Shown here one piece after another: positions 1-64,000 of a DNA stretch of 64,000 nucleotides. The notes under the pieces were generated by a model. The model had not been told where the DNA came from. It saw only the letters and a list, made by a program, of their open reading frames with translations, and did no database searches. Made by a program: the position numbers and the translations under genes. Numbering within the stretch: position 1 is the stretch's first letter; the number at the start of each line of letters is the position of its first letter. The stretch is from a virus (taxonomy: Duplodnaviria > Heunggongvirae > Uroviricota > Caudoviricetes): the IMG/VR virus record IMGVR_UViG_3300031760_000013, positions 2,458 through 66,457 of that record; one strand, 5' to 3'.

Positions 1-222
1 TTCCCGTCTATACAATGCTCGTCCATCGCGCACGATTTTCGGTTTGCCGTCTTCAATCGTTGTGTGATAATGATACGAAAGCCCGTAGTCAACAGTGAGA
101 CATTTCTTCGCTTTGTATCTTATCTGCGTCGTCAGGAAAGCCATGCTTGCATGACTGACCTGAGCGGCGAGTTTACCAGGAGACATATTTAAGTCTTTAC
201 GGGCTATGATAATTTGTTTCAT
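1..222 (-). CDS. Peptidyl-tRNA hydrolase, PTH2 family (partial; C-terminus lies beyond window start)
   Basis: Minus-strand ORF with ATG at 220-222. Translation MKQIIIARKDLNMSPGKLAAQVSHASMAFL... matches the PTH2 N-terminal signature (R.DL.M..GK.AAQ..HAS). Not in the ORF track because it is truncated. Confidence 0.5.
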   Translation of the reverse strand, partial: MKQIIIARKDLNMSPGKLAAQVSHASMAFLTTQIRYKAKKCLTVDYGLSYHYHTTIEDGKPKIVRDGRALYRRE

Positions 223-225
223 ATA

Positions 226-447
226 TTAGATTGCGGTGTGCGCCCAAGCGATATCACTAAGCTCCTCTACCCATTCGTCTGGGATACTTCTGCCTGAGGC
301 AAGGTACCGATGGATCGCATCTGCGATTTCGACGAATCTTTCCATGTCATGGACATGTCTCGGCTTAAGACCGAGAGGTGGCTTCTCAGCCTCATGCTTC
401 TCCGGTGCTTCGGGCATCTTCCTCGTTATCTCCATCTCGACAAACAT
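226..447 (-). CDS. hypothetical protein (73 aa; start may be internal)
   Basis: ORF in the minus-strand gene array; overlaps 392..676, so true boundaries are uncertain. Confidence 0.3.
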   Translation of the reverse strand: MFVEMEITRKMPEAPEKHEAEKPPLGLKPRHVHDMERFVEIADAIHRYLASGRSIPDEWVEELSDIAWAHTAI

Positions 448-676
448 CTGTGTTATCCTCCGTCAAATATGTAATACTACGGTACTCCGCATCGAACGCT
501 TTCATTTCACGATCGAAGATCTTACTTGATACTTCGTTGTACTCACGAACGATCTGCTGGTACTCTTCCATTGGGATTTCGTCTCTCAAAACTTTCTTGT
601 TGAACTCGGCGAATTTATTTCCAGCTTCTACGCTGGTCATTGATTCACTGAAGTACGCCATAGAAATACCTCGCAT
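392..676 (-). CDS. hypothetical protein (true start probably at an internal Met, about 640)
   Basis: ORF co-oriented with neighbours; overlaps both flanking ORFs. Confidence 0.3.
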   Translation of the reverse strand: MRGISMAYFSESMTSVEAGNKFAEFNKKVLRDEIPMEEYQQIVREYNEVSSKIFDREMKAFDAEYRSITYLTEDNTDVCRDGDNEEDARSTGEA

Positions 677-860
677 ATGTAGTAGATTTACCGAATCGGT
701 TATTTTCAGTCTCCATCTTCACAGAGATCGGATGCCCTTGCCGTTTAAGATCGTAGATACGAGCGCCGAGCCTCATAATCCCATATTCTCTTTCGGCATC
801 AAGAGGAGTGATTGACCCATGAGTTTGGAGATGATCCAGAACCATTTCGCACTGGGTCAT
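645..860 (-). CDS. small winged-helix/HTH DNA-binding protein
   Basis: 71 aa. The GSITPLDAEREYGIMRLGARIYDLKRQGHPI pattern is typical of small phage wHTH proteins. Confidence 0.4.
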   Translation of the reverse strand: MTQCEMVLDHLQTHGSITPLDAEREYGIMRLGARIYDLKRQGHPISVKMETENNRFGKSTTYARYFYGVLQ

Positions 861-862
861 AT

Positions 863-1075
863 TTACTCCTCTGTAGCAGTAGCGCAGAGATTAATAAAAT
901 CGGGTTTTGATTTTTCGTGAATAATCTTCTGCATCTTCTCAGTGGCCAGCTCCCAAGTTTGTACAGGTCTTCCGAGCAACTCTTCAAGGTACTTATAGGC
1001 CTCATTTTTCTTGTCTTCGGTGAGCATGCAATAACCTGTATATGCCTCAACTATTGCGCATTCTCTAATTGTCAT
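863..1075 (-). CDS. hypothetical protein
   Basis: 70 aa ORF, tightly packed. Confidence 0.35.
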   Translation of the reverse strand: MTIRECAIVEAYTGYCMLTEDKKNEAYKYLEELLGRPVQTWELATEKMQKIIHEKSKPDFINLCATATEE

Positions 1076-1099
1076 GTTATTTCCTCTTATCCAATCGTA

Positions 1100-1357
1100 T
1101 TAATTTAGTTCATATCCAAACGTGGTAACGAGTTGCTTAACGCTGTCGTCGAACAGATATGACTCTAAAGCGACACATACATCGCCGTCGAGATTGTAGA
1201 TACCAACCTTGTCGATGCCAATGTCGAACACTTCATCTCGCTTTTCGTAACCATGATCTAAACAGATATATACCTCTGAGTCACCATGGCCTGCGTCAAC
1301 AACCCCGCCGAGGAACCCAGCGAGTTCCTCGACAGTCATCTTATTTGATTTAGACAT
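1100..1357 (-). CDS. hypothetical protein
   Basis: 85 aa ORF; RBS-like sequence upstream. Confidence 0.4.
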   Translation of the reverse strand: MSKSNKMTVEELAGFLGGVVDAGHGDSEVYICLDHGYEKRDEVFDIGIDKVGIYNLDGDVCVALESYLFDDSVKQLVTTFGYELN

Positions 1358-1390
1358 TTTATTATTTAGTTAAAAGTTCCCTTTAATCCT

Positions 1391-1984
1391 TTAATTATTT
1401 GTGCTAGAACCATACAGTTCTACGAGATGCTTCATAATATCGTCGAAGCTTTCGAAATCCCCGTTCACCGCTGTATAAAGGACCATCCCATAGAGCAGCT
1501 GGTTGATACTGAAGCTCCTGCGCCAGCCCTTTTCGTTGAGCTGCGTATTACGAATATCGAAATAGTGGAAGAAATCTTTCTTGTTTGCGATCCGCGCGAT
1601 CTCTTCTACAAGGTGATTCAGCGTATCCTGCTCATCGCCTTTCTCATTGTTAACGATGTCGAGCAGTTTTTGCGCCATCCACTTCCAACCGAAGAGGCAT
1701 CCTGTTTCGCACATTGAACCGATTGCGCTCTGCTCTGGAGACATTACTACGAAGTCACTATTCCAGAGACGCTCAATGTCGGCTTCTGTAATTTTCTCTG
1801 CAAGCTTGTTGTTCTCTTCTTCGGTTACAGAGTTCTTGTCGTTAATAGATTTATTTTTTACGGGACTGTATACTTCAACATCCAGCCCGAGTTCGTTGAA
1901 TTTGTCGTATTCATACTGTCTGGCAAGGTTTGAACCGAAGCTCATGATATCCCCGCCAAGATAGCCAAGAGGTTTTTTATCCAT
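1391..1984 (-). CDS. nucleoside 2-deoxyribosyltransferase-like / deoxynucleoside 5'-monophosphate N-glycosidase-like protein
   Basis: 197 aa. N-terminal YLGGDIMSFGS and overall size resemble the nucleoside 2-deoxyribosyltransferase/Rcl fold. Assignment is by motif only. Confidence 0.45.
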   Translation of the reverse strand: MDKKPLGYLGGDIMSFGSNLARQYEYDKFNELGLDVEVYSPVKNKSINDKNSVTEEENNKLAEKITEADIERLWNSDFVVMSPEQSAIGSMCETGCLFGWKWMAQKLLDIVNNEKGDEQDTLNHLVEEIARIANKKDFFHYFDIRNTQLNEKGWRRSFSINQLLYGMVLYTAVNGDFESFDDIMKHLVELYGSSTNN

Positions 1985-2177
1985 TCAATTCCCTTTCAAA
2001 TTCCTGCATTGCATAATTCTCAAATTTTTCTGAGTTTTTGTATTTGGTTGCCTGTTTTAGTCCACAGAATGGGCAGTAATCAAATAGTTGCTGCCCACAT
2101 TCCGTGTCCCAATAAGCTTCGTGATGACAACGGGAACATTCCCAAAAGTCATGATGCTTCGGATTCGTTCGCCACAT
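1977..2177 (-). CDS. small zinc-ribbon protein
   Basis: 66 aa with four Cys/His in a C..C..H...C..C arrangement. Confidence 0.35.
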   Translation of the reverse strand: MWRTNPKHHDFWECSRCHHEAYWDTECGQQLFDYCPFCGLKQATKYKNSEKFENYAMQEFERELNG

Positions 2178-3417
2178 TATCTTTCAGCAGAATGTTGATG
2201 ATAACACCAAATACAAGCCCAAGTGCTGTTCCGCTAAGTGCAAATGTTGTACCACCGACAGCAAGCCCGCTGATGCCGAGCGAAAGTACACTTGAAACCA
2301 TGATCAGATTCTTCTGATTGTTTAGGTCGATCTTCTGCAGCATCTTAATACCGCTACATGCGATATAACCGTACAGGATAAGTGCAGCTCCAGCAAACAC
2401 ACAGCTCGGAATTGACGCTATAAATGCCTGAATCGGTCCGATAAATGCAAGCAGCATAAGCATTATCGCTGCGACATCAGTTACAATCGTGGATGCTACC
2501 CTAGAAAAACCAACACATGCTACACCTTCACCATAGCTACATATACCGAGGCCGCCGAGTACAGACCCAACGAGATTAGCGACACCCTCTCCGATGAAAA
2601 TCTTTCCGAGCCCAGGGTTTTCGTATAGATCTACGCCGATAATCCCGCTAAGTGCTGCATGGTCAGAAAGACTTTCCATCATAGCGCTTACTGTGTAAGC
2701 TATGTACATTATAATAACTGGCAGATAATTAATCGCAGGAGATTCTGTCCAGTGTGACAGCGCAAGATCTGGCCACGAGAAGAGCTTCATATTCTGGAAC
2801 ACACTGAAATCAATAATCTCACACACCCCAGTTAGTGTAAGGATGAGTGCAAACGCATACCCTGCTAGCGTACCAAGCAAGAACGGCAAGATTTTTGCTA
2901 AGCCTTTTGCGTAGTGGCTAATTAATGCGATTACTACCGTTGTGAACAGAGCAACTGCCACGCCATACATATTAGTTACACCATTAATCTGTACGTACGT
3001 TCCGATAAATCCCATTAGAGTTATACCGATTACCGCTGTTACTGCGCCGATCAGCGCCTTCGGGAACACCTTGTATATTTTATCGACTGCAATTTTGGTG
3101 AAGATCAGACCAAACAGGCAATACACAATACATGTTGTAAGGCCACCAACTGCTACAGCTTTATATCCGCCTGCGGCGAGAGCGAACATAACCGGCGCAA
3201 CGAAAGCGCCAGAGTTTGACAAGAACATTGGGGATTTATATCGTGTTATAAACAGGTACACAATTGTTGAAAAGCCCGCCCCAAACAGAGCACCACTTAC
3301 ATTTACACCACAAATATTTGCAATGAGAAGTGAGGCGACAAAAACTGCTAAAAGAATCTGTACGCCATACAGGAGAAGTTCTCCAAGCGGCGGTGTATCA
3401 TCGACTTTATAGATCAT
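2149..3417 (-). CDS. NCS2-family nucleobase permease (uracil/xanthine permease-like)
   Basis: 422 aa polytopic membrane protein. N-terminus PLGELLLYGVQILLAVFVASLLIANICG matches the uracil/xanthine permease start. Glycine-rich TM helices run throughout. Confidence 0.7.
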   Translation of the reverse strand: MIYKVDDTPPLGELLLYGVQILLAVFVASLLIANICGVNVSGALFGAGFSTIVYLFITRYKSPMFLSNSGAFVAPVMFALAAGGYKAVAVGGLTTCIVYCLFGLIFTKIAVDKIYKVFPKALIGAVTAVIGITLMGFIGTYVQINGVTNMYGVAVALFTTVVIALISHYAKGLAKILPFLLGTLAGYAFALILTLTGVCEIIDFSVFQNMKLFSWPDLALSHWTESPAINYLPVIIMYIAYTVSAMMESLSDHAALSGIIGVDLYENPGLGKIFIGEGVANLVGSVLGGLGICSYGEGVACVGFSRVASTIVTDVAAIMLMLLAFIGPIQAFIASIPSCVFAGAALILYGYIACSGIKMLQKIDLNNQKNLIMVSSVLSLGISGLAVGGTTFALSGTALGLVFGVIINILLKDNVANESEAS

Positions 3418-3595
3418 ATTTCTTTTCCTTCTTTAAAAGTTTATTCCAAAGTGCTTCACGGTTTCTCGTGACATAATTTTTCCACTCAAAGTAGCGGCGC
3501 ATCTTATTGTTGAGATAACCGAGAAACTGAATCCGTCTTGCGGCTTCTTCTGGTGTTAAAAATACTTCCTTTTCTTCCAAATAATCACCTTCTAC

Positions 3596-4075
3596 TTAAC
3601 TTATACGCTCTCCATACTGGTTTGGAGAAGCGAGAAAGACACCTAAAACTTTGTCAAAATGTTTGTCGTAGTTCGGTAAGAACCGGCCATACTTCATGAC
3701 AATGTTTTCGTATTGCTGCAGCTGTGAGACTTGGTCTTCTACCTCAGCTTTAGTATAACCGGTGTAAATTACCAGATCATCTTTACATTTGAACTTCTTT
3801 CGGAGCGTTTTTGTAAAGGCAAGAACTTCATCGAATGTGTCCATCGGTTCTAGGCCAGCAAGCACGATTGCGTGAGTGATGCCATTAGATAGATATCGAT
3901 TGATGATCATCTCGTCATCCAATGTGACTGTTTTTTGCGTGGCTAAGGCGCTGTTCTGGCACCATTTGCCGTTGCTTTCTTTATCACATTTGAATGTGCA
4001 TGTGCTTGTGGCTATGTACATAGATGGAGTTTTGTAGTTGATGAAGTCTTCGTCGATCAATCCTTTTAACCGCAT
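3596..4075 (-). CDS. nrdG: anaerobic ribonucleotide reductase activating protein (NrdG-like radical-SAM activase)
   Basis: 159 aa. CTFKCDK...C cysteine cluster near the N-terminus, LAGLEP (GG[DE]P-like) and TGYTKAEVED parallel phage NrdG. Sits next to nrdD. Confidence 0.55.
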   Translation of the reverse strand: MRLKGLIDEDFINYKTPSMYIATSTCTFKCDKESNGKWCQNSALATQKTVTLDDEMIINRYLSNGITHAIVLAGLEPMDTFDEVLAFTKTLRKKFKCKDDLVIYTGYTKAEVEDQVSQLQQYENIVMKYGRFLPNYDKHFDKVLGVFLASPNQYGERIS

Positions 4076-4362
4076 TCTTCGTCCTGATACTTTTCCTTGA
4101 GCTTACGCAGCGCTTCTTCTCCAAGTGGAGTCAGTGTGAATACCGCGTCGCTAGGGATGTACCCGTCCTGCGCTTCTTTAATTGCCGCACGTACTTCGTC
4201 GTAGCCGAGCGTCGTCTGAACTTTGTGTACGTCGCCATCGTAATAGATTTTCGCCTCGATTCTTACTTCGAGTGTGGATGACGGGATGGCGAGGACTATG
4301 TATTCTTGTTCAAGCTCGATTTCGGTTCCTGGTTTCCATTCGTCTTTTTTCTTTTTTGCCAT
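4066..4362 (-). CDS. hypothetical protein
   Basis: 98 aa ORF between nrdD and nrdG. Confidence 0.4.
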   Translation of the reverse strand: MAKKKKDEWKPGTEIELEQEYIVLAIPSSTLEVRIEAKIYYDGDVHKVQTTLGYDEVRAAIKEAQDGYIPSDAVFTLTPLGEEALRKLKEKYQDEECG

Positions 4363-4402
4363 ATACTAATCTGATACGCCTCTCAATTCTTTTAACTTTT
4401 AT

Positions 4403-6325
4403 TTATTTTGTGCGGTTGACATCTTCCCACTCTCTGAGCTTAAATTCAGCCTTCCGCTCTTTCGAGTATGTTTTTACAGGTGTGTAGAAGCCGACTATTC
4501 TGGTATACTCAGTTTCTACCGGTTCTCCACATTCTGGGCAAATTTTTCCAAAGAACGCATGGTTATGCTTGCACGCTTGTATTTTTGTATTGAAGGCGAA
4601 ATAAGTAACACCTTGGTCAGCAATATAATTTAGCATATCCCACGCTGCTTCATCACTTGAGAACGGAGCTTCGATATTGACATGTAAGATACTGCCACCA
4701 TTACAGAATTTATCAAACATCGCTGCGATTCTAATGCGTTCTTGCATTGTCGCTTTGATCCCGAGCGGTAGAAACTGATTCCCGTACAACGGGAGGTCGG
4801 TTACTGTATCGTTTGGGTAAAAGAAAAGGTCTTTCTTCATAAGTTTTGCAGCAGCTGTTTCGCCAGGGATCTGCTCACAATTGATTTGGTAATCCACGTG
4901 TTTCATGAACTCGTTTTTCACGCTGTGAATAGTATCGAATATCGCCTTGCCAAATCTTTCAGCATCTTCTGTGTAGTAAGTATTACCAAGCTCATCAACA
5001 CGGGTATACCCGAATTTCTTCATTGTCTCATAAACACCTAAGAACCCAATAGTATTGTATAGATGCTCAAAATCTATTAGCCCATTGCTAAAATTCTTAA
5101 GTAGCCCCTTTTCGACATTACGTTTGATAATATCTCTTACAACATCAAGAGCCTGCAGATCTAGCCAAGTGAGATGCGCTAATGCTTCGAGGTATTTTTC
5201 CTCTGTATCATTTTCCAGCGCAAGTCTCGCTAAATTTATAGTGTTCACTTTAACAGAGCCAACCTTTAAAGCTGTCCCGCCGATTGAATTGAAGTACCCG
5301 AGATCTTTTATCGAAGACTTAAGTCTACAGCAGTTTGATAAGCTTGTAACAGATGAGTCCACAAACAAATTGCTATCTTGCCATTTCCGGTTATGAGCGC
5401 TTGCGTATCTAGCGAATTCTTCATCAACAAACTTACCGTTTTGCCTCAAGAGCGAAATAGAATTAACTGGGAACGTCATCATATTCTTCGAGCGGATATC
5501 AGACATAGTTTCGAGGAACATTTTCTGGAAATACATAATTCCTTCTATTTCGTCGATCATCAGTGCCCCATCTGGGAATACTGAACCACCAAACAAAGCC
5601 TCAAGATATGGGTGATCAAATATACTTGTATTCGTAAAGGCAGACTGAATCCCATTCCTGGTGTAGGGTTGATTTAGTGAATAAATTAACCGTTGTATAT
5701 TTTGCTGTGCGTAAACCTCAGGTGATACAGTGTAATATCCATTTTTAACATCTCTATCCCAAAAATAATACATATACGGAATCAGATTGGGCAGACCGCA
5801 AGCGCCAGAAGACCGATTCGAGCAGTAGCTTGTGAATTCCTTGACGAAGTCCACGAATGTTGTTAAATGTTTTGGCGGCTCTGCGTTGAAATTTTCGATA
5901 AAGAACAAGCCTTTCTCAGCTAAATCCTTAAGGTCGTAAGCGAAACAGTAGCTCACAAACGTTGTTGTATTGGCATCATGCATATACAGCTTGCCGACCC
6001 ACTCTGACTGCAGCCACTCATTTGCGACTTTAAACCCATACTTTTTATTTAGTTCATAGAAGATTTTGTTAAATGAAAGAAGCTTCTGATGAGGCTTTGG
6101 CATCTCATTGATCAATGTAACGATGTCTTTTTGGCCAACATTAGCGTTGCCGTCAACAGATGCGTCAGCAACAGTGTCAGAATCAATGAAATTATCTATG
6201 AAATCGGTATAGCTAAGTTGTCTAGGGGAAAACCCATTGAGTGCTGCGATCTCTTCCCCATAATCGTTCTGCATCCTATTATATGCATTAACGAAGTTTC
6301 TATTTAGATCAATGTTTATATTCAT
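4403..6325 (-). CDS. nrdD: anaerobic ribonucleoside-triphosphate reductase (class III RNR)
   Basis: 640 aa. C-terminal Zn-ribbon CKHNHAFFGKICPECG followed by the glycyl-radical motif TRIVGFYTP. Adjacent to an NrdG-like activase. Confidence 0.8.
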   Translation of the reverse strand: MNINIDLNRNFVNAYNRMQNDYGEEIAALNGFSPRQLSYTDFIDNFIDSDTVADASVDGNANVGQKDIVTLINEMPKPHQKLLSFNKIFYELNKKYGFKVANEWLQSEWVGKLYMHDANTTTFVSYCFAYDLKDLAEKGLFFIENFNAEPPKHLTTFVDFVKEFTSYCSNRSSGACGLPNLIPYMYYFWDRDVKNGYYTVSPEVYAQQNIQRLIYSLNQPYTRNGIQSAFTNTSIFDHPYLEALFGGSVFPDGALMIDEIEGIMYFQKMFLETMSDIRSKNMMTFPVNSISLLRQNGKFVDEEFARYASAHNRKWQDSNLFVDSSVTSLSNCCRLKSSIKDLGYFNSIGGTALKVGSVKVNTINLARLALENDTEEKYLEALAHLTWLDLQALDVVRDIIKRNVEKGLLKNFSNGLIDFEHLYNTIGFLGVYETMKKFGYTRVDELGNTYYTEDAERFGKAIFDTIHSVKNEFMKHVDYQINCEQIPGETAAAKLMKKDLFFYPNDTVTDLPLYGNQFLPLGIKATMQERIRIAAMFDKFCNGGSILHVNIEAPFSSDEAAWDMLNYIADQGVTYFAFNTKIQACKHNHAFFGKICPECGEPVETEYTRIVGFYTPVKTYSKERKAEFKLREWEDVNRTK

Positions 6326-6337
6326 TACTCTGCCGCC

Positions 6338-6559
6338 TCACTGCTTATTCGCCCATTTAACGGCATCCGCAAACCCCATCAGCTTCCCGTCAACCATCAG
6401 CCCAGGCGCTTCCATCATCCCAAGCTTCAACATCTCATCCACGTCATTATTCACCGTGAACTTTACGCCCTTCTCATTCAATCTCCCCTCGAGAATCGCG
6501 CATTTTGGGCAATTCGTCGAGTACAACACAATGTCATTCATACAACCACTCCTCTTCAA
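6338..6559 (-). CDS. glutaredoxin-like protein (NrdH-like)
   Basis: 73 aa with a CPKC redox motif at the position expected for glutaredoxin/NrdH; next to the RNR genes. Confidence 0.6.
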   Translation of the reverse strand: MKRSGCMNDIVLYSTNCPKCAILEGRLNEKGVKFTVNNDVDEMLKLGMMEAPGLMVDGKLMGFADAVKWANKQ

Positions 6560-7148
6560 AGTTATCGAAATCCACGTCTATCCGCTTATCACTTCCTGCA
6601 ATCTTCTGGATTTCGTTGTATATCTCAAACCAGCTTTTCACACGAACCATACCGTTTTCTTCAGCTGGGTAGTTAAAGTTATGCGGCGAATTCACAAGGA
6701 TTTTCGCATAATCCCCGCCTTCTAAATTGTGCGGGCCGTCATCAATAAGCACATCGCCGCGAATCATCTGCTTATTACACGTTACAATCACGTGCTCCCA
6801 GTCTATTATTGGAAGGTACTTAAAGATCACTTTCTCAAACTTTACCGGGATCGTCTTGTAGTACGAGCTTGTCACGAGATACACATTATGCCCTTCTGCC
6901 ATCAGCTTTTGGATGATGCCATACGCAAACGGCATAGGCTCGACCATATCCCACAGCTCTTCCTCTTGGAGGGCACCATATATTTGGCCGAACGTGAGGC
7001 TTGGAAACGCCTTACAGATGTCCCAGTCTCTAATCGCAAACCAATCTACATTCAGCCCGTACTTCTTGTTCAGGAACTTGACCCATCCTTTTAGCAGAAA
7101 ATGAATCGTATCGTCTGCATCAACCAGAATTGTTAACTTCTTGGGCAT
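6534..7148 (-). CDS. 5'(3')-deoxyribonucleotidase (HAD superfamily)
   Basis: 204 aa. N-terminal ILVDADDTI (DxDxT HAD motif I); size and layout fit NT5C-type deoxynucleotidases. Confidence 0.55.
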   Translation of the reverse strand: MPKKLTILVDADDTIHFLLKGWVKFLNKKYGLNVDWFAIRDWDICKAFPSLTFGQIYGALQEEELWDMVEPMPFAYGIIQKLMAEGHNVYLVTSSYYKTIPVKFEKVIFKYLPIIDWEHVIVTCNKQMIRGDVLIDDGPHNLEGGDYAKILVNSPHNFNYPAEENGMVRVKSWFEIYNEIQKIAGSDKRIDVDFDNFEEEWLYE

Positions 7149-7855
7149 TATTCCTCCAACTCGTCAGCGTGCTGGCTAATCCACCCACGGTGGTTCGTCT
7201 TCAGTTCGCAAACAGCACACCGCTCATGATCTTTAAAGTGCTCGATATACTTTGCAAAACCGCTCTTGTTTGGATTATCAAGGTCGATCTGCCCAACATG
7301 GCCAATACAGATGACTTTGCATTCAGGCCCGACACGAGTAAGCGTTTTCTTCAACTGGTCAAACGACAGGTTCTGGCTTTCATCCACGATCAGTATCTTT
7401 TTTCCAGTGAACGTTACGCCACGGATGTATGTGTCCGTCATACATGTGATATATCCACCTGTTTTGTCGCCTGTGAGACCGTCCTGGTTAACTGCTGTGT
7501 TTGGATTTACGCCGCAAGCAATCAATGCCTGATAGAGCGGGTCGAAATACACAGAAGATTTACTCTGGATATCGCCAGGGAGATACCCTTGTTTCCTTTC
7601 ACCGTACGGAGACACGACATAAATGATTTCGTCATACAGTCCGAACTGAACCATGATATTTGCGGTGCCTACTGCAACTAAGTCTTTGCCAGTACCGGCG
7701 GGGCTATTACAGAAGACGATGTCAATATCATTGCTGTAAATAGCCTCCGCAAATTCGAGCTGCTCTTTATCAAGCTGATACCCGTAGAACGGGCAATCAG
7801 CCATCTTCTGCGGAGGTTCTTGCGTGAAATCTATTTTCTTTCTCTTGTTTGCCAT
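7148..7855 (-). CDS. phoH: PhoH-family ATPase
   Basis: 235 aa. Walker A is NSPAGTGKDL; overall PhoH-like arrangement, which is common in phages. Confidence 0.65.
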   Translation of the reverse strand: MANKRKKIDFTQEPPQKMADCPFYGYQLDKEQLEFAEAIYSNDIDIVFCNSPAGTGKDLVAVGTANIMVQFGLYDEIIYVVSPYGERKQGYLPGDIQSKSSVYFDPLYQALIACGVNPNTAVNQDGLTGDKTGGYITCMTDTYIRGVTFTGKKILIVDESQNLSFDQLKKTLTRVGPECKVICIGHVGQIDLDNPNKSGFAKYIEHFKDHERCAVCELKTNHRGWISQHADELEE

Positions 7856-7869
7856 CGACGAAAACCTCC

Positions 7870-8508
7870 TTAGATGATCTCGTCAATATCGCAATCTTCC
7901 CCGATTATGTAATCAACGAAACCTTTCTCTTTTGCTTCATCTGCGAACATGTACCATTCAACACGGTACTTGTCTTCGTACTCTTTCTCTGTCACATTGC
8001 TGTGCTCCATTATGTAACGCTTGATACGCTGCTCAGCACGCCGCTGGAACTCCATCTGATCCTGCAGTTTTGCGCTAGAGTCCCATGCAAAGCTGGAGCC
8101 GTCATGCATCAGGAACCGAGCGTTCTTCATTGCGTAACGTTTATGACCTGCGATACCGATCAAAAATCCCATACTGTACTGGAACCCGAGATTGATAGTG
8201 TAGACCGGAGTCTTGCTTGTGCAGATTGCATCAATTACTTCAAAACCTGCGTCAACAGAACCACCATTTGAAGTGACGTACAGAATAATCGGCTGGCGCT
8301 CTTCAATGGGTTTGCCTTTATCCTCTTTGTTGAACTGGAGGATATGTTTCACAACGTCCTCAACATTCCACTGGTCAATATCTGCGTTCAGAAAAAGCTT
8401 TCTCTGCTTGAGATCTTTAACCGCGAAGATGTCGGTCAAAAGCCCGCTTGCAGTGTCCAACTCAAGATCAAGTTCAATATCGTAGTATCCATTTTCTTTA
8501 GTTTCCAT
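7870..8508 (-). CDS. ClpP-like serine protease
   Basis: 212 aa. TSNGGSV and YSMGFLIGIAG (active-site Ser context) resemble the S14 ClpP family. Confidence 0.55.
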   Translation of the reverse strand: METKENGYYDIELDLELDTASGLLTDIFAVKDLKQRKLFLNADIDQWNVEDVVKHILQFNKEDKGKPIEERQPIILYVTSNGGSVDAGFEVIDAICTSKTPVYTINLGFQYSMGFLIGIAGHKRYAMKNARFLMHDGSSFAWDSSAKLQDQMEFQRRAEQRIKRYIMEHSNVTEKEYEDKYRVEWYMFADEAKEKGFVDYIIGEDCDIDEII

Positions 8509-9034
8509 AAACGTTCTCCTTTAAAAACTTTTCTACTTTCTCTCCGAGTGCACTCAGGTCGCCGTCATTCTCAATAATGTAGTCTGGAGCCACATTATCC
8601 AGTGCCGTCTCAGACGGATGGTTTTTCTGTTCTTCCGTGAGTCCATTATCGAAATCTGGACGGATAATCCTTAAATGCGTTACATCAAACCCCTCTGTTT
8701 TTAAAACGTGAATTTCATTTTGAAATCTTGTATCAGGGATGATCACGAAATCCCAATGATTATTGAATAAACTGAGGACCGACACAATGAAGTCAACCCA
8801 GAAATCGGGCTTTTTTTTGCGCACCACGTCAGTTCCGACATATTGGAGTAAAGATCTACCCCTTTCGTCCTTCAAACCGTCCCAATCAAAAAATGTCTTG
8901 CATATGTATTTAACCAGGTCGGCATAATGGGTAATTAACACCTTATACCCATTCCGCCTAATGTTCGCTGCCATTAAATTAGCGACAGTGTCTTTACCAT
9001 TTCTTGCGTGCCCTGAGATTGTGATTACTTTCAA
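8498..9034 (-). CDS. deoxynucleoside monophosphate kinase
   Basis: 178 aa. P-loop ITISGHARNGKDT near the N-terminus resembles T4 gp1-type dNMP kinase. Confidence 0.6.
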   Translation of the reverse strand: MKVITISGHARNGKDTVANLMAANIRRNGYKVLITHYADLVKYICKTFFDWDGLKDERGRSLLQYVGTDVVRKKKPDFWVDFIVSVLSLFNNHWDFVIIPDTRFQNEIHVLKTEGFDVTHLRIIRPDFDNGLTEEQKNHPSETALDNVAPDYIIENDGDLSALGEKVEKFLKENVYGN

Positions 9035-9079
9035 ATAGTATCAATCCCCCTTTGCAGATTATTTAATTAGGCTGACAAC

Positions 9080-9292
9080 TTAAACAATATCAACCTCTTG
9101 GCAGATCGGGCTGATCTTGCACTTTTCAATAAGATTATCCATGCAATTACAGCACAAATCAATTCTCACTGAACTGCCATCATATTTTGACCCATACCCG
9201 ATGCGATAGCTAACGAAAACGCACTCTTCCTGCGTATCCCACTCATCAAACTTCTTGCCGCACATATTGCAAACGCGTTCGACTTTAAGCAT
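9080..9292 (-). CDS. small zinc-ribbon protein
   Basis: 70 aa; CNMCGKK...CCNC cysteine pairs. Confidence 0.35.
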   Translation of the reverse strand: MLKVERVCNMCGKKFDEWDTQEECVFVSYRIGYGSKYDGSSVRIDLCCNCMDNLIEKCKISPICQEVDIV

Positions 9293-9293
9293 A

Positions 9294-9557
9294 TTAGCTC
9301 TCCTTATGTAATTTGAATGATTCGATGAATTCGTCGATCATTTCCCAGCTTTCTCTTTCCCTGGCTTCTGTGATGAAATATTCAATGTTTCTCATTTGGG
9401 CTTCCAAAATATCGACTCTTTCTTTTAATGTCGCAATAGCCTCAGAAGCCCCGTAATCGATATAAGCCATATGACTCCAATCATTTGGTGAGTATATGTT
9501 AGCCGCTGATGTAGTTGTAGTCCCCCATAAACCCTGCTCTATATGTGTTGGCACCAA
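9294..9557 (-). CDS. hypothetical protein
   Basis: 87 aa ORF immediately downstream of the polymerase gene. Confidence 0.35.
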   Translation of the reverse strand: MVPTHIEQGLWGTTTTSAANIYSPNDWSHMAYIDYGASEAIATLKERVDILEAQMRNIEYFITEARERESWEMIDEFIESFKLHKES

Positions 9558-9566
9558 CCCACCTCC

Positions 9567-12500
9567 TTAAAACAGCTGTCTGTACGATTTCATCCTGAAA
9601 TATCCGTTTTTGTCTCGCTCGTACGAAGTACAGTATATTATGTCGCCCTTACCTACTTTGGCATGCTCATAATCCCTGTTGTAAATCGTAAACCGGCTTT
9701 CAATACCGCTACCGATTGACTTCGTTGTGATTGAGTAACCGAACTGCTTGCCGTCTTTCTTTCTTCTGACTGGGTAGATGTCTGTAATGTAGAGCTTACG
9801 TCTGTCCTCTTCTCTACCAGACACATAACCTACATACCCCATCACGTCGTAGAAATTCCTGACTTTCAACAGATCACTCAGATCTTCCAGGTGTGCAGCT
9901 TTGATCGCGTCCTCGATCTCTCTCAGGATTTCTCGTGTGTCGAGCTGCGTATAATTCTTAGATTCCTTTCCAGATTTCGTGAAATCGACGGAATGGCGTT
10001 TGACAATTTCCTCGATATGTGTATTCTTGACTTTCTCTTTGGAGATTTGTTTCGCCTCGCCCTTCTTGAACGTGTCGTAGAACATATCCGTTATGCGAAG
10101 AAGCTCCCGCTGGTTCCCAAAATCGGAGAAGAAATCCAGCTTAATTAAGATATCAAGCTGCCGTGTGTTCATGTGCGTCTTCTGATCTATATCAAACAAC
10201 AGATCGCAAAATCTATTGTACTGGTTATTGTGTGCGAGCTCGTAAAGCTCTTCGGCGATCGCGGCGTTCATAAATTTTACAGATGTGAGACCTTTCGCAA
10301 TAATGTTTTTGTCTTCATCGTAGAAGTACTTGTCTCTGGAAAGCCCCCACTTCGGGTTTGTTACGGCAATTCCGACCTTATGTGCGTATTTCGTAATCTC
10401 TGCCGTCTTGTCGGTATTGTCTTGGAATATATTCAGTGCAGCAGTTAAGAACTGTAGCGGGTGATAGTACCTCAAGTACCCACAAATATACCCAATACAT
10501 GAGTAGCTGTCTGAATGGTTCCACGAAAAGGCGTACGCTGATGCGTCAAGGATAACCTGCAAGAACGGTTTAATAACTTTCTCGCATTCTTCCTCTGACA
10601 TCCCATAGTTCTCAATACAGTAAGCTACGAACCGCTTTTCGATTTCTGGCAACAACTGCTCGGTGCCTTTCTTTTTCGCGATACCTCTGCGGACAAGGTC
10701 GCTCTCAGCGGCTGAATAGCCACAGAACTTTACAAGGAACTGCATTATGGTTTCCTGCATAGCGATTCTCCCGGCTTCTGGGGCAAGAAAATCATTCAGC
10801 GCATCAAAACCATTATCGTAAAATTCCCCTCTCGCAACACTGTCTCGGAAACTTGCACATGCCGGACGGATCAAGCCGTTACCGAACGACATCCATTTGA
10901 TCATTGAGAAATTAGGGATTCTTGATCTGGCTTTTTCAAGTGTCTTTTCCGACATGAATTCTCTTAGGTATGCCTGAGCACTATTAGATTCCCATTGGAA
11001 TATCAGCGTTGTGTCTTTTCGAATGCTGTCCCATACGGCCATATCTTCTAGGTCTGTGTTGTCCGGTGTTAACCTCTCAATGCCAAGCATTTTGCACGTA
11101 TCGTTAATCACACCTATATTGTCGAGCCCTAGGATATCAAGCTTCACGTACATCTGATCATCAAGTTCCTTCATGTTTATCATGGAAACCGGATAATCTG
11201 ATGTTGATATACTGCAAAGCCCCATCATTTCATCTATTGGAAGGTCGCTGATCAACACCCCACTAGGATGTGTACCGATTGATACAATCGTACCGTCAAC
11301 TATATCGGCATACCGAAATACTTCCGGCCACTTCTTTCGTGCATTTTCAACGTCCCGATCAACTTCTTTGCTGATTTCGTTTGAAAGATCTAGGTAGTTG
11401 ATTTTCTCATCGTCTTTATATAAAGCTCTGCATACATCACGCACTGCGCCCTTCGTCGCGATTGTGTTGAATGTGATGATTTCTGCAGAGTTGATTGTCG
11501 GAAGCCCCATTTTATCCTTCAACAAGAACTCTTTTATCCTGTCTCGATCCGCACCTGCGTAGTCTGTGTCTATATCGGCGTTTGTTACTCGAGCGGGGTT
11601 CATAAATCTGAAGAAGTTTAGATTAAACTTGAGGCTATCCATCTGCGTTATACCAAGAATGTAGGCAATCATACTTCCAGAGACAGAGCCACGGCTGTAC
11701 CCGCACTGAATACCGTTTTTCTTTTCCCATTCACGTAAGTAAGTCTGCATCAGCATAAAGTCGATTGACTTTGTGGCCTTGTACACTTCAAACTCTTCAT
11801 CGATTACTTTGTCGAGCTCTTCTCGTGTGTGATTTTTAAGCGCATATGGGTGTTTTACCAATGCATCATCAATCTTTTTGCGGAAAGTTTGCTCTGGGTT
11901 GTCATAAATGTGCGGATATTTCGTGCCACAATCCAGTTTGAATTCTTCGACCATATCGGCAAGTACATTCGTGTTGCGAATTGCCTCCATGTACACATTT
12001 TCTTCTAACGAACCCTGTTTTTTATAAGCTTCTACCAACTCATCGTATGTTTTGAACTTTAAATCCCAGAGTTCCTCGCCGTCGAAGTGTATGTTTTTGG
12101 AAAGCTGTAGTATGCTGCGCCCTTTTTCGTGTTCTTCATTCAATACGTGTGTATCTGTACCGGCGATTAATGGGATTGATGTACTCTGACTAAGCGCTGT
12201 AAGCTTCTCATTGTATACGATCTGTTTCTCATCCATGTGATGACCAATTTCAAAGAAACACCTGCCCCTGTTTCGAAGCATAAAATCCAAAAATCGCTCA
12301 CGTACTTCTTCGTCGCCTTTACCGAAAACACCGCCGACACAAGCGGTTGTTATTATAATGTTATCGGTCGTAGCAAACAGTTCATCGAATGAAATTCTCG
12401 GTACATAATAAAAGTGGTTGTCTTTTCTGTTGAAACTTTGTGTTATTAGCTTATTAAGCTCACGGAACCCATCATAATTTCTGGCGATAAGGCAACAGTG

Positions 12501-12761
12501 ATAGTTGTCTCGAACTTTTTCATCAAGCGATGCGGTGAGGTAAGCCTCGATCGCGTGGATATATTTCATCCCAGCAGCTTCAATGGCGTTCTTCTTATGC
12601 CACCACTCGAACACCGAGCCATGCTCACTAAACGCCAGCGCCTTCATACCACATTCTTGGGCTCGTTTTATGTATTCGCCGTATTTTGTTACTGAGTCTA
12701 CGTTTGTAACTCCGTTAGAAAGGTCACTGTGCAAATGATAAACTACATAATTTTCAATCAA
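9567..12761 (-). CDS. dnaE: DNA polymerase III alpha subunit-like replicative polymerase (DnaE family, N-terminal PHP domain)
   Basis: 1064 aa. N-terminus VYHLHSDLSNGVTNVDSVTKYGEYIKRAQECGMKALAFSEHGSVFEW is a PHP-domain start. Length and architecture match C-family polymerases. Confidence 0.8.
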   Translation of the reverse strand: MIENYVVYHLHSDLSNGVTNVDSVTKYGEYIKRAQECGMKALAFSEHGSVFEWWHKKNAIEAAGMKYIHAIEAYLTASLDEKVRDNYHCCLIARNYDGFRELNKLITQSFNRKDNHFYYVPRISFDELFATTDNIIITTACVGGVFGKGDEEVRERFLDFMLRNRGRCFFEIGHHMDEKQIVYNEKLTALSQSTSIPLIAGTDTHVLNEEHEKGRSILQLSKNIHFDGEELWDLKFKTYDELVEAYKKQGSLEENVYMEAIRNTNVLADMVEEFKLDCGTKYPHIYDNPEQTFRKKIDDALVKHPYALKNHTREELDKVIDEEFEVYKATKSIDFMLMQTYLREWEKKNGIQCGYSRGSVSGSMIAYILGITQMDSLKFNLNFFRFMNPARVTNADIDTDYAGADRDRIKEFLLKDKMGLPTINSAEIITFNTIATKGAVRDVCRALYKDDEKINYLDLSNEISKEVDRDVENARKKWPEVFRYADIVDGTIVSIGTHPSGVLISDLPIDEMMGLCSISTSDYPVSMINMKELDDQMYVKLDILGLDNIGVINDTCKMLGIERLTPDNTDLEDMAVWDSIRKDTTLIFQWESNSAQAYLREFMSEKTLEKARSRIPNFSMIKWMSFGNGLIRPACASFRDSVARGEFYDNGFDALNDFLAPEAGRIAMQETIMQFLVKFCGYSAAESDLVRRGIAKKKGTEQLLPEIEKRFVAYCIENYGMSEEECEKVIKPFLQVILDASAYAFSWNHSDSYSCIGYICGYLRYYHPLQFLTAALNIFQDNTDKTAEITKYAHKVGIAVTNPKWGLSRDKYFYDEDKNIIAKGLTSVKFMNAAIAEELYELAHNNQYNRFCDLLFDIDQKTHMNTRQLDILIKLDFFSDFGNQRELLRITDMFYDTFKKGEAKQISKEKVKNTHIEEIVKRHSVDFTKSGKESKNYTQLDTREILREIEDAIKAAHLEDLSDLLKVRNFYDVMGYVGYVSGREEDRRKLYITDIYPVRRKKDGKQFGYSITTKSIGSGIESRFTIYNRDYEHAKVGKGDIIYCTSYERDKNGYFRMKSYRQLF

Positions 12762-13150
12762 CTATCACCTTCTTCCTGTTTAAATTCCCCTAAGAACTCA
12801 TCCAGCTCTTCTGATTTCCATGATTCTGTAACGGCGTCTCTCTGTTCTAAGATTTCCTTAATTTTCGGTGCATTCAGTGGCCTTAACTCCTCCGAGTAAA
12901 CTTCGGCTATGCTGTGTGGCCTCGTACTTGGAATGCCCCAAAACTGTCCATAATTAGCATGTCCTGGTAATATCGTCCTATTCGCGTAGAGGTCACCCCA
13001 AAAAGCGCTAGCGTCGTAATCTGGTGTAGTTCGCGTTACAGATGATGTCCATACATTGCTAGGAGATTCTGTAGCTAATTTATTTGCCCAAGCTTTTAAT
13101 TCTTCGGTAAAAAGTTTTTCGTCGAATTGAATACCAAGATTATCGCTCAT
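12758..13150 (-). CDS. hypothetical protein with C-terminal acidic EELDEFLGEF tail
   Basis: 130 aa; start/stop overlap (ATGA) with neighbours; C-terminus matches the recurrent W.S..LD.FL..F family motif. Confidence 0.45.
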   Translation of the reverse strand: MSDNLGIQFDEKLFTEELKAWANKLATESPSNVWTSSVTRTTPDYDASAFWGDLYANRTILPGHANYGQFWGIPSTRPHSIAEVYSEELRPLNAPKIKEILEQRDAVTESWKSEELDEFLGEFKQEEGDS

Positions 13151-14139
13151 CTTAACCTCCTTCTATGTAGATACAATGTTTTGAACACATCAAGCCCTTT
13201 GTCTACCGGCGAATCTTTGCTGTCTAGTAGCCCATCTTTGTCGTAGATATAGCTTACATTCACATACCTTTTGAGTTTGTTGATGTTCTTATCCTGAGTT
13301 ATGTCAACATCTTTGTCGAGCGCAAATGTCACTTTAACTCCAAGTTTTGCCAGGATTTTCATCTGGTTCACTGATAAATGTGATGTTAATATGGCTGCTG
13401 TACAATGAATCCCCCATGTATCTGCGAGCAAAACGCTCTTGCAGCCTTCAAAAATGATCACTTCCCCAGCTTTTTTGATCGCTTCCATGTTATCAGACAG
13501 CGCGAATAAGGTATTAATCGTGCCAAAACTGAAGTAGTAGCAGTACTTACGCTCACCTTTCTCTTTCCAGTTTGGTGCGGTGGCTCTTCCGCCGACGTTT
13601 ATGATCTTCCCGTTCAAATCTCGTACTGGATACACCAATCTGTCCGCAAATCCATCGTAATAGACTTGGAACTTGTCCAAAGTTTCTCTTGAGATGCCTT
13701 CATTTTCCCAGATTGCAAGCTTGTCAGCACGTTTTTCGTACCTTTCCATGTAATTATCGGGCAAAATCTTGACTTTTGACTCTTTCTGTGTACTTTTTGG
13801 CTTCTGATACTTCTTACAAACTAGTGTAGCAGACATTTTCTCGTATGGCGTGGCAATTTCCCCGTCAATTCCGGCATATTCTTTGATTTTTTGCACTGCT
13901 TCTGCGCTTGTGCAATTAAAGTATGCTTTTATAAACGTAAATAGGTTGCCGCCACCCTTACTACTGCTGTAATCGTACCAAAATGGAGGACTCTTCTTAA
14001 CTGAGAACGACGGTGTATTCTCTGGCGGATATGTGAATGGAGAAATCCCCCAAAACTCTCCGTTTTTTTCTTCTAAATCAACAAACTGCCCTATATACTC
14101 CACAATATCTATGGAATTTATAATTTCCTCGAGTTCCAT
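13147..14139 (-). CDS. DnaG-like DNA primase (TOPRIM domain; degenerate zinc-binding domain)
   Basis: N-terminal region has the primase zinc-finger layout (TPSFSV....GGGNLFTF) but Ser/Tyr replace the Cys residues. Later IIFEGCKSVLLADTWGIH...ALDKDVD matches TOPRIM. Start placed at Met41 (RBS GGAGTGA) to avoid overlap with dnaB. Confidence 0.55.
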   Translation of the reverse strand: MELEEIINSIDIVEYIGQFVDLEEKNGEFWGISPFTYPPENTPSFSVKKSPPFWYDYSSSKGGGNLFTFIKAYFNCTSAEAVQKIKEYAGIDGEIATPYEKMSATLVCKKYQKPKSTQKESKVKILPDNYMERYEKRADKLAIWENEGISRETLDKFQVYYDGFADRLVYPVRDLNGKIINVGGRATAPNWKEKGERKYCYYFSFGTINTLFALSDNMEAIKKAGEVIIFEGCKSVLLADTWGIHCTAAILTSHLSVNQMKILAKLGVKVTFALDKDVDITQDKNINKLKRYVNVSYIYDKDGLLDSKDSPVDKGLDVFKTLYLHRRRLR

Positions 14140-14152
14140 ATTGTCACTCCGC

Positions 14153-15496
14153 TTAGAAAGGTTCAGTAAGCTGGTGTTGTTTCTCGGCTTGTGCGTATTT
14201 GCAGGTTGATCCGTCAAAACGGAAGTCGATCCACTGGTCTTCTGACATCTGTTCCCCATTTCTGTTAAAGATTACACGAATTTTCTTAGTTGCACCCGTC
14301 CCATCAGTCTCAACTTCTGCGAGATCCTTGTCTGAAATTGCGACAACTGTACTCATTGATCTCGCTATTCTTGCACTATCCGCGATTTTCCCAGTAGATG
14401 TTGCTTGGGCAGCTGTAAGCGCTGCGATGCCGAGTTCCCCGGCGATTTTGTTCTTTAATACGTCAGAGACGTTACCAAGGTCCGCGTAAACCGCGAAGCC
14501 TTCTGACTTTGTATTGTCAGCCTTAAGATAGTCTACAACGATGCAGTCAATATCGATCTGATGTTTCGCTTTTTTCGCCGTGATATACAGCGGGTCAGCT
14601 TTTAAGACTGGCATATAAATATGTATGAACTTTTGTTGCTTTAACCAGTCTATTTGTTCTCTGATCGATGCTTCTTCCTCCTCTGTAAGCGCTGCACCAT
14701 TTCTAATTTTCCAGAATTGAATTCCGGTCAAGTGAGAAAGTATTCGCATTGTAAATAATTCATCAGATATCTCTGAGTCTACGTACAAAACGCTTTTCCC
14801 TTTCTTCAGCATTGAAACAGTGATGGTTAACAGCATTGCAGATTTACCAGCTTTCGGGCCGCCAGTGAAACACACACACTCACCAGGTTCGAGAACTACA
14901 TAATCATTCAAAAGCGGAAATGGGAAGCTGATTGCCTTTGTTTCACCACGCTGGCGAGCTTTTATATGCTCCCATGTACTTTCAACTATCTCAGAATACA
15001 ATGGCATACTGTTTGTGCTAGAGTAGCTAGCCATAACGTCGTCCACGCTGTCATAAATTTCCTTCTGAACGTCGTCAATTTTTAAATCTTTACACTTTTG
15101 GATACATCTTTCCAGACACTTACAAGCATCTCTTCGGAACGCACAATCAATGACATTCCCAGCGAGCATTTCATACTCTTCATACGAATTTCTTGCCAGC
15201 GTGTCACTCATATCGATTAATCCGTTTAGTTTATCGACTGTAAGGAAGTCAAGATAACCCTTTGTCTCATCGGAGGAACCAAGTGCCTCTCGGATATTGT
15301 AGGCATCAACTGTCTGCACATTCCTCTGGGCAAGTTCTCTTATGGCTGTGTATGTATACTCGTTTTCCTTATCTGTAAAATGCTTTGGCAAAAGGTTCTC
15401 TGCTCTGAAGTAAAAATCTGGGTGATGTATTAACGTCGCAATAACGCCAGCCTCACTTTCAAGACTGTTAATGTCTTCTACACGCATTGTTATCAC
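14153..15496 (-). CDS. dnaB: replicative DNA helicase (DnaB-like)
   Basis: 447 aa. DnaB N-terminal domain, then Walker A FTGGPKAGKSAMLL and RecA-like core motifs. Confidence 0.75.
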   Translation of the reverse strand: MITMRVEDINSLESEAGVIATLIHHPDFYFRAENLLPKHFTDKENEYTYTAIRELAQRNVQTVDAYNIREALGSSDETKGYLDFLTVDKLNGLIDMSDTLARNSYEEYEMLAGNVIDCAFRRDACKCLERCIQKCKDLKIDDVQKEIYDSVDDVMASYSSTNSMPLYSEIVESTWEHIKARQRGETKAISFPFPLLNDYVVLEPGECVCFTGGPKAGKSAMLLTITVSMLKKGKSVLYVDSEISDELFTMRILSHLTGIQFWKIRNGAALTEEEEASIREQIDWLKQQKFIHIYMPVLKADPLYITAKKAKHQIDIDCIVVDYLKADNTKSEGFAVYADLGNVSDVLKNKIAGELGIAALTAAQATSTGKIADSARIARSMSTVVAISDKDLAEVETDGTGATKKIRVIFNRNGEQMSEDQWIDFRFDGSTCKYAQAEKQHQLTEPF

Positions 15497-16098
15497 CCCA
15501 TTTCCTTGTACTCACAACTATCGCTGTAGGGACATAGCCACCGGCACGCGAAGTAATCGATATACGGCGGAAAATCCTCGCTATCTTTAAGCAGCTCTAT
15601 GTTTTTATCTGCCCATTCAATTGCCTCGTTATATTTATTTTCAGCAAACGGTTCTTCGATGAAAGTATTTGACTTAAAGCAATTGAAGCATAATGATTTT
15701 GGGAATTTCCCGTACTCCTGTTCGACCGCACCGGCATAAATATAGAGCTGCACCAACATGTCATCTAATTCTTGGTCTTTTACTGTTGGCTTAGCCCGTT
15801 TACTGCGTGGTTTCAAATCTCTCGACTTGTTATCCACAACATACAGTTCGCCATCTTTCTCGCCGAGGAAATCTATATACCCGACGAAATTATTGTCGCC
15901 GATTTTGAACTCCACTTTCTTTTCAACGCCAATTTTGTTATACGGGAACGGCTGAAAATCCTTGAAGTATTGCATTCCTTGCGAGATATACTTTTGTACT
16001 GTACTTTCTTGTGGCCGCTCTCCTTGTACCTCGGTTTGGAAACCAAGGAGAAACTTCATAGGCAGCTCTTCCTTGGCAACCTCGCCGTTGTAGTACAT
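15493..16098 (-). CDS. PD-(D/E)xK nuclease with C-terminal Cys cluster (Cas4/RecB-like exonuclease)
   Basis: 201 aa. The IDFL...VVDNKS arrangement fits a D..(D/E)xK core. C-terminus CRWLCPYSDSC resembles the Cas4 Fe-S cysteine cluster. Confidence 0.5.
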   Translation of the reverse strand: MYYNGEVAKEELPMKFLLGFQTEVQGERPQESTVQKYISQGMQYFKDFQPFPYNKIGVEKKVEFKIGDNNFVGYIDFLGEKDGELYVVDNKSRDLKPRSKRAKPTVKDQELDDMLVQLYIYAGAVEQEYGKFPKSLCFNCFKSNTFIEEPFAENKYNEAIEWADKNIELLKDSEDFPPYIDYFACRWLCPYSDSCEYKEMG

Positions 16099-16309
16099 TT
16101 CAAGTAGCCTGTGTATAAAAGACCCGTATGAGGCGTAGAACTTCGGTTCTTCTGGGTAGTTACGTATGTATTTTAGGAACCAGCCCTAGCGATAGGGGCA
16201 TTCATCAAACGTTTTGATCCTACTATAAGACCAAGTCATTGACTCAATCAACGGTCTGTATGAAACTTCTCCTATCTATATCACCCCCTGGCAGCTGCTG
16301 TTACAGCCA

Positions 16310-16678
16310 TCAGAACGGGAGTTCGCCGTCATCAACTTCCCCGTCATCAACTGCTGGAGCTGGAGATGGTGATGCTGCCTGGTTAACTTCTTCAATTTCA
16401 AAATTGAATACCGTGAAGTTTGTATATGTAACGTTCTTTTCTTTATCATATTTGTTTGTTACATCGACATCGCCAAGCTGGATTCTGTCGCCCTCCTGCA
16501 GCAGCGCTGCTTTCTTCGCAGCTTCGAATCCAGCGAATCGTACAAATCCGCCAAATTCCTGCTCATACTCACCAGTGTTTTTGTTCTTTTTGCTGATGGA
16601 AAGTCTCACGTCTGTGAGAGTATTTGTCACCGGTTTTACTTTCCAGATTTTGGCGTAAGCTCCTTTACGAAACCCCAT
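16310..16678 (-). CDS. ssb: single-stranded DNA-binding protein
   Basis: 122 aa OB-fold-like protein ending in the acidic tail DDGEVDDGELPF (compare the canonical SSB DDDIPF tip). Confidence 0.7.
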   Translation of the reverse strand: MGFRKGAYAKIWKVKPVTNTLTDVRLSISKKNKNTGEYEQEFGGFVRFAGFEAAKKAALLQEGDRIQLGDVDVTNKYDKEKNVTYTNFTVFNFEIEEVNQAASPSPAPAVDDGEVDDGELPF

Positions 16679-16684
16679 GATAGA

Positions 16685-16876
16685 TCACTCCTTAGTTTCT
16701 TTATTTACATTCTCCTCGATGGCATACCCATCTGGATCATGTACAACATAATATTCCGCGCCATCCTTCGGCGCTATAGTCCACGACCAGATTCTTTTCT
16801 TGTTCATTGGCTCTGCCATGTAGAACACTCCGGTCAATGCATCTACATTTCTTGGCATATCAAGCGTGATTTTCAT
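16685..16876 (-). CDS. hypothetical protein
   Basis: 63 aa ORF. Confidence 0.3.
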   Translation of the reverse strand: MKITLDMPRNVDALTGVFYMAEPMNKKRIWSWTIAPKDGAEYYVVHDPDGYAIEENVNKETKE

Positions 16877-17130
16877 TTTAACAACTCTCTTTTCTCATAC
16901 CATTTTTTCTCAGGCTCTACAACTTTCAACTTACCAACAATTATGTCTGCATTCGTTTCGAGATCATACCATCCTACAATTGTCAGATATTTGCTTATCC
17001 CATCAGAAATCTTGCGTGAGATATGCTCTACTGCTGCGACCAGATCGTCCGGATTAATCCCGTCATGAGCGAAGCATTTATATCGTGGTAGCACGCACTT
17101 TGCGGCAAGTTCTTTTGTTTTCCCTTGCAC
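16873..17130 (-). CDS. hypothetical protein
   Basis: 85 aa ORF. Confidence 0.35.
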   Translation of the reverse strand: MQGKTKELAAKCVLPRYKCFAHDGINPDDLVAAVEHISRKISDGISKYLTIVGWYDLETNADIIVGKLKVVEPEKKWYEKRELLK

Positions 17131-17245
17131 ATGTTGTACATATACTGTTTCACAATGTGGCGTCCAACTAATGATCGTCCCGCAGTACGGGCATTTTCCC
17201 GTGTATGTAATCGGCGCTCCGCAATTTGGACAGTTATATTTATCT

Positions 17246-17473
17246 TCAGTAAAGTTTTGCGTTACGATACATCTCCTTTAATTCCTCAATTTTCGCAGCC
17301 TGTTTCTTATATTTTTCGGTATCGGCGATATAAGCTGCCTCGTCTCGGAGATATTTCATCAGCTCAGCTAACTCAGTCATCTGCGCTGGAGTCATGACAA
17401 TTTCCTCCGGGTATATTCTGTGCGGCAATGTGTATCTTTCAAGTAATTTATCTGGAAACATTATCGTACCCAC
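17246..17473 (-). CDS. hypothetical protein
   Basis: 75 aa ORF. Confidence 0.35.
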   Translation of the reverse strand: MGTIMFPDKLLERYTLPHRIYPEEIVMTPAQMTELAELMKYLRDEAAYIADTEKYKKQAAKIEELKEMYRNAKLY

Positions 17474-17720
17474 TTAAAAACGTATCCAAGTCGTCCGAAT
17501 CCCAATTCTCTTCTTCCGGCGCATGGCACCAAAATAAACCATCGCTATCTGTTGATAGGTACTTATATATTTTTTGCGATCCATCATTCTTTGTGAACAT
17601 CATTCTAAAATGGGCACCGTCTTCATCGATACTCGTACAGATATACCAATGCCCTCCATTATCAAAAACTGTGTCCCCGATTTTGAAATGTTTCGCAAAA
17701 TAATCCTTCGCTTCTACCAT
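17448..17720 (-). CDS. small protein of the WDSxDLDxFL C-terminal-motif family
   Basis: 90 aa; TSIDEDG core and C-terminus NWDSDDLDTFLSGY; paralogous to 17724..17936. Confidence 0.45.
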   Translation of the reverse strand: MVEAKDYFAKHFKIGDTVFDNGGHWYICTSIDEDGAHFRMMFTKNDGSQKIYKYLSTDSDGLFWCHAPEEENWDSDDLDTFLSGYDNVSR

Positions 17721-17723
17721 TAA

Positions 17724-17936
17724 CTAGATTCCTCTGTCACTATAGAACTCCCCTAAAAACCTATCGAGATCGCAGGAATCCCAACGTTCTCCGTCGTTTT
17801 CAAAAGTAGATATATCTTCTTCGGTCGCATGTTCGAGATGTATATTATTCCCGTCTATACTTGTAACGACGTATGGTACTCCATCAGTGGATAGAATGTC
17901 TCCAATGCAGTAGCTGAAAAAGGTTCTTAGATCCAC
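17724..17936 (-). CDS. small protein of the WDSxDLDxFL C-terminal-motif family
   Basis: 70 aa; TSIDGNN core and C-terminus RWDSCDLDRFLGEF. Confidence 0.45.
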   Translation of the reverse strand: MDLRTFFSYCIGDILSTDGVPYVVTSIDGNNIHLEHATEEDISTFENDGERWDSCDLDRFLGEFYSDRGI

Positions 17937-18263
17937 TTAATCTTCATCCTCAATCATCACAGCCCCGCAAGACGGGCAAAAGTTTGCAGTTGGTTTCTGT
18001 CCAGCCTGCGTATAATCCCAGCCCGATGAATAAATAGTACGACACACCGAGCAGCCCCACGAATTCCATCTCGTATTATCTTTATTCATCCGCTCCCAAT
18101 GCCCGCACCATCGTTTGCCTTTTGCTGCATCAGGAAATTCCGTCAAGTAAGAAGCCAGTTCTTCTGTAAATTTGTCGAAATCCTCGACCGAATGTATGTA
18201 TGGCGTGACTGCACTCATCGCCAGCATCAACGCATTATCCTTTGGAATATATCCTTCTATCAA
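17937..18263 (-). CDS. zinc-ribbon protein
   Basis: 108 aa; CGHW...CSVC...CPSCG cysteine pairs. Confidence 0.4.
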   Translation of the reverse strand: MIEGYIPKDNALMLAMSAVTPYIHSVEDFDKFTEELASYLTEFPDAAKGKRWCGHWERMNKDNTRWNSWGCSVCRTIYSSGWDYTQAGQKPTANFCPSCGAVMIEDED

Positions 18264-18463
18264 CTTGCCAACACCTCAATACACCAAAAAACCAACCTGC
18301 CAAAAATAAGGTAAAACACCAACCCAAGTAATTCTATTAAGCATACCATAATAAATGCTTCCCCGAATCGCATATCTCCACCATCTGTTGCAACCGAGAT
18401 ACTGACTACAATGATTGTTCCAATAAACCAGAGTATCGCTCCGGCTACTATCTTTAAAAACAT
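18260..18463 (-). CDS. small membrane protein (two TM helices)
   Basis: 67 aa, strongly hydrophobic. Confidence 0.4.
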   Translation of the reverse strand: MFLKIVAGAILWFIGTIIVVSISVATDGGDMRFGEAFIMVCLIELLGLVFYLIFGRLVFWCIEVLAS

Positions 18464-18469
18464 CTTAAA

Positions 18470-18655
18470 TCAGTACTGAGGCTCATAATCCTCGATCTCA
18501 AAATCGTCTGCATAGTCTTCCATCGCGTTCTCAATAGCCTCGTGCAATATCTGGGAACATTTTTCGAGATCTTCCTTGCAATCTATTTTATTTACAGCCG
18601 CAAGATCCATTGCCGTTAGTTCAAACTCAAGAATATCAGTTGCTTTAATACTCAT
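18470..18655 (-). CDS. hypothetical acidic protein
   Basis: 61 aa ORF. Confidence 0.3.
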   Translation of the reverse strand: MSIKATDILEFELTAMDLAAVNKIDCKEDLEKCSQILHEAIENAMEDYADDFEIEDYEPQY

Positions 18656-18951
18656 TCGCCAAGCCCCTTCTTCAATAAAGTAATCGCGTCATCAAAAATT
18701 CTGTCATAATCGCACCACCAGAATGCGTTATCACCACTATCATCCAATTTCCCGTAACCATACGGGCAATTCCTGCATCTATCTCCCGGTACATGAGCCT
18801 CCAGGCAATCGGATGCAGATACTACATTTTCTATGTCTGCGCGTGTCCTCTTCTCTGTACAGAAGACAACTGCTCTACCGACAAACTCGCCGCTCGGCTT
18901 GCACATTTCTCTTTTGGAGTCATAATCTATGCAATCATCACACCATTTCAT
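18652..18951 (-). CDS. cysteine-rich hypothetical protein
   Basis: 99 aa with more than 10 Cys (WCDDCIDYD...CRNCPYGYG). Confidence 0.4.
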   Translation of the reverse strand: MKWCDDCIDYDSKREMCKPSGEFVGRAVVFCTEKRTRADIENVVSASDCLEAHVPGDRCRNCPYGYGKLDDSGDNAFWWCDYDRIFDDAITLLKKGLGE

Positions 18952-19149
18952 ATTCCACCTTCACCTTTTTATTCCGTTTGGTTTGGTTCTTATAGCATTT
19001 CTTACACGCATTTCTTGGATTAATCTTTTTACTTGGGCACCATTGTGGATGATCACAACCTACACAAATCTTCTTATGAAGTTTGCGATATAATCCCTTC
19101 TGCATTAGTTACCTCATTGGATATACTGCCAATTTTTTTCTTGTCATGC

Positions 19150-19473
19150 TTATTTGTCCTCCTTCGGAGTCCAGTGCGACCACTCTACGCATCCTCTTCC
19201 AGTAGGGTCTGGGTCATAGCAGAGGTTCTGTCCCCAATGATCGTTGTAATGAAAAAAATTGCACGTACTGCAATCCTTTTTTGTTTCAGTGTTTACAGGC
19301 TTTTCATCTTCTTCTCCTCTGAGCTTACGACCACATAATGGGCAGAATTTTATGTCGCGGATATAGTCAAACCCGATTCCTCCATCCCAGTCTGAACTTT
19401 CATAAAGCGTATCTCCTTCTTCATGACACCTACAAAATTCACAACCGTCTTGATCGTCTTTCATTATGTTCAT
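19150..19473 (-). CDS. cysteine-rich zinc-ribbon protein
   Basis: 107 aa; CEFCRCHEEG...CPLCG...CSTC. Confidence 0.4.
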   Translation of the reverse strand: MNIMKDDQDGCEFCRCHEEGDTLYESSDWDGGIGFDYIRDIKFCPLCGRKLRGEEDEKPVNTETKKDCSTCNFFHYNDHWGQNLCYDPDPTGRGCVEWSHWTPKEDK

Positions 19474-19482
19474 TCCTCCACA

Positions 19483-19716
19483 TCATAAAAGATCATAAAG
19501 GGCAATATTAAGCGCATCAATACGTTCTACCACTGTTGCGAGTGCGTCTCTTGCTTCTATCAGTGCACCATCCTCATAATCTTTTAGAGTCTGTTTGATT
19601 AATGCTATGTTTTCTTCGTCATTCATTTTTATGTCTTCACTCGAAACGGCAGTATTCATCTCGTAACCACTCATAATTTGGGTCTGTTTCAATTTCATAT
19701 GCGGATAGATAGCCAC
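19483..19716 (-). CDS. hypothetical protein (start probably at an internal Met near 19626)
   Basis: ORF overlaps 19637..19885 by 80 nt as drawn. Confidence 0.3.
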   Translation of the reverse strand: MAIYPHMKLKQTQIMSGYEMNTAVSSEDIKMNDEENIALIKQTLKDYEDGALIEARDALATVVERIDALNIALYDLL

Positions 19717-19885
19717 TCAAAATCTTTCTGGCAACCGCCATGTAATGATTCCTTTGATGATTGTGTTCCAAAATATATGGTAGACTATTTGCCAATCCGA
19801 GTGCCTTTCTGTAATAATAATACTCTGGTTGTTCGAGATCGTCTGTGTCGATATATACGTCTTTTCCGACTTTCACTAAACTCAT
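19637..19885 (-). CDS. hypothetical protein
   Basis: 82 aa ORF. Confidence 0.35.
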   Translation of the reverse strand: MSLVKVGKDVYIDTDDLEQPEYYYYRKALGLANSLPYILEHNHQRNHYMAVARKILSGYLSAYEIETDPNYEWLRDEYCRFE

Positions 19886-19887
19886 GC

Positions 19888-20187
19888 CTATTTCTCCGCT
19901 TTGATTATTGTTCTGGCATTTTTAATGCTTTCCATTGAAATGCCTTGAAAGCTGTAAAGTCCAATACTCTCATTAACAAGTTCTCCGTTTTCTTTTAGCT
20001 CATCTCGGTCTATCAGATCGCCGTGCGGTTCCGGGATTTCTATAATTTCATGCCAATCCGTCAGGCCACCGTAACGATAATGGTAGAATCTCGCGTAACG
20101 CTTTCCGCCCAGATCTTCAGCGAAGTCGATTACAAGTTCCGGCTCTATCTCTTTCGGCATCTCCATGCCTCTCACAAGTACGCTCAT
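19888..20187 (-). CDS. hypothetical protein
   Basis: 99 aa ORF immediately downstream of rtcB. Confidence 0.35.
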   Translation of the reverse strand: MSVLVRGMEMPKEIEPELVIDFAEDLGGKRYARFYHYRYGGLTDWHEIIEIPEPHGDLIDRDELKENGELVNESIGLYSFQGISMESIKNARTIIKAEK

Positions 20188-20207
20188 TTGTTATAACTAC
20201 CTCGTAA

Positions 20208-21431
20208 CTATTCTGATGCTTTGAAGTTATATATTGGTCTGATTACTGAATCAATGTGTACAGTGGGGCCAATATTATTTACGATATCATCAACTCGTTT
20301 GTACGCCATAGGAGATTCATCGAGTGTACTAAGATTCACGGATGTCGTGTATATCCCCTCCATAGCTTGTTCGAATTCCTCCAACGGAATAGTCTCTTTA
20401 GCTTTAGAACGGCTCATAATTCGCCCAGCACCATGCGGAGCTGAATAGTTCCAATCTGGGTTACCTTTCCCAGTGCAGATTAAAGACCCATCTCTCATAT
20501 TGATAGGAATGAGGAGCTTCTCACCTCCACGAGCAGAAACCGCGCCCTTTCTCAATATCATGTATTCTGTATCAATATAGTTATGAATGGTCTCAAATTC
20601 TTCAACTGGTATCCAGTTCATATATTTACAAATCGTATCAGCAATTGCCTTTCGATTTAGGTGAGCAAACTGCTGTGCGATTCGCATATCGTGGATATAA
20701 TCATCAAACAGTTTCCCTTCGCACCAAGCCAATTCTTTTGGTGCAGCCGGATAATCTTTCTTAAGCTTTTTCAGAGCATCAGATATTTCTGACTGTTTCC
20801 CTTGTACTTTTAATGTTTCAATTACTTCTTTTCTGGCATCTTCAGTCGGGCCAGAATGCGACTTAGCAGCGAGGCGCTGGTAATGTGTGCAGATATCGAC
20901 CCCTAGATGCCGGCTACCAGTGTGAATAACAAGGTACACGTCCCCAGTATCATCATTTTTATCTAATTCAATAAAGTGATTTCCTCCACCAAGAGATCCC
21001 AGTGAAAGATATGCCCGGACCAGATCCGCATTATTCTTACAAACAAGGTCTTCAAGCTTAATATTTTTTGTTAAAGGATGTTGTTGAGTACGTATGCTCA
21101 TCCCAGATGTGACAATTGGCTCTGTCTCGTTGTAACCATGAAGTGCAGTATCTAATCTTTCGAAATCCAAGACTGATCCTTTTGAAAGCTTTACAGTCAA
21201 CATCCCACAACCAATATCTACGCCAACCAGATTAGGGCATATTTTGTCTGAAATAGTCATGGTAGTTCCGATTGTGCACCCAGCGCCTGCATGTATATCA
21301 GGCATCATGCGTATGGTTTGATTATGCGCATATGGTTGATTTGCCAGTTGGATAACTTGAGAAATAGCTTCAGGTTCAACCACGTCTGTATATATTTTTG
21401 CATTAGCGTACTTCCCTACTACTTCAAACAT
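20208..21431 (-). CDS. rtcB: RtcB-family 3'-phosphate/5'-OH RNA ligase
   Basis: 407 aa. MPDIHAGAGCTIGTTM and GGGNHFIELD match the conserved RtcB metal-binding and His-rich motifs. Confidence 0.8.
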   Translation of the reverse strand: MFEVVGKYANAKIYTDVVEPEAISQVIQLANQPYAHNQTIRMMPDIHAGAGCTIGTTMTISDKICPNLVGVDIGCGMLTVKLSKGSVLDFERLDTALHGYNETEPIVTSGMSIRTQQHPLTKNIKLEDLVCKNNADLVRAYLSLGSLGGGNHFIELDKNDDTGDVYLVIHTGSRHLGVDICTHYQRLAAKSHSGPTEDARKEVIETLKVQGKQSEISDALKKLKKDYPAAPKELAWCEGKLFDDYIHDMRIAQQFAHLNRKAIADTICKYMNWIPVEEFETIHNYIDTEYMILRKGAVSARGGEKLLIPINMRDGSLICTGKGNPDWNYSAPHGAGRIMSRSKAKETIPLEEFEQAMEGIYTTSVNLSTLDESPMAYKRVDDIVNNIGPTVHIDSVIRPIYNFKASE

Positions 21432-21456
21432 GCCTTACTCCTTTTCTCGCTAGTAT

Positions 21457-21807
21457 TCAGCAATGATTAACTATGTTATGTATCTTCTTGCAAGTTTTGA
21501 GTGCCCTATAGATACTGTCATACCTTTGTTCGTCTTCACAATATGGTTCTCTGAGTGTACGCGGATCGCCCTCGAGAATATGTTCGAGAATCATTTCAAC
21601 TTCATCAATTCTTGATTCAATTTCTTTAGCATCTACAACATTACACGCAGGAATCCTATTAATTAGGTCTGGCAACCCCAATACATCAGCTTCATATTCG
21701 AGCCCTTCGCGCAATTCATTTATAACATCCCCGCGCCTTATGCAATCTGACTCTCCGATGATCGTCATACCTCTCCTTTCTATTCTGGCAGAAGAATGAG
21801 CAGCCAC
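21457..21807 (-). CDS. hypothetical protein
   Basis: 116 aa ORF. Confidence 0.35.
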   Translation of the reverse strand: MAAHSSARIERRGMTIIGESDCIRRGDVINELREGLEYEADVLGLPDLINRIPACNVVDAKEIESRIDEVEMILEHILEGDPRTLREPYCEDEQRYDSIYRALKTCKKIHNIVNHC

Positions 21808-21839
21808 AACATGGCATACCAGTTACTCCACAGATAAAT

Positions 21840-22184
21840 TTAGTAAAATCGATCACCGAAGAACCAAAGTTCTGCGTCATTATCTAAATCCTCCTTCATT
21901 TTCTTTGCAGACTTCTTGAACAGCCACATGATTCCATCGCCAATTGTTTCTAAAACAGCCAGGATAAGTGCCAAGATTACAGACACCACAAGGAGCACTA
22001 GGTAAAATGGCCAAAGAGCTATGATAAATAAAACGAGACTTTTACCGTTCTCAGAATCGTCATTTTTCAGGTCAAATGGTTCTATTTCTGCAAATTTTGT
22101 ACTCAAAAGTTGGCGAAATAGTGCAATTCCGAAACCCACTGAGAAATATCCTAAGATTATAAAGATATTCGTCAAATTAAACAT
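21840..22184 (-). CDS. small membrane protein
   Basis: 114 aa with 2-3 predicted TM helices. Confidence 0.4.
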   Translation of the reverse strand: MFNLTNIFIILGYFSVGFGIALFRQLLSTKFAEIEPFDLKNDDSENGKSLVLFIIALWPFYLVLLVVSVILALILAVLETIGDGIMWLFKKSAKKMKEDLDNDAELWFFGDRFY

Positions 22185-22190
22185 GGTTGT

Positions 22191-22457
22191 TTACTCTTCT
22201 TCCACATCATCAGTGGTATCTTCATCAATCAATTCTCCTCTATCCATCGCACAGGAATAACACGAATAGCTTTCGACACACCTGCCACCTGGCTGCTCGA
22301 ACTCTACTCTGTAAAACCGCTTATTTGGGTGAATATATATTACTTTCCCCGCTACAGGAGAAGATTGGCGATGCGTATCGAAAGTTAAACTCTCCATAAC
22401 AACATCGCCAACCTTAATGTTCTTTAATAGTTCCCTATTTCTGACAAGTATATTCAT
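22191..22457 (-). CDS. hypothetical protein
   Basis: 88 aa ORF. Confidence 0.35.
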   Translation of the reverse strand: MNILVRNRELLKNIKVGDVVMESLTFDTHRQSSPVAGKVIYIHPNKRFYRVEFEQPGGRCVESYSCYSCAMDRGELIDEDTTDDVEEE

Positions 22458-22460
22458 TAA

Positions 22461-23153
22461 TTAACCTGCCATATATGTATTTTTAAAGTCCTCAATCAAC
22501 TTTGAAGCCAATGTAGGCTCTTTAATCGCTAAATAATTTGCGTTCTTCGCATACCTCGTGATAAACTGTTTTACCTCTTCCTTCTTATCTCCATGATCAG
22601 CAAGGTATCGTTTTAACATAGTGTCGAATTCCGCAGTTAATCCTTCTGCTATCGCCTTATCTTCGGATGCCTCGGCAGCCTTTTGTTTGCTACGGTATGC
22701 GTCAACATCAGTGTCCGACTGCGCGATCTGGAAGAATGCCGTCAAGAACTGCCTCATTGTATATGTCAGCCCAGATCCTAGCGCTTGTGACGGATCTGCC
22801 TGCGAGCCAGTCACAAACCATGGTACATCAAGATAATCCTCGGTGTCATCGTCGTTTATCCACCTATATACCATATCTGCTTTAACTAAGATTTCCGAGA
22901 CAGTATTATCATACGCTTTTCCTGTCTTATCCACCTTCGTGTTGACAGTTACGAGTTGCGATACATTTGCCGTCCCAGGCACAATTGATGGGATTAGTGA
23001 GACCCCATATTTCTTCATACCAGCTGTAACATTCGCAAGAATTTCAGTAATGTCTGTGTAAGAATAGTTATACCCTTTCTTCCCCTTCTTTGCGACGTCA
23101 CTAATACTACGGATTTTTGCCAGCTTCTGAATAAGATTAAGTTTTTCTTCCAT
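22461..23153 (-). CDS. ERF-family single-strand annealing protein (putative)
   Basis: 230 aa. N-terminal LIQKLAKIRSISDVAKKGKKGYNYSYTDITEILANVTAGMKKYGVSL follows the ERF pattern (L..L..I.....K......Y.Y..L..I......L...G). Assigned by pattern only. Confidence 0.45.
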   Translation of the reverse strand: MEEKLNLIQKLAKIRSISDVAKKGKKGYNYSYTDITEILANVTAGMKKYGVSLIPSIVPGTANVSQLVTVNTKVDKTGKAYDNTVSEILVKADMVYRWINDDDTEDYLDVPWFVTGSQADPSQALGSGLTYTMRQFLTAFFQIAQSDTDVDAYRSKQKAAEASEDKAIAEGLTAEFDTMLKRYLADHGDKKEEVKQFITRYAKNANYLAIKEPTLASKLIEDFKNTYMAG

Positions 23154-23160
23154 ATAAACC

Positions 23161-23406
23161 TCACTCGTTCATTTTCTCATACACTCTATGCTTCTCACAC
23201 AATTCAATCGGGTCTTTACCCTTCCCGATTTTCTCAAATGTGCCGCCAGCATTTCTGTATAGATAGTAAAGGTCCCTACTGTTATTTTTAGAAGTAATAA
23301 TAAACAGTAGAGACCCGGTTTTATTATAGTAGCCAACCCAAGCGTGTTCGCCCTTCGGCGTTTTAGGTTCAGCAGACTCTGTATATTCAGTTAATCTTTC
23401 TTGCAT
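23161..23406 (-). CDS. hypothetical protein
   Basis: 81 aa ORF. Confidence 0.35.
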   Translation of the reverse strand: MQERLTEYTESAEPKTPKGEHAWVGYYNKTGSLLFIITSKNNSRDLYYLYRNAGGTFEKIGKGKDPIELCEKHRVYEKMNE

Positions 23407-23418
23407 TATACCATCGGT

Positions 23419-24372
23419 TTATTCCATGTGTACAATTTTCCAACGTTCGTAATCTCTTTTAAAATCCTCAACAATTTGTCGTTTTTTGGAATCGATCGTG
23501 TTTCGACCAGAGCCAAGCTTATAAACTTTCCCGTCTATATACTCTGCGGCAGCATCTTCAAAACATGGCGCTTTACCCATTGCCTCAGAAATATAAGTCC
23601 TATAAAAAAGCCCGGACAGCCACACTCTGTAGTAACTTAACGATTGCAGTTCGCCCATTTCCTTGAACGCCATGCGTTTTCTCTTTGAAAACTCAACGCG
23701 AAAAGCCCTGATTGTTGGTATAGCTTTAACACCACTTAGTAGAAACGTCCTATCAAAACGCTGTACTACTATACGTTTTGAATAGTTTGGGTGTGCATAC
23801 ACAAAAGAATCAAGTGTCGATGCAGCGGAAAAGTCCGCAAAAGCCTCCTTATATATTCTGTATGATTTGTTGTCAAAACAAACAGCCATGTTTTTCAAGT
23901 CAACATCTGTGCGTCTGACTAATACCGTTTTTTCTTCTTTTACACCAGAGAATGCCAGCCAATAGTAACATCTGTATATACAATCCACAGTTTGCTCATC
24001 GGATGGCTTAAAGTAAAAATCTAAATATTTCTTCAGCTCTTCTGGGGTTGAGACAGTTAAGCGACGCATCTCGTCTGACATCTCATTGCTGTACATAATA
24101 CTTTCTGCGCATGTTTTTACACCAATATTCTTTTCGCACCAGCGGAGATAATCTTTCAGTGTGCTTAACACGCCCATTGTTGATCTAGACCTCAATGTGT
24201 AAGCACTATCCACCACCGCGCTCAGCTCCTGTTTGCTCATTTCGTAAAGGTCTCGTCCGGCTGCATCTTCATATTTCCCAAACGACTCAAACAAACGATT
24301 GAGATTCCTTGCGGTCATTTTGTTGTTTGTTTTCTGTTCGATATACCTACTCTTGAGTTGAATATTGTACAT
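23419..24372 (-). CDS. hypothetical protein, paralog of 50187..51137 (N-terminal region resembles a recombinase core-binding/SAM-like DNA-binding domain)
   Basis: 317 aa. Same length and parallel motifs as the 316-aa protein at 50187..51137 (LKDYLRWCEKNIG versus VNSYLKWCDRNRV). Strong AGGAGG RBS. Confidence 0.45.
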   Translation of the reverse strand: MYNIQLKSRYIEQKTNNKMTARNLNRLFESFGKYEDAAGRDLYEMSKQELSAVVDSAYTLRSRSTMGVLSTLKDYLRWCEKNIGVKTCAESIMYSNEMSDEMRRLTVSTPEELKKYLDFYFKPSDEQTVDCIYRCYYWLAFSGVKEEKTVLVRRTDVDLKNMAVCFDNKSYRIYKEAFADFSAASTLDSFVYAHPNYSKRIVVQRFDRTFLLSGVKAIPTIRAFRVEFSKRKRMAFKEMGELQSLSYYRVWLSGLFYRTYISEAMGKAPCFEDAAAEYIDGKVYKLGSGRNTIDSKKRQIVEDFKRDYERWKIVHME

Positions 24373-24399
24373 GAATATACCTCCTAAAAAAGTATGTAT

Positions 24400-24834
24400 T
24401 CAAACAGTCGCCGAGTTAAGCGCACTTGCCTTCTTCCAGATAGAATACACGAGATGAGGCGGAATAAACGAGATCATAGATGTAGCCAGAATATAAGCCT
24501 CTGCAATATTTTTCATGTAGGAACTTGGCATTGTCGTAATATAACGTCCTAGCTTGTTTTTAGATATGCATTCTGGGTTCTCGCAAAGAACCATGCTGTC
24601 TTTCTTCAACCCGGAATCGCTGGCTTTTACAACAACATGCGTCGGTTGTGAAGACTTCTTGATCTGGCTTGTGAGCGGTAACACAATAACATTAGGACTA
24701 TGCAAATTCCCAAGGTTATTTTGGATTATCAGGCCAGGACGAATCCCGCTCTGTTCGCTGCCATTACCGGCAAATGTGATCATATAAACATCACCAATAC
24801 GCGGAGTGTGGCCGTCTTTGTTTTGGAAGTTCAC
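24400..24834 (-). CDS. MazF/PemK-family endoribonuclease toxin-like protein
   Basis: 144 aa. GDVYMITFAGNGSEQSGIRPGLII...NVIVLPLTSQ...PTHVVV reproduces the PemK/MazF fold motifs, including the conserved Arg (SEQSGIRP) and Thr (PLTSQ). No antitoxin-sized ORF is adjacent. Confidence 0.65.
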   Translation of the reverse strand: MNFQNKDGHTPRIGDVYMITFAGNGSEQSGIRPGLIIQNNLGNLHSPNVIVLPLTSQIKKSSQPTHVVVKASDSGLKKDSMVLCENPECISKNKLGRYITTMPSSYMKNIAEAYILATSMISFIPPHLVYSIWKKASALNSATV

Positions 24835-24938
24835 TTTTTGTACTCCTTTTATTAATATTATGTATGTTTCTTCTACTATTGTACAAATCGTGAACTGTGC
24901 TTATATTTTAGTACAAATAATTTGTTAGTGCAACTGTG

Positions 24939-26078
24939 TTAAGCGATCCCCATTAGATTTTTCGCTTGTTCAGCGATGCAATGATACGCTGTTGTTATAT
25001 CCCCGATAGTATTATTAGCAGAGACAGATACACGGATTGTGTTTCTCGCATCGTCGCCAGAGACCCCAATCGCTGTAAGGACATGGCTTGGCGTAGAGCT
25101 GCGTGAGTTACATGCGCTACCTGCTGATATTTGAACTTTATCACCAATGGCGAGAATAAGTGTTTGCGCGTCAACATTTGGAATTGTTACGCTGATAATC
25201 TTCTCTCCGTAATCAAAGCAATTAAATATAGCAGATGGTAGCTCTGTTGCGAGCCCTTCCTTGAAAGCCCTGCGCAGAGACGATACTCTAACTCGCGCCT
25301 CACTTAATCTTTCCGCTGTTAATTTACATGCTTCGCCAAATCCTACTATGCCAGCGACATTTTCTGTCCCACCTCTATACCCAAACTCTTGATAAGCACC
25401 GCCGAAAATTATTGGTGAAAGCACCTGTTTCCTTTTAGCGAAAATAGCCCCAACACCTTTCGGGCCATTAATTTTATGGGAAGAAATCGTAGCGAAATCA
25501 CATCCAATTTGTGTCATGTTCAAATCGACGACACCAGCCGCCTGAACACAGTCTGTATGAAACAATACATCATGGTGCCTGCATACGTTACTGATATCAA
25601 CGACCGGGTTTTTTACCCCCGTCTCGTTGTTCATGTACATAACGGAGACTAAGCCAGTACCATTATTAATACCGTTTTCGATTTCTTCCCTTTGAATAAT
25701 GCAGTTCTTGTCTGGGCTCGCTAAATCAGCGGTGAAGCCTTCAAATAACATTAAATTTTTTATTGAGTTAAGGACAGAATCATGTTCAATTTTTGTAGAT
25801 AGTATATGGGTTTTGCCAGAAATCTTCAAATAATGTTTCAACCCATTAAATACAAGGCTATTGCCCTCGCTCCCACCAGATGTAAAGATTATCTGGCTTC
25901 TGTCGCAATGAAGTAAATCAGCTACATTTTGCCTCGCTTCATTAATGGCATCTCTTGCGAAAATTCCTGCTGAATAAATTGAACCTGGGTTTGCGAAATT
26001 ATCTTTTAAAAACGGGAGCATCGCTTCAAACACACGTTCATCCATCTGTGTAGTAGAAGCATTGTCAAGATAAATCAT
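24939..26078 (-). CDS. cysteine desulfurase (class V aminotransferase; NifS/IscS-like)
   Basis: 379 aa. N-terminus MIYLDNASTTQMDERVFEAM. PLP-lysine context ISSHKINGPKG. Active-site cysteine loop SAGSACNS. Confidence 0.8.
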   Translation of the reverse strand: MIYLDNASTTQMDERVFEAMLPFLKDNFANPGSIYSAGIFARDAINEARQNVADLLHCDRSQIIFTSGGSEGNSLVFNGLKHYLKISGKTHILSTKIEHDSVLNSIKNLMLFEGFTADLASPDKNCIIQREEIENGINNGTGLVSVMYMNNETGVKNPVVDISNVCRHHDVLFHTDCVQAAGVVDLNMTQIGCDFATISSHKINGPKGVGAIFAKRKQVLSPIIFGGAYQEFGYRGGTENVAGIVGFGEACKLTAERLSEARVRVSSLRRAFKEGLATELPSAIFNCFDYGEKIISVTIPNVDAQTLILAIGDKVQISAGSACNSRSSTPSHVLTAIGVSGDDARNTIRVSVSANNTIGDITTAYHCIAEQAKNLMGIA

Positions 26079-26092
26079 TAACTCGGCCTTCC

Positions 26093-26416
26093 TTATTTAA
26101 GATATCGTTCTTCGTACATCCCAAGATCGAACTCAAAGTTGCGATCGTCAAATATGTTCTTAAGGTCATTAAACATTTCAGATTTAGTAGGTGATGCTGA
26201 CTTGTGATCACCATATATGTATGCGGATATTCCATCGCTTTCCGGATGCATGCTCATTAGACACATATCGCCCTTCTTTGGGTTATACATATCGACGTAC
26301 ATTCCATCCTCATTGTACCAGACACGGATTCTCCCGTAATCTGTATCGAAGAATAGGCCACCTGAGCGGAGGTACTTCATATCCACACTCGGTGGCCTAA
26401 AAATATGGTCTGACAC
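26093..26416 (-). CDS. hypothetical protein
   Basis: 107 aa ORF. Confidence 0.35.
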   Translation of the reverse strand: MSDHIFRPPSVDMKYLRSGGLFFDTDYGRIRVWYNEDGMYVDMYNPKKGDMCLMSMHPESDGISAYIYGDHKSASPTKSEMFNDLKNIFDDRNFEFDLGMYEERYLK

Positions 26417-26454
26417 TAAACCACCACACTTCCCGGTTCTATATTCTGTTCTTC

Positions 26455-26796
26455 TTAGTCATCCCCAAGCTGTTCGTTTATAAGTTCGAACTCTATATCC
26501 CAATCTCTAGATAGCTCTTCCGCACACTTGTCGCAATATGGACTTATCCATCCCAGAGAGATTTTGGTCGCAGGTTCGCCGCAGCGTATGCATATTCTTC
26601 TGCTGAGTTCTGTATACTTTGGGATGATCTCATTCTGGATCTTATCCGTAGAGTTCCAATCGTACCAGCGGAGCTCAGCGTACTTCTCTTTAATTTCCGT
26701 TACTCTGTACAAATCGACCAGATCGTGTGCTACAAGTTCCTCCATGATCTCCTCACACATCTTCTCACCGAATGCCTTGCGCCACCCGTCCGGCAT
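26455..26796 (-). CDS. zinc-ribbon protein
   Basis: 113 aa; CIRCGEP...CDKCAEE. Confidence 0.4.
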   Translation of the reverse strand: MPDGWRKAFGEKMCEEIMEELVAHDLVDLYRVTEIKEKYAELRWYDWNSTDKIQNEIIPKYTELSRRICIRCGEPATKISLGWISPYCDKCAEELSRDWDIEFELINEQLGDD

Positions 26797-26998
26797 ATCG
26801 TCCAGCTCGGTTGATTCATAGTCGAACTCGGGGTGAGCTTCCTGGTGGTTTGGCCAGAACCCCTCTTCGCCATCCGGGCCGCAGCAGTCGGTGATCCGCT
26901 TGCCGCTCCAGCGGTTGAATGGGATCAGAAATGGATATTTCTTGCATAGCTCGCGGTTCTTTTTCTTTGTCTCATCATTAATCTCTATTTAGATCACC

Positions 26999-27808
26999 TC
27001 AAACCACTAACTGCAGGCTTTCCCCTATATCGCAATTAATATAATTATTTTTCCCACCAAGGTTTAACCCAAGATATGCATTTTCAATCTCCTCTTGTGT
27101 TAATCCAATATAGTCTAGCGTAATTACAAGAGACGAATGCCCAAGCATTTTTGATAGTAACATCAATTTCCGTGGGTCATTGTTGCACATTGCCATTTGA
27201 TGATAAGCAAAAGTTTTTCGTAAAGTGTGTGTACTCATATGAATTCCAAGGTGTAGGTCTTTGTTAATACCCTTTAATAGATATTCGAAAGAATTCCTAT
27301 GCATTGGTTTCCCAGCATCTTTCCCATGGTTCGACTCTGATTGGAACATATAATCGTCCAGTTTAACGCCATCCGAGTGTTTTAGAAATAATGTCACTGC
27401 CTCAATAACAGCGGAATTAATTGTAATATAACGATTCTTTTTATGTTTTCTGGTATTTTTCGTCTTCTTTTCAACAATTGGGAACGTTCTTTTAAAGGTG
27501 AAATCGTCGTTGATTAAATCGCAGAAACGCAATACGCGTAAATCGCTTATACGTAAACCGAAATTAATCCCAACTATAAATATCATATTATCCCTATATC
27601 GATTATTGGCTATCAGATATTGGGATATCTTCTCTATATCTTCAATGCGTTTAATTGGTTCGGCAGCATGCTCATCTACAACATCCCGTTCAACTTTTGT
27701 TTCTGCTTCAGAAATAAGACCGGCGACAGAATTGTTACTCGCCCGCCACAAATCGGACGGAATGACCTTTTCTTTCTTCTTAAAATCAGCATAAATAATT
27801 TCCGCCAT
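26999..27808 (-). CDS. tyrosine recombinase (phage integrase family)
   Basis: 269 aa. HTLRKTFAYH (HxxR) and LGHSSLVITLDYIG (catalytic Tyr context) are near the C-terminus. Confidence 0.7.
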   Translation of the reverse strand: MAEIIYADFKKKEKVIPSDLWRASNNSVAGLISEAETKVERDVVDEHAAEPIKRIEDIEKISQYLIANNRYRDNMIFIVGINFGLRISDLRVLRFCDLINDDFTFKRTFPIVEKKTKNTRKHKKNRYITINSAVIEAVTLFLKHSDGVKLDDYMFQSESNHGKDAGKPMHRNSFEYLLKGINKDLHLGIHMSTHTLRKTFAYHQMAMCNNDPRKLMLLSKMLGHSSLVITLDYIGLTQEEIENAYLGLNLGGKNNYINCDIGESLQLVV

Positions 27809-27842
27809 ATGTTCTCCTTTCTACCGTCGGCCTAAGTTGTTA

Positions 27843-28097
27843 TTAGCCCGGAGGCATCAGCCCGCTCTCTCGTCTAATTTTCAATATTACGCGGTTCCCG
27901 CACTCCTTTGATGATTTATTACCATTATCATCTGTATGCTCAACCATGTTCTCGCAGAGAAGCACATTACTAACACGCTTCATCTTTCCACCACAAATTT
28001 TACAATAGAAATCTTTTTCCCTGCGTTTTTTTGGTCTTAAGCCATACGCCCTTCCAAGCTCTTCAAACGAATTTACCGTCATATGTACTCTCCTCAT
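27843..28097 (-). CDS. zinc-ribbon protein
   Basis: 84 aa; CKICGGK...CEN...ECGN. Confidence 0.35.
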   Translation of the reverse strand: MRRVHMTVNSFEELGRAYGLRPKKRREKDFYCKICGGKMKRVSNVLLCENMVEHTDDNGNKSSKECGNRVILKIRRESGLMPPG

Positions 28098-28221
28098 ATA
28101 GATTTACAGCGAAGACACACCGTAATATGTCTTCGCATTATAAACACTGCATCAGTCTTTCAGCGACGCCGCTAATTTCCGGCCATCTTGAAAATCTATT
28201 TTTTCATTGTTTTTATAAAAT

Positions 28222-28947
28222 TTAGTTTTCATCTCCTGCACACCACTGAGCAGCCATCGCCTCAGCAAACCCAGGAAATGTCTTGCTTCGCTCTTTTGCC
28301 ACCTCTGGATCACCGTATCTTCGCCATGTTCCGTCCGGATTTTTGCCACACGATCCGCCGTACCCACCATAGTGCCCATTTGCGTCAAAAAGTTGATTCT
28401 TCCACCCACTTTCTGGCTTCTCTAACAAATCCGTTGGTGTGAGCTTCGGCAGATTCTTTAACCAAAGGCAAGTGGACTTCGTGAACGGGTGGCCAAACCA
28501 ATATGGCTGCACGATCTGGTCTGGTTTTCGGTAGTGTGTGTTCATATAACCGATTGGATTTTCCACAGCGATCCTTTGACAGTTGGCATTTATAAAAGAC
28601 ATGAAAAAATCCGCTGCCTCTTCCCTCAGCCTGTACCTTTCTCTGGCTTTATCACCGTACTTCTCTATGTTGAAGTACGCATTCCCAGAAACTGTCAGGT
28701 ACGTGCATGGGGGATGAGCAATCAGCAGATCCCATTCACTATCAATTGTATGTATATCGCCATTCTGTACTGTGAATGTACAGTGGCCGTTAATTATAGG
28801 TAAGCAGTCACCGTGTATATGCCACTCTGGATGACCGCCGGAACATTCCTGCACATCGCACGAATAAGCCTCGTGACCACGTTCTCGGAATGCCTTGCAA
28901 ACAGCTTGCGATTCCTCACAAGCAATCAAAACCCTTATAGGCTGCAC
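28222..28947 (-). CDS. DNA (cytosine-5)-methyltransferase-like protein (divergent, short)
   Basis: 241 aa. AHPPCTYLTVSG matches motif IV (the PC motif) and IAVENPIGYM matches motif VI (ENV). Motif I is degenerate (VLIACEESQ, no FxGxG). Short for a canonical C5-MTase. Confidence 0.45.
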   Translation of the reverse strand: MQPIRVLIACEESQAVCKAFRERGHEAYSCDVQECSGGHPEWHIHGDCLPIINGHCTFTVQNGDIHTIDSEWDLLIAHPPCTYLTVSGNAYFNIEKYGDKARERYRLREEAADFFMSFINANCQRIAVENPIGYMNTHYRKPDQIVQPYWFGHPFTKSTCLWLKNLPKLTPTDLLEKPESGWKNQLFDANGHYGGYGGSCGKNPDGTWRRYGDPEVAKERSKTFPGFAEAMAAQWCAGDEN

Positions 28948-29252
28948 CCCATTTGTATGTTATTATTATCAACTCGGGCAAGGATTTGCACCTTGCATAT
29001 CAGAGCATTTCGGGCCGTTCGCTTCGCACATTTTCTAAGGCGTTGTCGCACAACGCTATGCCGCCTCTGACTCCCCTTTAAGCGTCTACCTATTCCGCCA
29101 CCGAGTTGAATTTCATTAACCAAATGTACGTCTACCCCAACTCCAACGTACTGCCCCAGTCGCCCGAAAATTATCACCATGTAGGTTATAGACTGCCGCC
29201 TATAACCGCATGGGCTGAAGTCCCCAATAAATTACCTCATATTTTGTGTCTT

Positions 29253-29477
29253 CTATTTAAAATAATGCTTATACTCGTCGATGACATATAGTTTATTTCT
29301 TCTGTCTAGATAGTAGTCATACTCATCGATAGCATTTAGTAGGAATTCATCGAGGTAACACGCAAGAGCCCCGAAATATTTTCTTGATTTACTTGGTGTA
29401 TCGATGTAATGCCACGTTAAGCGTCTTAACCAGCACAATATTTTCCTGATCTGCTTTGCAACTAATATACAAACCAA
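29253..29477 (-). CDS. hypothetical protein
   Basis: 74 aa ORF. Confidence 0.3.
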   Translation of the reverse strand: MVCILVAKQIRKILCWLRRLTWHYIDTPSKSRKYFGALACYLDEFLLNAIDEYDYYLDRRNKLYVIDEYKHYFK

Positions 29478-29482
29478 CTCCT

Positions 29483-30355
29483 TTAAAACAGCAAGCTTGC
29501 GGTGCTATCCCATTTCGTGTAGAGGTGGCAATTCGGTCTGAGAATTAAATATTTCAGGTCAGATTTCGGTACCGTCGACATACAGTCGTCGTCAAGCACT
29601 GTGGAAATCCCGTCCACATCATATCTCGTCTGCCCGAATTCCAGGACTTCAAGGGCTCGCCCATTATTTTTGATGTATTCTCTTATCGAATCAATCAAAT
29701 TGTCCGCCGCTGTATGGTTTGCTATCCACTTTGCTTGTTCACTCTCGCCACTAGCATACAGAATTCTAAACGTAATCGCATCGGCCTTCATCATCTTTGC
29801 GTAGATGAAAAATTCCTGCGGTGTATCGATCATGTAATCCCACGCATCCGTTAGATTTACAGAAAGCCGAAGATTCATACCGACATTCTTAATTGTGTGG
29901 CACAGTTCCATGATGTTTATCGGCGCACCCTTATGGCCTGTATATACTGCGTTCGTCTCGTCATCTGGAGCACTTATCGATAAGCTTACTGACGTTACTC
30001 CAACCTGATCTCTAAGGAAAACCAAGTAAGCTTCGTCAAGAAAACACCCTGCTGTCTGGATTGAAACCCATCTAAACGGCTGCTCAAGTGAACGGTTCAT
30101 GTCTCCAAACGTAGCAAGGAAGGCCTTGTTCTGTGTCGGCTCGGCGTCGCCAGTCAGCATCACAGTATTGCAGTGGTTGTCTCTCGCAAATGCCATACGT
30201 TTCCGGTACTCTTGGAGTGCGAGAGAATATGCTGGGTTCGAAACGGCAATTTTATTTTTACCGTATTCTTCATGATGCTGTTTGCTTACACAAAAAGCAC
30301 AGTTATTTACACACTTTTCAGTTGGTACAACTATCGAAAGTGATTGAATATTCAC
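29483..30355 (-). CDS. radical SAM domain protein (subfamily unassigned)
   Basis: 290 aa. CVNNCAFC (CxxxCxxC) at residues 15-22 and MLTGDAEP (GGEP-like) further on. Confidence 0.6.
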   Translation of the reverse strand: MNIQSLSIVVPTEKCVNNCAFCVSKQHHEEYGKNKIAVSNPAYSLALQEYRKRMAFARDNHCNTVMLTGDAEPTQNKAFLATFGDMNRSLEQPFRWVSIQTAGCFLDEAYLVFLRDQVGVTSVSLSISAPDDETNAVYTGHKGAPINIMELCHTIKNVGMNLRLSVNLTDAWDYMIDTPQEFFIYAKMMKADAITFRILYASGESEQAKWIANHTAADNLIDSIREYIKNNGRALEVLEFGQTRYDVDGISTVLDDDCMSTVPKSDLKYLILRPNCHLYTKWDSTASLLF

Positions 30356-30368
30356 GCTATCACACTCC

Positions 30369-30689
30369 TTAATTTATCCATGTCGTTGTGTTCTTATGAA
30401 TGAAACCCGAAAAGAATTCTTCGAAACTACCATCGTCTTCTATATCTGCTATATCTGCATCGGTATCACAAGGTATAAGCATTTCGTCATTCCATAGATA
30501 TTCCCCGTTATCTCTATCAATGATGTACTCATGCCCTCCGCCGAGTGTCCTAAACTTTCGGATGATAGTAGCTTCTTCTCCGCGATACGATGACATTATT
30601 GCGTTACAACAAATTACGCCGTATCTTCCGCTCCTTATGTCTGGCCGTATTAAAACCCTTTCGCCAACATCAAACGCGTAATCTGCCAT
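30369..30689 (-). CDS. small protein, GDRV-barrel/WNDEM family with acidic C-terminal tail
   Basis: 106 aa; GERVLIRPDI, LWNDEMLIP and C-terminal EEFFSGF; paralog of 30670..30969 and 39301..39609. Confidence 0.45.
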   Translation of the reverse strand: MADYAFDVGERVLIRPDIRSGRYGVICCNAIMSSYRGEEATIIRKFRTLGGGHEYIIDRDNGEYLWNDEMLIPCDTDADIADIEDDGSFEEFFSGFIHKNTTTWIN

Positions 30690-30969
30690 CTATAAATTCC
30701 TCGTACAATAATTTGAAGTCCTCTTCGTCGTCTACATCTTCATATGGTACCTCGCAGAACATATCATCAGTCCATAACCATCCATTATCCTCAGCTATAT
30801 GATAACAATGTTTATTTTTACCTTTCTGTACACTTGCCAAGATTGTAACTTGTTTCCCGCAGAACTCTAGCATCCCTCTCGTTACGCCAATGTCGTTGTA
30901 GTACTTGCAAATATCAAGGTCATCTCTAACCATCGCGCGATCCCCGGGTCGATAGCACCAACTATCCAT
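30670..30969 (-). CDS. small protein, GDRV-barrel/WTDDM family
   Basis: 99 aa; GDRAMVRDDL, LWTDDMF and acidic C-terminus. Confidence 0.45.
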   Translation of the reverse strand: MDSWCYRPGDRAMVRDDLDICKYYNDIGVTRGMLEFCGKQVTILASVQKGKNKHCYHIAEDNGWLWTDDMFCEVPYEDVDDEEDFKLLYEEFIDGRLRV

Positions 30970-31243
30970 TAACAGCCTCCTTAGAAAATCCAGCTAAAAA
31001 TTCATCAAGATCGTCCGATTTGTCGTACTGGCCAGAATCATCATCGACGAGATAGAAGAAAGATTCTGGGTACCAGATGGTATCTCTATCAATCTTATAT
31101 TGATTCCACTGTTCAAGATCCCAGCTTTCTTGTGCAGCTATGATGGTGACGTCCGTCTCAACCAGATCTTCTCTGCCAAGGCCTTCCATCACATCGTACT
31201 TGCTAGCCTTAATCCTAACTACATCGCCACTGTTAAACTTCAT
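30962..31243 (-). CDS. small protein with C-terminal DDLDEFLAGF motif
   Basis: 93 aa; GDVVRIKASKYD N-terminus; C-terminal family motif. Confidence 0.45.
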   Translation of the reverse strand: MKFNSGDVVRIKASKYDVMEGLGREDLVETDVTIIAAQESWDLEQWNQYKIDRDTIWYPESFFYLVDDDSGQYDKSDDLDEFLAGFSKEAVNG

Positions 31244-31533
31244 CAGTACAGATCCTCCGAGAATAGCTCGTTGCTGTTACGCTGATCTTTTAAGTTCATA
31301 AGCTCAGCCGATATTTGTCCGGAAGAAATGGCGTGAAGATATGCGCATTCACGGTCAAGAAAATCCCCGCGATGAGTTATAAACCCTTGGATAACTTCAG
31401 AGAATTCGTTTGCGTTTACGCCGGTCAGAGCGTGGATTATTTCGAAACCGTTGTGATGTCTGTGACATGGGACGACAAGCTCACCAAATGGCAGACTCCA
31501 ATCTTTAAGCTTGATCGCTGCACATAGGATCAT
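31243..31533 (-). CDS. hypothetical protein
   Basis: 96 aa ORF. Confidence 0.35.
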   Translation of the reverse strand: MILCAAIKLKDWSLPFGELVVPCHRHHNGFEIIHALTGVNANEFSEVIQGFITHRGDFLDRECAYLHAISSGQISAELMNLKDQRNSNELFSEDLY

Positions 31534-32468
31534 TTTTCTAAGCCGCCCAGATCAATCATATAATTCCCGCCATCGCCAAGGACTGTAGTCGGGAGTTTTC
31601 CATCCCACTGTTTGATCCAATAATACCAGATCAAATCATCACTCAGTGCTTCTGAAATTCTCTGGTTCATTTCTGCCTCTCTCTGACCTGCAAACAACGA
31701 AGCCTCTGCCTGGATTTTTACCACTTCAAGATCAGCGTTCGCTGCTATCACAGCTTTGTCAGCCTCGGCGTTTGCAGAAATAACAGCACGTTTAGCAGCT
31801 GCTTCTTCTTCCATTGTTTTCTGTTCCTGCTTCGTCTGTTCTGTAAGCTTTTCCTGCGCAGCTACCTGCTTCGCTTCGACGGCGTTTGTAAATGCATCAG
31901 TGAAATCAATGTCTTCAATTGAGATCGAAACTATTGTGATTCCGTATCGCTTCATGTCGTTCGCTGTGCTTTCCTGCACCTGGTCAGATAACATGTCACG
32001 CTTAGCTATAAGATTTTCTGCCGTGTACTGCGAGAAAACCGCCTTTGTATTCTCCTGAATTCTTGGGAACATAATGTTTTCATAGTAGTTTGTCCCAACT
32101 GTTTTATACAATTCCTGGGCGGTACTCTGATCTATACAATAGTTAACAGCAAGAAGAAGATCTACCTGTTGGATATCGCTTGAGAATGCAGAAGTCTGGA
32201 TCTGTACTTTCTGGGTACGGTTATCCATCTTCACAATGCTTTGCCACGGTGCGATAAAGTTGATTCCTGCACCAATTGTTCTATTTTCAACACGTCCGAA
32301 CGTCGTGAGAATTCCTGTATACCCTGTAGGCACGATTGCGATACAGCTTAAGACAAGGATCACAAGCGCCAACATAACTCCGACGAACGAAATCCATGAT
32401 TTTTTCAGCAGAAATGAGAAAATAATCCCAACAATAATCAACAAAATACCAAGTACAATAGCAAACAT
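31530..32468 (-). CDS. SPFH/band-7 (prohibitin/HflK-like) membrane protein
   Basis: 312 aa. One or two N-terminal TM helices, then ILTTFGRVENRTIGAGINFIAPWQSIVKMDNRTQ and a long coiled-coil/Ala-Glu-rich C-terminal region typical of SPFH proteins. Confidence 0.65.
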   Translation of the reverse strand: MFAIVLGILLIIVGIIFSFLLKKSWISFVGVMLALVILVLSCIAIVPTGYTGILTTFGRVENRTIGAGINFIAPWQSIVKMDNRTQKVQIQTSAFSSDIQQVDLLLAVNYCIDQSTAQELYKTVGTNYYENIMFPRIQENTKAVFSQYTAENLIAKRDMLSDQVQESTANDMKRYGITIVSISIEDIDFTDAFTNAVEAKQVAAQEKLTEQTKQEQKTMEEEAAAKRAVISANAEADKAVIAANADLEVVKIQAEASLFAGQREAEMNQRISEALSDDLIWYYWIKQWDGKLPTTVLGDGGNYMIDLGGLEK

Positions 32469-32472
32469 TTAA

Positions 32473-32661
32473 TCAGTTTATCTCCTTAATTCCATTTATA
32501 TAATAGTCATCGCGGGCTTCCTGTTTTAACCTAAGTCTTTCTGACGATGTGAAGAATGACATCCCCTTAATACCAACGAGCTTATCTTTGAGCGCCGTCT
32601 TATACTGGTAAGAGTTCTTCAGTTTATTCTTTTTCTTTTCGCTTGCCATAAACAACACCAA
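32473..32661 (-). CDS. hypothetical basic protein
   Basis: 62 aa ORF. Confidence 0.3.
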   Translation of the reverse strand: MVLFMASEKKKNKLKNSYQYKTALKDKLVGIKGMSFFTSSERLRLKQEARDDYYINGIKEIN

Positions 32662-32663
32662 CC

Positions 32664-33002
32664 TTAATCAAAATCATGGTCAGGTTCAAAATCCCAGTCT
32701 GGATGTTTTGCAACCCATTGCGGGTATGTATCATTCTCGATCTCGTAGTCAACCGCTTCGGCAAATTCCTCTTCCGTTTTGCCGAGACGCTTGCACGTAG
32801 ATTTGACTACCTCTTGATACGCCAGACTAATATCTTTTGGGTAATGTCCTGCGCAACTTATGTAATCAACCAGCAAATCCCACGGTTCAGCTTTTGCTTT
32901 CAGACAATCTGCGCAGTATGAAACACAGATTGAACCACAAGTCGAACAACAAACCCAAACCTCACCAACGTTTCCGCATACTTCGCACCTACCTATTCTC
33001 AT
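32664..33002 (-). CDS. zinc-ribbon protein
   Basis: 112 aa; CEVCGNVGEVWVCCSTCGSICVSYCADC. Confidence 0.4.
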   Translation of the reverse strand: MRIGRCEVCGNVGEVWVCCSTCGSICVSYCADCLKAKAEPWDLLVDYISCAGHYPKDISLAYQEVVKSTCKRLGKTEEEFAEAVDYEIENDTYPQWVAKHPDWDFEPDHDFD

Positions 33003-33403
33003 TTATTCTCCTCGATCTCTTTAATCGCCTTATCGACATCTTCTTGCCAACACTTTATTAACTGTCTCATACTTTCTGCGGAAGCCTTCTTTATTCGGTT
33101 ACGCTCTTCAGCTTTTGCGAAGAGGGCAAGCCACAAACAATCAATATATGAATTCATATATATTTCTTTCCATTGAGAATATCTCCATCTGTCATTCCAT
33201 ACACAATACTTTGCATGACTAAATGAAAAAATGTAGCGTGAAATCGTCCACAAATGTGGGTTCGCCGAATAGAGCACTTTAAAATCACCAAAACTAATTT
33301 TGCATTTGTTTTTTGTGCGGACTTGGTAAACAATATTTACGAGAGCAAAAGAAGCAAGCAATATAAAAACTACTAAAATAACCGGTGAAAATACTTGGAT
33401 CAT
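32999..33403 (-). CDS. membrane protein
   Basis: 134 aa with an N-terminal TM helix. Confidence 0.4.
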   Translation of the reverse strand: MIQVFSPVILVVFILLASFALVNIVYQVRTKNKCKISFGDFKVLYSANPHLWTISRYIFSFSHAKYCVWNDRWRYSQWKEIYMNSYIDCLWLALFAKAEERNRIKKASAESMRQLIKCWQEDVDKAIKEIEENK

Positions 33404-33645
33404 TTCACGACACCGCTTCCCGTTGTTTCTTCAAGCCAATATTGATCATAAACCCACAATCCATTCCTATCTTCATGCCCAACAGCAACAGCTTCGGCAT
33501 GAGAACCGACAACATCTAAATCGAGCGTATCTATTTGCCCAGCACTTAGCATGCCCTCGAATTTACTGATTGCCTCCTCTTCAGAATCCGCATCTAATAT
33601 ATAGCTACCACATAGTTTCTCTGTGTAGTTTACTTGAAATACCAT
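33400..33645 (-). CDS. hypothetical protein
   Basis: 81 aa ORF. Confidence 0.35.
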   Translation of the reverse strand: MVFQVNYTEKLCGSYILDADSEEEAISKFEGMLSAGQIDTLDLDVVGSHAEAVAVGHEDRNGLWVYDQYWLEETTGSGVVK

Positions 33646-33648
33646 CTG

Positions 33649-34047
33649 TCACCACCACATATACGGGCAAGCTACCGCCCACATTTTTTCTGCTTCACAT
33701 ATGTACTTCACACTTTCATCATCGAGACAACTATCATATCCGTGTTTGAAACAGAATTCCAAACGGTCGAGCATCATATCAATCATCTCAAGCTGGCTGT
33801 ATTTCTGTCCCTCATACTCAATTCTTGGGTATGTCATATCGATGACCTCGATTGCCTGTTCTCTGAACATTTTGAGGTGTTCGTACATCCACATGCGCCA
33901 GGTTGTATCAAGATCATACGTTTCCCGTGGATCTACGTTGTAGAGAAGCTTCTTAAACCAACATTTTATTGTCCTTCTTAACGGTTTGAGCCACCATTCA
34001 GGGCGTTCTCTGCGTTTTATACCAATTCTGTCAAGGTAAAGTCTCAA
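33649..34047 (-). CDS. hypothetical protein
   Basis: 132 aa ORF. Confidence 0.4.
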   Translation of the reverse strand: MRLYLDRIGIKRRERPEWWLKPLRRTIKCWFKKLLYNVDPRETYDLDTTWRMWMYEHLKMFREQAIEVIDMTYPRIEYEGQKYSQLEMIDMMLDRLEFCFKHGYDSCLDDESVKYICEAEKMWAVACPYMWW

Positions 34048-34334
34048 TCATACATCACCGCCATCCCGATCACAAAAGCCTCGAGCATGAGTACAAGTAA
34101 CATGAATGCTCTCAAAAGCCATATTGTAGATCCTGTAATTAAAACCCACACACATAGCGTGGTTGCCAATAAGATAAAAGCTACGTACAGAACAAGGAAA
34201 ATTTTTTCATGCAGTTTGCACTCTTTAAAGAATCCAATAAAATCACTCATCAAAAACCTCTTCAATGTACTCAATTTTTGCATTTTCATATCCGCTTTCA
34301 GCACAAAACGCATTGAAAAGTGACAACATATCAT
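34044..34334 (-). CDS. membrane protein (start probably at an internal Met near 34250)
   Basis: Hydrophobic ORF; overlaps 34243..34458 as drawn. Confidence 0.35.
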   Translation of the reverse strand: MICCHFSMRFVLKADMKMQKLSTLKRFLMSDFIGFFKECKLHEKIFLVLYVAFILLATTLCVWVLITGSTIWLLRAFMLLVLMLEAFVIGMAVMYD

Positions 34335-34458
34335 TTACCATTTCAGTAAACGAAGTCTCTTCAATGTCAAATTGCACATCATCCCAGACAAAATCCTCGG
34401 CTCCACGGCCATCACAGCGGCGAAATTCAATGTTAAATGTGCGTGTTTTTACCATCAT
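34243..34458 (-). CDS. hypothetical protein
   Basis: 71 aa; GGGAGG RBS and ATGATG start; about 190 nt of structured leader upstream. Confidence 0.4.
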   Translation of the reverse strand: MMVKTRTFNIEFRRCDGRGAEDFVWDDVQFDIEETSFTEMVNDMLSLFNAFCAESGYENAKIEYIEEVFDE

Positions 34459-34573
34459 ATACCTCCCTTCTAAGCCTACATCCCAGCGTTTTAATTCTAA
34501 ATGATACCTGCCTTAGATCTGTTCATAATCTCCATCGTCGATGGAGACTTATGAATGCGCGAGAACCCCCGTC

Positions 34574-34599
34574 TTAAATTTCCCGTAAGGGAAATTTAA
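34574..34599. other. perfect 11-bp-stem hairpin ttaaatttccc-gtaa-gggaaatttaa inside the structured leader of 34243..34458
   Basis: Exact inverted repeat read directly; enclosed by a further gagaac/gttctc stem. Confidence 0.5.
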
Positions 34600-34710
34600 A
34601 TTGTTCTCCCTTTTTATCAAACCGTTACTTCCACTTACAGCAAGAAGCAGTTGAATTTATGTAAACCATTTCAACTAATCTACATCATAAGGCAGTGCAA
34701 AAATATTCAT

Positions 34711-34962
34711 TTATTGCATATTTATGAATTTTTTATACTGTTTTTTCGCCTGCTCTTTGTAAAATTCTTCTGCTTTTGCGTTGTCAATTGCAGTTAAAAC
34801 ACCCGCAGCGACCCAAGAAACCACCAGCCACACAATTACGAACTCATAAATTGAAGTCCAACCACTTGCGATTGACTGGAACATGATCGAAAGTGGCAAG
34901 GCTTTGATGAAGATACAGGCATTTTTGTACTTTGGCTTGTATACTTCATCGTTAATGTTCAT
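34711..34962 (-). CDS. small membrane protein (holin-like size and topology)
   Basis: 83 aa with two TM helices and a charged C-terminus. Confidence 0.35.
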   Translation of the reverse strand: MNINDEVYKPKYKNACIFIKALPLSIMFQSIASGWTSIYEFVIVWLVVSWVAAGVLTAIDNAKAEEFYKEQAKKQYKKFINMQ

Positions 34963-35551
34963 TAAACACGACCTGTTCCCCCTTCTTTAAAACCCAGCAA
35001 CCGCTGTCCGTGACTCCACATTCTGTACAATTACCTCCACAAGCATGTGCATCTGCTGATGCTGTTGTAAATCCGTCTTTATATTTCACGTGCGCCTCTG
35101 GAAGGTTATGTGGATTTTGCATAGTAAGTCCTCGCCAAGCGCTAAAGATTATGTGCAAATTGCCAGGGATTTCTACACCAGATTCAATAACCTCATTCAC
35201 ATAGTCGTATCTTTTTGTGAAGCAAAGCATCTCGCAGTGCTTATTCCTCCGCGCAATTTCTATCATCTTGCGGAGGTAATCTTTGCTCGGGATATCGCCC
35301 GAAACATGCCAACGAAAAAATCGAGACACCATAATGGCAGCCTCGACTTCTCTGAAATATGTCTCTGGATCTTTCGTCAGAATCTCCAGATTGTTTTTAT
35401 ATGCATTCCGTACATTCGGTCGCAATCGCTCGATCTTTTTCCCGTAACATTCTTTAGCGCAAGGCACTTTCCCGCATGTCGTTACCGCTGGAAGTGAAAC
35501 GCTTGAGATATTCCCCATCTTAATGTTGCCGCGAGAAATTGATACACTCAT
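34952..35551 (-). CDS. cysteine-cluster protein, function unknown
   Basis: 199 aa; TTCGKVPCAKECYG near the N-terminus and HACGGNCTECGVTDSGC near the C-terminus. Confidence 0.4.
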   Translation of the reverse strand: MSVSISRGNIKMGNISSVSLPAVTTCGKVPCAKECYGKKIERLRPNVRNAYKNNLEILTKDPETYFREVEAAIMVSRFFRWHVSGDIPSKDYLRKMIEIARRNKHCEMLCFTKRYDYVNEVIESGVEIPGNLHIIFSAWRGLTMQNPHNLPEAHVKYKDGFTTASADAHACGGNCTECGVTDSGCWVLKKGEQVVFNEH

Positions 35552-36300
35552 ATAAGCCGCTCAATCCTTTCATAAATGCATTGAAATTGATTAGAACCAT
35601 ACCAATCCCTATGTAAATGGCCATAAACCCATTTTTTAAACTCGGTTTTTGTGGCAATCTCATTGAAGTACAGCGTTTCTATGTCTGGCTCTCTGAAACC
35701 CATACACGAAGCCACTACTTGTGGTGGGCAATGAGTTATAATATAATCTACCTTATTCCCGCATTCGCTAAGTGTTTCCCGCCCACGTTGCATTTCTTCT
35801 TCCGACGGGAGTTCTTCTTTCCACCATGAAACGTGGTTGATACGAAACATTTTCCCTGCGAGAGACCACTGTTTGATAGCGTCATAGAATTCCTTCGCGC
35901 TCCCGAAATCATAGAGGTCAAGAATACCGTCACGAATGTCATGACTCTGTGCCCCTCCGAAACACCAGAATTTCTTTCCGTCAAAATCAAACACATACCC
36001 CCGCATCAAATGAAATACATTAGCTTTAATCTTATGAGCTTTTCCTCCGTGATAATCCACTATAGGAAATTCAGCCAATCTGTCCATATTTTCATGATTA
36101 CCATCAACAAAACAGATTGTGAACTTTTTTCTCGATAACCATTTCAGCCACCATTCTTCTTCGCTACCACCATTCCAAATGCAGCCAAAATCCCCACAAA
36201 CAATTACTGTGTCGTCACGGGTCATCTCTTTTTGCTCTGGAAAATTCTTTGTTGAGAACCGCCTAAAGTCACCATGACAATCGCCAGTTACGTAAACCAA
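35548..36300 (-). CDS. PPP-family Ser/Thr phosphoprotein phosphatase (lambda-phosphatase-like metallophosphoesterase)
   Basis: 250 aa; GDCHGD, GDFG and GNHE motifs in the canonical order. Confidence 0.6.
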   Translation of the reverse strand: MVYVTGDCHGDFRRFSTKNFPEQKEMTRDDTVIVCGDFGCIWNGGSEEEWWLKWLSRKKFTICFVDGNHENMDRLAEFPIVDYHGGKAHKIKANVFHLMRGYVFDFDGKKFWCFGGAQSHDIRDGILDLYDFGSAKEFYDAIKQWSLAGKMFRINHVSWWKEELPSEEEMQRGRETLSECGNKVDYIITHCPPQVVASCMGFREPDIETLYFNEIATKTEFKKWVYGHLHRDWYGSNQFQCIYERIERLI

Positions 36301-36810
36301 TTTGCATCACTCCCTAATTAAAAATCGAAAGCCTTCTGTACAGAGTAGAAGCTAATTTGAAGTTCATTGTTTAAATATAATAGACGGTCAAAAGACCTTA
36401 TGAGTTTAATAATATCAATAAAGAATCACTTTATTTTAGGCTAGCAAGCCGCAGAAATTATTCATTTATTGCCTGTTGTTGACGATTGATGCCTAATGAA
36501 TATTGAATACTGAATATCGTATGACGAATTATGTGTCGTGGCTGTCGAAATGCGTGACGCATCTTCTAGGGTGGAATTTTCAAAATCCCAGAATTTTCAT
36601 TATGTATTCAATGTCAACTTTTGCTATATATCATGGCAAAAAGTAAGCAAATAATTAAGTTTTTGCAATAAATTGCAAACTGATAGTTGACGTACTACCA
36701 AACGTAAACAATAAACAATCTCCTTAATTTCTACTCTGTACAGAGGGCTTTCGCCCTCCGTGTCTGAACAACAACAATGCCTTTATGTAATAGGGTCGTG
36801 TGATACCCTG

Positions 36811-37431
36811 TTACACCTTATTTGCGAATTCCTCGATTACATCTTCGAAGGATTCGTTCACTTCATACGGAGGCGTATAAAAGACCTCCGTGTTTACCAT
36901 AAGCTTGTCAATAGTTTCTGACATCTTATCGGAATCCGCCCTGAGTCTTCTCATTACTGTCTTGTCTGCCTTCCTATCGAACAATTCCTCTTCCGTAATT
37001 TCGATAGTGTAGGTATATCCGGCCTGATTTCCCTCGACATTAAATCTATATCCTGTACCGTATTCATTACGCTTCTTGGGCTTGTTTGTGAGCATATATG
37101 AAATTGCATTACGTGCCCTCTGCCGGAATTTGTTAGCCTCAATTTCTGCGTCTATATCCATGTCAAGAGACTTCTTCGCTTTCCCAATCGCAATGCCCAA
37201 CATCTCTTTCTGATCGATAAGAAACTGGAGAAACTGGATTACCGTATCATTCGGGATGAATTCGTCTACTTCGACTGTTTCTATCATGTCCTCATCGGTC
37301 GAATTTACGACAGACTTTCGATGGTTTTTGATGGTTTTAATTCCATGCTCACGCCTTCCAATGCTCGAGCACGCAGCAGTCATCAAATTGTCGAGATAAT
37401 TCTGGTAACGAAATGACTCTTTCAAATTCAT
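36811..37431 (-). CDS. hypothetical protein
   Basis: 206 aa ORF. Confidence 0.4.
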   Translation of the reverse strand: MNLKESFRYQNYLDNLMTAACSSIGRREHGIKTIKNHRKSVVNSTDEDMIETVEVDEFIPNDTVIQFLQFLIDQKEMLGIAIGKAKKSLDMDIDAEIEANKFRQRARNAISYMLTNKPKKRNEYGTGYRFNVEGNQAGYTYTIEITEEELFDRKADKTVMRRLRADSDKMSETIDKLMVNTEVFYTPPYEVNESFEDVIEEFANKV

Positions 37432-37542
37432 AGGAAATCCTCCAATATAATAATTGTATATATTATCTTATAAGGGGGACACCCCAAGAAGCCCCTTATT
37501 TAGGGCACTCTTGAGACATTTCTGTGCACCCCCCTGCACAAA

Positions 37543-37947
37543 TTAGGCGTGCGATTCGTCTTCGACGATTTCCGTACCACCACACACCCACGAATATGAT
37601 GTATCACCGTCAAGATAAACCGTGATAGAAGCCTGCCTGATCATCAGATTTTCGATTTTGTTCTTAAACCAATTAATGATGCTTTTGTAATCATAGTAAT
37701 CGCGCAGGTCTCCAAAGATAGAAACGGTGTATCTTGCTAGACTATTTTCCTCTGTGGTTTCCCAGACGGACATATTTAGAGAGCCCTCTGTCCCTAATGG
37801 CAGATATTTTTCGGGACATTTTTCCGCGTCTTTCCATGTTTCGATATCCGAGTCAAAGAAAACCTCTTTGCCGAATTCTTTTTCGAAATCCATTTTCCCG
37901 AAGCTATCTACTCTCGCTATTGCAGCAACATGAGTCCAAAAAGACAT
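37543..37947 (-). CDS. hypothetical protein
   Basis: 134 aa ORF. Confidence 0.4.
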   Translation of the reverse strand: MSFWTHVAAIARVDSFGKMDFEKEFGKEVFFDSDIETWKDAEKCPEKYLPLGTEGSLNMSVWETTEENSLARYTVSIFGDLRDYYDYKSIINWFKNKIENLMIRQASITVYLDGDTSYSWVCGGTEIVEDESHA

Positions 37948-37966
37948 GCGTTCTATCTCCTATTTA

Positions 37967-38308
37967 TTATGTAAATTCCTCATCATCTTCAGCTTCTCTA
38001 CTTGGTATGTCCTGGTCACACTCAAAACATGTGAGCTGAATATCACTCAATTTATGGTATTCAATTTCCCCAAATGGTTCGCCCGTGCACTCATCAATCA
38101 GATCAAAACCAAGTAACCATTCTCCATAGCCAAGGTCGATCGCCTCTCTCAGGTATGCGAAGCTGTAATAACTATCCTCAAAAACCGATTCATCAATAGC
38201 TTTAAGCTCCATTTCGTATGGTGTGTATAATTTTCGATACACAAGAAACCGAAAAATTCTGTCGTCCGATTCATCCAGCATAAAAGTTTCCAGATCAGTT
38301 ACTATCAT
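37967..38308 (-). CDS. hypothetical acidic protein
   Basis: 113 aa; preceded by about 300 nt of structured leader carrying the conserved hairpin motif. Confidence 0.4.
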   Translation of the reverse strand: MIVTDLETFMLDESDDRIFRFLVYRKLYTPYEMELKAIDESVFEDSYYSFAYLREAIDLGYGEWLLGFDLIDECTGEPFGEIEYHKLSDIQLTCFECDQDIPSREAEDDEEFT

Positions 38309-38798
38309 TTATATTTCCTTTCATTCCATGTAGTCTATATATGGTATTTGTATGAGCCCGACGACGTCGATCGTTTAGCAGGACATCCTCCGACCGGCTT
38401 GGATGAACTGTTTGGTCAGAGCTTAAGACTCAAGGAAGGCTGTTTTAATTGTGTGATTTGCGTGTGTGGTGGCTAGTGTACTGATAAAATGCCTAACTTT
38501 GAATTTTAATTTGTCTGCCGGTGAGGCTTCCTCGAAACGTTCCAGCGGTATCCGGACGCCCGCGGCGCTCCCGGGACGGCGTCGTGTCCCGCTCAAATCG
38601 TTACTTCCGCTTACAGCAAGAAGCTGTTTCATAAGAAACAAATTGCACTACATGTTTATATTTTTTAGGGGGAAGTTGGCTCATGCACTACCGTCGTAGC
38701 ATTGGAACCAATACCATTACAGCAATATGAGGGAGGGCACATTGCTTTTTCTGGCGACAGCATCTCTGTCATTAAGCATGATTTGATCCTCACTTACG

Positions 38799-38874
38799 TG
38801 GTACCGCTGGATGGAGTTGAACCATCGTCTTTGGCTTATAAGGCCACTGCTTCTAACCATTGAGCTACAGCGGC
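38799..38874 (-). tRNA. tRNA (anticodon loop CUUAUAA, so anticodon UAU, Ile-type), CCA encoded
   Basis: Minus-strand sequence GCCGCUGUAGCUCAAUGGUUAGAAGCAGUGGCCUUAUAAGCCAAAGACGAUGGUUCAACUCCAUCCAGCGGUACCA folds as a cloverleaf: a 7-bp acceptor stem with one G-U, a GG D-loop, T-arm GAUGG/UUCAACU/CCAUC and 3' CCA. The D-stem has one irregularity. Confidence 0.55.
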
Positions 38875-39300
38875 ATATCCTTGCGATCTATACGCCTAAA
38901 AGTCTGAGTTGGCGTATACTATTCTGGCATTTTCGGAGCAAGATAATTTAGATTCACCTGAAAACGTAGAAAATTGAAGATCAAAATCCCTAAGGATTTT
39001 GTCGAAATTTTCGAGGCTTTCAGGTGCAGATGAATTATCTTGTGGAGAAAATGTAGCTACCATTTCAACACTCTCGCTTACAGCAAAGAGCGGCTGTAAT
39101 TATGTATTACCACTTACAACCAATCTGCATCGCAAGGTTACTTGACGTATGTCAAGTATTCCCTTTATTGTAACCGATTAATCGGTCGAGTTCTCTGGCG
39201 ATATCTTCCCGCCTTCTGGACATCATGTCTTTTGGGCTCCTTTTCCTATGCATAAGTCGCCATAAACGAAACGCGTCTTTTAATTCCGCGAATTTCTCAA

Positions 39301-39609
39301 TTACCCACAAAGTAATTCACCCCACAAACTGTTAAATTCATCATCACTGATATCTGGTGGCGGTGAGCACGCTAACTCACTGAACATTTCGTCTGTCCAT
39401 CTGTAATTCCACATATCTACGCTTTCCCCGGAAGATACAAGATATTGGCCATTTAAATAATCAGAGATTTGAACTACTTTTCCTCTAAGCTTGCACATAT
39501 CATCAGTCGCACTATTACTAGCGCTATGGTCTTCCATGCTGTAATGCATACCTTCTATCAAGTCTTCTCTTACAATGACTCTATCGCCTATTTGGTATTT
39601 CATATTCAC
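39301..39609 (-). CDS. small protein, GDRV-barrel/WTDEM family
   Basis: 102 aa; GDRVIVREDL, RWTDEMF and C-terminal DDEFNSLWGEL. Confidence 0.45.
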   Translation of the reverse strand: MNMKYQIGDRVIVREDLIEGMHYSMEDHSASNSATDDMCKLRGKVVQISDYLNGQYLVSSGESVDMWNYRWTDEMFSELACSPPPDISDDEFNSLWGELLCG

Positions 39610-39610
39610 C

Positions 39611-39799
39611 TCATATCCATGCGTCTACTAACGCACCGAGCTGTTTGTTCAGCTCCGCATAATTCCTTCCGTATATTACGGCTTCATCAGAACCCACCTC
39701 ACAAAGTTTATTGTCGAGCCGTACGTTGCGATTGGAAAGAAAATCCTCGAAGACATCAATGATCTGCCCGACAAATTCTTTTCTATCAACTGTGCTCAA
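39611..39799 (-). CDS. hypothetical protein
   Basis: 62 aa ORF. Confidence 0.3.
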   Translation of the reverse strand: MSTVDRKEFVGQIIDVFEDFLSNRNVRLDNKLCEVGSDEAVIYGRNYAELNKQLGALVDAWI

Positions 39800-39812
39800 T
39801 AAATCCTCACTT

Positions 39813-40313
39813 TCATTCCGTCAGAAATTCAAAGAATTCCTCATCTGAGAACACATCTTTAATCTCGGAATCGATAAGCCGGATACTGTCCCATGGTACA
39901 TTCCAACCATGTTTAACATCGCATTCTCCACCGCAAGAATGCCCGTTGATGTTTCTATCCCATCTTACGCCAATCCATTCCCCGCGGTCTTCGCTTTCAA
40001 GATAAACAATTGTTCCGCGGTCTCCGGCCCGTAAGTGTCCACCATCTAATTTAATTAAGCCAGAATACTCTACTCTGTCCCCAACTCTGAAGTCGTCGCA
40101 TATTCCCCTAAGTGAGTCTGGATGGAGGTACCAGCCGTGCTCGTCGTTACACCGGCCATCACATGTATGCCCTCGATGTATCGCCATGTCGAATTCGACT
40201 CCGATTGAGCCGCCACCAAAGGATACACTTACGACTGTTCCTCGATATCCCATTTGGATATCGCCAATTTTTACATCGCTGATGTATTCTACACGATCCC
40301 CAAGATCAAACAT
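39813..40313 (-). CDS. tandem-duplicated GDRV/HGW-domain protein with C-terminal SDEEFFEFL tail
   Basis: 166 aa. Two internal repeats, each GDRVEY...G.RGT.V...GV.....GH.C.G.C...HGW..P.DS. Confidence 0.45.
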   Translation of the reverse strand: MFDLGDRVEYISDVKIGDIQMGYRGTVVSVSFGGGSIGVEFDMAIHRGHTCDGRCNDEHGWYLHPDSLRGICDDFRVGDRVEYSGLIKLDGGHLRAGDRGTIVYLESEDRGEWIGVRWDRNINGHSCGGECDVKHGWNVPWDSIRLIDSEIKDVFSDEEFFEFLTE

Positions 40314-40321
40314 AATTTACC

Positions 40322-40639
40322 TCACAAACCTAAGAACAAGGTAAACTCATCGTCAGAGCATGCATCAAATTCTTCGGATTCCTGCAGTTTTTCCACGTTA
40401 TATTTGTTCGTATTCCAACCATGGCCTACTTCGCATGCCCCATCATTGGAATGCCCGTTCGGCAGTGCCTCATCCCATGCAATGTAAACCCATGTAATAT
40501 CTTCTGGGCAATCTTGCAAAACCGTCCCGGTCATACCGTACTTTAAATGACCGTTATCTTCGGCACGTTCGCTTACAAATATTATCCGGTCGCCCTTACG
40601 TAAAACTTGGCGTTCTCTATCATATTTACACATCTTCAT
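40322..40639 (-). CDS. GDRV/HGW-domain protein with C-terminal DDEFTLFLGL tail
   Basis: 105 aa; KGDRIIFV...GHSNDGACEVGHGWN; single copy of the repeat found in 39813..40313. Confidence 0.45.
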   Translation of the reverse strand: MKMCKYDRERQVLRKGDRIIFVSERAEDNGHLKYGMTGTVLQDCPEDITWVYIAWDEALPNGHSNDGACEVGHGWNTNKYNVEKLQESEEFDACSDDEFTLFLGL

Positions 40640-40741
40640 AAACCTCCATGCTGTTGGCCGTTACAGATTGGAATTGTTCTGGAGTCAATTCGTATGGGTA
40701 TTTCTCTGAAAGTAAAAACACCATTTAATATTCCCATCCTT

Positions 40742-40966
40742 TCACAAACAGAACTGTGGATTACACCCTTCACCCTGATGTGGGCAACTCTTACAGGTAG
40801 AACCTTGGGTTATATCATTTACCTGTGAAGCAAAACCTTCTCTCAATTCTTCTTCTATGTTTTCCCGGTTCTCGTCAGTTCTTAAATCAACCACTGTGAT
40901 ACCAAGCATTTTCCAAATCTCTTCAAAAGTCCCTTCAACATAGACACCCTTAATTTTTGCTTTCAT
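40742..40966 (-). CDS. small protein with C-terminal Cys cluster
   Basis: 74 aa; CKSCPHQGEGCNPQFC; 9 nt downstream of the RT gene. Confidence 0.35.
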   Translation of the reverse strand: MKAKIKGVYVEGTFEEIWKMLGITVVDLRTDENRENIEEELREGFASQVNDITQGSTCKSCPHQGEGCNPQFCL

Positions 40967-40974
40967 ATTAACCC

Positions 40975-42129
40975 CTATCCAGCAAGATCCTCTTTAATCA
41001 GTTTCTTGATGCTCCCGCAACCAAGCTTCTCACCAAGATAACCAACCAGCTCGTCAATTTTTCTGCCTTCAACCATCTTGTAATAATTATAGAGCCCGTT
41101 CATAACTTGGATATCCTCCAAATCCCACGGATTCCCGTTCTGCCTATCTTTCACATAGTTTGTGAGCATCGCCTGAAATCTGCGCTTAGTTTTATGCCCA
41201 ATAGTTATTTCGTTCTGCCCGTTAAGACAGCATCCAAGCAGAAAGTTATGTCCAGAAGAAGAACCGTACCTTGTCTTTGCGGTATTGAGCTGGAACGGCG
41301 CATTAAATGTTGCAAGTGAGCTGATAATTTCCTGCTCGATTTTTCTGAAGTCGAAATCATACCGAGACGAAATGATAAAGTCATCGGCATATCTCGTATA
41401 CACGAAGCGCTGCTTATCGAAATCCCTGAGTTCCTTCGATAGCTTATAGTCGATTGGAATCATCATGATGTTGGTTATCAGCGGAGAGATCGGAGTGCCC
41501 TGCGGAAGCCCGCCATTCAGAATTGCTAACTCAAGAGCAGATTCCAAAGCACTTCTTCCTCTTTCGGTCTTAACCACTTCAGAAAACGGGTATACCATAG
41601 AGAACATCTGCATGATAAATTCCAGAGTTGTGCTACCAAAGAAGTCATGCAGGTCATATTTACAAAACCACTTGCTCTCATTTGACTGATGACGCTTCAC
41701 CGCATCAAGCGTAGACCGTTTCTTGATATACGCAAAAGCCGATGTGTGATACAGCGCCTTACAATCATTCTCAAAAATACCTTTCAGTGTTCTAAGTGCG
41801 CTCATCAAGTCGTCTTCCGGCGCATTAATCTCACGAAGGCCGCCAGATTTTTTAGGAATATAAAACTTATAGTATGATTCCTGCCTTGGCTTAGATTTAA
41901 TTCTAGCCACTACATCTGATGTGTTAAAAGCTTCGAGCTTGAGGATGATGCGTCCAATGCTTATACCAAGTTTTCTTTCTACCCTATCAGACACATACTC
42001 CATTTCATAAGTACGTGTGTTTGTAAGATTCTCATTGATTACGCCTGGCGTAGTCGATGTCTGGAAGAGAAACTCCTCCAAAGTCATCTGGTGATACGTC
42101 GGCGGCATCTTGACAACGACATATACCAT
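40975..42129 (-). CDS. reverse transcriptase (retron-type, no maturase/endonuclease domains)
   Basis: 384 aa. RT motifs YIPKKSGGLREI (motifs 1-2), LPQGTPISPLITNIMM (motif 4, QGxxxSP) and YTRYADDFII (motif 5, YADD). GGGAGG RBS. Confidence 0.85.
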   Translation of the reverse strand: MVYVVVKMPPTYHQMTLEEFLFQTSTTPGVINENLTNTRTYEMEYVSDRVERKLGISIGRIILKLEAFNTSDVVARIKSKPRQESYYKFYIPKKSGGLREINAPEDDLMSALRTLKGIFENDCKALYHTSAFAYIKKRSTLDAVKRHQSNESKWFCKYDLHDFFGSTTLEFIMQMFSMVYPFSEVVKTERGRSALESALELAILNGGLPQGTPISPLITNIMMIPIDYKLSKELRDFDKQRFVYTRYADDFIISSRYDFDFRKIEQEIISSLATFNAPFQLNTAKTRYGSSSGHNFLLGCCLNGQNEITIGHKTKRRFQAMLTNYVKDRQNGNPWDLEDIQVMNGLYNYYKMVEGRKIDELVGYLGEKLGCGSIKKLIKEDLAG

Positions 42130-42157
42130 CTTATGTTCCTCCCTATTAAACTGTTAT

Positions 42158-42480
42158 ATAACTGTAATCTACGTGTGTGTGCCTGCAGGAACCGGGACCG
42201 TCTTCCTGGATCTGGAGTTGTAGTCTGCTGGCGAGCTCGCCATTACTGAGTAGCTTGTCATCGAGAAAGGAGCCTTGTTTTCCAAGATTTCGTATTTCTG
42301 ATGGCTAAGATTTTGCTACTAGGTCTTGATAAGACTCGATGACTGTGACAGCACGAGCAGCTGCTGGGTCATCGCTGCGGCGGAAGGCGTGCCCAGCCAT
42401 CGTTCACGCCTCTGCTCAAATCGTTACTTCCGCTTACAGCAAGAAGCACCATATTACTATGGTCATTGCATTACAGTTAT
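42158..42480 (-). ncRNA. candidate retron msr/msd-like non-coding RNA upstream of the RT
   Basis: A 323-nt non-coding region bounded by 11-bp inverted repeats ataactgtaat (42158-42168) and attacagttat (42470-42480). The downstream repeat lies 28 nt from the RT start, the a1/a2 geometry expected of a retron. The interior has a perfect palindrome tggcgagctcgcca and GC-rich pseudoknot-like stems. Confidence 0.35.
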
Positions 42481-42497
42481 GAAATTAGATTTCTAAA

Positions 42498-42752
42498 TTA
42501 TTCGTTTTCCAAAATCTCAAGCAGATGTTTCCCGTGATCGGTGATTTTCATATGCTTGAGCATAGATTCGCAGTGCTCGCTCTTGAAGAATTCTTTGATT
42601 TCCTTTTTGGAATAACCCCATTCATCGCGAGTTATCCGCGAATCCTTTCCCCTATTGCAAAGGTCGCGGTAATCGTCAGCTGCCTTCTGCAAAATTGCCA
42701 TGGCAAGCTGAGCTGCACCGCGACCCCGCAACACCTCTAACGATTCTGGCAT
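42498..42752 (-). CDS. hypothetical protein
   Basis: 84 aa; between the E1-like gene and the RT leader. Confidence 0.35.
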   Translation of the reverse strand: MPESLEVLRGRGAAQLAMAILQKAADDYRDLCNRGKDSRITRDEWGYSKKEIKEFFKSEHCESMLKHMKITDHGKHLLEILENE

Positions 42753-43423
42753 CAGAATACGTCCAGAATCCCACTAAAGCCATCGATCTGGCCGAACTTC
42801 CAAATACCTTCACCCTTAACAAACTTTATGTAATTGTTCACACACATCGCACAGATGAGGCGGACAGTTGTCACAACTCCGAGTGTAATTCCGCACGCGC
42901 TCACTGGAGTCTCGTTTTTTGCCTCTTCGTGTGAAAACTGCATAGAGTTCAGAAGGTTCTGGCGTGACTGGTAATCACTCCAGTCTGCCCCATACATCTG
43001 CGCTCCCGTTAGAGCCGTTCTCACGTCGAACACCGCTTTTAAGAAAGGGTGATCCATGTGCTGCTCAACAAATTTCCTGCGCAGTTCTATATTGTCCGGG
43101 CAAAGGAACACATACCCCGATAGCATTTTCCCCTGCCACCCTTCCGGTTTGATCTTGATCGAATCTTTTGCTTCCGGATTAATTTCCAGAATAAGATCCC
43201 GCAGCGCCTCGACCTTAAGCCTTCCGATATCCTGCTGTCTGAACATCTGGTTCACGATGTTGTGCTTTTCGACCTTGTCGAAATCATAAAGCGTCATCTT
43301 TGTAATGCCGCACCGAGCAAGATTTTCCGCGATTGTCGAGCCGACTGACCCGCAGCCGATTATATGAATCATCGCGTCATCTTTTTCCGGCTGGAAGAAT
43401 TCATAGCTTTTACTGAGATCCAT
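42752..43423 (-). CDS. ThiF/MoeB-family E1-like adenylyltransferase (minimal adenylation domain)
   Basis: 223 aa. HIIGCGSVGSTIAENLARCGITKMTLYDFDKVEKHNIVNQMF reproduces the E1 Rossmann GxGxxG plus the D.D.VE..N(L)xRQ nucleotide-binding signature. Confidence 0.6.
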   Translation of the reverse strand: MDLSKSYEFFQPEKDDAMIHIIGCGSVGSTIAENLARCGITKMTLYDFDKVEKHNIVNQMFRQQDIGRLKVEALRDLILEINPEAKDSIKIKPEGWQGKMLSGYVFLCPDNIELRRKFVEQHMDHPFLKAVFDVRTALTGAQMYGADWSDYQSRQNLLNSMQFSHEEAKNETPVSACGITLGVVTTVRLICAMCVNNYIKFVKGEGIWKFGQIDGFSGILDVF

Positions 43424-43424
43424 A

Positions 43425-43916
43425 TTACCCTCCGATCATTTCATTTGCTTCACGCAAACCATTACCAAGAGCTTCGAGCTCTTCCTCCGTAAACCTCTGC
43501 ACACAATCCCTGCTTTCGGAAAGCATATCCATCACCGTGCATTCTTCTTCCTCGACCTCGAAAGGATCGTACGGTTCAAATGGCTCTTCCTCTTCGTCAT
43601 CTTCCCAGGCGTCGTTTTCATCCGCCCAATCACGAACTTCGCCTTTCCAGTAATCAAAATCCGCCGGACGCCATTCGCCATAATATTCGTCATACTCATA
43701 GTAATCATAACCACTATTGTCACGATACCTATCAAGTATATTGAACAAATCTTGCCACGTGTTATCTCTGGCAAGATCGACAAGACTTTCATCGATAATT
43801 TCGTCACGCGAATCTGCAGAGATTACATCCTCAAGAAGATAGCAGCCGACATCGTCGCAGAACTGATTCAGGTCATAGAAATCATTAACGTCATCGATAA
43901 ATGTAGAACGATTCAT
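43425..43916 (-). CDS. highly acidic protein ending in Gly-Gly (candidate ubiquitin-like/sulfur-carrier-like partner of the E1-like enzyme)
   Basis: 163 aa with very Asp/Glu/Tyr-rich repeats (DYYEYDEYYGEW, EDDEEEEPFEPYDPFEVEEEE). C-terminus ...NEMIGG followed by the stop codon. AGGAGG RBS. Beta-grasp fold not verifiable by eye. Confidence 0.4.
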   Translation of the reverse strand: MNRSTFIDDVNDFYDLNQFCDDVGCYLLEDVISADSRDEIIDESLVDLARDNTWQDLFNILDRYRDNSGYDYYEYDEYYGEWRPADFDYWKGEVRDWADENDAWEDDEEEEPFEPYDPFEVEEEECTVMDMLSESRDCVQRFTEEELEALGNGLREANEMIGG

Positions 43917-43928
43917 ATTTTCCTCCTA

Positions 43929-44933
43929 TCAATAATAGAACCCGTCACTATACCCGAACGGGCCATACGGGTCGTCCATTTCATCGGCATAGATACCGGA
44001 TGCCCTGTATGGCGATCTGTCGGATTTTTTCTTCTCTTTTTTCTCGGAACGTTTGAATTTCTTCCCGAGATGTTTTTTCTTTGACTCGGGGTACTCCTTC
44101 TTTTCCTGCTTGTCCACTTGTGCCACCTGTACCTGCTTAGGTTGTTCAACCTTTGCGATCGGGGCCACAGGCGCAGGTTTTACCTGTTCTGGTTTCTGGG
44201 TATAATTATTTCTATATACGGACTGCAATTGTTCTTGATTTAAGTTGTACGCAGACCCGTTGTAATTCCCGTACTGCTGGTATGCCGGTTTATTTTCCGT
44301 GATCATTCCCTTTGCTTCACGCAAGAACTTTTCAACTCCGCATTCATCTTCGATCACGTTAACCGTCACGTCGGAAGTATCAAACATGACATTCTTTTTC
44401 ATGTCATAGATCTTATACATACATTCCCCGCGCTTGTTATAGATCATGAATATGTAAAACATCGTATCATCGAGTTGGCCGAGAAGCTTTTCATACAAAT
44501 CATTATCAGTTACCGATGGCGTAACTCCCATATTTACATGGGAATGCCCCTGCATTCTGATATTGTTGAATACCTCATCTTCCTGCTTCATCAACCATTC
44601 CTGGTACTTAATCTGATCTGTGTTGACATTCGCCGCGGAAACTACCTGCGGGTATACCAGAATGTCTGTGATATAATACTCGTCTTTCGTCTCATCTTCG
44701 CCACGATAAGCAAGCCCATGCCAACCAACTTCTTTATCACATTCCCTGATCAATGACGTCATTTTCAGCCATGCAATTTCGGTGAAATAAACCGTACATG
44801 GACGTTTTGTCGCCATCAATGCTCGATGAAAATCGATCTTGCCATCCATCAGCTTTGCAGATTTCAGGATACTTTCAAATTCCTGTCTCCACTGGCTGAT
44901 ATTATCCTCTGTTATCTTAATTGCTTTCGCCAT
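43929..44933 (-). CDS. JAMM/MPN+ family metalloprotease (JAB deubiquitinase-like) with Lys-rich C-terminal tail
   Basis: 334 aa. Exact JAMM motif HSHVNMGVTPSVTD (HxHx7Sx2D) with an upstream Glu (EVGWHG). C-terminal third is low-complexity and Lys/Pro-rich. Confidence 0.65.
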   Translation of the reverse strand: MAKAIKITEDNISQWRQEFESILKSAKLMDGKIDFHRALMATKRPCTVYFTEIAWLKMTSLIRECDKEVGWHGLAYRGEDETKDEYYITDILVYPQVVSAANVNTDQIKYQEWLMKQEDEVFNNIRMQGHSHVNMGVTPSVTDNDLYEKLLGQLDDTMFYIFMIYNKRGECMYKIYDMKKNVMFDTSDVTVNVIEDECGVEKFLREAKGMITENKPAYQQYGNYNGSAYNLNQEQLQSVYRNNYTQKPEQVKPAPVAPIAKVEQPKQVQVAQVDKQEKKEYPESKKKHLGKKFKRSEKKEKKKSDRSPYRASGIYADEMDDPYGPFGYSDGFYY

Positions 44934-46404
44934 TTGCAGTTGCCTCCCCTTCCTGCAGTTTCAGATATTCGATTGCTTCCTTCGGTTTTACTACGCTGCC
45001 ATCCGGCAGTTCAAAGCATTTATTGTTCGTGCTGTAATCGCTTATGCCATAAATCCTCTTGAAGAATTCACGCATAACGGTACCGTCCCCAAAGTTCAAA
45101 CTCTTGCATGATGCGATGCACTGTTCAATCGCGCCGATATAATCCCTATTTCTAAGGAACATATTAATCTGACGTTCGTAATTCCCGAGACAACGATATG
45201 CGTCAATGTGAGTATTCGGCATATAATCTCGGAATTCCGAGCCATACTCATACCCACCCATCGCACTGACATTACCTTCAAGACGGAAATGATATGCTGC
45301 ACAGAATCTGATCTTTATTGTCTGATCAATAAACACTGCACGCATCAGCTTTTCCATGTCTTCTTCCGGAATAATGTTGTTACACCCACGATCGTTCGGG
45401 CGATACATGAGACTGCGCTTATTCCCGATCATGCTCTCAGCAGCATCTTCGTCGAAATACTGGAGATAATCTTTCACAACGAATTCCATCACTGTATCAT
45501 CTACCTTCATTAGTGACAGTTTCCTATTGTTGATAAAGTACTGCATGATCTCAGATTCTTCATCGCCGCTTGCAAGCTTTGTTTCAATCCCCAGAAGAAC
45601 GGTTTCCTGGTCTCTTCTCTTACGCAGATATTCCCCAATTTCTTCGTTCAATCTTTCGATCGTCCTATCGATCTCACCGATATTATTAGCGACTTCCGTC
45701 CTGCGGAGACGCTCATATTTCAACTCAAACCCTCCAAGCATTCCCTTAATGCCTGCGGTTCTGAAATCGTAATGAGATGCGATCTGATCAACACACTCGA
45801 GATATCTGTCCGGCGTTTTCTCTCTGAGAGAATGAATCAGCGACATTTCCTCATCGGATACACCATTTTTCGGATCAAAATACCAAGGTAAGAACGCAAA
45901 TACACCACACTGCAGATAATGCATTCTGCGTGTGTCCATATTATCCGTGAAGATGTAAACGCTGCGTCGCTCAACATTCACATAACACAGAACTTTGAAA
46001 ACTTTCCGGTAAAAATCCGTGACCTTTGTTACGCGATGCCATCCCGCACACATGCTCTCGAGGTTGTTTTCGATCGCGTGGAATACCTTTTCCGACGCTT
46101 CGTCTGAACCAGTCGAGATGTTCTTAATAAACAGGATACCATCACCCATGCGATTAACATGAACACACTGATCGTTCGCAATAGTTTCCTCTGTCTTTGA
46201 CCGAACATCGCTTGGACGCATTGACTGTGAATAATACGAAAAAGTGAGGTTGTCATCCTCTCCCATTCTTGGCGCAACTAATGCACGCAATGTAGATATG
46301 AACGTGCTATCACCATTCACCATATCGCCCCAGATTTTCCCTCTGAAATACTCTTCCGCGAACGGTGTGGTCAGAGACGTTCCACGAATTAAGTCTCTAA
46401 ACAC
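44917..46404 (-). CDS. hypothetical protein (495 aa)
   Basis: Long ORF with no motif I can name. Confidence 0.45.
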   Translation of the reverse strand: MFRDLIRGTSLTTPFAEEYFRGKIWGDMVNGDSTFISTLRALVAPRMGEDDNLTFSYYSQSMRPSDVRSKTEETIANDQCVHVNRMGDGILFIKNISTGSDEASEKVFHAIENNLESMCAGWHRVTKVTDFYRKVFKVLCYVNVERRSVYIFTDNMDTRRMHYLQCGVFAFLPWYFDPKNGVSDEEMSLIHSLREKTPDRYLECVDQIASHYDFRTAGIKGMLGGFELKYERLRRTEVANNIGEIDRTIERLNEEIGEYLRKRRDQETVLLGIETKLASGDEESEIMQYFINNRKLSLMKVDDTVMEFVVKDYLQYFDEDAAESMIGNKRSLMYRPNDRGCNNIIPEEDMEKLMRAVFIDQTIKIRFCAAYHFRLEGNVSAMGGYEYGSEFRDYMPNTHIDAYRCLGNYERQINMFLRNRDYIGAIEQCIASCKSLNFGDGTVMREFFKRIYGISDYSTNNKCFELPDGSVVKPKEAIEYLKLQEGEATANGESN

Positions 46405-46617
46405 TTTTAAATCCTCCCTGATTTAATTTCCTTTTAGAGCCGATATCCGGAGTCGAACCGGACGGTATTTACCGTTCCTCACATCGGCATATAAAAACAA
46501 GTGGCGCGAAAGAAATCCCTTCATTATAGCGTGCCATCAAGCATGCCGGATTCCCAAGCGCCACTTGGAGTTACGATGTGTTATGATTTTCAAAGGCTCC
46601 AGTCGGAGCCTTATGTA

Positions 46618-46845
46618 TTATGCGTTATCCAGCTTCTGGACGTTGTACAGGAAGCCCTTTTCTGTGATGCCGAGCTGGCTGAATGTTTTATCCAGATCGC
46701 CGGGGCCGAGGGTTGCGCCGTCAAGAGTGGACATGCCGTGAGTATAATCAATGTCGTTCTGTTCGAAAACCTGACGCGGAGTTGCATCATCTTCAACGAT
46801 AACCGGAACACGCTTCACATTGTTACCTACAGTGATCTTAACCAT
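46618..46845 (-). CDS. hypothetical protein
   Basis: 76 aa from Met MVKITVG... with RBS AAAGGAGA; the longer track ORF (to 46914) lacks an RBS. Confidence 0.4.
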   Translation of the reverse strand: MVKITVGNNVKRVPVIVEDDATPRQVFEQNDIDYTHGMSTLDGATLGPGDLDKTFSQLGITEKGFLYNVQKLDNA

Positions 46846-46939
46846 TTTTATTTTCTCCTTTAATTCAATAAATATTTTTTTGTTTGAGATTTTGGGAAAC
46901 TGCGGGGCTGCCATTAATTTGACAGCCCCAAACTCAACA

Positions 46940-47341
46940 TCACTGAGTTACAGTAATGTTGCTGAGGATTGCGGCCTCTTCAGCCTCGATTTCCTCGAGA
47001 ATTCCGGGGATCTTTTCCTCGATCTTACCGAGGAGCAGGACAGCGGGACCGAACTTGTCAGCTACATACCCCTTGATATTTTCGGTTTCCACGCCATCAA
47101 GAGTAGTTGTGAGACATGCAAGACCTGCACCGTCACGGGTTTCCTTGCCGAACTCAACACCAGCGGAACGGATGCTACCAGCACCATTCGTCACACCGAC
47201 GCAGAAAATCGGTTCCTTGCCATCCTCACCGCCGAGAAGTGTGAGGGCTTTGGGGCGATACTTCTTTACCTTCTTGTAATCCGCCAGCTTAACGCTGGAA
47301 GTTACAACGACTGCATCCCCTGCGATCACGATTTTTGCCAT
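46940..47341 (-). CDS. hypothetical protein, likely highly expressed
   Basis: 133 aa; strong RBS AGGGAGAAAGAGG; GC-richer codon usage than the rest of the window. Confidence 0.45.
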   Translation of the reverse strand: MAKIVIAGDAVVVTSSVKLADYKKVKKYRPKALTLLGGEDGKEPIFCVGVTNGAGSIRSAGVEFGKETRDGAGLACLTTTLDGVETENIKGYVADKFGPAVLLLGKIEEKIPGILEEIEAEEAAILSNITVTQ

Positions 47342-47466
47342 AAATGACCTCTTTCTCCCTTATATGTAGGGACATTTAAAAAATAGTAGCGTTTGCATTA
47401 CCCGCCATCGCTTGTGCTGTTCGCACGGAAGCCGCCCCGTGATGGCATACCCGTATTTCTACGGGC

Positions 47467-48078
47467 TTATTCCGGCATATAAATCGGGTTATCCTCATCT
47501 TCATAATCCAGAAGCTCATAAGGATATTCCTCGTACGATTCAACGCCATTCTCATCAACCAGATACATCGGTCGATATATAGTCACATCCCATTTCCTGT
47601 ACATATATTCGAGAAAATGTTCCTTGCAATCTTGGAAGAATTTCTTCTTCCTGGCTGAATCGAAATCCCCCATGCTCTCATCAATTGTGAGATTTATGAA
47701 GTCATACAGCGCATAATCGAGATCTTCTTCACGCATCTCGATTTCCTCTTCTTGTGCCTCTTCCTCATCTTCTTCCTCGTCCTCTTCCGGCTCATCGTCC
47801 ATCGCGACTGCGGATTTCCCAGTCGCCCATCGATACATCGTTTTTGCGATATCCTCGCAATCCGCTGCATCAATGCACGTTTCCTCAAAAGCTGGTTCAC
47901 CGCCAACACACATGATGATGTCCGGCAGCTCGTCACCACTTTCCCCCACACTGGTGAGATAAATCACCACATCGCGCTCGATATCTTCAGCGATTTCCAT
48001 GAAATCCTTTTCGAGCTTTGCCTTTTCTTTCTGGAATAAATCCCAGATTTTATTAGCCTCAACGTTAATCCTCAGCAT
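47467..48078 (-). CDS. acidic protein (poly-Glu/Asp tract), paralog of 48274..48570
   Basis: 203 aa; DDEPEEDEEEDEEEAQEEEIE tract; C-terminal YEEYPYELLDYEDE resembles IEYIEYPYERLW of the neighbouring protein. Confidence 0.45.
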   Translation of the reverse strand: MLRINVEANKIWDLFQKEKAKLEKDFMEIAEDIERDVVIYLTSVGESGDELPDIIMCVGGEPAFEETCIDAADCEDIAKTMYRWATGKSAVAMDDEPEEDEEEDEEEAQEEEIEMREEDLDYALYDFINLTIDESMGDFDSARKKKFFQDCKEHFLEYMYRKWDVTIYRPMYLVDENGVESYEEYPYELLDYEDEDNPIYMPE

Positions 48079-48273
48079 GTTTCTGTCTCCTCCTCAAAAT
48101 CGACCATAGCAAGTGGAACGATATCCATATCCCAGTTCATATCAGATGCGCTTTCTGCTCCGACAATTTCAAGCAACTCACCCTGCGCCTTCTCGTTGAG
48201 GCCGCTGAAATAAATGTTAAAAGTTACCACGATTTCACCCCTTTAAAAACATATGATAATTGCATGGGTGGTA

Positions 48274-48570
48274 TTACCACAATCTTTCATAAGGATATTC
48301 TATGTATTCAATTTCCCCGTCTTCGCCGTCTCTGATTACCGGGCGGTAAACAGGCAAGTCATGCTTGTCTGCTATTACATCAATAACATCGCTTAGTATG
48401 TCAGTAATCTCGTCACTGTTGAGGTTGTATAGCCTGTCTGCATCACTTTCCATCACAACTTCAAGAAATTGCCAGAACGCTACCCTCAATTCATCTTCTC
48501 GAATCGAAATTTCCTCTTCCAATTCGGGCCTATCTTTCTCATCCACTTTTAGTTCCTCCAGAATGATCAA
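48274..48570 (-). CDS. acidic protein, paralog of the 47467..48078 C-terminal region
   Basis: 98 aa sharing the YxEYPYE motif. Confidence 0.4.
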   Translation of the reverse strand: MIILEELKVDEKDRPELEEEISIREDELRVAFWQFLEVVMESDADRLYNLNSDEITDILSDVIDVIADKHDLPVYRPVIRDGEDGEIEYIEYPYERLW

Positions 48571-48856
48571 AAACTTTTCTTTTTAAGCCTTCACCAGCCG
48601 TGAAGACTATTCTTGTTGGGGAGATTTTCATCTGCTCACCCTTCAGATTCTTTATTTCTCGTGGTGCTTGCGATACAGCTTCAAACGTGCCAAAGTTAAC
48701 CATCTGCACAATTTTCCCGTCACGCAAACAATCTGTAACCACATCTTTAAATGCCCTTACAGCAGCTCGCGCCTGACTTTCTGTCAGATTTGTTCGGTGT
48801 GCAATTCCATCGATAATATCGGTTGTTAACATTAGCTCTGCATCTCGTTTGAACAT
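48539..48856 (-). CDS. HU/IHF-family DNA-binding protein
   Basis: 105 aa. LTESQARAAVRAFKDVVTDCLRDGKIVQMVNFGTFEAVSQAPREIKNLKGEQMKISPTRIVFTAGEGLK follows the HU pattern throughout (GFGTF, R.GRNP-like arm, proline in the arm). Strong RBS. Confidence 0.75.
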   Translation of the reverse strand: MFKRDAELMLTTDIIDGIAHRTNLTESQARAAVRAFKDVVTDCLRDGKIVQMVNFGTFEAVSQAPREIKNLKGEQMKISPTRIVFTAGEGLKRKVFDHSGGTKSG

Positions 48857-48989
48857 AAAGCGATGGCAAACCTCCTCTCATAATTAACCTCACTCTGCAT
48901 TTCTACGGACTTGTGACCGCCTGTCGGTTGCATTAAGGCGGGCTCACAGTTTTGCCCATGAGCCCATTTATTAGGAGGATAGAACGGAA

Positions 48990-49178
48990 TCAATGTGAAT
49001 AAGATATCAGCGATAGTTTATTGCTATGCCTGACTTTGTTGAGAAACAATTCCATCTTGTATCTCGAATCAAAATCCCTTGTAACCATCTTGCTCGAATC
49101 ACGGACAAGGAAAGTCACCTTGTAATACCCTGGAATTTTTTGCTCTTTATGTAATATCATCTTTAACCACCTACACAT
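48990..49178 (-). CDS. hypothetical protein
   Basis: 62 aa ORF. Confidence 0.3.
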   Translation of the reverse strand: MCRWLKMILHKEQKIPGYYKVTFLVRDSSKMVTRDFDSRYKMELFLNKVRHSNKLSLISYSH

Positions 49179-49373
49179 TCAAAAATACCTGTACACTTTC
49201 GTAATTTCCGGATTTGTTTTCCGCTTCACACCCTGTTTATTGGATGCTTTTTTCATCGCTTGGTATGCGAAGTAATACCCAGCGACCAAAAGGATTGCCC
49301 AGCTTAACACATTGTCTACCATTTCTATCACCTCATTGTTATCATAAAAATGGGGTGGTGCAGCGAACCGCAA
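49179..49373 (-). CDS. small membrane protein
   Basis: 64 aa with one TM helix. Confidence 0.35.
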   Translation of the reverse strand: MRFAAPPHFYDNNEVIEMVDNVLSWAILLVAGYYFAYQAMKKASNKQGVKRKTNPEITKVYRYF

Positions 49374-49412
49374 CCACCCCTATATAAAAAGGAAGGAGAA
49401 AAATGAAAAACC

Positions 49413-49613
49413 TCAGATTTTCACAAGCTCACATTTATTTGGGAACACATAAGAAAGCATTCCGCCGTTCATTGACTCCAAAATCAAGTGGAGCGTTGCT
49501 CTTGTCGAACTCGTTTTCCTGCCCTCAACCTTCCGAACACGAAGCTGAACATTGTTGCATAAGACAATGCTCCCCTGCTTCAGTGACAAAGCCTCTTCTC
49601 TCGTCATCGTCAT
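49413..49613 (-). CDS. hypothetical protein
   Basis: 66 aa; stop/start overlap with 49610..49816. Confidence 0.35.
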   Translation of the reverse strand: MTMTREEALSLKQGSIVLCNNVQLRVRKVEGRKTSSTRATLHLILESMNGGMLSYVFPNKCELVKI

Positions 49614-49816
49614 ACCTCCGGAAGAAGCTCACGTGCTTGGTGACCATCACCCCAGCGATATGTACATAATGCGCTTTCCGAACTGCCAAAGATTTTAACA
49701 ATCCCTGGAATTCTGGCAAAATAATTTTTCCCGCGACATTCAATCACAGGCTCGCTCGAAACATTGAATCTTCTTGCAAGAGCTTTCACCCTTGTCTTAA
49801 ATTCCCTGAACCCCAT
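49610..49816 (-). CDS. hypothetical basic protein
   Basis: 68 aa; translationally coupled to the downstream ORF. Confidence 0.35.
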   Translation of the reverse strand: MGFREFKTRVKALARRFNVSSEPVIECRGKNYFARIPGIVKIFGSSESALCTYRWGDGHQARELLPEV

Positions 49817-49839
49817 TTCATTCTCCTCTTTTCGTTTAG

Positions 49840-49860
49840 ATATTAAAAAGCCGAGAGCAA
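49840..49860. terminator. hairpin gccgagag-caaaa-ccctcggc flanked by A/T runs on both sides (candidate bidirectional intrinsic terminator)
   Basis: 6-7 bp GC-rich stem; ttaaaaa precedes it and aatttt follows it on the plus strand. Confidence 0.35.
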
Positions 49861-49942
49861 AACCCTCGGCAATTTTACTTAGTTATTTACTTTTAACATC
49901 AAATTTGCAACAATATCTCTGCAGGCGGGTAAGGAGTTAGCT

Positions 49943-50200
49943 ATGATATTGTTATTTAAAGACCAGACTTATTTAGCAATCACATCAACCAAGTGGATTA
50001 ATAAAGAAGAGGCTGACATAATCAGCCTCAACGATTTACAGAAATCCAAAGAATTCCACGGGAAATCAGTGGAGTCTGCCGGTATTTGTTTTTACGATTC
50101 CAGTTATTATCTCGTTGTGGAATTTACAAAAACCCTCGAGATTCATAAATGGTGCGGTAATTGCATCGTGAAAACCATTTGGAGAATTATTCCAGATTGA
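49943..50200 (+). CDS. hypothetical protein
   Basis: 85 aa plus-strand ORF with AAGGAG RBS; isolated plus-strand gene in a minus-strand block. Confidence 0.35.
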   Translation: MILLFKDQTYLAITSTKWINKEEADIISLNDLQKSKEFHGKSVESAGICFYDSSYYLVVEFTKTLEIHKWCGNCIVKTIWRIIPD

Positions 50201-51137
50201 AATAGCGTTTATAGGCGCGGTAAGACCACAAGGCTTTACCCGCCGTTTTTGTTCCTTTAAAAACCTCAGTAACTTTACTGGCGTTTTCTTTTGAAAATAC
50301 ATCGAATCCCGCCTGTTCTAATAAGAACAGAGCGTGGAGCCTACCAGATTCCCACACGTTTTTAAAGACAAGCCTATTAGGATTCCCAAGCTCCTGATAG
50401 GCTTCAGCGATTTTGTTTAATGCTGAATTCAATTGCGTTGGTGTATAAGATTCCCCGAACCTGTCGGATTTTGGTGTTGCGAACTTCTTCAAAAACTGTT
50501 TGCAATTCGGGTCTTTTACCACGTTAAAAACCGCCGTCCGATTTTCTCTTTGAGCGATTTTGCAATCTGCATACTCCGTAAGGATTTTAGAAATTTCCGG
50601 AGAATACCATGATGCTATAACATTCCCGTCAACATCATATATTTTCTTGTTAGCAAGATCAACTTGAGAATCCAGCATATTAAATATACTGTTTTTCCCA
50701 ACACCAATCCACGCAAGCGCAAATATCGGTGGCTCTACATACCCGTTATCAATTTCCCGAACCTTTTTAATTTCTGTACACAGTGACGCCGGGTCTTTAA
50801 TGTAGATTTCCCCTGCTTTCGAGAATACATCTGAATTCGGATCAATTGCCGCGAGAATCCAATCTGTCACGTGATCAAAAACCCTATTTCTATCACACCA
50901 TTTCAGATATGAATTCACTATTGAACGGACCGTGTATATGGTTCCCAGAGATTGCATATCTAATTTCCCAGCAACAGATTCCGCTTCCGCTTTATCCATT
51001 TCCGCAATATCCTTACCAAAATCCCGTTCAAGCTCTTCTGTAATTCCAAAGATTTTGAACGCAGTATTCCTGTTGGATTTGGTTGCAATCATTTCCATGA
51101 TAAAGCTATCTTTAATTTCGGCATTATACATTTCCAA
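50187..51137 (-). CDS. hypothetical protein, paralog of 23419..24372
   Basis: 316 aa; shared length and motifs with 23419..24372. Confidence 0.45.
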   Translation of the reverse strand: MEMYNAEIKDSFIMEMIATKSNRNTAFKIFGITEELERDFGKDIAEMDKAEAESVAGKLDMQSLGTIYTVRSIVNSYLKWCDRNRVFDHVTDWILAAIDPNSDVFSKAGEIYIKDPASLCTEIKKVREIDNGYVEPPIFALAWIGVGKNSIFNMLDSQVDLANKKIYDVDGNVIASWYSPEISKILTEYADCKIAQRENRTAVFNVVKDPNCKQFLKKFATPKSDRFGESYTPTQLNSALNKIAEAYQELGNPNRLVFKNVWESGRLHALFLLEQAGFDVFSKENASKVTEVFKGTKTAGKALWSYRAYKRYFNLE

Positions 51138-51520
51138 TCACCTCATACGGATTTTACATAATTCCGCAGGGATTGTCAATTGAGAATTTTCAAAATCCCT
51201 TTTGAACTATGTTATGTATAGGTATGGAAATCCCATGCCGTAATAAACCATTTAGACGGAAACCTGGCCGGGTGGCTAAATGCCCTATGCTATACAGACC
51301 CGACCAGCGTTTCCCCTTGCCCTACACCGATTTCAGAAGCTGCTCAATTTCCATGAGAGAACCTACAAAAATCTCGCAAAGTTCTCTCTCAATCCGGTGA
51401 ATAAGCTTGTTCATTTTTACGCCTCTTTTTCCTTAAAATCCCTCACTCTGCATTACGGGCTTGTGACCGTTTGGGATAAACCCAAGCTGCATTAAGGGCC
51501 TGCAGAAAATCCCTGCAAGC

Positions 51521-51847
51521 TTACCATTCCAATGGTGAGAACCTGGCGCTTACAATGATATCATCTGATATTCCAGCAGTCCCAGCATCATCAAAAATCA
51601 TTGCAATTCCGTCGCCAACCTCCCAGTCTTCAACACTGTAGAATGTCCATAAATTCCCAGTGCCGTCAACAACATAAACCTCATCTTGCGCCCTGTCTAT
51701 GAAGTCTATAATTCCTGCTCTCGGATAATATTCATGGTATGCCCCATCTCTTGCAGAGACAATAAACCCAAGAGCAAAGGCCAAGAGTAAAGCCACGCAG
51801 GCAGAAACAACCCTGTTAAACCCTCTCATAGCATTTACCCCTTGCAT
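51521..51847 (-). CDS. secreted/membrane-anchored protein
   Basis: 108 aa with an N-terminal signal/TM segment (VVSACVALLLAFALGFIV). Confidence 0.4.
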   Translation of the reverse strand: MQGVNAMRGFNRVVSACVALLLAFALGFIVSARDGAYHEYYPRAGIIDFIDRAQDEVYVVDGTGNLWTFYSVEDWEVGDGIAMIFDDAGTAGISDDIIVSARFSPLEW

Positions 51848-52068
51848 CCGAGATCATCACACGCATTCCTGTATGTGAACAATTCCGCAGCACGAACCAT
51901 CATAGTCAGACGGCAGGCAGTTTCATCCAGTGAGCAAAACCCACGATTGTACTGCATAAGAATCATGCGGATTTCCCGATAAACCTTATCAGTTTCCGGA
52001 CGTTCTCCGCCACACGACGGGAAAAGGTTGTAGAATTCCCCAGCGTACACATACCCATTTTCCGGCAT
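51835..52068 (-). CDS. hypothetical Cys-containing protein
   Basis: 77 aa from Met MPENGY... with RBS AAGGAAGGGG; the longer track ORF lacks an RBS. Confidence 0.4.
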   Translation of the reverse strand: MPENGYVYAGEFYNLFPSCGGERPETDKVYREIRMILMQYNRGFCSLDETACRLTMMVRAAELFTYRNACDDLGCKG

Positions 52069-52216
52069 AGTATTTTCCCCTTCCTTAAACTGTACCTCTC
52101 TGCATTTCCACGGGCTTGAGACCGTCAAAGGCTGCATTAGTACAATTCCCAAAAAGAATAGGGCAGGATGTAAAACCCTGCCCATTTCAAGCTTTCACTA
52201 TTGAAGGATGGCGCAA

Positions 52217-53188
52217 TTATGCCGCAGGTGCTACGGTCTCGGCAACCGGAGCTTTTTCCGGTGTTGCAGGAGCTTCCGCCATGTCCTTATTTTCCGCGAC
52301 TCCGTACGGAGTTCCGCCGATGTTGGAATTATCCTGGAAGTCGTACGGAAGCTTGTTCATGCGATGGAAAGCCGCCGTATAAATCCCGTTGATAATGGTT
52401 TCCTCATTCTTCTTGGTATAAGAACCCCTCACACAGCCGTCAGAACCAGTGCCGACTTTTGCCGTGACAAAGATATCCTTGAGGAACTTGATATCAGCGC
52501 TAACAGCGTGAGGGATTTCCACGCCACGGAACATCATTCCCCAAATTTCCGTGAGCTGGTTCTGCAGTTTGGTGCTGGAGAAAGCCCCATCTTTCCCACG
52601 TTCCCAGCATCCACCCTTGGATGCAAGAGCCTCCATTTTTGCCCTGTAGGCATCGGAAACCCACTTTTCCTTGCGAGTAATGCCGTCAGTTCCCACCTTG
52701 TCCATTGCCATGAACTCCGCAAAAATCGTGCAGAGATTGGCAATCCCGTCAGACTCCACAGGATGCACCATCTTGATGAAGTCGTACGCAGAAATCCTGG
52801 AATAGACAGGGATCTCCTGCTTATTCTTGGTCGTCTTGGTCAGCAGCTGCCAACCTGCCTTGGAATCCTTTTTGGCTAAAAAGCCAACAACAGACTGGCA
52901 ACGGAGAAACTCCGCGTCTGCTTCTGCAGAATCCATGGAAGCAAGCTGCTCAAGCCGCTCCGTCTGCATCTCCTCATGGTACAGCTCAATAGCTGCATTG
53001 ACACGCTTGACGGCGGATTTCTCCTCATCGTCAGTATGCCCCTCTTTGCAGTAATCCACAAAGACTTTCCACTCCTGCCCAATATTGGCAAGAAACACGT
53101 CGGCATTGCCCTTGGACTCATCAAGCTGCAGAGCAACACGGATTTTTCCGGCTTCCTCATTCAGCTTTTCACGATTCATTTTCAACAT
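52217..53188 (-). CDS. hypothetical protein with Ala/Pro-rich C-terminus, likely highly expressed
   Basis: 323 aa; GC-richer codon usage; C-terminal AEAPATPEKAPVAETVAPAA. Confidence 0.45.
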   Translation of the reverse strand: MLKMNREKLNEEAGKIRVALQLDESKGNADVFLANIGQEWKVFVDYCKEGHTDDEEKSAVKRVNAAIELYHEEMQTERLEQLASMDSAEADAEFLRCQSVVGFLAKKDSKAGWQLLTKTTKNKQEIPVYSRISAYDFIKMVHPVESDGIANLCTIFAEFMAMDKVGTDGITRKEKWVSDAYRAKMEALASKGGCWERGKDGAFSSTKLQNQLTEIWGMMFRGVEIPHAVSADIKFLKDIFVTAKVGTGSDGCVRGSYTKKNEETIINGIYTAAFHRMNKLPYDFQDNSNIGGTPYGVAENKDMAEAPATPEKAPVAETVAPAA

Positions 53189-55082
53189 TGTAGTATCCTC
53201 CCAAATTTAATATGTGGGTGCAGTACACCCCTACATATCTTACATCACTGCAGGACATGTAGCGACATACTGTCCTGGATACTCTGATTTATAGCGCTGT
53301 CTCCCCCATTACGCCCGTGCTATTCTCTCACGACCGCTGTACCGCTGTGCTCTCTATTGTGCTCCATAACGTTATTCATACTTACCATCCACCGGCAGTC
53401 TATCAGGGCAGATTGACACATGAGTCAAGAGCATGTTTTGTGGATATAGTATCCCCCTGGTTTACTGTTGTCTACTCACATAAGAACATTGTTTCACTAT
53501 TGCTGATGACAGCTCATTACTCCAATTGCAATTATGCTTTTGTCATGTCACGTATGCGCTATGGTTCGGCTATGCACTGTCACTACATTTTTCAATAGTA
53601 ACTACAGCTGTTACCCTACGCTTTTTCGGATATAGACTTTTCAAAGTGCTCCAATAGTGTTTTGGATATTTCACTATTGTCCATAGATATAGTACACCCA
53701 TTGCGTTTAGCGTTACTCTACCAGAGAGCTTGTGCGATACTACCAGAGTATCCTATCACGCTATGGTTTAAACTATATCGGTTTTTCAAGCTGCTGCACT
53801 CTTTCAAGTACATCTACAGTATAGCACATTTTGATTGACTTGTCAAGAGTTTTTTTAAGTTTTTACTTTTGCACTCTAAACAAAAGAATGTAGAATTGTT
53901 TTCACAAGCTAATGTGTTATCTTTCCGCATGTTGTCTTTTGCTTTTTGTGCGTTTGCCTATAGTATCCCCATATTTGCCGAAGCAATTTTTTTTGCTATC
54001 TCAATCCACCGTCCACGCGTATGATTATACTATTGGCATAAGTATAAACTTTTCAATGTGCTTTAGCTGTTTTGTGCTCTCTTTCGATTGCATATACACT
54101 ATAACACATTTTCTTGAGTTTGTCAATAGTGAATTTTGATGATTCACTATTTTTTTCTGCTATCTGTATTCACTTTTCAAAGTGCTACCAAAACGAACCG
54201 AAAGATTTTTGCGGCTGGCTTGTTTTGATGGTGCTATGATAGCACATCAAGTCGTATTTGTCAACAGTTTTTTTCAATTTTTTTGATCACATTTGTTATC
54301 TTTATTCTCACGTCTGTTAACTATTATCTCTCTCACATCTGTTAACTTTTTCTTTCGTCTGTTAACTTTTGCTTTCGATTGTGCATTATGTGATTTTGCA
54401 CAATGGGAAATGGGCGGTGGTTTTGGTTTTCTAATAGTGCCAGGACCGGAAGAGCCAGGTAGTTGCTTTTTCTCCCACACCAACCAAATCTCAAAACTCA
54501 ATCTCACACCACCCAAAATCACCAATCACTCCGCGCAACCAACATTATGCCATAATTTCGCCCATTTAGCAACAGAGGTTAAGCCAAAATATTTTCCAAA
54601 AACAGAAGGGTTGTCTCAACCGCTATCCTGTTTTATTCCTCAACCATGGGTGCATAACCTTTAAATACACTCCCCTTTCGGTATTGGAAAAATTTTCTTT
54701 CTATAGGGATTGACTTTGCCTTTGCCTATTTGGTATACTCAGATCAACCTAAATAAATTACTTGCAGACAGAGGGTTTGACCGCCTCTGTCTCTTGTGTT
54801 ATTGGAGAGAAAACCGGTACATCAAAGTTGCCAAAAAAGTTCCGAATTTTGAAGTGTCATTTTCCATTTTGTACACGGTCTGTGTACAAAACCATTCTGA
54901 CTACCCCAGTAATTACTGGGTTTCTGAGGCTAGCCTTAAAAGAATAAGGAGGGAAGAAAAAGTGAAACCATCAAAAAAGTTCTGAATTCAAAGATTCTTC
55001 ATGGTAGTGTTTACTCAACAGCATAGTAGACCCCGTGAAATCTGTGTACAAAAATTAATAAACGGAGGTTGATAACCGAAAG
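53189..55082. promoter_or_regulatory. about 1.9 kb AT-rich non-coding strand-switch region with iterons and direct repeats (candidate origin and divergent regulatory region)
   Basis: No long ORF with RBS. Genes diverge from here (minus strand to the left, plus strand to the right). Contains three roughly 30-nt direct repeats (53821-53850, 54090-54130, 54238-54268) and three copies of tctgttaact. Confidence 0.55.
54305..54372. repeat. three direct iteron-like repeats C(A/G)TCTGTTAACT(A/T)TT
   Basis: tctgttaact at 54313-54322, 54338-54347 and 54358-54367, with 25 and 20 nt spacing. Confidence 0.6.
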
Positions 55083-56330
55083 ATGACAAACGGGCAGGAA
55101 ACAAATAGAATAAAGCCGATACGAATCATCGATGCCTGTATGGGTAGAGGCAAGACTTCAGCTGCAATAACATATATGGAAGAGAACCGAGGTTCGAAGC
55201 GTTTCCTTTATATTACTCCATATCTTGATGAGACAGAGCGGATATGCGAAGCGTGCGACTTCGAACAGCCGGAGAGCGATCACAGGACAAAGCTTGCTGA
55301 CCTGAAGAGGCTACTTCATCTTGGAAAGAATATATCCTCTACACACGCGCTCTTCTACTTATTGGATGATGCTGCGCTTGATTTGATAAGAGAGAAAGAA
55401 TACAACCTGATACTTGATGAGAGTGTAGAGATGATCCGCAAGGAAAACATATCGCAGAAGGACTTCAACCTGCTGAAAGAGAAGTTCGTATCAGTTGATG
55501 ACGCTGGAAAAGTAATTTGGAGAGACGGCACGTATGAAGGAAGGTTCTCTGATTATATGGAGATGGCGATGTCAGGATCACTGTTTATCAGAGACGGAGC
55601 GTTGATGTATGTTATGCGGCCTGACTTCCTCCAGTCATTTAACGAGATTATAATGATGACATATATGTTTGACGGGCAATACCAGAAGGCGTATCTCAAC
55701 TTCTTTGGATTTGAGTATAAGATATGCGGTATTGATTCCAAGCAGAGAAGCAATGGAAGTATGGAATTCAAGTTCAGTGACCTACCGGATGTCCCGCCGA
55801 ATGTAGACTATCACGGTCTCATCCACATTATAGATGAAAAGAAGTTAAATGAGATTGGCGATGGTAGATACGCCTTGTCGAAAAGATGGTTCGAGCGACG
55901 TGCTGCTGACTCTGATGATATTAAACAGCTTAGGGCTAACATCCGTACATTCTTCCAGAGAAGATGTGGCGCTGCATCATCGGATATCATCTGGACATGT
56001 TTTAAAGGGCAGCATGAGAAGCTGATTGAGAAAGGGCGGTATAGGAATTCGTTTTTGTCATTGACGCTCAGGGCAACCAATAAGTATAAGGATAAACATG
56101 TGGTCGCCTATCTTGCAAATAGATTTGTAGATCCAAACATAGTGAAGTTCTTCGCCGAGAAAGGCGTGTATATAGATAATGACGCATATGCGCTTAGCGA
56201 GATGCTTCAGTTTATTTGGAGAAGCGCCATTCGTGACGGCAACCAGATAACTGTGTACATCCCGAGCAAGAGAATGCGAGACCTCCTTGTTAAGTGGATT
56301 GAAGAAAGGAACAATGGAGGTGAGAGCTGA
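55083..56330 (+). CDS. P-loop NTPase (Walker A/B ATPase), function unknown
   Basis: 415 aa. Walker A DACMGRGKTSAAI near the N-terminus and Walker-B-like LILDES about 90 aa later. First gene of the plus-strand block, directly upstream of the RNAP-like gene. Confidence 0.5.
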   Translation: MTNGQETNRIKPIRIIDACMGRGKTSAAITYMEENRGSKRFLYITPYLDETERICEACDFEQPESDHRTKLADLKRLLHLGKNISSTHALFYLLDDAALDLIREKEYNLILDESVEMIRKENISQKDFNLLKEKFVSVDDAGKVIWRDGTYEGRFSDYMEMAMSGSLFIRDGALMYVMRPDFLQSFNEIIMMTYMFDGQYQKAYLNFFGFEYKICGIDSKQRSNGSMEFKFSDLPDVPPNVDYHGLIHIIDEKKLNEIGDGRYALSKRWFERRAADSDDIKQLRANIRTFFQRRCGAASSDIIWTCFKGQHEKLIEKGRYRNSFLSLTLRATNKYKDKHVVAYLANRFVDPNIVKFFAEKGVYIDNDAYALSEMLQFIWRSAIRDGNQITVYIPSKRMRDLLVKWIEERNNGGES

Positions 56331-56497
56331 TGAAGAAGTCTGAGAACTGGTACGACTACTATGATAATGATATCAATATCGATAAATACATAGAGGCTTG
56401 CCGGAAGGAATATAGAGAGGCCTGGTTCAGTGTGTTTGGAAAAGATGAAGATCTTTATATCTCGGATTATGATGATTACTATGAAGAAATGGAATGA
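56330..56497 (+). CDS. small acidic Tyr/Asp-rich protein
   Basis: 55 aa (MKKSENWYDYYDNDINIDKY...DYDDYYEEME); ATG overlaps the upstream stop (TGATG); below the 60-aa track cut-off. Confidence 0.35.
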   Translation: MKKSENWYDYYDNDINIDKYIEACRKEYREAWFSVFGKDEDLYISDYDDYYEEME

Positions 56498-56690
56498 ATT
56501 TTGCCATATCAACCTAATTAACTTATTTACTTCGTTAATAAACTGTATTTCCATGAGGTGATTTTTTATAAGCAAACAAATAGAACTGCAAAGGTATGTA
56601 TTTAAGATTCACAGCTCGAGGCTGCGTAAGAGTAACTGGAAGCTGACGCTCACTCTGGCTGACGCGCGAAAAAATGAAGAGCTGATATCG

Positions 56691-59291
56691 ATGGGCTCAT
56701 CACAGATCCTTAGATGGATTGACGAGCTGAATGGCATCACTGATGCAGACCAGCGAGCGAGGGACATCCGAGCTGAGATTCAGAGACTACGCAAAGATGC
56801 AAACAGTTCGATTACCAGGCGAGAGATTCGAAGGTTGTATTCGCAGCTCGACTCAATCCAGTTCAAACCTGATTATATGTGCCTTGTGATAGATCGCGAA
56901 AAGGATTACCGGCGTGCATGCAAAGGTTTCTCAATAAATGGTATAAGCTACTCACGCCTTCTTGGTACTGCTGGTGGAATCAAGAACAGCACGATTGTCT
57001 TTGTAAGCGACCGCTATCACGATGAACTTGTCAGGCGTGTAGATAACGGTAGAGATATGTCGCAGGAAATAGTGCCAGCGAAACTGGAGGCTTACAAAGC
57101 TTTGGCGTGCAGCGCGTCCATACCGGTATCTATGCCAAAAGGGATACTTGTAGTACATGACGTTGAAACTACATTCACGGCTGACACAGTCTATCTGGAT
57201 GACGAGAATGATGGCGAGCCTGCAATGAAGTTTGTCCCGGACACAGAGATCACGATGGATGCTACGGACGGGTTCGGTTTAATGCTCCCCTCTCTTGCAG
57301 AACGGTGGAGTGAGGAGTTGCGGCTTGGATATACAATGTCAGGTTGTAACACAAGATTCTCGTTCGAAAAAGGTATGGTGTATGCGTTTGACTTCATAGA
57401 GTTCGCAGAGAATGTCGCGCACAAAAGTATTGTCAAGGATGTCTGGGGTAACGATGTAGATATCCACGAGGTGGAACTTATATTCACTGAGAGCATGCTT
57501 AAGCTCTGGAATGCTTATAAGAGTTGCGACGATTATCTTGAGAACTGTATGGAGAATGGGTACACAATCGGTATACCGAAAACATGTCCAGAGAAACTTG
57601 AGAAGACGAGAACGCTAAACTACCAGTTTATCCAGAGTTATCACTTAGACGACGATGATATTAACGAGCTGATAGCTCCAACTATAAATGAGATTGAAGA
57701 GGTACTGAAGGATGATTGGCGAAAGACAGTGTTGTTTTTACGCGGGGCTGGGTTAAATGAGAGCAATGTCGACTATATTGATAATGGTTTTATCAAAGCA
57801 ATGATGATAGACAGTAGAATTGCTGACGACCCATATGTAAAAAACGCTGTGTATCAGCTGATAAAGAACAGAATCAATGAAGCAAAGATTGGGGTGTTGA
57901 ATGTACACGGGAACTACTCAATGATATCTGGTGACCCGTATACATTGTGTCAAGGAATATTTGGCCTGCCTGTCACAGGTTTATTGAAGGCTGGCGAAAT
58001 ATATAATAAGTTTTGGGTGGATTCTGCTGCAGAGAAGCTTGTTTGTTTCCGAGCTCCTATGAGTACCCACGAAAATATACGTGTGGTAAAAATAAATAGA
58101 GGTGACGATGCGCGGCACTGGTACCAGTATATGCAGACATGTACAGTGCTAAATTCTTGGGACACCATAACAATGGCACTTAACGGCGCGGATTACGATG
58201 GTGACCTTGTCATGCTTTCCGATAACGACGTACTAATCCGAAAGCATCGCGACCTCCCGACCATTATGTGTGTGCAAAGGAAAGCAAAGAAGATGGTCCC
58301 GACAGAACAGGATATTATAAACTCTAACATTGCAAGCTTTGGGAACGAGATCGGGCAAGTAACGAATCGTACGACATCAATGTATGAGGTGCAATCGCAT
58401 TTTGAACCAGACAGCGATGAGTATAGGACATTGAGCTATAGGATTATGTGCGGGCAACTCATTCAACAGAATGTTATTGATAAAACAAAAGGTATTGTTG
58501 CAAAGCCAATGCCAAAGACATGGTATGACAGACATTCTGTAAATCTGATCAGCGACGACGACGAAAGACGTTTTTACAGAAGGATTGTTGCAGACAGGAA
58601 GCCGGCGTTCATGCGGTATATATATCCAGAGCTTATGCGGCAATATAACACATACATAACGAACACGAATAAGAATTCGCTCCGTGAGTTCCAACTGACA
58701 ATTGACGAATTGAAGAGCATCCCATACGATGACCTTACAAGCAGACAGCTCGAGTTTCTACGGTACTATGATATGTATATGCCTGTTGGTACAGGCGATT
58801 GCGTTATGAATACTATTTGCAGGAAGGTCGAACAGAAGTTTGATGGATTTGTTGGCGCTGCATCAAAGAACTCCGAGTTTGATTATACGATTATGAAGAG
58901 CGGCACAAGTTATTTGCAGTGGCAGTATTATGCGATAGAGCGATTGCTCGATGATTATAATAAGAGACTACGCGACTACTCTATATTTTCAATGTATGAG
59001 CGAGAAGATAAGGCAGATAAAATTGATTCTATAAAAGTGATGAATGCACAGTTTGCCCGTGACTGTATGGACATATGCACGAATAGTAAACAGATGTGTG
59101 ACATTTTACTTGATCTTTGTTATAAGAAATCGAAAACGAAAAAATTTGTCTGGGATATATGCGGAGACCAGATAATAGAGAATCTGTTGGAAAAGAATAA
59201 CTGGATTATATCGTATCCGGAGTTAGATGAAAATGGTGAGTTGGCATATGGCGGAGAGCATTTCTCCATGCGAGAAAAGAAGGAGGTCTGA
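56691..59291 (+). CDS. YonO-like single-subunit two-barrel RNA polymerase (putative)
   Basis: 866 aa. Contains ALNGADYDGDLVML. DYDGD is the DxDGD metal-binding loop of double-psi beta-barrel RNA polymerases (compare NADFDGD of the multisubunit beta-prime subunit; shared by YonO of SPbeta and the eukaryotic RNAi polymerases). Confidence 0.55.
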   Translation: MGSSQILRWIDELNGITDADQRARDIRAEIQRLRKDANSSITRREIRRLYSQLDSIQFKPDYMCLVIDREKDYRRACKGFSINGISYSRLLGTAGGIKNSTIVFVSDRYHDELVRRVDNGRDMSQEIVPAKLEAYKALACSASIPVSMPKGILVVHDVETTFTADTVYLDDENDGEPAMKFVPDTEITMDATDGFGLMLPSLAERWSEELRLGYTMSGCNTRFSFEKGMVYAFDFIEFAENVAHKSIVKDVWGNDVDIHEVELIFTESMLKLWNAYKSCDDYLENCMENGYTIGIPKTCPEKLEKTRTLNYQFIQSYHLDDDDINELIAPTINEIEEVLKDDWRKTVLFLRGAGLNESNVDYIDNGFIKAMMIDSRIADDPYVKNAVYQLIKNRINEAKIGVLNVHGNYSMISGDPYTLCQGIFGLPVTGLLKAGEIYNKFWVDSAAEKLVCFRAPMSTHENIRVVKINRGDDARHWYQYMQTCTVLNSWDTITMALNGADYDGDLVMLSDNDVLIRKHRDLPTIMCVQRKAKKMVPTEQDIINSNIASFGNEIGQVTNRTTSMYEVQSHFEPDSDEYRTLSYRIMCGQLIQQNVIDKTKGIVAKPMPKTWYDRHSVNLISDDDERRFYRRIVADRKPAFMRYIYPELMRQYNTYITNTNKNSLREFQLTIDELKSIPYDDLTSRQLEFLRYYDMYMPVGTGDCVMNTICRKVEQKFDGFVGAASKNSEFDYTIMKSGTSYLQWQYYAIERLLDDYNKRLRDYSIFSMYEREDKADKIDSIKVMNAQFARDCMDICTNSKQMCDILLDLCYKKSKTKKFVWDICGDQIIENLLEKNNWIISYPELDENGELAYGGEHFSMREKKEV

Positions 59292-59292
59292 T

Positions 59293-60060
59293 ATGGCAAT
59301 CATTTTAAATGAATACAAATGGGCAGAAAATGCTATACAGGAAAAATCATTAGGGCAGAAACCGATAGAGACTTTAACCCGTATAGCAAAATATTACATA
59401 CAAAATGGTGCAACAAAAAATGATACGAGGAAAATGCTTGATCTGTTCCTGCTGTCATGTGACGCATCTGTATCTCTTGTGAAGTGGGCAGAACGGTTAG
59501 ATAGTATTGTAAAGTATGCAGCAAAGTATCCGCTGATCTCCATTGACCATGTCAGTGTGTCATCTCTGGAGCTTGCCAAAATAAAAGAACTACAGAGTGT
59601 CCAAGTTCAACGCTTGGCGTTCACTCTTTTGTGTATCGCGAAGTTCAATCACATGATAAATGATAAGAACGAATATTGGGTGAATACATCAGATAATGAA
59701 GTGATGAAAATGGCAAATATCGGGACATCTATTAAGCGTCAGAGTCTGATGTATTCCAAGCTTCGTGATGCAGGTATGATTCGCTTTTCCAACAGGGTTG
59801 ATAGCCTAAGTGTACAAGTGCTATTTGTTTGTGGTGACGACGGGGAGATCAAAATATCAGACTTCAGGAATTTGGGGTATCAGTATTTAATGCATGATGA
59901 TGATCGTGGTATATACAAAGTGTGTGAAAATTGCGGGATAACCTTCAAGGCGAGGCAACCGCATACACCCGGGAGACCAAAAAAATATTGTGATAGTTGC
60001 GCTATAAAAGTGAAAATGAAGCAGAACGTGGACTCTATAATGCGTTTAAAATATAAATGA
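59293..60060 (+). CDS. hypothetical protein with C-terminal zinc ribbon
   Basis: Start moved to ATG 59293 behind RBS AAGGAGG (the track ORF starts inside the RNAP gene). C-terminus CENCGITF...CDSC. Confidence 0.45.
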   Translation: MAIILNEYKWAENAIQEKSLGQKPIETLTRIAKYYIQNGATKNDTRKMLDLFLLSCDASVSLVKWAERLDSIVKYAAKYPLISIDHVSVSSLELAKIKELQSVQVQRLAFTLLCIAKFNHMINDKNEYWVNTSDNEVMKMANIGTSIKRQSLMYSKLRDAGMIRFSNRVDSLSVQVLFVCGDDGEIKISDFRNLGYQYLMHDDDRGIYKVCENCGITFKARQPHTPGRPKKYCDSCAIKVKMKQNVDSIMRLKYK

Positions 60061-60201
60061 TGAAATGCATTTTATAAAAAGTAGGAAATAATTAAATACA
60101 GCGATGGCCGGAAATTAGCGGCGTCGCTGTATTTTTGATGTACTGTTAATAATGGAAGGATATATCAGCAAATGTCTTTCTAACAAAAATGAAGAAAAGG
60201 A

Positions 60202-60441
60202 ATGATATTTATAGTACTTATTACAAAGGCCGAAAAGAAGGCGCTGAGCGAAAGATTTCCAAAGGCACAGTTCGTGCGTACTATGGTTCAGAGATCTGAC
60301 CGTGGTCATTATTATTGTGTCGAGGAACCGTACCTTATGAGAGCACTGCGCGATCTGAGACGCGAGAATGTCATAGAGGAGTATCCGCCTCGCAAGAAAG
60401 AAAAGAAGTATTGGGGCAAGAACAATAATGCTAATAGATGA
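60202..60441 (+). CDS. hypothetical basic protein
   Basis: 79 aa ORF. Confidence 0.35.
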   Translation: MIFIVLITKAEKKALSERFPKAQFVRTMVQRSDRGHYYCVEEPYLMRALRDLRRENVIEEYPPRKKEKKYWGKNNNANR

Positions 60442-61636
60442 TCTCTCTAGACGCGCTGGTGAGTCAGAGCTTGAGTATCATAAACGCCTTGTGTACGGGA
60501 AGCTTGTTGATAAAACTCTGTCTGACGTAGACTATCCAGAACTTGCCGAAGCTGTATACGGTAAACAATACTCTAGCGACACGGCGCGTCGTATGTGTTA
60601 CGGGAGTAAATACACTCTTGAGTTAATGGATGATGCGCTCGATAGTGCTATTGCTTCTAAGAGCAGCGCTGATGTGATTGCTGATCTGGAAAGTAAAAAG
60701 ATTGAGCTTGCTAAAGAGCGTCAGAAATTTTTTGATCAGCGCACTGCCTACAATAAACTACTTCGTGATCGTGCGCGTGAGGAAGAGCTCAATGAAATTA
60801 TAGAGCGCTGTATTTCAAATGGAGATCTGCCGGAACTTAACTATGAGAGCCACATAGATGTTTCTGGTAACAATGATTTGCTTGTATCGTTGAATGATAT
60901 TCACTACGGCGCAAACATTGATAATGCATGGGGACGGTATAATTCTGCAATTTGCGCACGAATGATGAATGAGTATCTTGATAGGGTTCTCAAGATAGCC
61001 GATACGCATCAGAGCGAGAACTGTATCGTGTGGTGTGCTGGTGATGCAATTTCTGGGAAGATCCATAGATCTATCCAAGTTACGAATAAAGAGAATATTA
61101 TTGAACAGATTATGGGCGTATCAGAGTTGATCGCTGAGTTTTTGGCTGTTTTGAGCAGGCATTTTAATACTGTCCGTTTTGTGAGTGTCGCTGGGAACCA
61201 TAGCCGGATCGAAGACAACAAAGAGAATGCTGTTACTGGTGAACGGCTTGATAATCTTGTCGAATGGTATCTAGCGGCAAGAATGCAAAACTTTGATAAT
61301 GTGATAATTACAGACGATCACAAACTTGACCAGACGATTTCTGTGTTCCAAGTACGTGGTAAGAACTATGTCATGGTTCATGGAGATTATGACACGCCGA
61401 GCAAAGTTCAAGCATTACAGGCTATGATTAAGGAGCCTATATATGCAGTTCTTTGTGGACACTTGCACCATAATCAGACCGATGTTGTACAGGGTATTAA
61501 AACGATTATGGCAGGAAGTTTTCAGGGGGTAGATTCTTTTTGTGTAGAGAAACGTATTTACGGCACGCCGCAACAGATGGTTTGTGTGTGCGACGAGAAT
61601 GGAGTTGTATGCCACTACGATGTTGAATTTCAGTAA
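60428..61636 (+). CDS. calcineurin-like metallophosphoesterase (SbcD/Mre11-like nuclease candidate)
   Basis: 402 aa. Motifs in order: VWCAGDAISGK (GD), AGNHSRIE (GNH), MVHGDYD, LCGHLHHNQ (GHxH). Confidence 0.55.
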   Translation: MLIDDLSRRAGESELEYHKRLVYGKLVDKTLSDVDYPELAEAVYGKQYSSDTARRMCYGSKYTLELMDDALDSAIASKSSADVIADLESKKIELAKERQKFFDQRTAYNKLLRDRAREEELNEIIERCISNGDLPELNYESHIDVSGNNDLLVSLNDIHYGANIDNAWGRYNSAICARMMNEYLDRVLKIADTHQSENCIVWCAGDAISGKIHRSIQVTNKENIIEQIMGVSELIAEFLAVLSRHFNTVRFVSVAGNHSRIEDNKENAVTGERLDNLVEWYLAARMQNFDNVIITDDHKLDQTISVFQVRGKNYVMVHGDYDTPSKVQALQAMIKEPIYAVLCGHLHHNQTDVVQGIKTIMAGSFQGVDSFCVEKRIYGTPQQMVCVCDENGVVCHYDVEFQ

Positions 61637-61642
61637 AGGAGG

Positions 61643-62680
61643 TTGTGCATAATGGGACGAAAGACAAAAATGACTAGAATCACTAGTCCAGAAAAGATGG
61701 CTTTGATAAACAAAAACAATATCAGGCTCAAAGATGAATTTTTGATGTATCTGAAATCCATCCAACGAAGCCCTGGCACGATCACCGGATACGATAGTGA
61801 CCTGACAATTCTGTTTACATACATACTGGATAATTATGACAACAAAGATTTCCAGCAGCTAAGCAAACGAGACCTGATCGGATTTCAAAACTGGATGGTA
61901 ACGAATGGAAATTCAAGCTCACGAATCAGGAGAGTAAAAGCTGCTATCAGCTCCTTGTCGAATTACTGCGAGAACATATTGGCTGACGACGACCCTGATT
62001 TCGACGGGTTCAGATCTATCGTGAGAAAGATTGAGAACCCTCCTCTTCAGCCGGTCAGAGAAAAGACTGTGCTCGAAGATGATGAGCTTGGGCTTTTGCT
62101 TGACAAGCTTATAGAAAAGAAGCAATACAAGAAAGCTTGTTGCCTTGCACTTGCTATGTATAGCGGTAGACGGAAAGCGGAGCTTCCACGATTTCGCGTT
62201 GAGGATTTTAGCGATGAGCGGCTTGTATGCGATGGTGCACTATATAAAAGCTCACCGATTCAAACCAAAGGGAGGGCAGGTGGAAAGTACCTCGCTTGCT
62301 ATACTCTGGCAAAGAAGTTTAGCCCCTATCTTGATTTATGGATGAAAGACCGAGAAGAGCAAGGGATAGAGAGTGAATGGCTCTTCCCTTCTGCAACTGA
62401 TACTAGCAAACCGATGGGTATATCAACGCTGAATAGTTGGGCAAAGACTTTCTCTGCTATCCTGCAGAATGATTTCTATTGGCATGCCATGAGGCACTAC
62501 TACACAACGTGCCTGACCAGAGCAGGTATCCCAGACGGTGTGATTCAAAGTATTGTTGGTTGGGATTCTGCAGACATGGTCAAGGTCTATAAAGATATTG
62601 ATGCTGATGAAGAGATAGGAATGTATTTTAAAGATGGTGATATCTCCGTTCCGGATAGGAAAGGATTCGGAGATATATAG
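61643..62680 (+). CDS. tyrosine recombinase (phage integrase family)
   Basis: 345 aa. N-terminal core-binding-type domain; C-terminal WHAMRHYYTT (HxxR) and IVGWDSADMVKVY (catalytic Tyr). Confidence 0.7.
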   Translation: MCIMGRKTKMTRITSPEKMALINKNNIRLKDEFLMYLKSIQRSPGTITGYDSDLTILFTYILDNYDNKDFQQLSKRDLIGFQNWMVTNGNSSSRIRRVKAAISSLSNYCENILADDDPDFDGFRSIVRKIENPPLQPVREKTVLEDDELGLLLDKLIEKKQYKKACCLALAMYSGRRKAELPRFRVEDFSDERLVCDGALYKSSPIQTKGRAGGKYLACYTLAKKFSPYLDLWMKDREEQGIESEWLFPSATDTSKPMGISTLNSWAKTFSAILQNDFYWHAMRHYYTTCLTRAGIPDGVIQSIVGWDSADMVKVYKDIDADEEIGMYFKDGDISVPDRKGFGDI

Positions 62681-62696
62681 AATGAAGGGATGATAT

Positions 62697-63161
62697 ATGA
62701 CAAAAAAGGAAATGGCTTCGGCGGTAGCTGGCGTCCTTAGGGAGCGAGGTGTGCGAAAGCCGGTCAGTATTCCAAAACATAAATTCACTATTATCGCTCC
62801 AGATGGTGACAGGGCAGATTTTACAGTCAAGCAAAGCGATATGGAAGTAATATATACCGTAAATGATGTATCGATAATCATCGATGCTATATGTGATACA
62901 ATTGTTGACGCTCTGAAAAGTGGGGACAATATCTCTATTTATGACTTTGGTACATTAAGGTTACATAGGCGCGCTGCACGTAAAGTGAAGCAGCCTGGCA
63001 CTGAGACTTGGTATGATGTCGAGGAAAGACTAGTACCAAAGTTCATTTATGGAAAGAGATTATCTATGGCTGCACGTTCATATGAATTAATTATGAATGA
63101 CTTAGATAAAGAGAAAGAAATAGACAGCGATTTCGACATCGACGAAATTGGTGATGAGTAA
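62697..63161 (+). CDS. HU-like DNA-binding protein with internal insertion
   Basis: 154 aa. N-terminal KKEMASAVAGVL and later DFGTLRLHRRAARKVKQPGTETWYDVEERLVPKFIYGKRL match the HU arm (GFG.F...R.AR.G.NP.TGE...I....VPKFK.GK). An insertion of about 35 aa sits between helix 2 and the arm. Confidence 0.55.
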   Translation: MTKKEMASAVAGVLRERGVRKPVSIPKHKFTIIAPDGDRADFTVKQSDMEVIYTVNDVSIIIDAICDTIVDALKSGDNISIYDFGTLRLHRRAARKVKQPGTETWYDVEERLVPKFIYGKRLSMAARSYELIMNDLDKEKEIDSDFDIDEIGDE

Positions 63162-63163
63162 TG

Positions 63164-64000
63164 GCTGATATAGAAATGAGAGCCTCAACTTCCGTATGCA
63201 GGAAGTGCGGCACTGCGTATTCGCAATTAAAAGGTAACTTTCCTGTTTCGTACGGATATCTTTATAAGGGCGTTGGGTATTTGCCTTACTGCAAAAGGTG
63301 TGTTGAAGGCATTTATGCAGATTATCTATCTGAGTGCAAAGATCCAGAAAAAGCAGCTAGACAAGTATGTAGGAAGCTTGATATCTACTGGAATGCAAAA
63401 ATCTTTGATAACGTATCTAAGAAAGATACAACGAGGTCCGTTATGACAACATATTTGTCAAAAACGAATTCGATGAGCCATGCTGGTAAATCATACGATG
63501 ATACATTGCGCGAAGAAAATTCACTGTGGAAATTTTCATACGCCAAAGAGCGTGGCAAACAAGAATCTATTCCAGTTACAGTTGCGGTCGAAGAACCGAC
63601 AGATGAAGTAATTGCGTTCTGGGGCCCCGGCTATACGCCTGAGATGTATGCGGAATTGGAACAGAGGTTACAGTATTACAGATCGCAGATGGGAGACACT
63701 CAACAGGATATGGGCACAGATGCGCTTTTGCGGCAAATCGTTATGCTTGAGATAGATATTAACAAGGCGCGGGCAGAAGGACGAGACGTCGATAAGAAGA
63801 TGTCGACGTTTAACTCGCTCTTGTCATCTCTCGTGAAGCCGATGCAGAAAAAAGAGGATATGAGTTCCAGTGTTACCAACACTCCGTTCGGAGTATGGAT
63901 TAAACGTTGGGAAGACGAAAGACCTGTCCCAGAAATAGACGACAGTCTCAAGGATGTAGACGGAATCATCAAGTATATCTTGACATGGGTATACGGCCAT
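63164..64000 (+). CDS. hypothetical protein with N-terminal zinc ribbon (partial; runs off window end)
   Basis: Open frame from ATG 63164 to the window end with no stop (at least 279 aa); CRKCGTAY...CKRC. Confidence 0.45.

Follow-up and report, generated by a model that had tools for sequence, protein, structure and literature searches.

What does a phage do with a MazF-type toxin that appears to be intact and yet has no antitoxin gene beside it? The question is raised by a mazF-like gene, recognized from the open reading frame list and the sequence, on the minus strand (24400..24834) of a 64-kb stretch of phage DNA, referred to here as the window, which was examined together with 20 kb of flanking DNA (84 kb of a phage genome of 113-120 kb). 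The gene encodes a protein of 144 aa, with a GTG start codon at 24834..24832, a stop codon at 24400..24402 and a ribosome binding site (RBS), AAAGGAG, at 24849..24843, 8 nt before the start. We read the in-frame stretch upstream of the GTG and found no earlier start. A preliminary description had presented this gene as a solo MazF/PemK-like endoribonuclease, and had considered a phage-borne toxin of this kind without an antitoxin to be unusual. However, MazF-like genes occur in 91 GenBank phage records and make up a phage protein family of their own (phrog_1936), and the three annotated examples that we inspected have no annotated antitoxin either.

The assignment of the product to the MazF family was borne out by several comparisons. 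It matches the Pfam family PemK_toxin (PF02452) over residues 14-113 (E = 1.5e-23; 83.5 bits against a cut-off of 23.1 bits) and PHROG 1936, "MazF-like growth inhibitor" (E = 3e-30), and it aligns with the whole of B. subtilis MazF/EndoA (BsMazF; PDB 4mdx, 1ne8, and 4me7; E of approximately 4e-20), to which it is approximately 38% identical across the full length of the latter. When the core (residues 13-123; 24466..24798, minus strand), which is equivalent to full-length BsMazF, was aligned residue by residue to 4mdx/4hke, Arg32 (codon 24741..24739) and Thr55 (codon 24672..24670) fell on BsMazF Arg25 and Thr48, respectively. An alignment of 51 family members that are 56-72% identical shows no variation at either residue, nor in most of the EndoA RNA-groove segment, so that the catalytic Arg and Thr contexts claimed from the sequence alone are indeed kept, with no substitution in a proper alignment. 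The AlphaFold2 (AF2) model of the protein (pLDDT 86.8, pTM 0.81) has an SH3-like barrel that is predicted to superpose on solved MazF structures; against 4mdx_A, Foldseek gave an rmsd of 1.8 Å over 113 columns and a target-normalized TM-score of 0.89. Judged by these comparisons, the protein is of the MazF/EndoA type with its catalytic residues intact, and nuclease activity is predicted. Its RNase activity, its targets, the timing of its expression and a role in lysogeny or shut-off are matters that we infer. In some distant relatives the catalytic Arg is missing, a hint that the family may in part function without cleavage. These relatives share with the window protein a family-specific C-terminal tail (residues 124-144; 24403..24465, minus strand) that lies past the end of every solved MazF and is taken up again below.

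The 104-nt region upstream of mazF (24835..24938, minus strand) contains, in addition to the RBS, a weak promoter and two copies of GTACAAAT. The promoter is sigma-70-like, with a -35 element (TGTACA, 24880..24885), a 17-nt spacer and a -10 element (CATAAT, 24857..24862), and matched 9 of 12 consensus positions in a promoter scan; relatives usually have a strong sigmaA-type promoter (TTGACA-17-TATAAT/TATACT) at the same place. The GTACAAAT copies are located at 24881-24888 and 24911-24918 on the plus strand. While the gap, the two direct repeats and the good RBS are all as first described, the interpretation of the repeats as an operator is not supported. Four copies of the 8-mer occur in the window where 2.6 are expected, a repeated 8-mer of some kind turned up in 32% of the shuffled versions of the region and in 11% of all 104-nt windows, and a window-wide repeat search revealed no repeat family touching the region. 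The repeat is therefore at chance level, and one copy overlaps the -35-like hexamer of the weak promoter. It had also been stated that no open reading frame of 60 aa or more flanks mazF, and this proved to be incorrect, as mazF lies 104 nt after the end of a 379-aa class-V aminotransferase gene (cysteine-desulfurase-like) and is itself followed, 27 nt past its stop codon, by the start of a gene for a 317-aa protein.

This downstream gene (23419..24372, minus strand), which has its own AGGAGG RBS, was classified as MrpR/YopR/SroF-type on the basis of Pfam, AF2 and Foldseek. Its product matches the Pfam family MrpR_N_CB (PF22822; E = 1.3e-13; 51.8 bits against a cut-off of 27), and the six best PDB matches of its AF2 model (pLDDT 88.3) in Foldseek are YopR (8bj6/8bpz), MrpR (8a0a) and SroF of phi3T (9rd5/9rgl), with E-values from 2e-7 to 3e-6; true recombinases rank below these. 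The position of the box-I Arg, the catalytic position that was compared, is occupied in the aligned neighbor proteins by K, R, D, A, E, N, Y or Q, as could be expected if recombinase residues had been lost. The 317-aa protein is probably a non-catalytic DNA-binding protein with an integrase fold, as judged from its sequence and predicted structure. No close relative of it was found by tblastn among deposited phages, nor did we find a repeated SPBRE-like operator near the gene. The phage has a second MrpR paralog (50187..51137), which has a strong promoter to itself and an operator-like 16-mer in repeated copies; the two paralogs are only 22% identical to each other. From these sequence features the second paralog looks more like a maintenance repressor, and the MazF-adjacent copy may have another role.

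We analyzed the genomic context of mazF in relatives and found that the tailed gene has an MrpR-like gene directly 3′ of it in all loci, 78 of 78 in total and 53 of 53 after dereplication. It can therefore not be called solo, being one half of a strictly conserved two-gene cassette. By computation, 0-31 nt separate the two genes in most loci; six gaps came out negative, probably as artefacts of start-codon calling, and one locus has two tandem MrpR-like copies after mazF, the first at 11 nt. When viewed from the MrpR side, MazF is located directly upstream in 74 of 80 loci. MrpR-like genes without MazF occur in L090-92 and L165, and one with a broken MazF in L097. Because it is deleted in L090-92 and interrupted in L097, MazF is dispensable. 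Between loci, MazF is 50-64% identical whereas its MrpR-like neighbor is 24-40% identical. The gene order is promoter, mazF, mrpR/sroF-like gene, ERF recombinase, PD-(D/E)XK nuclease, DnaB, DnaG and PolIII-alpha, and in relatives no terminator was found between mazF and the ERF, PDDEXK, DnaB and DnaG genes on the same strand. The idea that the mazF-mrpR operon is spared from cleavage was rejected because UACAU is not depleted, a result that holds only if the specificity is BsMazF-like: 64 sites were observed in the operons of 30 loci where 69 were expected, and 85 on the phage sense strands where 76.5 were expected. Among the remaining 5- and 6-mers, none shows strong avoidance.

The phage encodes a single-subunit RNA polymerase of the YonO type with an RdRP fold (PF05183 RdRP; 866 aa, 56691..59291), and the same contig has virion genes of the YonV_C, YonG_N, YonD_N, YonB and YomX_N families. 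By this gene content the phage, one of gut bacteria, is SPbeta-like. Integrase genes, contigs of 272-294 kb and, in relatives, repressors of the LexA type suggest that it is temperate. No close relatives were found at the DNA level among deposited phages. The MazF family is large and diverse: clustering of its proteins at the 50% level gives at least 63 clusters that score below 1e-30, and it is present in metagenome-assembled genomes labelled Ruminococcus, Roseburia, Neglectibacter and Oscillospiraceae.

We observed an intact nuclease of recognizable identity, an invariant cassette, a promoter in a constant position, an SPbeta-like phage and no recognizable MazE. The reading that we favor, with a probability of roughly 40%, is that a catalytically competent MazF/EndoA-type RNase has been co-opted by SPbeta-like temperate phages of gut Clostridia and is not one half of a classical mazEF addiction pair. 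In this scenario, mazF would be the promoter-proximal gene of an early operon, and upon infection or induction the host RNA polymerase would co-transcribe it with the adjacent integrase-fold repressor gene. MazF would then cut host and phage mRNAs, resulting in a shut-off at the RNA level, while the adjacent repressor would act on DNA, and the two together could time the early program or bias the outcome towards lysogeny. This would be a phage-encoded counterpart of what occurs in Bacillus, where SPbeta/phi3T, acting from an operon that also encodes SroF, free the host MazF. Toxicity would be limited by a short, transcription-controlled pulse of expression, and possibly by the C-terminal helix, rather than by a MazE. 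In a more far-reaching version, which we consider doubtful, the phage MazF is integral to an SPbeta-type lysis-lysogeny switch, with RNase and repressor forming a two-layer lysogeny module that replaces the hijacking of host MazEF and with the C-terminal helix serving as an on/off handle via the repressor-like protein, a small gene found in relatives (gene U, see below) or another factor.

Several observations do not sit easily with a co-opted RNase in an early operon. The promoter of mazF in the window itself is weak, as its 9 matches out of 12 indicate. The lack of UACAU depletion, the second MrpR paralog, the dispensability of MazF and the existence of tailed relatives without the catalytic Arg also count against it.

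Alternatively, the two genes may constitute a non-canonical type II toxin-antitoxin system of reversed order, in which the 317-aa MrpR-like protein is the antitoxin, binds MazF, perhaps via the C-terminal helix, and keeps the operon repressed together with MazF, which would be the co-repressor. We consider this unlikely, although the absolute and asymmetric adjacency is what one would expect of a toxin and its antidote: MazF never occurs without the MrpR-like gene, and the latter can be found alone or with a broken MazF. The alternative candidate for a partner, gene U, is missing here and in a group of relatives (L007) despite an intact MazF, and a conserved tail implies a conserved binding partner. 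Moreover, the DNA-binding folds of the antitoxins that partner toxins of the MazF family are known to differ (PMC3879964). However, we found no precedent for an integrase-fold antitoxin of approximately 317 aa, and the presumed antitoxin evolves much faster than MazF and its tail. The genes are also 9-31 nt apart, each with its own RBS, and are located inside a long early operon rather than forming a self-contained pair.

Less likely still is an ordinary toxin whose antitoxin is not adjacent, being encoded in the approximately 30 kb of the phage outside the search, provided by a host MazE, or consisting of a small protein or RNA that lacks recognizable homology. In this case mazF would serve to stabilize the prophage or to exclude other phages. 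There is precedent for such an arrangement, as the MazF inhibitors of SPbeta/phi3T, AimX (approximately 50 aa) and YosL, are encoded far from toxin genes and are recognizable only by a short helix (PMC10769878). In addition, many small ORFs without assigned function surround the mazF locus. Nonetheless, our searches for such an antitoxin gave consistently negative results. EndoAI/MazE HMMs had no match in the six frames of the window and the 20 kb of flanks (all E > 0.9), the helix motif M-x3-Y-x-E-M was not found by regular expression in the small ORFs of the window, and antitoxin-type Pfam domains were absent from the window's 76 small ORFs, from 7 mid-size ORFs and from the 20 kb of flanks. 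An inhibitor resembling MazE, AimX or YosL elsewhere in the sequence was therefore rejected. The absence of an adjacent antitoxin, which had been noted from the sequence alone, is thus confirmed and extended to the 84 kb of phage examined: no small antitoxin-sized ORF with an antitoxin-type domain adjoins mazF, and the short MazE-like ORF that was looked for immediately upstream is not there, the upstream gene being the aminotransferase. A small RHH/AbrB antitoxin gene located upstream and co-transcribed with the toxin, as in canonical mazEF, is accordingly absent. The suggestion that the antitoxin might be an RNA fared no better, since neither tandem repeats nor Rfam matches were found near mazF; this argues against a type III or other RNA antitoxin, while a novel RNA is still compatible. 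We also ruled out a known defense system, as PADLOC had no matches for MazF, the MrpR-like protein or gene U. Finally, mazF lies behind an early promoter with replication genes, and not in a separately transcribed, moron-like island.

Gene U deserves separate mention. It encodes approximately 105 aa and, in 46 of 51 relatives, is the gene immediately before mazF; it has no relatives in Pfam, PHROG, PADLOC, NCBIfam or the PDB. It was rejected as an antitoxin because it is absent, as judged by HMM, from the window and flanks and from the L007 group despite intact MazF in both, and is kept in L090, where MazF is deleted; the first two of these absences also indicate that it is not required for MazF. 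Given its position opposite a LexA-like gene, one guess would be an antirepressor.

The C-terminal tail offers another way in which MazF could be tolerated. The 21-residue helix is, by sequence comparison, a conserved feature of the family that is missing from canonical MazFs: residues 126-141 are predicted to form an amphipathic helix (pLDDT ~88) packed on the domain, the tail, with the conserved motif ISF(I/L)DPxxLxSxWxKAxxLN, is retained by some 40-50 of the clusters formed at the 50% level, and in the alignment of 51 sequences N140 never varies, while W133, A136 and L139 each reach a conservation of 90% or more. One could therefore envision a self-inhibited protein, similar to a fused toxin-antitoxin, in which the helix, serving as an internal antitoxin, folds back to occupy the RNA groove of the dimer until displaced by a trigger, for example a second phage or a protein of phage or host origin. 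Fused toxin-antitoxin proteins exist in other families (CapRel SJ46), and the spacing of hydrophobic, aromatic and Asn residues in the tail resembles by eye that of the MazE helix GYMEMAKINLN, the MazE sequence having been verified. We nevertheless find this explanation improbable. The likeness of the tail to a MazE-derived helix did not extend beyond the motif seen by eye, as hhalign gave a probability of 0.1 against the EndoAI/MazE family, using an EndoAI alignment built from verified sequence, and no MazE was among the matches in a PDB profile search. The extension thus shows no homology to the neutralizing segment of an antitoxin, such as a fused toxin-antitoxin would be expected to have. 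Furthermore, the contact residues of MazE, AimX and YosL, which are M, Y, E, and M (PMC10769878), correspond to L, W, K and A in the tail.

It had also been proposed that an RtcB encoded by the phage (20208..21431, minus strand) could reseal the breaks made by MazF. The gene is indeed co-encoded, 3 kb downstream of mazF on the same strand, and the chemistry is possible, since the 2′,3′-cyclic phosphate and 5′-OH ends left by MazF are RtcB substrates; relatives carry other RNA-repair genes nearby (RNA ligase with Metallophos, or RlaP with a CCA-adding enzyme). However, of 30 diverse loci a single one had RtcB 6 kb or less from mazF; the two genes are not consistently linked, and a coupling between them was rejected on these grounds. 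A cycle of RNA processing in which MazF makes programmed cuts in tRNA, rRNA or mRNA that RtcB religates is therefore very improbable, given also that RNA-repair modules are common in large phages, where they counter host anticodon nucleases, and that the invariant partner of mazF is a repressor-like gene and not a ligase.

Work on phi3T/SPbeta from 2023-2025 has shown that the host toxin MazF is built into the decision between killing and dormancy. In the SPbeta-like gut phages described here, a large and diverse family, an intact MazF of their own is fixed beside a SroF/MrpR-type repressor. If the link between the two proteins is functional, RNase-mediated control of lysogeny would be an ancient and general feature of the SPbeta-like phage group, and mazF-mrpR would provide a simple two-gene test system. 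It would also mean that MazF is tolerated without MazE by virtue of an integrase-fold partner or a C-terminal regulatory helix, which bears on how toxins become domesticated. If the link is not functional, the gene would be one more uncharacterized phage "MazF-like growth inhibitor".

Among known systems, phage T4 has RegB, an endoribonuclease of the early phase that inactivates early mRNAs; its fold is toxin-like (RelE/YoeB-like), and it lacks an antitoxin. The analogy is functional only, in that both would be early, toxin-fold, sequence-specific RNases that reshape transcripts, and the fold families are unrelated. The mazEF locus of B. subtilis (ndoAI-ndoA) encodes the same fold, and the phage MazF retains both its catalytic pair, Arg and Thr, and its segments GSEQxGxRP and IQNNxGN. 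However, the phage locus has no RHH-type MazE/EndoAI gene upstream, and its MazF has an extra 12-residue N-terminus besides the C-terminal helix. The phage gene also differs in lying behind an early promoter and being followed by an integrase-fold repressor gene. Other PHROG 1936 genes, such as those of Lactobacillus phage Semele, Psychrobacillus phage Perkons and gut NatCom phages, are phage MazF homologues without annotated antitoxins. Their products are 37-48% identical to the window MazF, and the IMG/VR examples examined lack the tail and the MrpR-like neighbor; no functional characterization of these proteins was found in the literature searched. The neighbor shares with MrpR, YopR and SroF (PDB 8a0a, 8bj6, and 9rd5) the MrpR_N_CB domain and its best structural matches, and the position of the first catalytic Arg is not conserved. 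It is only 13-15% identical to them, the phage has two paralogs, and a repeated operator of the SPBRE type accompanies the other paralog rather than the MazF-adjacent copy. [quoted passage not shown] We found no MazE mimic and identified no arbitrium genes in the window, and a role in lysogeny is here one that we infer. In both cases, MazF activity is tied to the operon of a SroF/MrpR-type repressor in an SPbeta-like phage (PMC10769878; PMC10516654). In Bacillus, however, the MazF is that of the host, which the phage either releases (phi3T_93/SroB) or blocks (AimX, YosL), whereas here the phage encodes the MazF itself.

The tailed mazF gene, named for its C-terminal extension, runs on the minus strand from a GTG start at 24834 to a stop at 24400, with an AAAGGAG ribosome-binding site eight nt 5′ of the GTG and no further in-frame start upstream; the 144-aa ORF with a good ribosome-binding site proposed in the preliminary description is therefore real. 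Its product matches Pfam PemK_toxin (E=1.5e-23) and PHROG 1936, "MazF-like growth inhibitor" (E=3e-30), and aligns end to end with the MazF structures of B. subtilis, B. anthracis and S. aureus (E 4e-21 to 8e-19). The whole of B. subtilis MazF (EndoA, here BsMazF) corresponds to residues 13-123, to which the phage protein adds 12 N-terminal and 21 C-terminal residues. With numbering checked against the alignment, Arg32 and Thr55 align with BsMazF Arg25 and Thr48, to which a passage in PMC10769878 citing Simanshu et al. (2013) assigns a catalytic role. Both residues, together with 31 other positions, are invariant in an alignment of 51 relatives at 56-72% identity, which upholds the earlier supposition that the catalytic residues are unsubstituted. 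Superposing the AlphaFold2 model (pLDDT 86.8) on BsMazF in its RNA-bound form gave 1.8 Å over 113 columns. Profile, fold and catalytic residues each place the protein in the MazF/PemK family, and these analyses show that the EndoA-type nuclease is intact and that purifying selection on it is strong.

Because homologues without antitoxins are already catalogued, uncharacterised (PHROG 1936; 91 GenBank phage records), a phage MazF standing alone would be nothing new, and the view that an antitoxin-less phage toxin is unusual is not supported. We found no literature description of the tailed subfamily or of its obligate association with an MrpR/SroF-type gene in SPbeta-like gut phages. Contrary to the preliminary description, this gene is not solo, nor are its flanks free of ORFs of at least 60 aa. 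Upstream, a 379-aa class-V aminotransferase (cysteine-desulfurase-like; 24939..26078, minus strand) ends at 24939; downstream, a 317-aa gene with the Pfam domain MrpR_N_CB (23419..24372, minus strand) starts 27 nt past the mazF stop with its own AGGAGG ribosome-binding site. The model of this MrpR-like protein, built from 39 homologues (pLDDT 88.3), has as its six best PDB matches SPbeta YopR/MrpR (8bj6, 8bpz, 8a0a) and phi3T SroF (9rd5, 9rgl), with Tn1549 integrase, XerD and Cre ranking below them. Non-catalytic, repressor-type members of the integrase-fold family have been described (PMC10516654), and the MrpR-like family would fit these because its box-I catalytic Arg position is variable.

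We assembled loci through exact-protein look-ups (10) and from IMG/VR (77). An MrpR-like gene lies directly downstream of the tailed MazF in 78/78 loci (53 after dereplication); L074, an apparent exception, carries two in tandem, the first 11 nt after mazF. Identity to the window proteins is 50-64% for MazF and only 24-40% for the neighbour. From the MrpR-like side, MazF is directly upstream in 74 of 80 loci: it is deleted with the promoter retained in L090-92, split by a stop codon in L097 and absent from the distant relative L165. Co-occurrence is thus one-sided, MazF never being seen without the MrpR-like gene while the reverse occurs. This asymmetry, and a conserved tail that needs a partner, would be expected if the 317-aa protein were a non-canonical antitoxin; its size, rapid divergence and operon context argue against that role, which we consider unlikely.

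The gap between the 379-aa gene and mazF is 104 nt, as previously described. It does contain GTACAAAT twice, at 24881 and 24911, but the reading of these copies as an operator is unsupported, the repeat being at chance level: the window has 4 copies where 2.6 would be expected, and at least one repeated 8-mer arises in 32% of shuffled versions of this AT-rich gap and is present in 11% of all 104-nt windows. No repeat family identified across the window touches the gap. When relatives were aligned at the mazF start, promoter calls, made as consensus matches, placed a strong sigmaA-type promoter (TTGACA or TTGACT, 17 nt, TATAAT or TATACT; extended TG common) between mazF and the upstream gene U in nearly all. 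The window has a degenerate version in the same place (24885..24857, minus strand; TGTACA, 17 nt, CATAAT; 9/12 positions), one GTACAAAT copy being its -35 region. In many relatives a short leader hairpin precedes the ribosome-binding site (consensus 5 base pairs, 2 with compensatory changes), for example CCGTAAG...TTACGG directly 5′ of GAAAGGA in L024, L028, L039, L050, L053, L055 and L065; the shorter leader in the window lacks it. Downstream of the MrpR-like gene, on the same strand, follow ERF, RtcB, a PD-(D/E)XK nuclease, DnaB, DnaG, PolIII-alpha and NrdD, and no terminator was detected between mazF and these recombination and replication genes. Given the conserved promoter directly upstream, mazF is the first gene after the promoter in an early operon. 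The loci show that the tailed MazF has a fixed position in this SPbeta-like lineage, between the early promoter and the SroF/MrpR-type gene.

The element, about 113-120 kb long, is an SPbeta-like phage from gut Clostridia, as judged from its genes for a protein with a YonV_C domain and for an RdRP-fold RNA polymerase of the YonO type, 866 aa long (55083..59291, plus strand), followed past the window end by YonG_N, YonD_N, YonB and YomX_N family genes (L253); the contig flanks hold these families, YonV_C and a third integrase, in addition to the two integrase-family proteins encoded in the window. Deposited phages include no close relative, and GenBank phage records contain none of the MrpR-like protein or of the 22-28 kb region. 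By MAG label, relatives come from Ruminococcus, Roseburia, Neglectibacter, Oscillospiraceae and Clostridia. The lineage is probably temperate, and contigs of 272-294 kb suggest that some relatives are integrated prophages. A second MrpR_N_CB paralog (316 aa; 50187..51137, minus strand), 22% identical to the MazF-adjacent copy, has its own TTGACA-17-TAAAAT promoter. The 16-mer GGGATTTTGAAAATTC, with a palindromic core, lies just upstream of it (51184-51199) and recurs exactly at 36574-36589 and with 2 mismatches at 50120-50135, all intergenic; allowing up to 3 mismatches, there are 6 matches against 1.4 expected. On these sequence features, GGGATTTTGAAAATTC is a candidate SPBRE-like operator and the paralog a candidate maintenance repressor.

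Several other features of the window were recorded. A phage-borne retron-type reverse transcriptase (40975..42129, minus strand; PADLOC RT_II-A, E=6.5e-46) has just upstream one member of the 22-50-nt repeat family ACTTCCGCTTACAGCAAGAAGC, found in four intergenic regions (34600-34649, 38576-38625, 39070-39091, 42399-42448). The only tRNA, and only Rfam match, is tRNA-Ile with anticodon TAT (38799..38874, minus strand). A possible control or origin region is the gene-poor 1.9 kb at the strand switch (53189..55082), which contains three TATAGACTTTTCAAAGTGCT-like repeats (53631, 54043, 54167) and a roughly tandem set of three TCTCACGTCTGTTAAC-like motifs (54302-54370). An imperfect 110-nt inverted repeat, 73% complementary, joins intergenic sites 32 kb apart (28112-28221 and 60069-60178). 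The Firmicute LexA box core GAAC-N4-GTTC occurs 4 times against 0.74 expected (16138, 16313, 21861, 55184), one copy being intergenic, upstream of the PD-(D/E)XK nuclease gene. Genes unusual for a phage, all on the minus strand, encode a nucleobase permease (Xan_ur_permease; 2149..3417), the NifS-like cysteine desulfurase (24939..26078), a radical-SAM protein (29483..30355) and a ThiF-family protein (42752..43423), a set that could make up a pathway for thiolation or modification.

The reported absence of an adjacent antitoxin was borne out: the gap upstream of mazF contains no MazE-like, in-frame or other plausible small ORF. An HMM of 30 EndoAI/MazE sequences, its query verified against PDB 4me7, had no match below E=0.9 in the six-frame translation of the window plus 20 kb of flanking contig; Pfam found no RHH, AbrB, Phd/YefM or XRE-type antitoxin domain in 76 small and 7 mid-size ORFs. 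Near mazF there were no tandem repeats or Rfam RNAs, and PADLOC recognised no defence system at the locus. Within the window and these flanks, a recognisable MazE is thus shown to be absent, and mazF, lacking the antitoxin, does not belong to a canonical mazEF operon. Gene U (~105 aa) lies just upstream of mazF in 46/51 informative relatives (e.g., L003, 4415-5892; L090, 2379-2795), often divergent from a LexA-like HTH_3 + Peptidase_S24 repressor gene, and has no relatives in Pfam, PHROGs, PADLOC, NCBIfam or PDB. It is excluded as an obligatory antitoxin because it is missing from the window phage and the L007 lineage, where MazF is intact, and persists where MazF is deleted; its position suggests a possible SOS-controlled, antirepressor-like role. 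We judge it distinctly unlikely that an antitoxin is encoded elsewhere, host-supplied or undetectable.

The C-terminal extension is not junk, as it combines conserved residues (W133, A136 and L139 at least 90%, N140 invariant in the 51-sequence alignment) with a confidently predicted helix (residues 126-141, AlphaFold2 pLDDT about 88). In an exhaustive profile search, 63 clusters (50% level) had E below 1e-30; most retain the tail, since their matches reach profile position ~140. A comparable amphipathic extension is present in more distant members, and a few have lost the catalytic Arg, replaced by F, H or K in P0309, P0331, P0342 and P0366, with Thr replaced as well in one; P0300 and P0311 each carry 2-4 tandem MazF domains in one polypeptide of up to 471 aa. 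Shorter (121-152 aa), more distant IMG/VR phage MazFs have neither the tail motif nor an MrpR-like neighbour, and no upstream MazE was seen at their loci. Among solved MazF structures and BFVD viral ones, none extends over the tail, and the tail's identity as a fused MazE helix is unsupported, profile-profile and PDB searches having both failed. That the tail auto-inhibits the enzyme seems quite improbable. A cycle of MazF cleavage and RtcB religation, as first proposed, is very improbable, its linkage not being conserved: among 30 diverse loci, RtcB is near mazF in one (this phage only), against 23 for the NifS-like gene and 27 for ERF.

Cleavage-site counts, relevant if specificity is BsMazF-like, revealed no sparing of the mazF-mrpR operon from UACAU (64 sites, 69 expected) and no avoidance on phage coding strands (85, 76.5 expected), nor was any other k-mer strongly avoided; UACAU enrichment is reported for the transcripts of SPbeta and phi3T (bioRxiv 10.1101/2023.04.27.537455). 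The most economical reading, to which we give a probability of roughly 40% by analogy with related phages, is that a phage-encoded MazF is co-expressed with a repressor-like protein. Both would be made together as infection or induction begins, RNA cutting by one and transcriptional repression by the other might combine to set the timing of the early programme or tilt it to lysogeny, and toxicity would be held down by a short, repressible expression pulse, perhaps also by the tail. Against this co-expression reading, the second MrpR paralog, with its strong promoter and repeated 16-mer, looks more like a maintenance repressor, and MazF is dispensable in some relatives. In SPbeta-like phages of Bacillus, the MazF activity of the host drives infection to lysogeny, the phage proteins AimX and YosL block host MazF while phi3T_93/SroB releases it, and SroB shares one operon with the repressor SroF (PMC10769878; 10.1101/2023.04.27.537455; 10.1101/2025.11.27.690993). 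Whereas those phages modulate the MazF of their host, the gut phages encode MazF themselves.

Follow-up and report, generated by a model that had tools for sequence, protein, structure and literature searches.

A shared acidic C-terminal tail on small proteins of an uncultured SPbeta-like gut phage: a candidate docking motif

Three small genes in tandem at positions 30369-31243 encode proteins that end in an acidic stretch followed by a short hydrophobic pattern, and an earlier note on this DNA had listed nine small proteins with such an end on bodies that appeared to differ. Why should different small proteins of one phage carry the same tail? The note suggested that they dock onto one common partner in the way of SSB tails or clamp-binding peptides, and this suggestion was followed up here in the window, that is the whole stretch of 64,000 nucleotides that was analysed. 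Our preferred answer is a common hub onto which the tail docks as a short linear motif, and we put the probability of this at about 0.55; a part of the tail sharing is common descent.

The window lies within a 113-kb metagenomic contig (ENA ERZ27256908 k141_4604274), and its genes are on the minus strand up to about 53 kb and on the plus strand thereafter. The DNA belongs to an uncultured gut phage of the SPbeta-like type. Among its called genes the precomputed Pfam matches identify a YonO-like single-chain RNA polymerase (56691-59291, PF05183), YonV_C, YonG_N and two MrpR_N-type proteins, together with DnaB (14153-15496), the DnaG primase (13147-14139), Pol III alpha (9567-12761), an SSB (16310-16678) with the C-terminus DDGELPF, ClpP (7870-8508), and also ERF, RtcB, PhoH, NrdD, a Band_7 protein, ThiF and a reverse transcriptase. 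The relatives of the phage encode ClpP too, and the window holds no unfoldase gene. The cultured phages gave no nucleotide match to the window; by Pol III alpha the closest of them have Clostridioides, Thomasclavelia and Bacillus as hosts, at 44-47% identity. The sole GTDB matches were metagenome bins of Bacteroidales, Paludibacter and Ruminococcus, which were set aside as host evidence because such bin labels are unreliable for a phage contig. The tail-bearing proteins are small early proteins, and their genes sit among the minus-strand genes for replication and nucleotide metabolism.

All nine open reading frames are present on the minus strand where the earlier note had placed them, with the C-termini that it quoted, and they are called here by their first coordinate. 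Blastp, Pfam, PHROGs and profile-profile comparison sort their bodies into four classes. Class A consists of 17448-17720 (90 aa; tail WDSDDLDTFLSGY, residues 73-85, nt 17466-17504) and 17724-17936 (70 aa; tail WDSCDLDRFLGEF, residues 52-64, nt 17745-17783), which are paralogues (blastp E 1e-3) and share the TSID core that had been reported for them, as seen in their alignment.

Class B/D comprises 30369-30689 (106 aa, GDRV/WNDEML family; tail EDDGSFEEFFSGF, residues 84-96, nt 30402-30440), 30670-30969 (99 aa, GDRV/WTDDMF family; tail EEDFKLLYEEFIDG, residues 82-95, nt 30685-30726), 39301-39609 (about 100 aa, GDRV/WTDEMF family; tail SDDEFNSLWGELLCG, residues 88-102, nt 39304-39348), whose true start is probably the ATG at MKYQ, and 30962-31243 (93 aa, SH3-like; tail SDDLDEFLAGF, residues 76-86, nt 30986-31018). 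The first three have the GDRV..VR.D N-terminus and the W(N/T)D(E/D)M(F/L) motif described earlier and match phrog_7488 at E of about 1e-8 (1e-8 for 30369, and 1e-8 for 30670, which also matches phrog_17705), but the match covers just profile positions 1-70 of 144, which is the N-terminal domain, and the tail lies outside it. In hhalign, 30962 is a remote full-length homologue of this GDRV/WxDxM family (probability 94%, E 1e-7), so that the three tandem genes at 30369-31243 are one paralogous cluster.

Class C is formed by 40322-40639 (105 aa; tail SDDEFTLFLGL, residues 95-105, nt 40325-40357) and 39813-40313 (166 aa, phrog_22041), and the GDRV...GHxCxGxCxxxHGW domain is indeed found once in the former and twice in the latter, where the first domain is without a tail and a single copy, SDEEFFEFLTE, stands at the very end (residues 156-166, nt 39816-39848). 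The 39813 protein matches Pfam SH3_12 (PF18129) in two stretches with 54.0 bits (E 1.7e-14), above the gathering threshold of 26.2, and 40322 reaches 23.4 bits, just under the threshold, being 41% identical to domain 2 of 39813. The reverse transcriptase gene adjoins these SH3_12 genes. A diversity-generating retroelement behind the SH3_12 family was considered and rejected, as the enzyme is of retron type and there are no template or variable repeats in 38.5-47.5 kb.

The last class, E, is 12758-13150 alone (130 aa; tail WKSEELDEFLGEF, residues 111-123, nt 12782-12820), a mostly disordered protein whose gene overlaps those of both DnaG and Pol III alpha and which has no match in Pfam, PHROG, NCBIfam or PDB. 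Searches of NCBIfam and of PDB sequences with the tail proteins also returned no match. When the families of 30962, 17448/17724 and 12758 were compared by hhalign, just the 13-16 columns of the tail aligned, and the SH3_12 family gave nothing significant against the other classes. The claim of otherwise different bodies thus stands for four classes without detectable sequence relationship and fails for 30369, 30670, 30962 and 39301, which are one family.

The core of the tail is an acidic Ser/Asp/Glu stretch followed by Phi-x-x-Phi-Phi(-x-G), often with an extra Phi three residues on and a Gly, and its consensus may be written [ST]-[DE]-[DE]-(x)-Phi-x-x-[FL]-[LFI]-x-G. Examples are SEELDEFLGEF, SDDLDTFLSGY, SCDLDRFLGEF, SDDLDEFLAGF, GSFEEFFSGF, LLYEEFIDG, SLWGELLCG, SDEEFFEFL and SDDEFTLFLGL. 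The motif is not the true C-terminal tip that it had been taken for, since 0-10 variable residues lie between it and the stop codon. Among the 110 likely genes of the window (18,278 aa), the strict pattern acid-acid-(x)-[LF]xx[FL][LFWY] occurs in the last 25 residues of 7 proteins, against 0.26 expected after whole-protein shuffling and 0.44 when only the tails are shuffled; [DE]L[DE]xFL is present 4 times where 0.02-0.03 would be expected, each time close to a C-terminus, and neither count was reached in any of 2000 shuffles. A looser tail pattern is found in 11 of the 110 genes (4.1 expected). Comparable gene blocks of other related phages (26-35 genes) have 0-1 strict and 0-3 loose matches. 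These figures are to be read with the regular expressions having been written post hoc, with the data already seen, and with paralogy lowering the independent count, as the nine carriers represent four body classes and not nine independent events.

In the orthologues the tail is kept better than the bodies which carry it: over five orthologue sets the mean pairwise identity is 0.90-0.96 in the tail and 0.74-0.78 in the upstream body. Twelve syntenic orthologues of 12758, always placed between DnaG and Pol III alpha and overlapping both, have an invariant W.S.ELDEFL.EFK and a middle part with insertions and deletions. In thirteen orthologues of 30962 the LDEFLAGF is invariant and the residues after it alternate between SKEAVNG and (Y/C)NGGC; a motif that stays fixed while the end residues swap points to constraint on the motif and not on the terminal carboxylate. 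The tail is also kept in the orthologues of 30369 (P0001, P0008 and P0009), of 30670 (P0002-P0007) and of 17724 (in the relative L009), and in those of 39301 (P0010-P0016 and P0018) the body varies and the tail is the same but for one D/N position. Identical tail amino acids are written with different codons, by which recent gene conversion or other DNA-level copying of the tails is ruled out. On this comparison of sequences the tail peptide appears to be under selection.

The tail is predicted to form a separate helix beyond a disordered linker. The AlphaFold2 model of 12758 is mostly disordered, with helices at 11-28, 94-105 and 113-122, the last of which is the tail, and that of 30962 has an SH3-like barrel at 1-65, a low-confidence stretch at 67-75 and a helix at 76-84. 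Mean pLDDT is 42 and 66 in these two models and about 49 in the tail helix; at such low to moderate confidence, a tail that is not packed on the body is weak evidence. A tail-like sequence pattern also occurs inside globular NTF2-like proteins. Foldseek against viral models gave no match at E <= 0.001. Pfam SH3_12 (the Xrn1 SH3-like domain) and the Mind bomb SH3 repeats resemble the bodies alone, at the level of fold (7-19% identity), as does PDB 2heq (YorP of prophage SPbeta), and none of these entries is described with the tail.

The tail also behaves as separable from the body, as far as the sequences of relatives tell. Distant B-type (GDRV/WxDxM) homologues in IMG/VR share the first approximately 75 residues and then have other C-termini, either long unrelated extensions or a short basic end. 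In the relative L009 an unrelated 77-aa gene ending in PIDEFLSQF fills the slot of 17448, and in the relative L005 there are four tandem B/D copies in place of the three in the window. Conservation of the tail in homologues, on which the earlier proposal depended, holds for close relatives and for the distant SH3_12 type, and it breaks down in the distant GDRV/WxDxM homologues. In scans of IMG/VR and of a metagenome collection the exact C-terminal form W.S..LD.FL..[FY] was confined to this phage clade; all its other matches were to helices in the interior of proteins, namely NTF2-like proteins, Hsp20 and a 433-aa enzyme family.

A profile search with the SH3_12-type proteins recovered 1,931 clusters at E <= 0.001 among 1.84 billion representatives, almost exclusively metagenomic, and none of the top relatives carries a name. 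From the top 150 matches 84 single-domain representatives were drawn, and in 70 of them the final 22 residues contain an acid plus PhixxPhiPhi, where shuffled tails would give 23; the tail profile of the type is [ST][DE][DE][DE]-Phi-x-x-[LF]-[LIF]-[GS]-G, starting approximately 23 residues past the HGW motif. In this family the tail is hence old, family-wide and inherited by descent, and not a local addition. Pfam searches of the long multi-domain relatives gave no informative fusion partner, tblastn of SH3_12-type members did not find the family in cultured phages and plasmids, and IMG/VR yielded no match when scanned with the SH3_12 alignment or with the radical SAM neighbour.

Further bodies with the tail were met in a distant syntenic relative of the window, L090 (IMG/VR UViG_3300006155_000005), which shares ThiF, the reverse transcriptase, a metallophosphatase and a 497-aa protein with it at 31-58% identity. 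This genome has two SH3_12-type proteins ending in DIDENSFLGVAL and DIEEDSFMRMLGG, and besides these it has tail carriers whose bodies are not found in the window and which have no Pfam match: paralogues of 118 and 104 aa (ends EISDAGFEAIISAGG and DISDESFAAIIGR), an acidic protein of 146 aa (end DIETDSFIAVLGRAS) and a protein of 81 aa (end DFESLLNILTRGG). When hand-anchored 12-mers of the tails from these two genomes were compared, those of different body classes were 27% identical within a genome and 14.5% between genomes, and tails of the same body class were 17% identical between genomes; the difference within versus between genomes was reached by 2 of 5000 label permutations. Such genome-specific tail variants are the pattern that co-evolution with one genome-specific partner would give, in a test on two genomes and with the exception that the 30369 tail of the window (DIEDDGSF) resembles the L090 variant.

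Taken together, a tail on unrelated bodies that is more conserved than those bodies, is written in differing codons, is predicted to be helical and recurs on further bodies elsewhere is the ground on which we read it as a docking motif for a common hub, and we infer both that the tail binds at all and that one partner serves all copies. The docking proposal of the earlier note fits these observations, with the correction that part of the sharing is due to common descent, namely in 30369, 30670, 30962 and 39301, which are one family, and family-wide in the SH3_12 type; all SH3-like bodies may even go back to one ancestral barrel-plus-tail protein. The family of host-takeover or anti-defence effectors that the note raised as a possibility was neither favoured nor disfavoured by these results. 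As a mechanism, the tail would work in two parts: a flexible acidic Ser/Asp/Glu linker, which would touch a basic rim of the hub groove, and an amphipathic helix of 8-9 residues, in most cases with a Gly at its close, which has hydrophobic residues at i, i+3, i+4 and often i+7. The hydrophobic face of this helix would, in every tail, fit into a single groove on one hub protein. On this view the variable bodies would be cargo delivered to the hub, or recruiters or blockers of other targets. In this phage the bodies concerned are mostly small SH3-like barrels, along with one largely disordered protein in the primase/Pol III alpha operon.

The strongest alternative, which we still consider unlikely, takes the tail as the C-terminal helix of an ancestral fold of SH3-like barrel plus helix, packing on the barrel or self-associating; several families would then have it because they diverged from one ancestor, with no shared external partner. 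It draws on the one-family origin of four of the nine carriers, on the SH3-like barrel modelled for 30962 and the Pfam SH3_12 matches of 39813 and 40322, and on the family-wide tail of the SH3_12-type group, a distribution that an integral domain element would have. It has difficulty with 12758, the 77-aa protein of L009 and the 104/118-, 146- and 81-aa carriers of L090, all of which have the tail without any SH3-family match or GD.V start. A linker of variable length with predicted disorder is also against it, as are the distant GDRV/WxDxM domains without a tail, the bare first domain of 39813, and tail variants which follow the genome and not the body.

Shared docking peptides are a known principle, represented by the SSB tip, the clamp-binding motifs and the T7 acidic tails, and a doubtful second alternative is that the tail mimics one of these replisome peptides, with the carriers competing at the fork of the host or of the phage. 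The C-terminal peptide of SSB (SSB-Ct, DDDIPF) is an interaction hub (PMC5872125, PMC10164576), and the tails resemble it in that a disordered linker ends in an acidic stretch and then hydrophobic or aromatic residues, with docking as the presumed use. They differ in that SSB-Ct is one peptide on one protein for many partners, while here many proteins would presumably share one partner; moreover the tail is helical in its PhixxPhiPhi spacing, lacks Pro-Phe and is not at the extreme C-terminus. No tail has the acidic run closed by [IL]-P-F, and the Pro-Phe end and free terminal Phe that mark SSB tips are absent from all nine. The carriers have SH3-like or disordered bodies where an SSB has an OB-fold that binds ssDNA, and the SSB of the phage has its own canonical end DDGELPF.

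The beta-clamp-binding motif, QL[SD]LF or QLxLxL, binds a hydrophobic cleft of DnaN. The tails are like it as short, often C-terminal hydrophobic peptides common to unrelated proteins competing for one pocket, but Gln is replaced by Asp or Glu and the spacing is helical and not extended. In 8 of the 9 tails the residue is polar where the clamp motif needs Leu or Met, as at position 4 of ELDEF, DLDTF, DLDRF and DLDEF, which have no Gln. None corresponds to Q-L-[SD]-L-F or Q-L-x-L-x-[LF]; EFTLF in 40322 is the closest to QL[SD]LF and is a point for the mimic. An internal LEDLSDLL of the phage Pol III alpha was tried as a native ligand or clamp motif and rejected: it lies approximately 50 residues past the position that aligns to the E. 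coli clamp motif, and the relatives L023 and L025 have not kept it, which also counts against mimicry.

In phage T7, gp2.5 and gp4 use their tails to contact one and the same set of basic patches on the T7 DNA polymerase. The likeness to our case is that different proteins of one phage share an acidic, aromatic-containing C-terminal tail, common partner contact being the T7 feature, and that one carrier, 12758, is in the replisome operon; it is the sole carrier tied to the replisome, by gene position alone. A strongly acidic C-terminal segment with an aromatic residue, such as the acidic C-terminal tail of T7 gp2.5 (PMC10359462), is seen in all nine tails. The T7 tails nevertheless end in Phe and have no PhixxPhiPhi helix, whereas no tail here has an aromatic residue in last place (it is Gly in 39301, Glu in 39813 and Leu in 40322), and there are at least nine carriers here, mostly SH3-like.

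The position of 12758 between primase and Pol III alpha, overlapping both in all relatives, favours mimicry of a replisome peptide, and so do distant relatives without 12758, which have a fused primase-helicase ending in an acidic stretch plus (D/N)EVFG. The idea that 12758 is a split-off C-terminus of such a primase-helicase was rejected, as it has no homology to the primase-helicase C-termini, and this too weakens the mimic. The gene for the (D/N)EVFG-ending primase-helicase lies directly upstream of the polymerase gene. What remains of the likeness to SSB tails and clamp peptides that the earlier note drew is that the tail may function like these known docking peptides; by their sequences it belongs to none of them.

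We think it improbable that the tail is a proteolysis signal or a protease-adaptor tail for a Clp-type machine (the phage ClpP or host ClpX/ClpC), to which the carriers, or cargo on their SH3-like bodies, would be delivered; this reading is in any case a special case of docking and not an alternative to it. The model for it is SspB, in which a flexible linker leads to a short C-terminal peptide that attaches to ClpX. The layout of body, disordered linker and short C-terminal peptide agrees with that of an adaptor and is seen in the AlphaFold2 model of 30962; the phage and its relatives encode ClpP, and on the minus strand the carriers have genes for replication and nucleotide metabolism around them. 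The known ClpX-binding tail is basic-hydrophobic (LRVVK) and ssrA-type ends are LAA, but our tails have no sequence similarity to either and have variable terminal residues, and the window encodes no unfoldase. Finally, chance, or the composition of acidic phage C-termini, can be dismissed almost entirely: many small proteins of the window do have acidic ends without the motif and the patterns were set post hoc, but the shuffles fall short of the counts even with tail residues alone shuffled, and the motif is kept in orthologues and across the SH3_12-type family.

If the tail does dock onto one hub, a component of the replisome is the first guess for it, as 12758 is the most widely kept carrier and lies between primase and polymerase; it is kept even in relatives without the B family, one 104-kb contig having no B-family match. 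A Clp-type protease or unfoldase comes second, as the phage encodes ClpP. Either guess, taken singly, is more likely wrong than right by a wide measure. On a reading that we hold less likely than not, the tail would be an address label in a large unstudied group of gut-Firmicutes phages, by which diversifying binder modules, SH3-like barrels and others in more than 1,900 sequence clusters, would plug into a single hub with which the peptide would co-evolve. Were this so, the phages would have a modular adaptor system that redirects host or phage machinery, with a tail variant tuned to the hub of each phage, for example its replisome or protease.

In Pfam, PHROGs, NCBIfam, PDB and the papers searched there was no prior description of the motif or of its carriers. 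Nine genes of one phage bear it, as do most of the single-domain proteins in a family of approximately 1,900 clusters. A peptide of 12-15 residues is an easy handle, and naming the hub would give a first functional clue to many early genes of large gut phages that now count as hypothetical. Should the hub belong to the replisome or to a protease, the tail would reveal in what way SPbeta-like phages organise that machine or hijack it.

One minor observation may be added. The gene at 43425-43916, on the minus strand just upstream of the ThiF/E1-like gene, encodes a very acidic protein of 163 aa which ends in GG; blastp gave no match at E 1e-3 between it and the 146-aa protein of L090, its N-terminus resembles that of the latter as judged by eye, and with TEEELEALGNGL at residues 143-154 (nt 43455-43490) it is possibly a weak tenth carrier of the tail.

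The window phage was recognised as SPbeta-like from the presence of a YonO-like single-chain RNA polymerase (PF05183; 56691-59291, plus strand), a YonV_C protein (55083-56330, plus) and two MrpR_N-type proteins (50187-51137 and 23419-24372, both minus). It is of metagenomic origin with a sequence far from Bacillus, and its coding strand switches near 54 kb. The early genes include a PemK-type toxin homologue (24400-24834), an RtcB RNA ligase (20208-21431) and a radical SAM protein (29483-30355), all on the minus strand, and a tRNA-Ile with anticodon TAT (38799-38874, minus) sits within the gene-poor region of 38.3 to 39.2 kb.

A reverse transcriptase of 384 aa (Pfam RVT_1) and the non-coding stretch upstream of it lie on the minus strand at 40975-42497. 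The top PADLOC match is retron RT_II-A (E 6.5e-46), and judged by its sequence the enzyme is of retron type. The non-coding stretch is conserved and 370 nt long. An 11-bp terminal stem (AUAACUGUAAU / AUUACAGUUAU) closes its predicted RNA fold and resembles the a1/a2 stem found in retron RNAs, but the fold reaches a z-score of only -1.95 and the stretch has no match in Rfam. The gene order of reverse transcriptase, small ORF and SH3_12 tail proteins (39813 and 40322 in the window) is common to the window and the related loci L002, L005 and L090, the last from a distant syntenic relative.

The minus-strand region at 42752-43916 encodes a ThiF/E1-like protein of 223 aa (Pfam ThiF; PADLOC E1-E2 matches partial) and, directly before it, a very acidic protein of 163 aa with Gly-Gly at its C-terminal end. 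By analogy the pair is reminiscent of a ubiquitin-like protein placed beside its activating enzyme. Uncharacterised proteins of 334 aa and 495 aa accompany the pair, and the block is kept in relatives.

The tandem cluster of small tail-bearing proteins differs in copy number between the window (30369-31243) and a 119.5-kb relative (locus L005, 18592-19511), where an additional paralogue of 102 aa ending in EDFKLFYEEFIHGRLRIQ is present and the orthologue of 30962 is truncated (P0043, 58 aa). Another tail carrier, 12758 (12758-13150, minus), has a second conserved element in residues 1-28 (MSDNLGxQFDEKLFTEELKAW) with a predicted helix at 11-28, and its middle part is variable and predicted to be disordered. 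Such a layout of two conserved ends around a variable middle would be expected of a tether for two partners.

Replication genes of the 119.5-kb relative (locus L009, 6660-9012 and 10399-14788) are interrupted in two places. In the DnaB region, a shortened DnaB is followed by extra ORFs, and in Pol III alpha a LAGLIDADG-like ORF of 312 aa separates a part of 690 aa from one of 356 aa. These interruptions, absent from the window, look like homing-endonuclease or intein-type insertions.

Follow-up and report, generated by a model that had tools for sequence, protein, structure and literature searches.

Retrons have been studied as single-template bacterial anti-phage systems and genome-editing tools. 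The msr-msd RNA of a retron such as Retron-Eco1 (Ec86) is closed by an a1/a2 terminal duplex, carries a G right after a1, short msr hairpins and a structured, fast-evolving msd, and lies directly upstream of a same-strand retron-type reverse transcriptase (RT), for which an msr element is specific. On the evidence set out below, all these features are shared by a phage locus in the 64-kb window (the whole stretch of DNA analysed). The locus differs from a retron in that one RT has four candidate templates, of which three are 3-8 kb away from its gene, and in its setting, which is a large phage's backbone and not a bacterial defence island or a prophage moron.

When engineered, one RT can use arrayed msr-msd units (PMC10370050), and these ‘multitrons’ share with the phage locus several msr-msd units with the same msr, different msds and a single RT. 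Multitrons are synthetic and were built from Eco1, whereas the units described here are natural, dispersed or in tandem, and kept across a phage clade; a four-template system read from these sequences would be their natural counterpart. We found no published description of a one-RT/four-template arrangement in natural retrons.

A conserved hairpin on the minus strand

The minus strand of the window carries four copies of a 22-nt hairpin, at 34627-34648 (copy A), 38603-38624 (copy B), 39070-39091 (copy D) and 42426-42447 (copy C), in agreement with the original prediction. This number is far above chance: the loop 12-mer, TTGCTGTAAGCG, with at most one mismatch, is found 4 times on the minus strand compared to 0.29 expected, and 4 or more were found in 0 of 100 shuffles. 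Relaxing the search to 3 mismatches yielded no credible extra copy in the window. Similarly, the covariance model that had been proposed as a check, run with filters off, found the four copies only (55.5, 54.7, 51.0 and 46.2 bits) in the window, and all 37 model matches at E<0.01 are on the RT strand.

The stem-loop had been described as a 6-bp stem with a 12-nt loop. The 12 nucleotides are indeed conserved, but they are not an open loop, since they pair internally as an inner helix, GCU/AGC, enclosing a GUA triloop, with one U bulged; the hairpin is more accurately described as a 6-bp stem, a 1-nt bulge, a 3-bp helix and a triloop. A conserved tail, AACGAUUUGA, is directly 3' of the hairpin. 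The three copies with the stem GCUUC/GAAGU are less alike than had been thought, in that copy A differs from B and C in both its loop, UUGCUGUAAGUG, and its tail, AACGGUUUGAUA; its loop variant (...AAGUG) places a G-U pair in the inner helix.

Covariation argues that this hairpin functions as an RNA structure transcribed from the minus strand, as had been proposed from the stem alone. The copy at 39070-39091 has the stem GCUCU/AGAGU, with two pairs changed on both sides relative to the other copies. Among 37 homologues from related phages, 99.1% of cells are paired, compared to 35-57% in slid controls, and both-sided changes occur at 6 of the 9 hairpin pairs; the inner helix also covaries among relatives (UA to GC or CG, CG to UA, GC to GU). 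The argument that G-U pairs fix the strand also holds, with G-U or U-G at three pairs in 31, 27 and 8 of 36 sequences. Rfam covariance models gave no match to the hairpin, the tail or the surrounding units at or near the gathering score, the sole match being to a tRNA.

Hairpin similarity is higher within genomes (0.885) than between them (0.721), a difference matched in 0 of 2000 permutations, which fits one genome-specific reader. The suggestion that a phage protein binds the hairpin is retained as probable; the likely partner is the neighbouring retron-type RT, instead of the HU-like proteins or RtcB that had been named.

Architecture of the hairpin-bearing units

Each hairpin copy is part of a 188-328-nt unit that has an inverted repeat (a1/a2) at its ends, and lies 20-37 nt inside it. 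The units are laid out as a1, a G with ∼5 unpaired nucleotides, a variable hairpin (hp1), the conserved hairpin (hp2), the tail AACNAYUUGA, a structured interior (msd), (U/C)AG and a2. This layout, read from the sequence and with two short msr-type hairpins per unit, matches the msr-msd layout of a retron, and the G after a1 is the putative branching G. In all four window units, G is directly after a1 and AG directly before a2, and the minimum free energy (MFE) folds close a1/a2 and form both hairpins; the G after a1 is also found in units of relatives. Among 22 distinct units from the window and related phages, 15 have at least 9 Watson-Crick bp of a1/a2 ending at the G, a configuration found at 7% of random sites (binomial 5e-13), and AG precedes a2 in most units, compared to 5% in the null. 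Moreover, hp1 folds at ≤ -2 kcal/mol in 26 of 27 units and beats 95% of shuffles in 20 of the 27. Unit interiors evolve fast yet are structured, and the tail sequences fall into two classes, with unit D apart from A, B and C.

Unit C (42158-42480, minus strand) is by inverted repeat, fold and conservation a complete msr-msd-like ncRNA just upstream of the RT gene. Its a1 arm (42470-42480) and a2 arm (42158-42168) pair perfectly over 11 bp as an inverted repeat, ATAACTGTAAT/ATTACAGTTAT, and are 301 nt apart. The putative branching G is at 42469, hp1 (ACCAUA-GUAA-UAUGGU) at 42448-42463, hp2 at 42426-42447, and the tail, AACGAUUUGAGC, at 42414-42425. A UAG precedes a2, and downstream are the ribosome binding site (RBS) of the RT gene, which is on the same strand, and its ATG, separated from the end of a2 by 28 nt. 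In L107 and L111, the 5' and 3' modules are kept and the interior has diverged; the fold is modestly better than shuffles (z -2.4), with one compensatory pair relative to L111. The original prediction correctly placed one hairpin copy beside a retron-like ncRNA, but missed that all four copies belong to ncRNAs of this same kind.

Units A, B and D have a1/a2 arms but are not contiguous with the RT gene. Unit B (38327-38654, minus strand), identified by inverted repeat and fold upstream of a 113-aa ORF (37967-38308), consists of a1 (38647-38654, CATGTAGT), G (38646), hp1 (38626-38639), hp2 (38603-38624), tail (38591-38602) and a2 (38327-38334, ACTACATG). Its a1/a2 duplex is only 8 bp, but is closed in the MFE fold, and its orthologue in L107 has a compensatory change (CATGTAAT/ATTACATG). 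The fold is modestly better than shuffles (z -2.1), and three msd-stem pairs are compensatory relative to L111. The GC-rich stems noted earlier after copies B and C are present, but GACGCC/GGCGUC, one of the stems of the pseudoknot proposed for B, loses a pair in L111 without compensation.

Unit D (38876-39140, minus strand), also identified by inverted repeat and fold, ends 1 nt before a tRNA-Ile gene with anticodon UAU (38799-38874, minus strand), which abuts its a2 arm. The arms, a1 (39129-39140, TAACCTTGCGAT) and a2 (38876-38887, ATCGCAAGGATA), match over 12 nt at 92%; between them are G (39128), hp1 (39092-39121), hp2 with the swapped stem (39070-39091), the tail (39056-39069) and a long msd stem-loop (38928-39053), a 48-nt imperfect inverted repeat. 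In L107, the orthologous arms, CCTTGCAAT/ATTGCAAGG, differ by compensatory change and a tRNA follows there too. The fold z-score is -6.95, and five pairs of the msd stem are changed on both sides between the window and L111, all of them kept. The mechanically called 55-aa ORF at 38896-39063, which this stem-loop overlaps, is probably not a gene.

Unit A (34508-34695, minus strand), a short msr-msd-like ncRNA, lies ∼50 nt upstream of a 71-aa ORF (34243-34458). Its a1 (CTGCCTTA(T)GAT, 34684-34695) and a2 (ATCTAAGGCAG, 34508-34518) pair over 11 bp with one bulge, with G after a1 (34683) and CAG before a2; hp2 is at 34627-34648 and the tail at 34615-34626. The palindromes reported after copy A are present in its msd (34529-34599), as perfect stems of 11 bp (34574-34599) and 9 bp (34529-34547), and the fold z-score is -6.11. 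Taken alone, the a1/a2 pairings of unit B (8 bp) and unit A (bulged) are not significant.

This architecture bears directly on the proposal that the hairpin is at the transcript 5' end, where it would act close to the promoter or in antitermination or processing, perhaps for a YonO-like RNA polymerase, which the phage does encode. The copies are intergenic and in gene orientation, and the conserved loop and linear box loosely resemble boxB and boxA. Lambda-type nut sites (boxA + boxB) and HK022 put RNAs likewise have a small conserved-loop hairpin plus a linear box, repeated at the head of several gene blocks, but they are promoter-proximal and act on RNA polymerase, whereas the hairpin here is inside an a1/a2-closed unit beside an RT; neither an N-like or Q-like partner nor downstream terminators were identified. 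The conserved a1 arm is upstream of each hairpin and must be in the same RNA as a2, 172-312 nt further on, so a hairpin at the 5' end is not supported; in addition, unit C starts only 17 nt past the stop codon of the upstream ORF. The AT-rich boxes before each copy, taken earlier to fit a transcript 5' end, are the loop or 3' arm of hp1 (the ‘TAATAT box’ of unit C among them), and we see no reason to call them promoter elements. A scan for sigma-70-like consensus sequences found promoters no commoner than in shuffles, and none at the hairpin sites or at a fixed distance from them. Finally, the units are in the minus-strand replication/early arm, while YonO, whose promoter was still undefined in 2017, drives the late operon in SPbeta (PMC5467207). 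We consider a 5'-end signal very unlikely, which removes the promoter or antitermination element as a false lead.

The reverse transcriptase and conservation of the units

The gene downstream of unit C (40975-42129, minus strand) encodes a 384-aa retron-type RT (Pfam RVT_1, 1.7e-18). In a PADLOC run restricted to the RT, the best models were all retron RTs (RT_II-A, 6.5e-46). The best NCBIfam model was that of retron St85 (9e-49), at 166 bits versus a cutoff of 235, which leaves the RT outside the named retron families; the NCBIfam models of other classes matched less well (group II 2.9e-26, Drt2 3.7e-11, Drt3 1.8e-08). Of the ten best PDB sequence matches, nine are retron RTs and one is a chain labelled simply ‘RNA-directed DNA polymerase’. 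DRT2/DRT9-type defence RTs also have a structured ncRNA template immediately upstream of the RT, but the phage RT matches Drt2 and Drt3 weakly, and an a1/a2 duplex next to a G is the arrangement used in retron priming.

Retron RTs, as classified by Mestre et al. 2020, have NAxxH in region X and VTG in region Y, in which conservation is strongest at the H and the G (PMC7736814). Both motifs are degenerate in the phage RT (AVKRH, LLG): aligned to the Ec83 RT, it has LDAVKRH for LDNAKIH and FLLG for HVTG, with the H and G alone kept. These motifs, an N-terminal extension of ∼70 aa, a hairpin and tail without an Rfam match and the lack of a recognised effector set the locus apart from described retrons. 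No effector gene was recognised among the ten neighbouring ORFs scanned, seven of which had no PHROG match and four no Pfam match, the other matches being weak or uninformative. An effector is not strictly required, however, since stand-alone retron cassettes occur in some RT clades (PMC7736814).

The match to retron models, far better than to other classes of RT, is also relevant to the idea of a DNA-level repeat, that is, a miniature transposable element with terminal inverted repeats, a recombination site or the template repeat of a DGR. In its favour are the inverted repeats on either side of each unit and the presence of an RT. Nevertheless, the terminal repeats differ among the paralogues yet remain complementary, the opposite of what a transposase site would show, the G-U pairs occur on one strand only, and no variable-repeat-like copy of any unit interior was found elsewhere in the window. 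A DNA-level repeat is thus extremely improbable.

Related phages have 2-4 units per locus, some as ncRNA-RT-ncRNA-ncRNA arrays, with tandem units in L113-L116. This phage clade has been recovered from human faecal and other metagenomes. L107, L112, L103, L105, L113-L119 and L134 all keep a unit directly upstream of the RT; L104 is an exception among the relatives examined. In L134, a more distant relative, there is one unit only within the 15 kb available. Between the window and L111, a strain 94% identical to it, the 5' module and the (U/C)AG with a2 are invariant, while interiors are 83-95% identical; the interior of unit B (83%) is well below the 93-95% of the surrounding region. Interiors cannot be aligned with those of a phage whose RT is 72% identical, and a phage with 38% RT identity has the same architecture with a wholly different hairpin sequence. 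Invariant ends with a hypervariable interior are a known retron pattern (PMC7736814).

These comparisons weigh on two further explanations. In one, the units are RT-independent structured mRNA leaders (for RNase III processing, stability or translation control), the hairpin is bound by another phage or host protein, and the copy at the RT gene is one more leader. Indeed, three units are immediately 5' of ORFs with an RBS just past a2, and the a1/a2 duplex is a plausible RNase III substrate. However, unit D precedes a tRNA and not an ORF; the G after a1 and AG before a2, kept in most units, are needed for 2'-OH priming, whereas in a leader they would serve no obvious purpose; relatives usually have one unit just 5' of the RT, at RT identities as low as 38%, L104 excepted; and the hypervariable interior between invariant ends follows the retron pattern (PMC7736814). 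We consider RT-independent leaders rather unlikely. In the other, unit C is the sole working template, and A, B and D are msr duplicates that bind RT and are not copied (decoys, or regulators of RT availability) or are decaying. The weakest a1/a2 pairings, those of B and A, and the separate tail class of D would fit such duplicates. On the other hand, the orthologous B and D units keep a1/a2 by compensatory changes, as they do their msd stems, which argues for selection on the whole unit and not on an RT-binding module alone, and in engineered arrays one RT copies several units (PMC10370050). A single working template is therefore unlikely.

A proposed natural retron array in a phage

We consider it likely that the hairpin is a conserved msr stem-loop through which one phage RT recognises four paralogous non-coding RNAs of the retron type. 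The steps of the proposed mechanism are drawn from established retron biology. The a1/a2 duplex would set the G beside the 3' end of the template, the RT (40975-42129) would dock on the conserved hairpin and tail and prime from the 2'-OH of the G after a1, and the interior would be copied into a small single-stranded DNA, with copying expected to halt near the tail. Since the four units have the same docking module and different interiors, one RT would make four different msDNAs of roughly 100, 165, 245 and 255 nt. The RT thus probably copies four templates into small DNAs, a synthesis that, like its purpose, we infer. Three units are leaders of downstream ORFs and the fourth is fused to a tRNA gene. 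These positions hint that the DNAs belong to the programme of the phage itself, either affecting gene expression or serving as decoys, and not to classical toxin-antitoxin defence.

More tentatively, it is conceivable, though short of an even chance, that a widespread clade of ∼100-kb Firmicutes (Clostridia-type) phages carries natural retron arrays, with one RT and three to four msr-msd templates set in the phage gene programme, making several msDNAs for the phage's own use; such uses would include gene regulation, priming or anti-defence decoys. If this is true, retrons could no longer be viewed as single-template bacterial defence modules, and multiplexed retron arrays would have evolved in nature, in the backbone of an abundant phage clade. 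The hairpin and tail would then constitute a compact and well-defined RT-recognition module with natural specificity variants, useful for orthogonal retron editors, and the locus would raise the testable question of how a phage uses msDNA.

A conserved, covarying hairpin

Transcription runs leftward throughout the left 54 kb of the window, and the four copies of a conserved minus-strand hairpin (hp2) sit in intergenic gaps, oriented as the genes are, at 34627-34648 (copy A), 38603-38624 (B), 39070-39091 (D) and 42426-42447 (C); the original prediction had placed them correctly. The 12-mer TTGCTGTAAGCG is found on the minus strand at 38608-38619, 39075-39086 and 42431-42442, and copy A carries a one-mismatch form, TTGCTGTAAGTG, at 34632-34643. 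The four matches with at most one mismatch compare with 0.29 expected, and none of 100 shuffles reached four; relaxing the search to three mismatches gave no credible further copy in the window. Copy A had been described as identical to B and C, but it differs from them at one position of the loop and at three of the box after it. The flanks are GCTTC/GAAGT in three copies and GCTCT/AGAGT in the 39-kb copy, such that two base pairs are altered on both sides, in agreement with the compensatory change originally noted. The 12 nt had also been taken for an unpaired loop; instead, they pair internally, and the hairpin is a 6-bp stem, separated by one bulged base from a 3-bp inner helix (GCU/AGC) that is capped by a GUA triloop.

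Loci of related phages (designated by L-numbers) came from a pattern scan of IMG/VR, from searches with the neighbouring reverse transcriptase (RT; 40975-42129, minus strand) as protein query, and from a contig look-up for one RT cluster. The scan for TTGCTGTAAGCGNNAGT yielded 102 matches, roughly the chance expectation, among which only L013, L083 and L045 are true relatives; the match in L088 lies inside a coding region and is probably due to chance. Megablast of the region against GenBank phages gave no match.

As the original prediction had proposed, we searched the window and 18 related loci with a covariance model, built from 11 hairpin copies. With filters off, the four copies are the sole matches in the window, and there are 37 hits at E<0.01 in the total set, every one on the strand of the RT gene. 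In the alignment of these hits, which was fitted to the model and is thereby biased towards structure, 99.1% of cells are paired, and both sides have changed at six of the nine pairs (30 cells), including all three inner pairs jointly; in slid controls, with the partner moved by 1-3 columns, 35-57% are paired. RT-proximal copies, chosen by position instead of pairing, also fit the hairpin structure. The strand is fixed by G-U pairs at three positions in the alignment of homologues, as had been argued. A weak model match on the opposite strand (4573-4623, plus; 16.7 bits, E 0.017), antisense to the NrdD gene, is probably spurious.

Units bounded by complementary arms

Each copy lies within a larger unit, A (34508-34695), B (38327-38654), D (38876-39140) or C (42158-42480), and all four units in the window are bounded by an inverted repeat. 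The minus-strand arms are ATAACTGTAAT (42480-42470) and ATTACAGTTAT (42168-42158) in unit C, CATGTAGT (38654-38647) and ACTACATG (38334-38327) in unit B, TAACCTTGCGAT (39140-39129) and ATCGCAAGGATA (38887-38876) in unit D, and CTGCCTTATGAT (34695-34684) and ATCTAAGGCAG (34518-34508), forming 11 bp with one bulge, in unit A. In all four, a G directly follows the 5' arm (a1) and AG directly precedes the 3' arm (a2). An 8-bp repeat by itself is not significant, since 3.7% of random sites have one ending at G; across the family, however, 15 of 22 distinct units have at least nine Watson-Crick pairs ending at a G, as do 7% of random sites (binomial 5e-13), and most units have AG just ahead of the 3' arm, versus 5% in the null.

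The minimum free energy folds of all four units close the terminal duplex and form both the conserved hairpin and a variable hairpin (hp1) just upstream of it (z-scores of -2.4 for C, -2.1 for B, -6.95 for D and -6.1 for A). The variable hairpin forms in 26 of the 27 units examined, with sequence unrelated between units. The TAATAT/TTATGA/TAAATT boxes, originally read as consistent with a hairpin at the transcript 5' end, are the loop or the 3' arm of this variable hairpin, and the H-type pseudoknot proposed in unit B gains no support from the sole informative comparison.

The arms differ in sequence among paralogues with complementarity kept, and compensatory changes separate the orthologues: CATGTAGT/ACTACATG in unit B of the window corresponds to CATGTAAT/ATTACATG in L107, and CCTTGCGAT/ATCGCAAGG in unit D corresponds to CCTTGCAAT/ATTGCAAGG. 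This pattern rules out a transposase-type terminal repeat, and it points to arms that form an RNA duplex. Explanations at the level of DNA, namely a MITE, a recombination site or a DGR, fail on the strand-specific G-U pairs, on terminal repeats that are not identical but vary between copies while remaining complementary, and on the lack of a variable repeat; within the window, each unit interior was found only once.

The original prediction read the hairpin as a 5'-terminal, promoter or antitermination element. This reading conflicts with the a1 arms upstream of the hairpin and with hp1, which occupies the supposed boxes. A scan for sigma-70 promoters and terminators gave counts not above those of shuffles, with nothing consistently placed at the hairpin copies. 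Shared -35/-10 elements upstream of the copies, sought by eye, could not be defined, and a shared GTAATGCAAT, considered as a promoter element, is the end of a1 plus the G. The window also encodes a YonO-like single-chain RNA polymerase with a Pfam RdRP domain (56691-59291, plus strand). This protein shares 38-40% identity with proteins from Clostridium phage c-st and from phages of Enterocloster, which groups the phage with the large phages of Firmicutes. We dropped the idea of a YonO promoter at the units, because the YonO of SPbeta drives the late operon from a promoter that is undefined (PMC5467207) and the units lie in the other arm; no YonO promoters were found in the literature searched, an absence that is not proof.

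Two other repeats were noted. A 28-nt repeat, TCATAAATATGCAATAAATGAATATTTT (minus strand), which may be a shared promoter or operator, is found immediately upstream of a1 of unit A (34700-34727) and, 82% identical, at 36455-36482 in the 36.3-36.8 kb intergenic gap, with a long palindrome nearby (36613-36691). A direct repeat of about 24 nt (TTxTTCTCACGTCTGTTAAC...) occurs three times at 54302-54370, where gene orientation turns from minus to plus; its copies are candidate operator or origin repeats in a divergent control region.

The neighbouring reverse transcriptase and variation among relatives

Between the end of unit C and the ATG of the RT gene are 28 nt, and the 384-aa product of this gene is, judged by sequence comparison, a retron-type reverse transcriptase. 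It matches Pfam RVT_1; in PADLOC, every one of its top models is a retron RT (RT_II-A, 6.5e-46), and its best NCBIfam match is retron St85 (9e-49), which is under the family cutoff but far above group II intron, Drt2 and Drt3. Nine of its best ten PDB sequence matches are retron RTs, the remaining chain being labelled just 'RNA-directed DNA polymerase'. (PADLOC and NCBIfam were applied mainly to the RT.) In the RT motifs NAxxH and VTG only the H and the G are retained, which are the most conserved residues of these motifs (PMC7736814).

Retron ncRNAs are defined by ends, a1 and a2, that are complementary, by a conserved branching G that serves as primer, by an msr with one to three short hairpins and by a long, variable hairpin in the msd, and the cognate msr is targeted by region Y of the RT (PMC7736814). 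At the sequence level, unit C has all of these features, and units A, B and D share them. Rfam, searched at gathering and at E≤10, reported tRNA only.

The DNA of strain L111 is about 94% identical to the window region. Between the two, the 5' module (a1, G, both hairpins and the tail) and the (U/C)AG plus a2 module are essentially invariant, and differences fall in the interior (unit C, 23 of 23; unit B, 56 of 57). The interior of unit B is only 83% identical, as against 93-95% in the sequence around it. Five consecutive stem pairs of unit D are changed on both sides with pairing kept in all, as are three pairs in unit B and one in unit C. In comparison with L107, whose RT is 72% identical, both end modules align and the interiors are not alignable. 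Conserved priming and recognition ends around a hypervariable structured template are the known retron pattern. The possibility that unit C alone works and that the other units are decoys is weakened by the compensatory changes that keep the a1/a2 and msd stems of orthologous units B and D.

Relatives have two to four units within 10 kb of the RT, every one on the RT strand; L113-L116 have ncRNA-RT-ncRNA-ncRNA arrays with units back-to-back, and in L104 no unit adjoins the RT. If the units were leader or processing elements independent of the RT, their position ahead of ORFs would fit, as A, B and C are ORF leaders with the RBS just after a2, but this would not account for the conservation of the G/AG junction, for the unit that precedes a tRNA or for the frequent placing of one unit upstream of the RT. 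The mean identity of hairpins is 0.885 within a genome versus 0.721 between genomes, a difference reached in none of 2000 permutations, and the interiors of paralogous units are unrelated. Such a pattern is expected if all units have to be recognised by a single reader specific to the genome, the RT; gene conversion may also add to the likeness of the hairpins. A phage with 38% RT identity has the same architecture with a wholly different hairpin sequence, GCACUC-A-GGU-UAA-ACC-GAGUGU, and only one unit in the 15 kb covered there. The RT clade comprises more than 120 clusters at ≥61% identity, several of which are located on 100- to 120-kb contigs and a few on contigs that are longer; no source gives a functional name, and two are called 'hypothetical protein'.

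A single nucleotide separates the a2 arm of unit D from tRNA-Ile(UAU) (38874-38876), and a tRNA also directly follows the orthologous unit in L107 (~14110). Thus, RNase P cleavage would define the 3' end of the ncRNA right after a2. Unit D, the tRNA, a spacer RNA and unit B make up a stretch of ~810 nt with only two listed minus-strand ORFs, a 72-aa TTG-start ORF inside unit B and a doubtful 55-aa ORF (38896-39063) inside the long msd stem of unit D. The latter is probably not a gene, because its differences from L111 are compensatory stem changes, as befits a hypervariable structured template between conserved ends. The ~130-nt spacer (38670-38798, minus strand), between the tRNA and unit B, was found among the relatives in L111 and L107 only, and is 91% identical to its L107 counterpart, in contrast to the flanking msd interiors, which cannot be aligned to L107, and to the RTs, which share only 72% identity. 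Its fold is multi-branched, with CAUGC/GCAUG as closing stem and G-CCA after it (z -2.85), and it is possibly a tRNA-like or other small RNA; it has no Rfam or ARAGORN match.

Neighbouring genes and proposed function

A search of neighbouring ORFs for an effector or other function, with PHROGs and Pfam, had SH3-like repeats and a ThiF/E1-like protein as its only informative results. Downstream of the RT, at 39813-40313 and 40322-40639 (minus strand), are small paralogous genes with Xrn1-SH3-like domains; in the distant relative L134, the RT is followed by a long run of diverged repeats, one about every 300 nt (9400-15200), which looks like a similar series of paralogous genes. The region 42752-46404 (minus strand) encodes the 223-aa ThiF/E1-like protein, which has a weak match to 'cap2_3', a model for the 6A-MBL anti-phage system, and, upstream of its gene, 334-aa and 495-aa ORFs. 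Homologues of these three proteins (49-73% identity, order conserved) are found just upstream of the RT in L132, whose RT is 64% identical. The gene directly downstream of that RT (11481-12113) encodes Cauli_VI (hybrid-binding) and RNase H domains, and the gap that separates it from the RT contains another ncRNA unit; neither in the window nor in the loci of other relatives was a homologue of this gene found.

We consider it likely that the four units are retron-type templates read by the RT. By analogy with retron biology, a1/a2 would set the G beside the 3' end of the template, and the RT would dock on the conserved hairpin and tail, prime from the 2'-OH of the G, copy the interior and halt near the tail, with four msDNAs resulting from the four units. 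Engineered 'multitrons' are the only case in which a single RT has been shown to read arrayed msr-msd units (PMC10370050). Since it is made up of retron parts, the system is of a known kind. Our literature search found no natural multi-ncRNA or phage-backbone retrons, which is not proof of their absence; as far as that search could tell, the natural organisation of one RT with many templates, the location of a retron in the backbone of a widespread phage clade, and the defined hairpin-plus-tail recognition module are new.

A prophage-encoded defence role is possible, because the phage has integrase-like genes (50187-51137, minus, and 61643-62680, plus). Nevertheless, since units A, B and C are ORF leaders, D abuts tRNA-Ile and an effector gene was not recognised, we suggest that the units are integrated in the phage's own programme.
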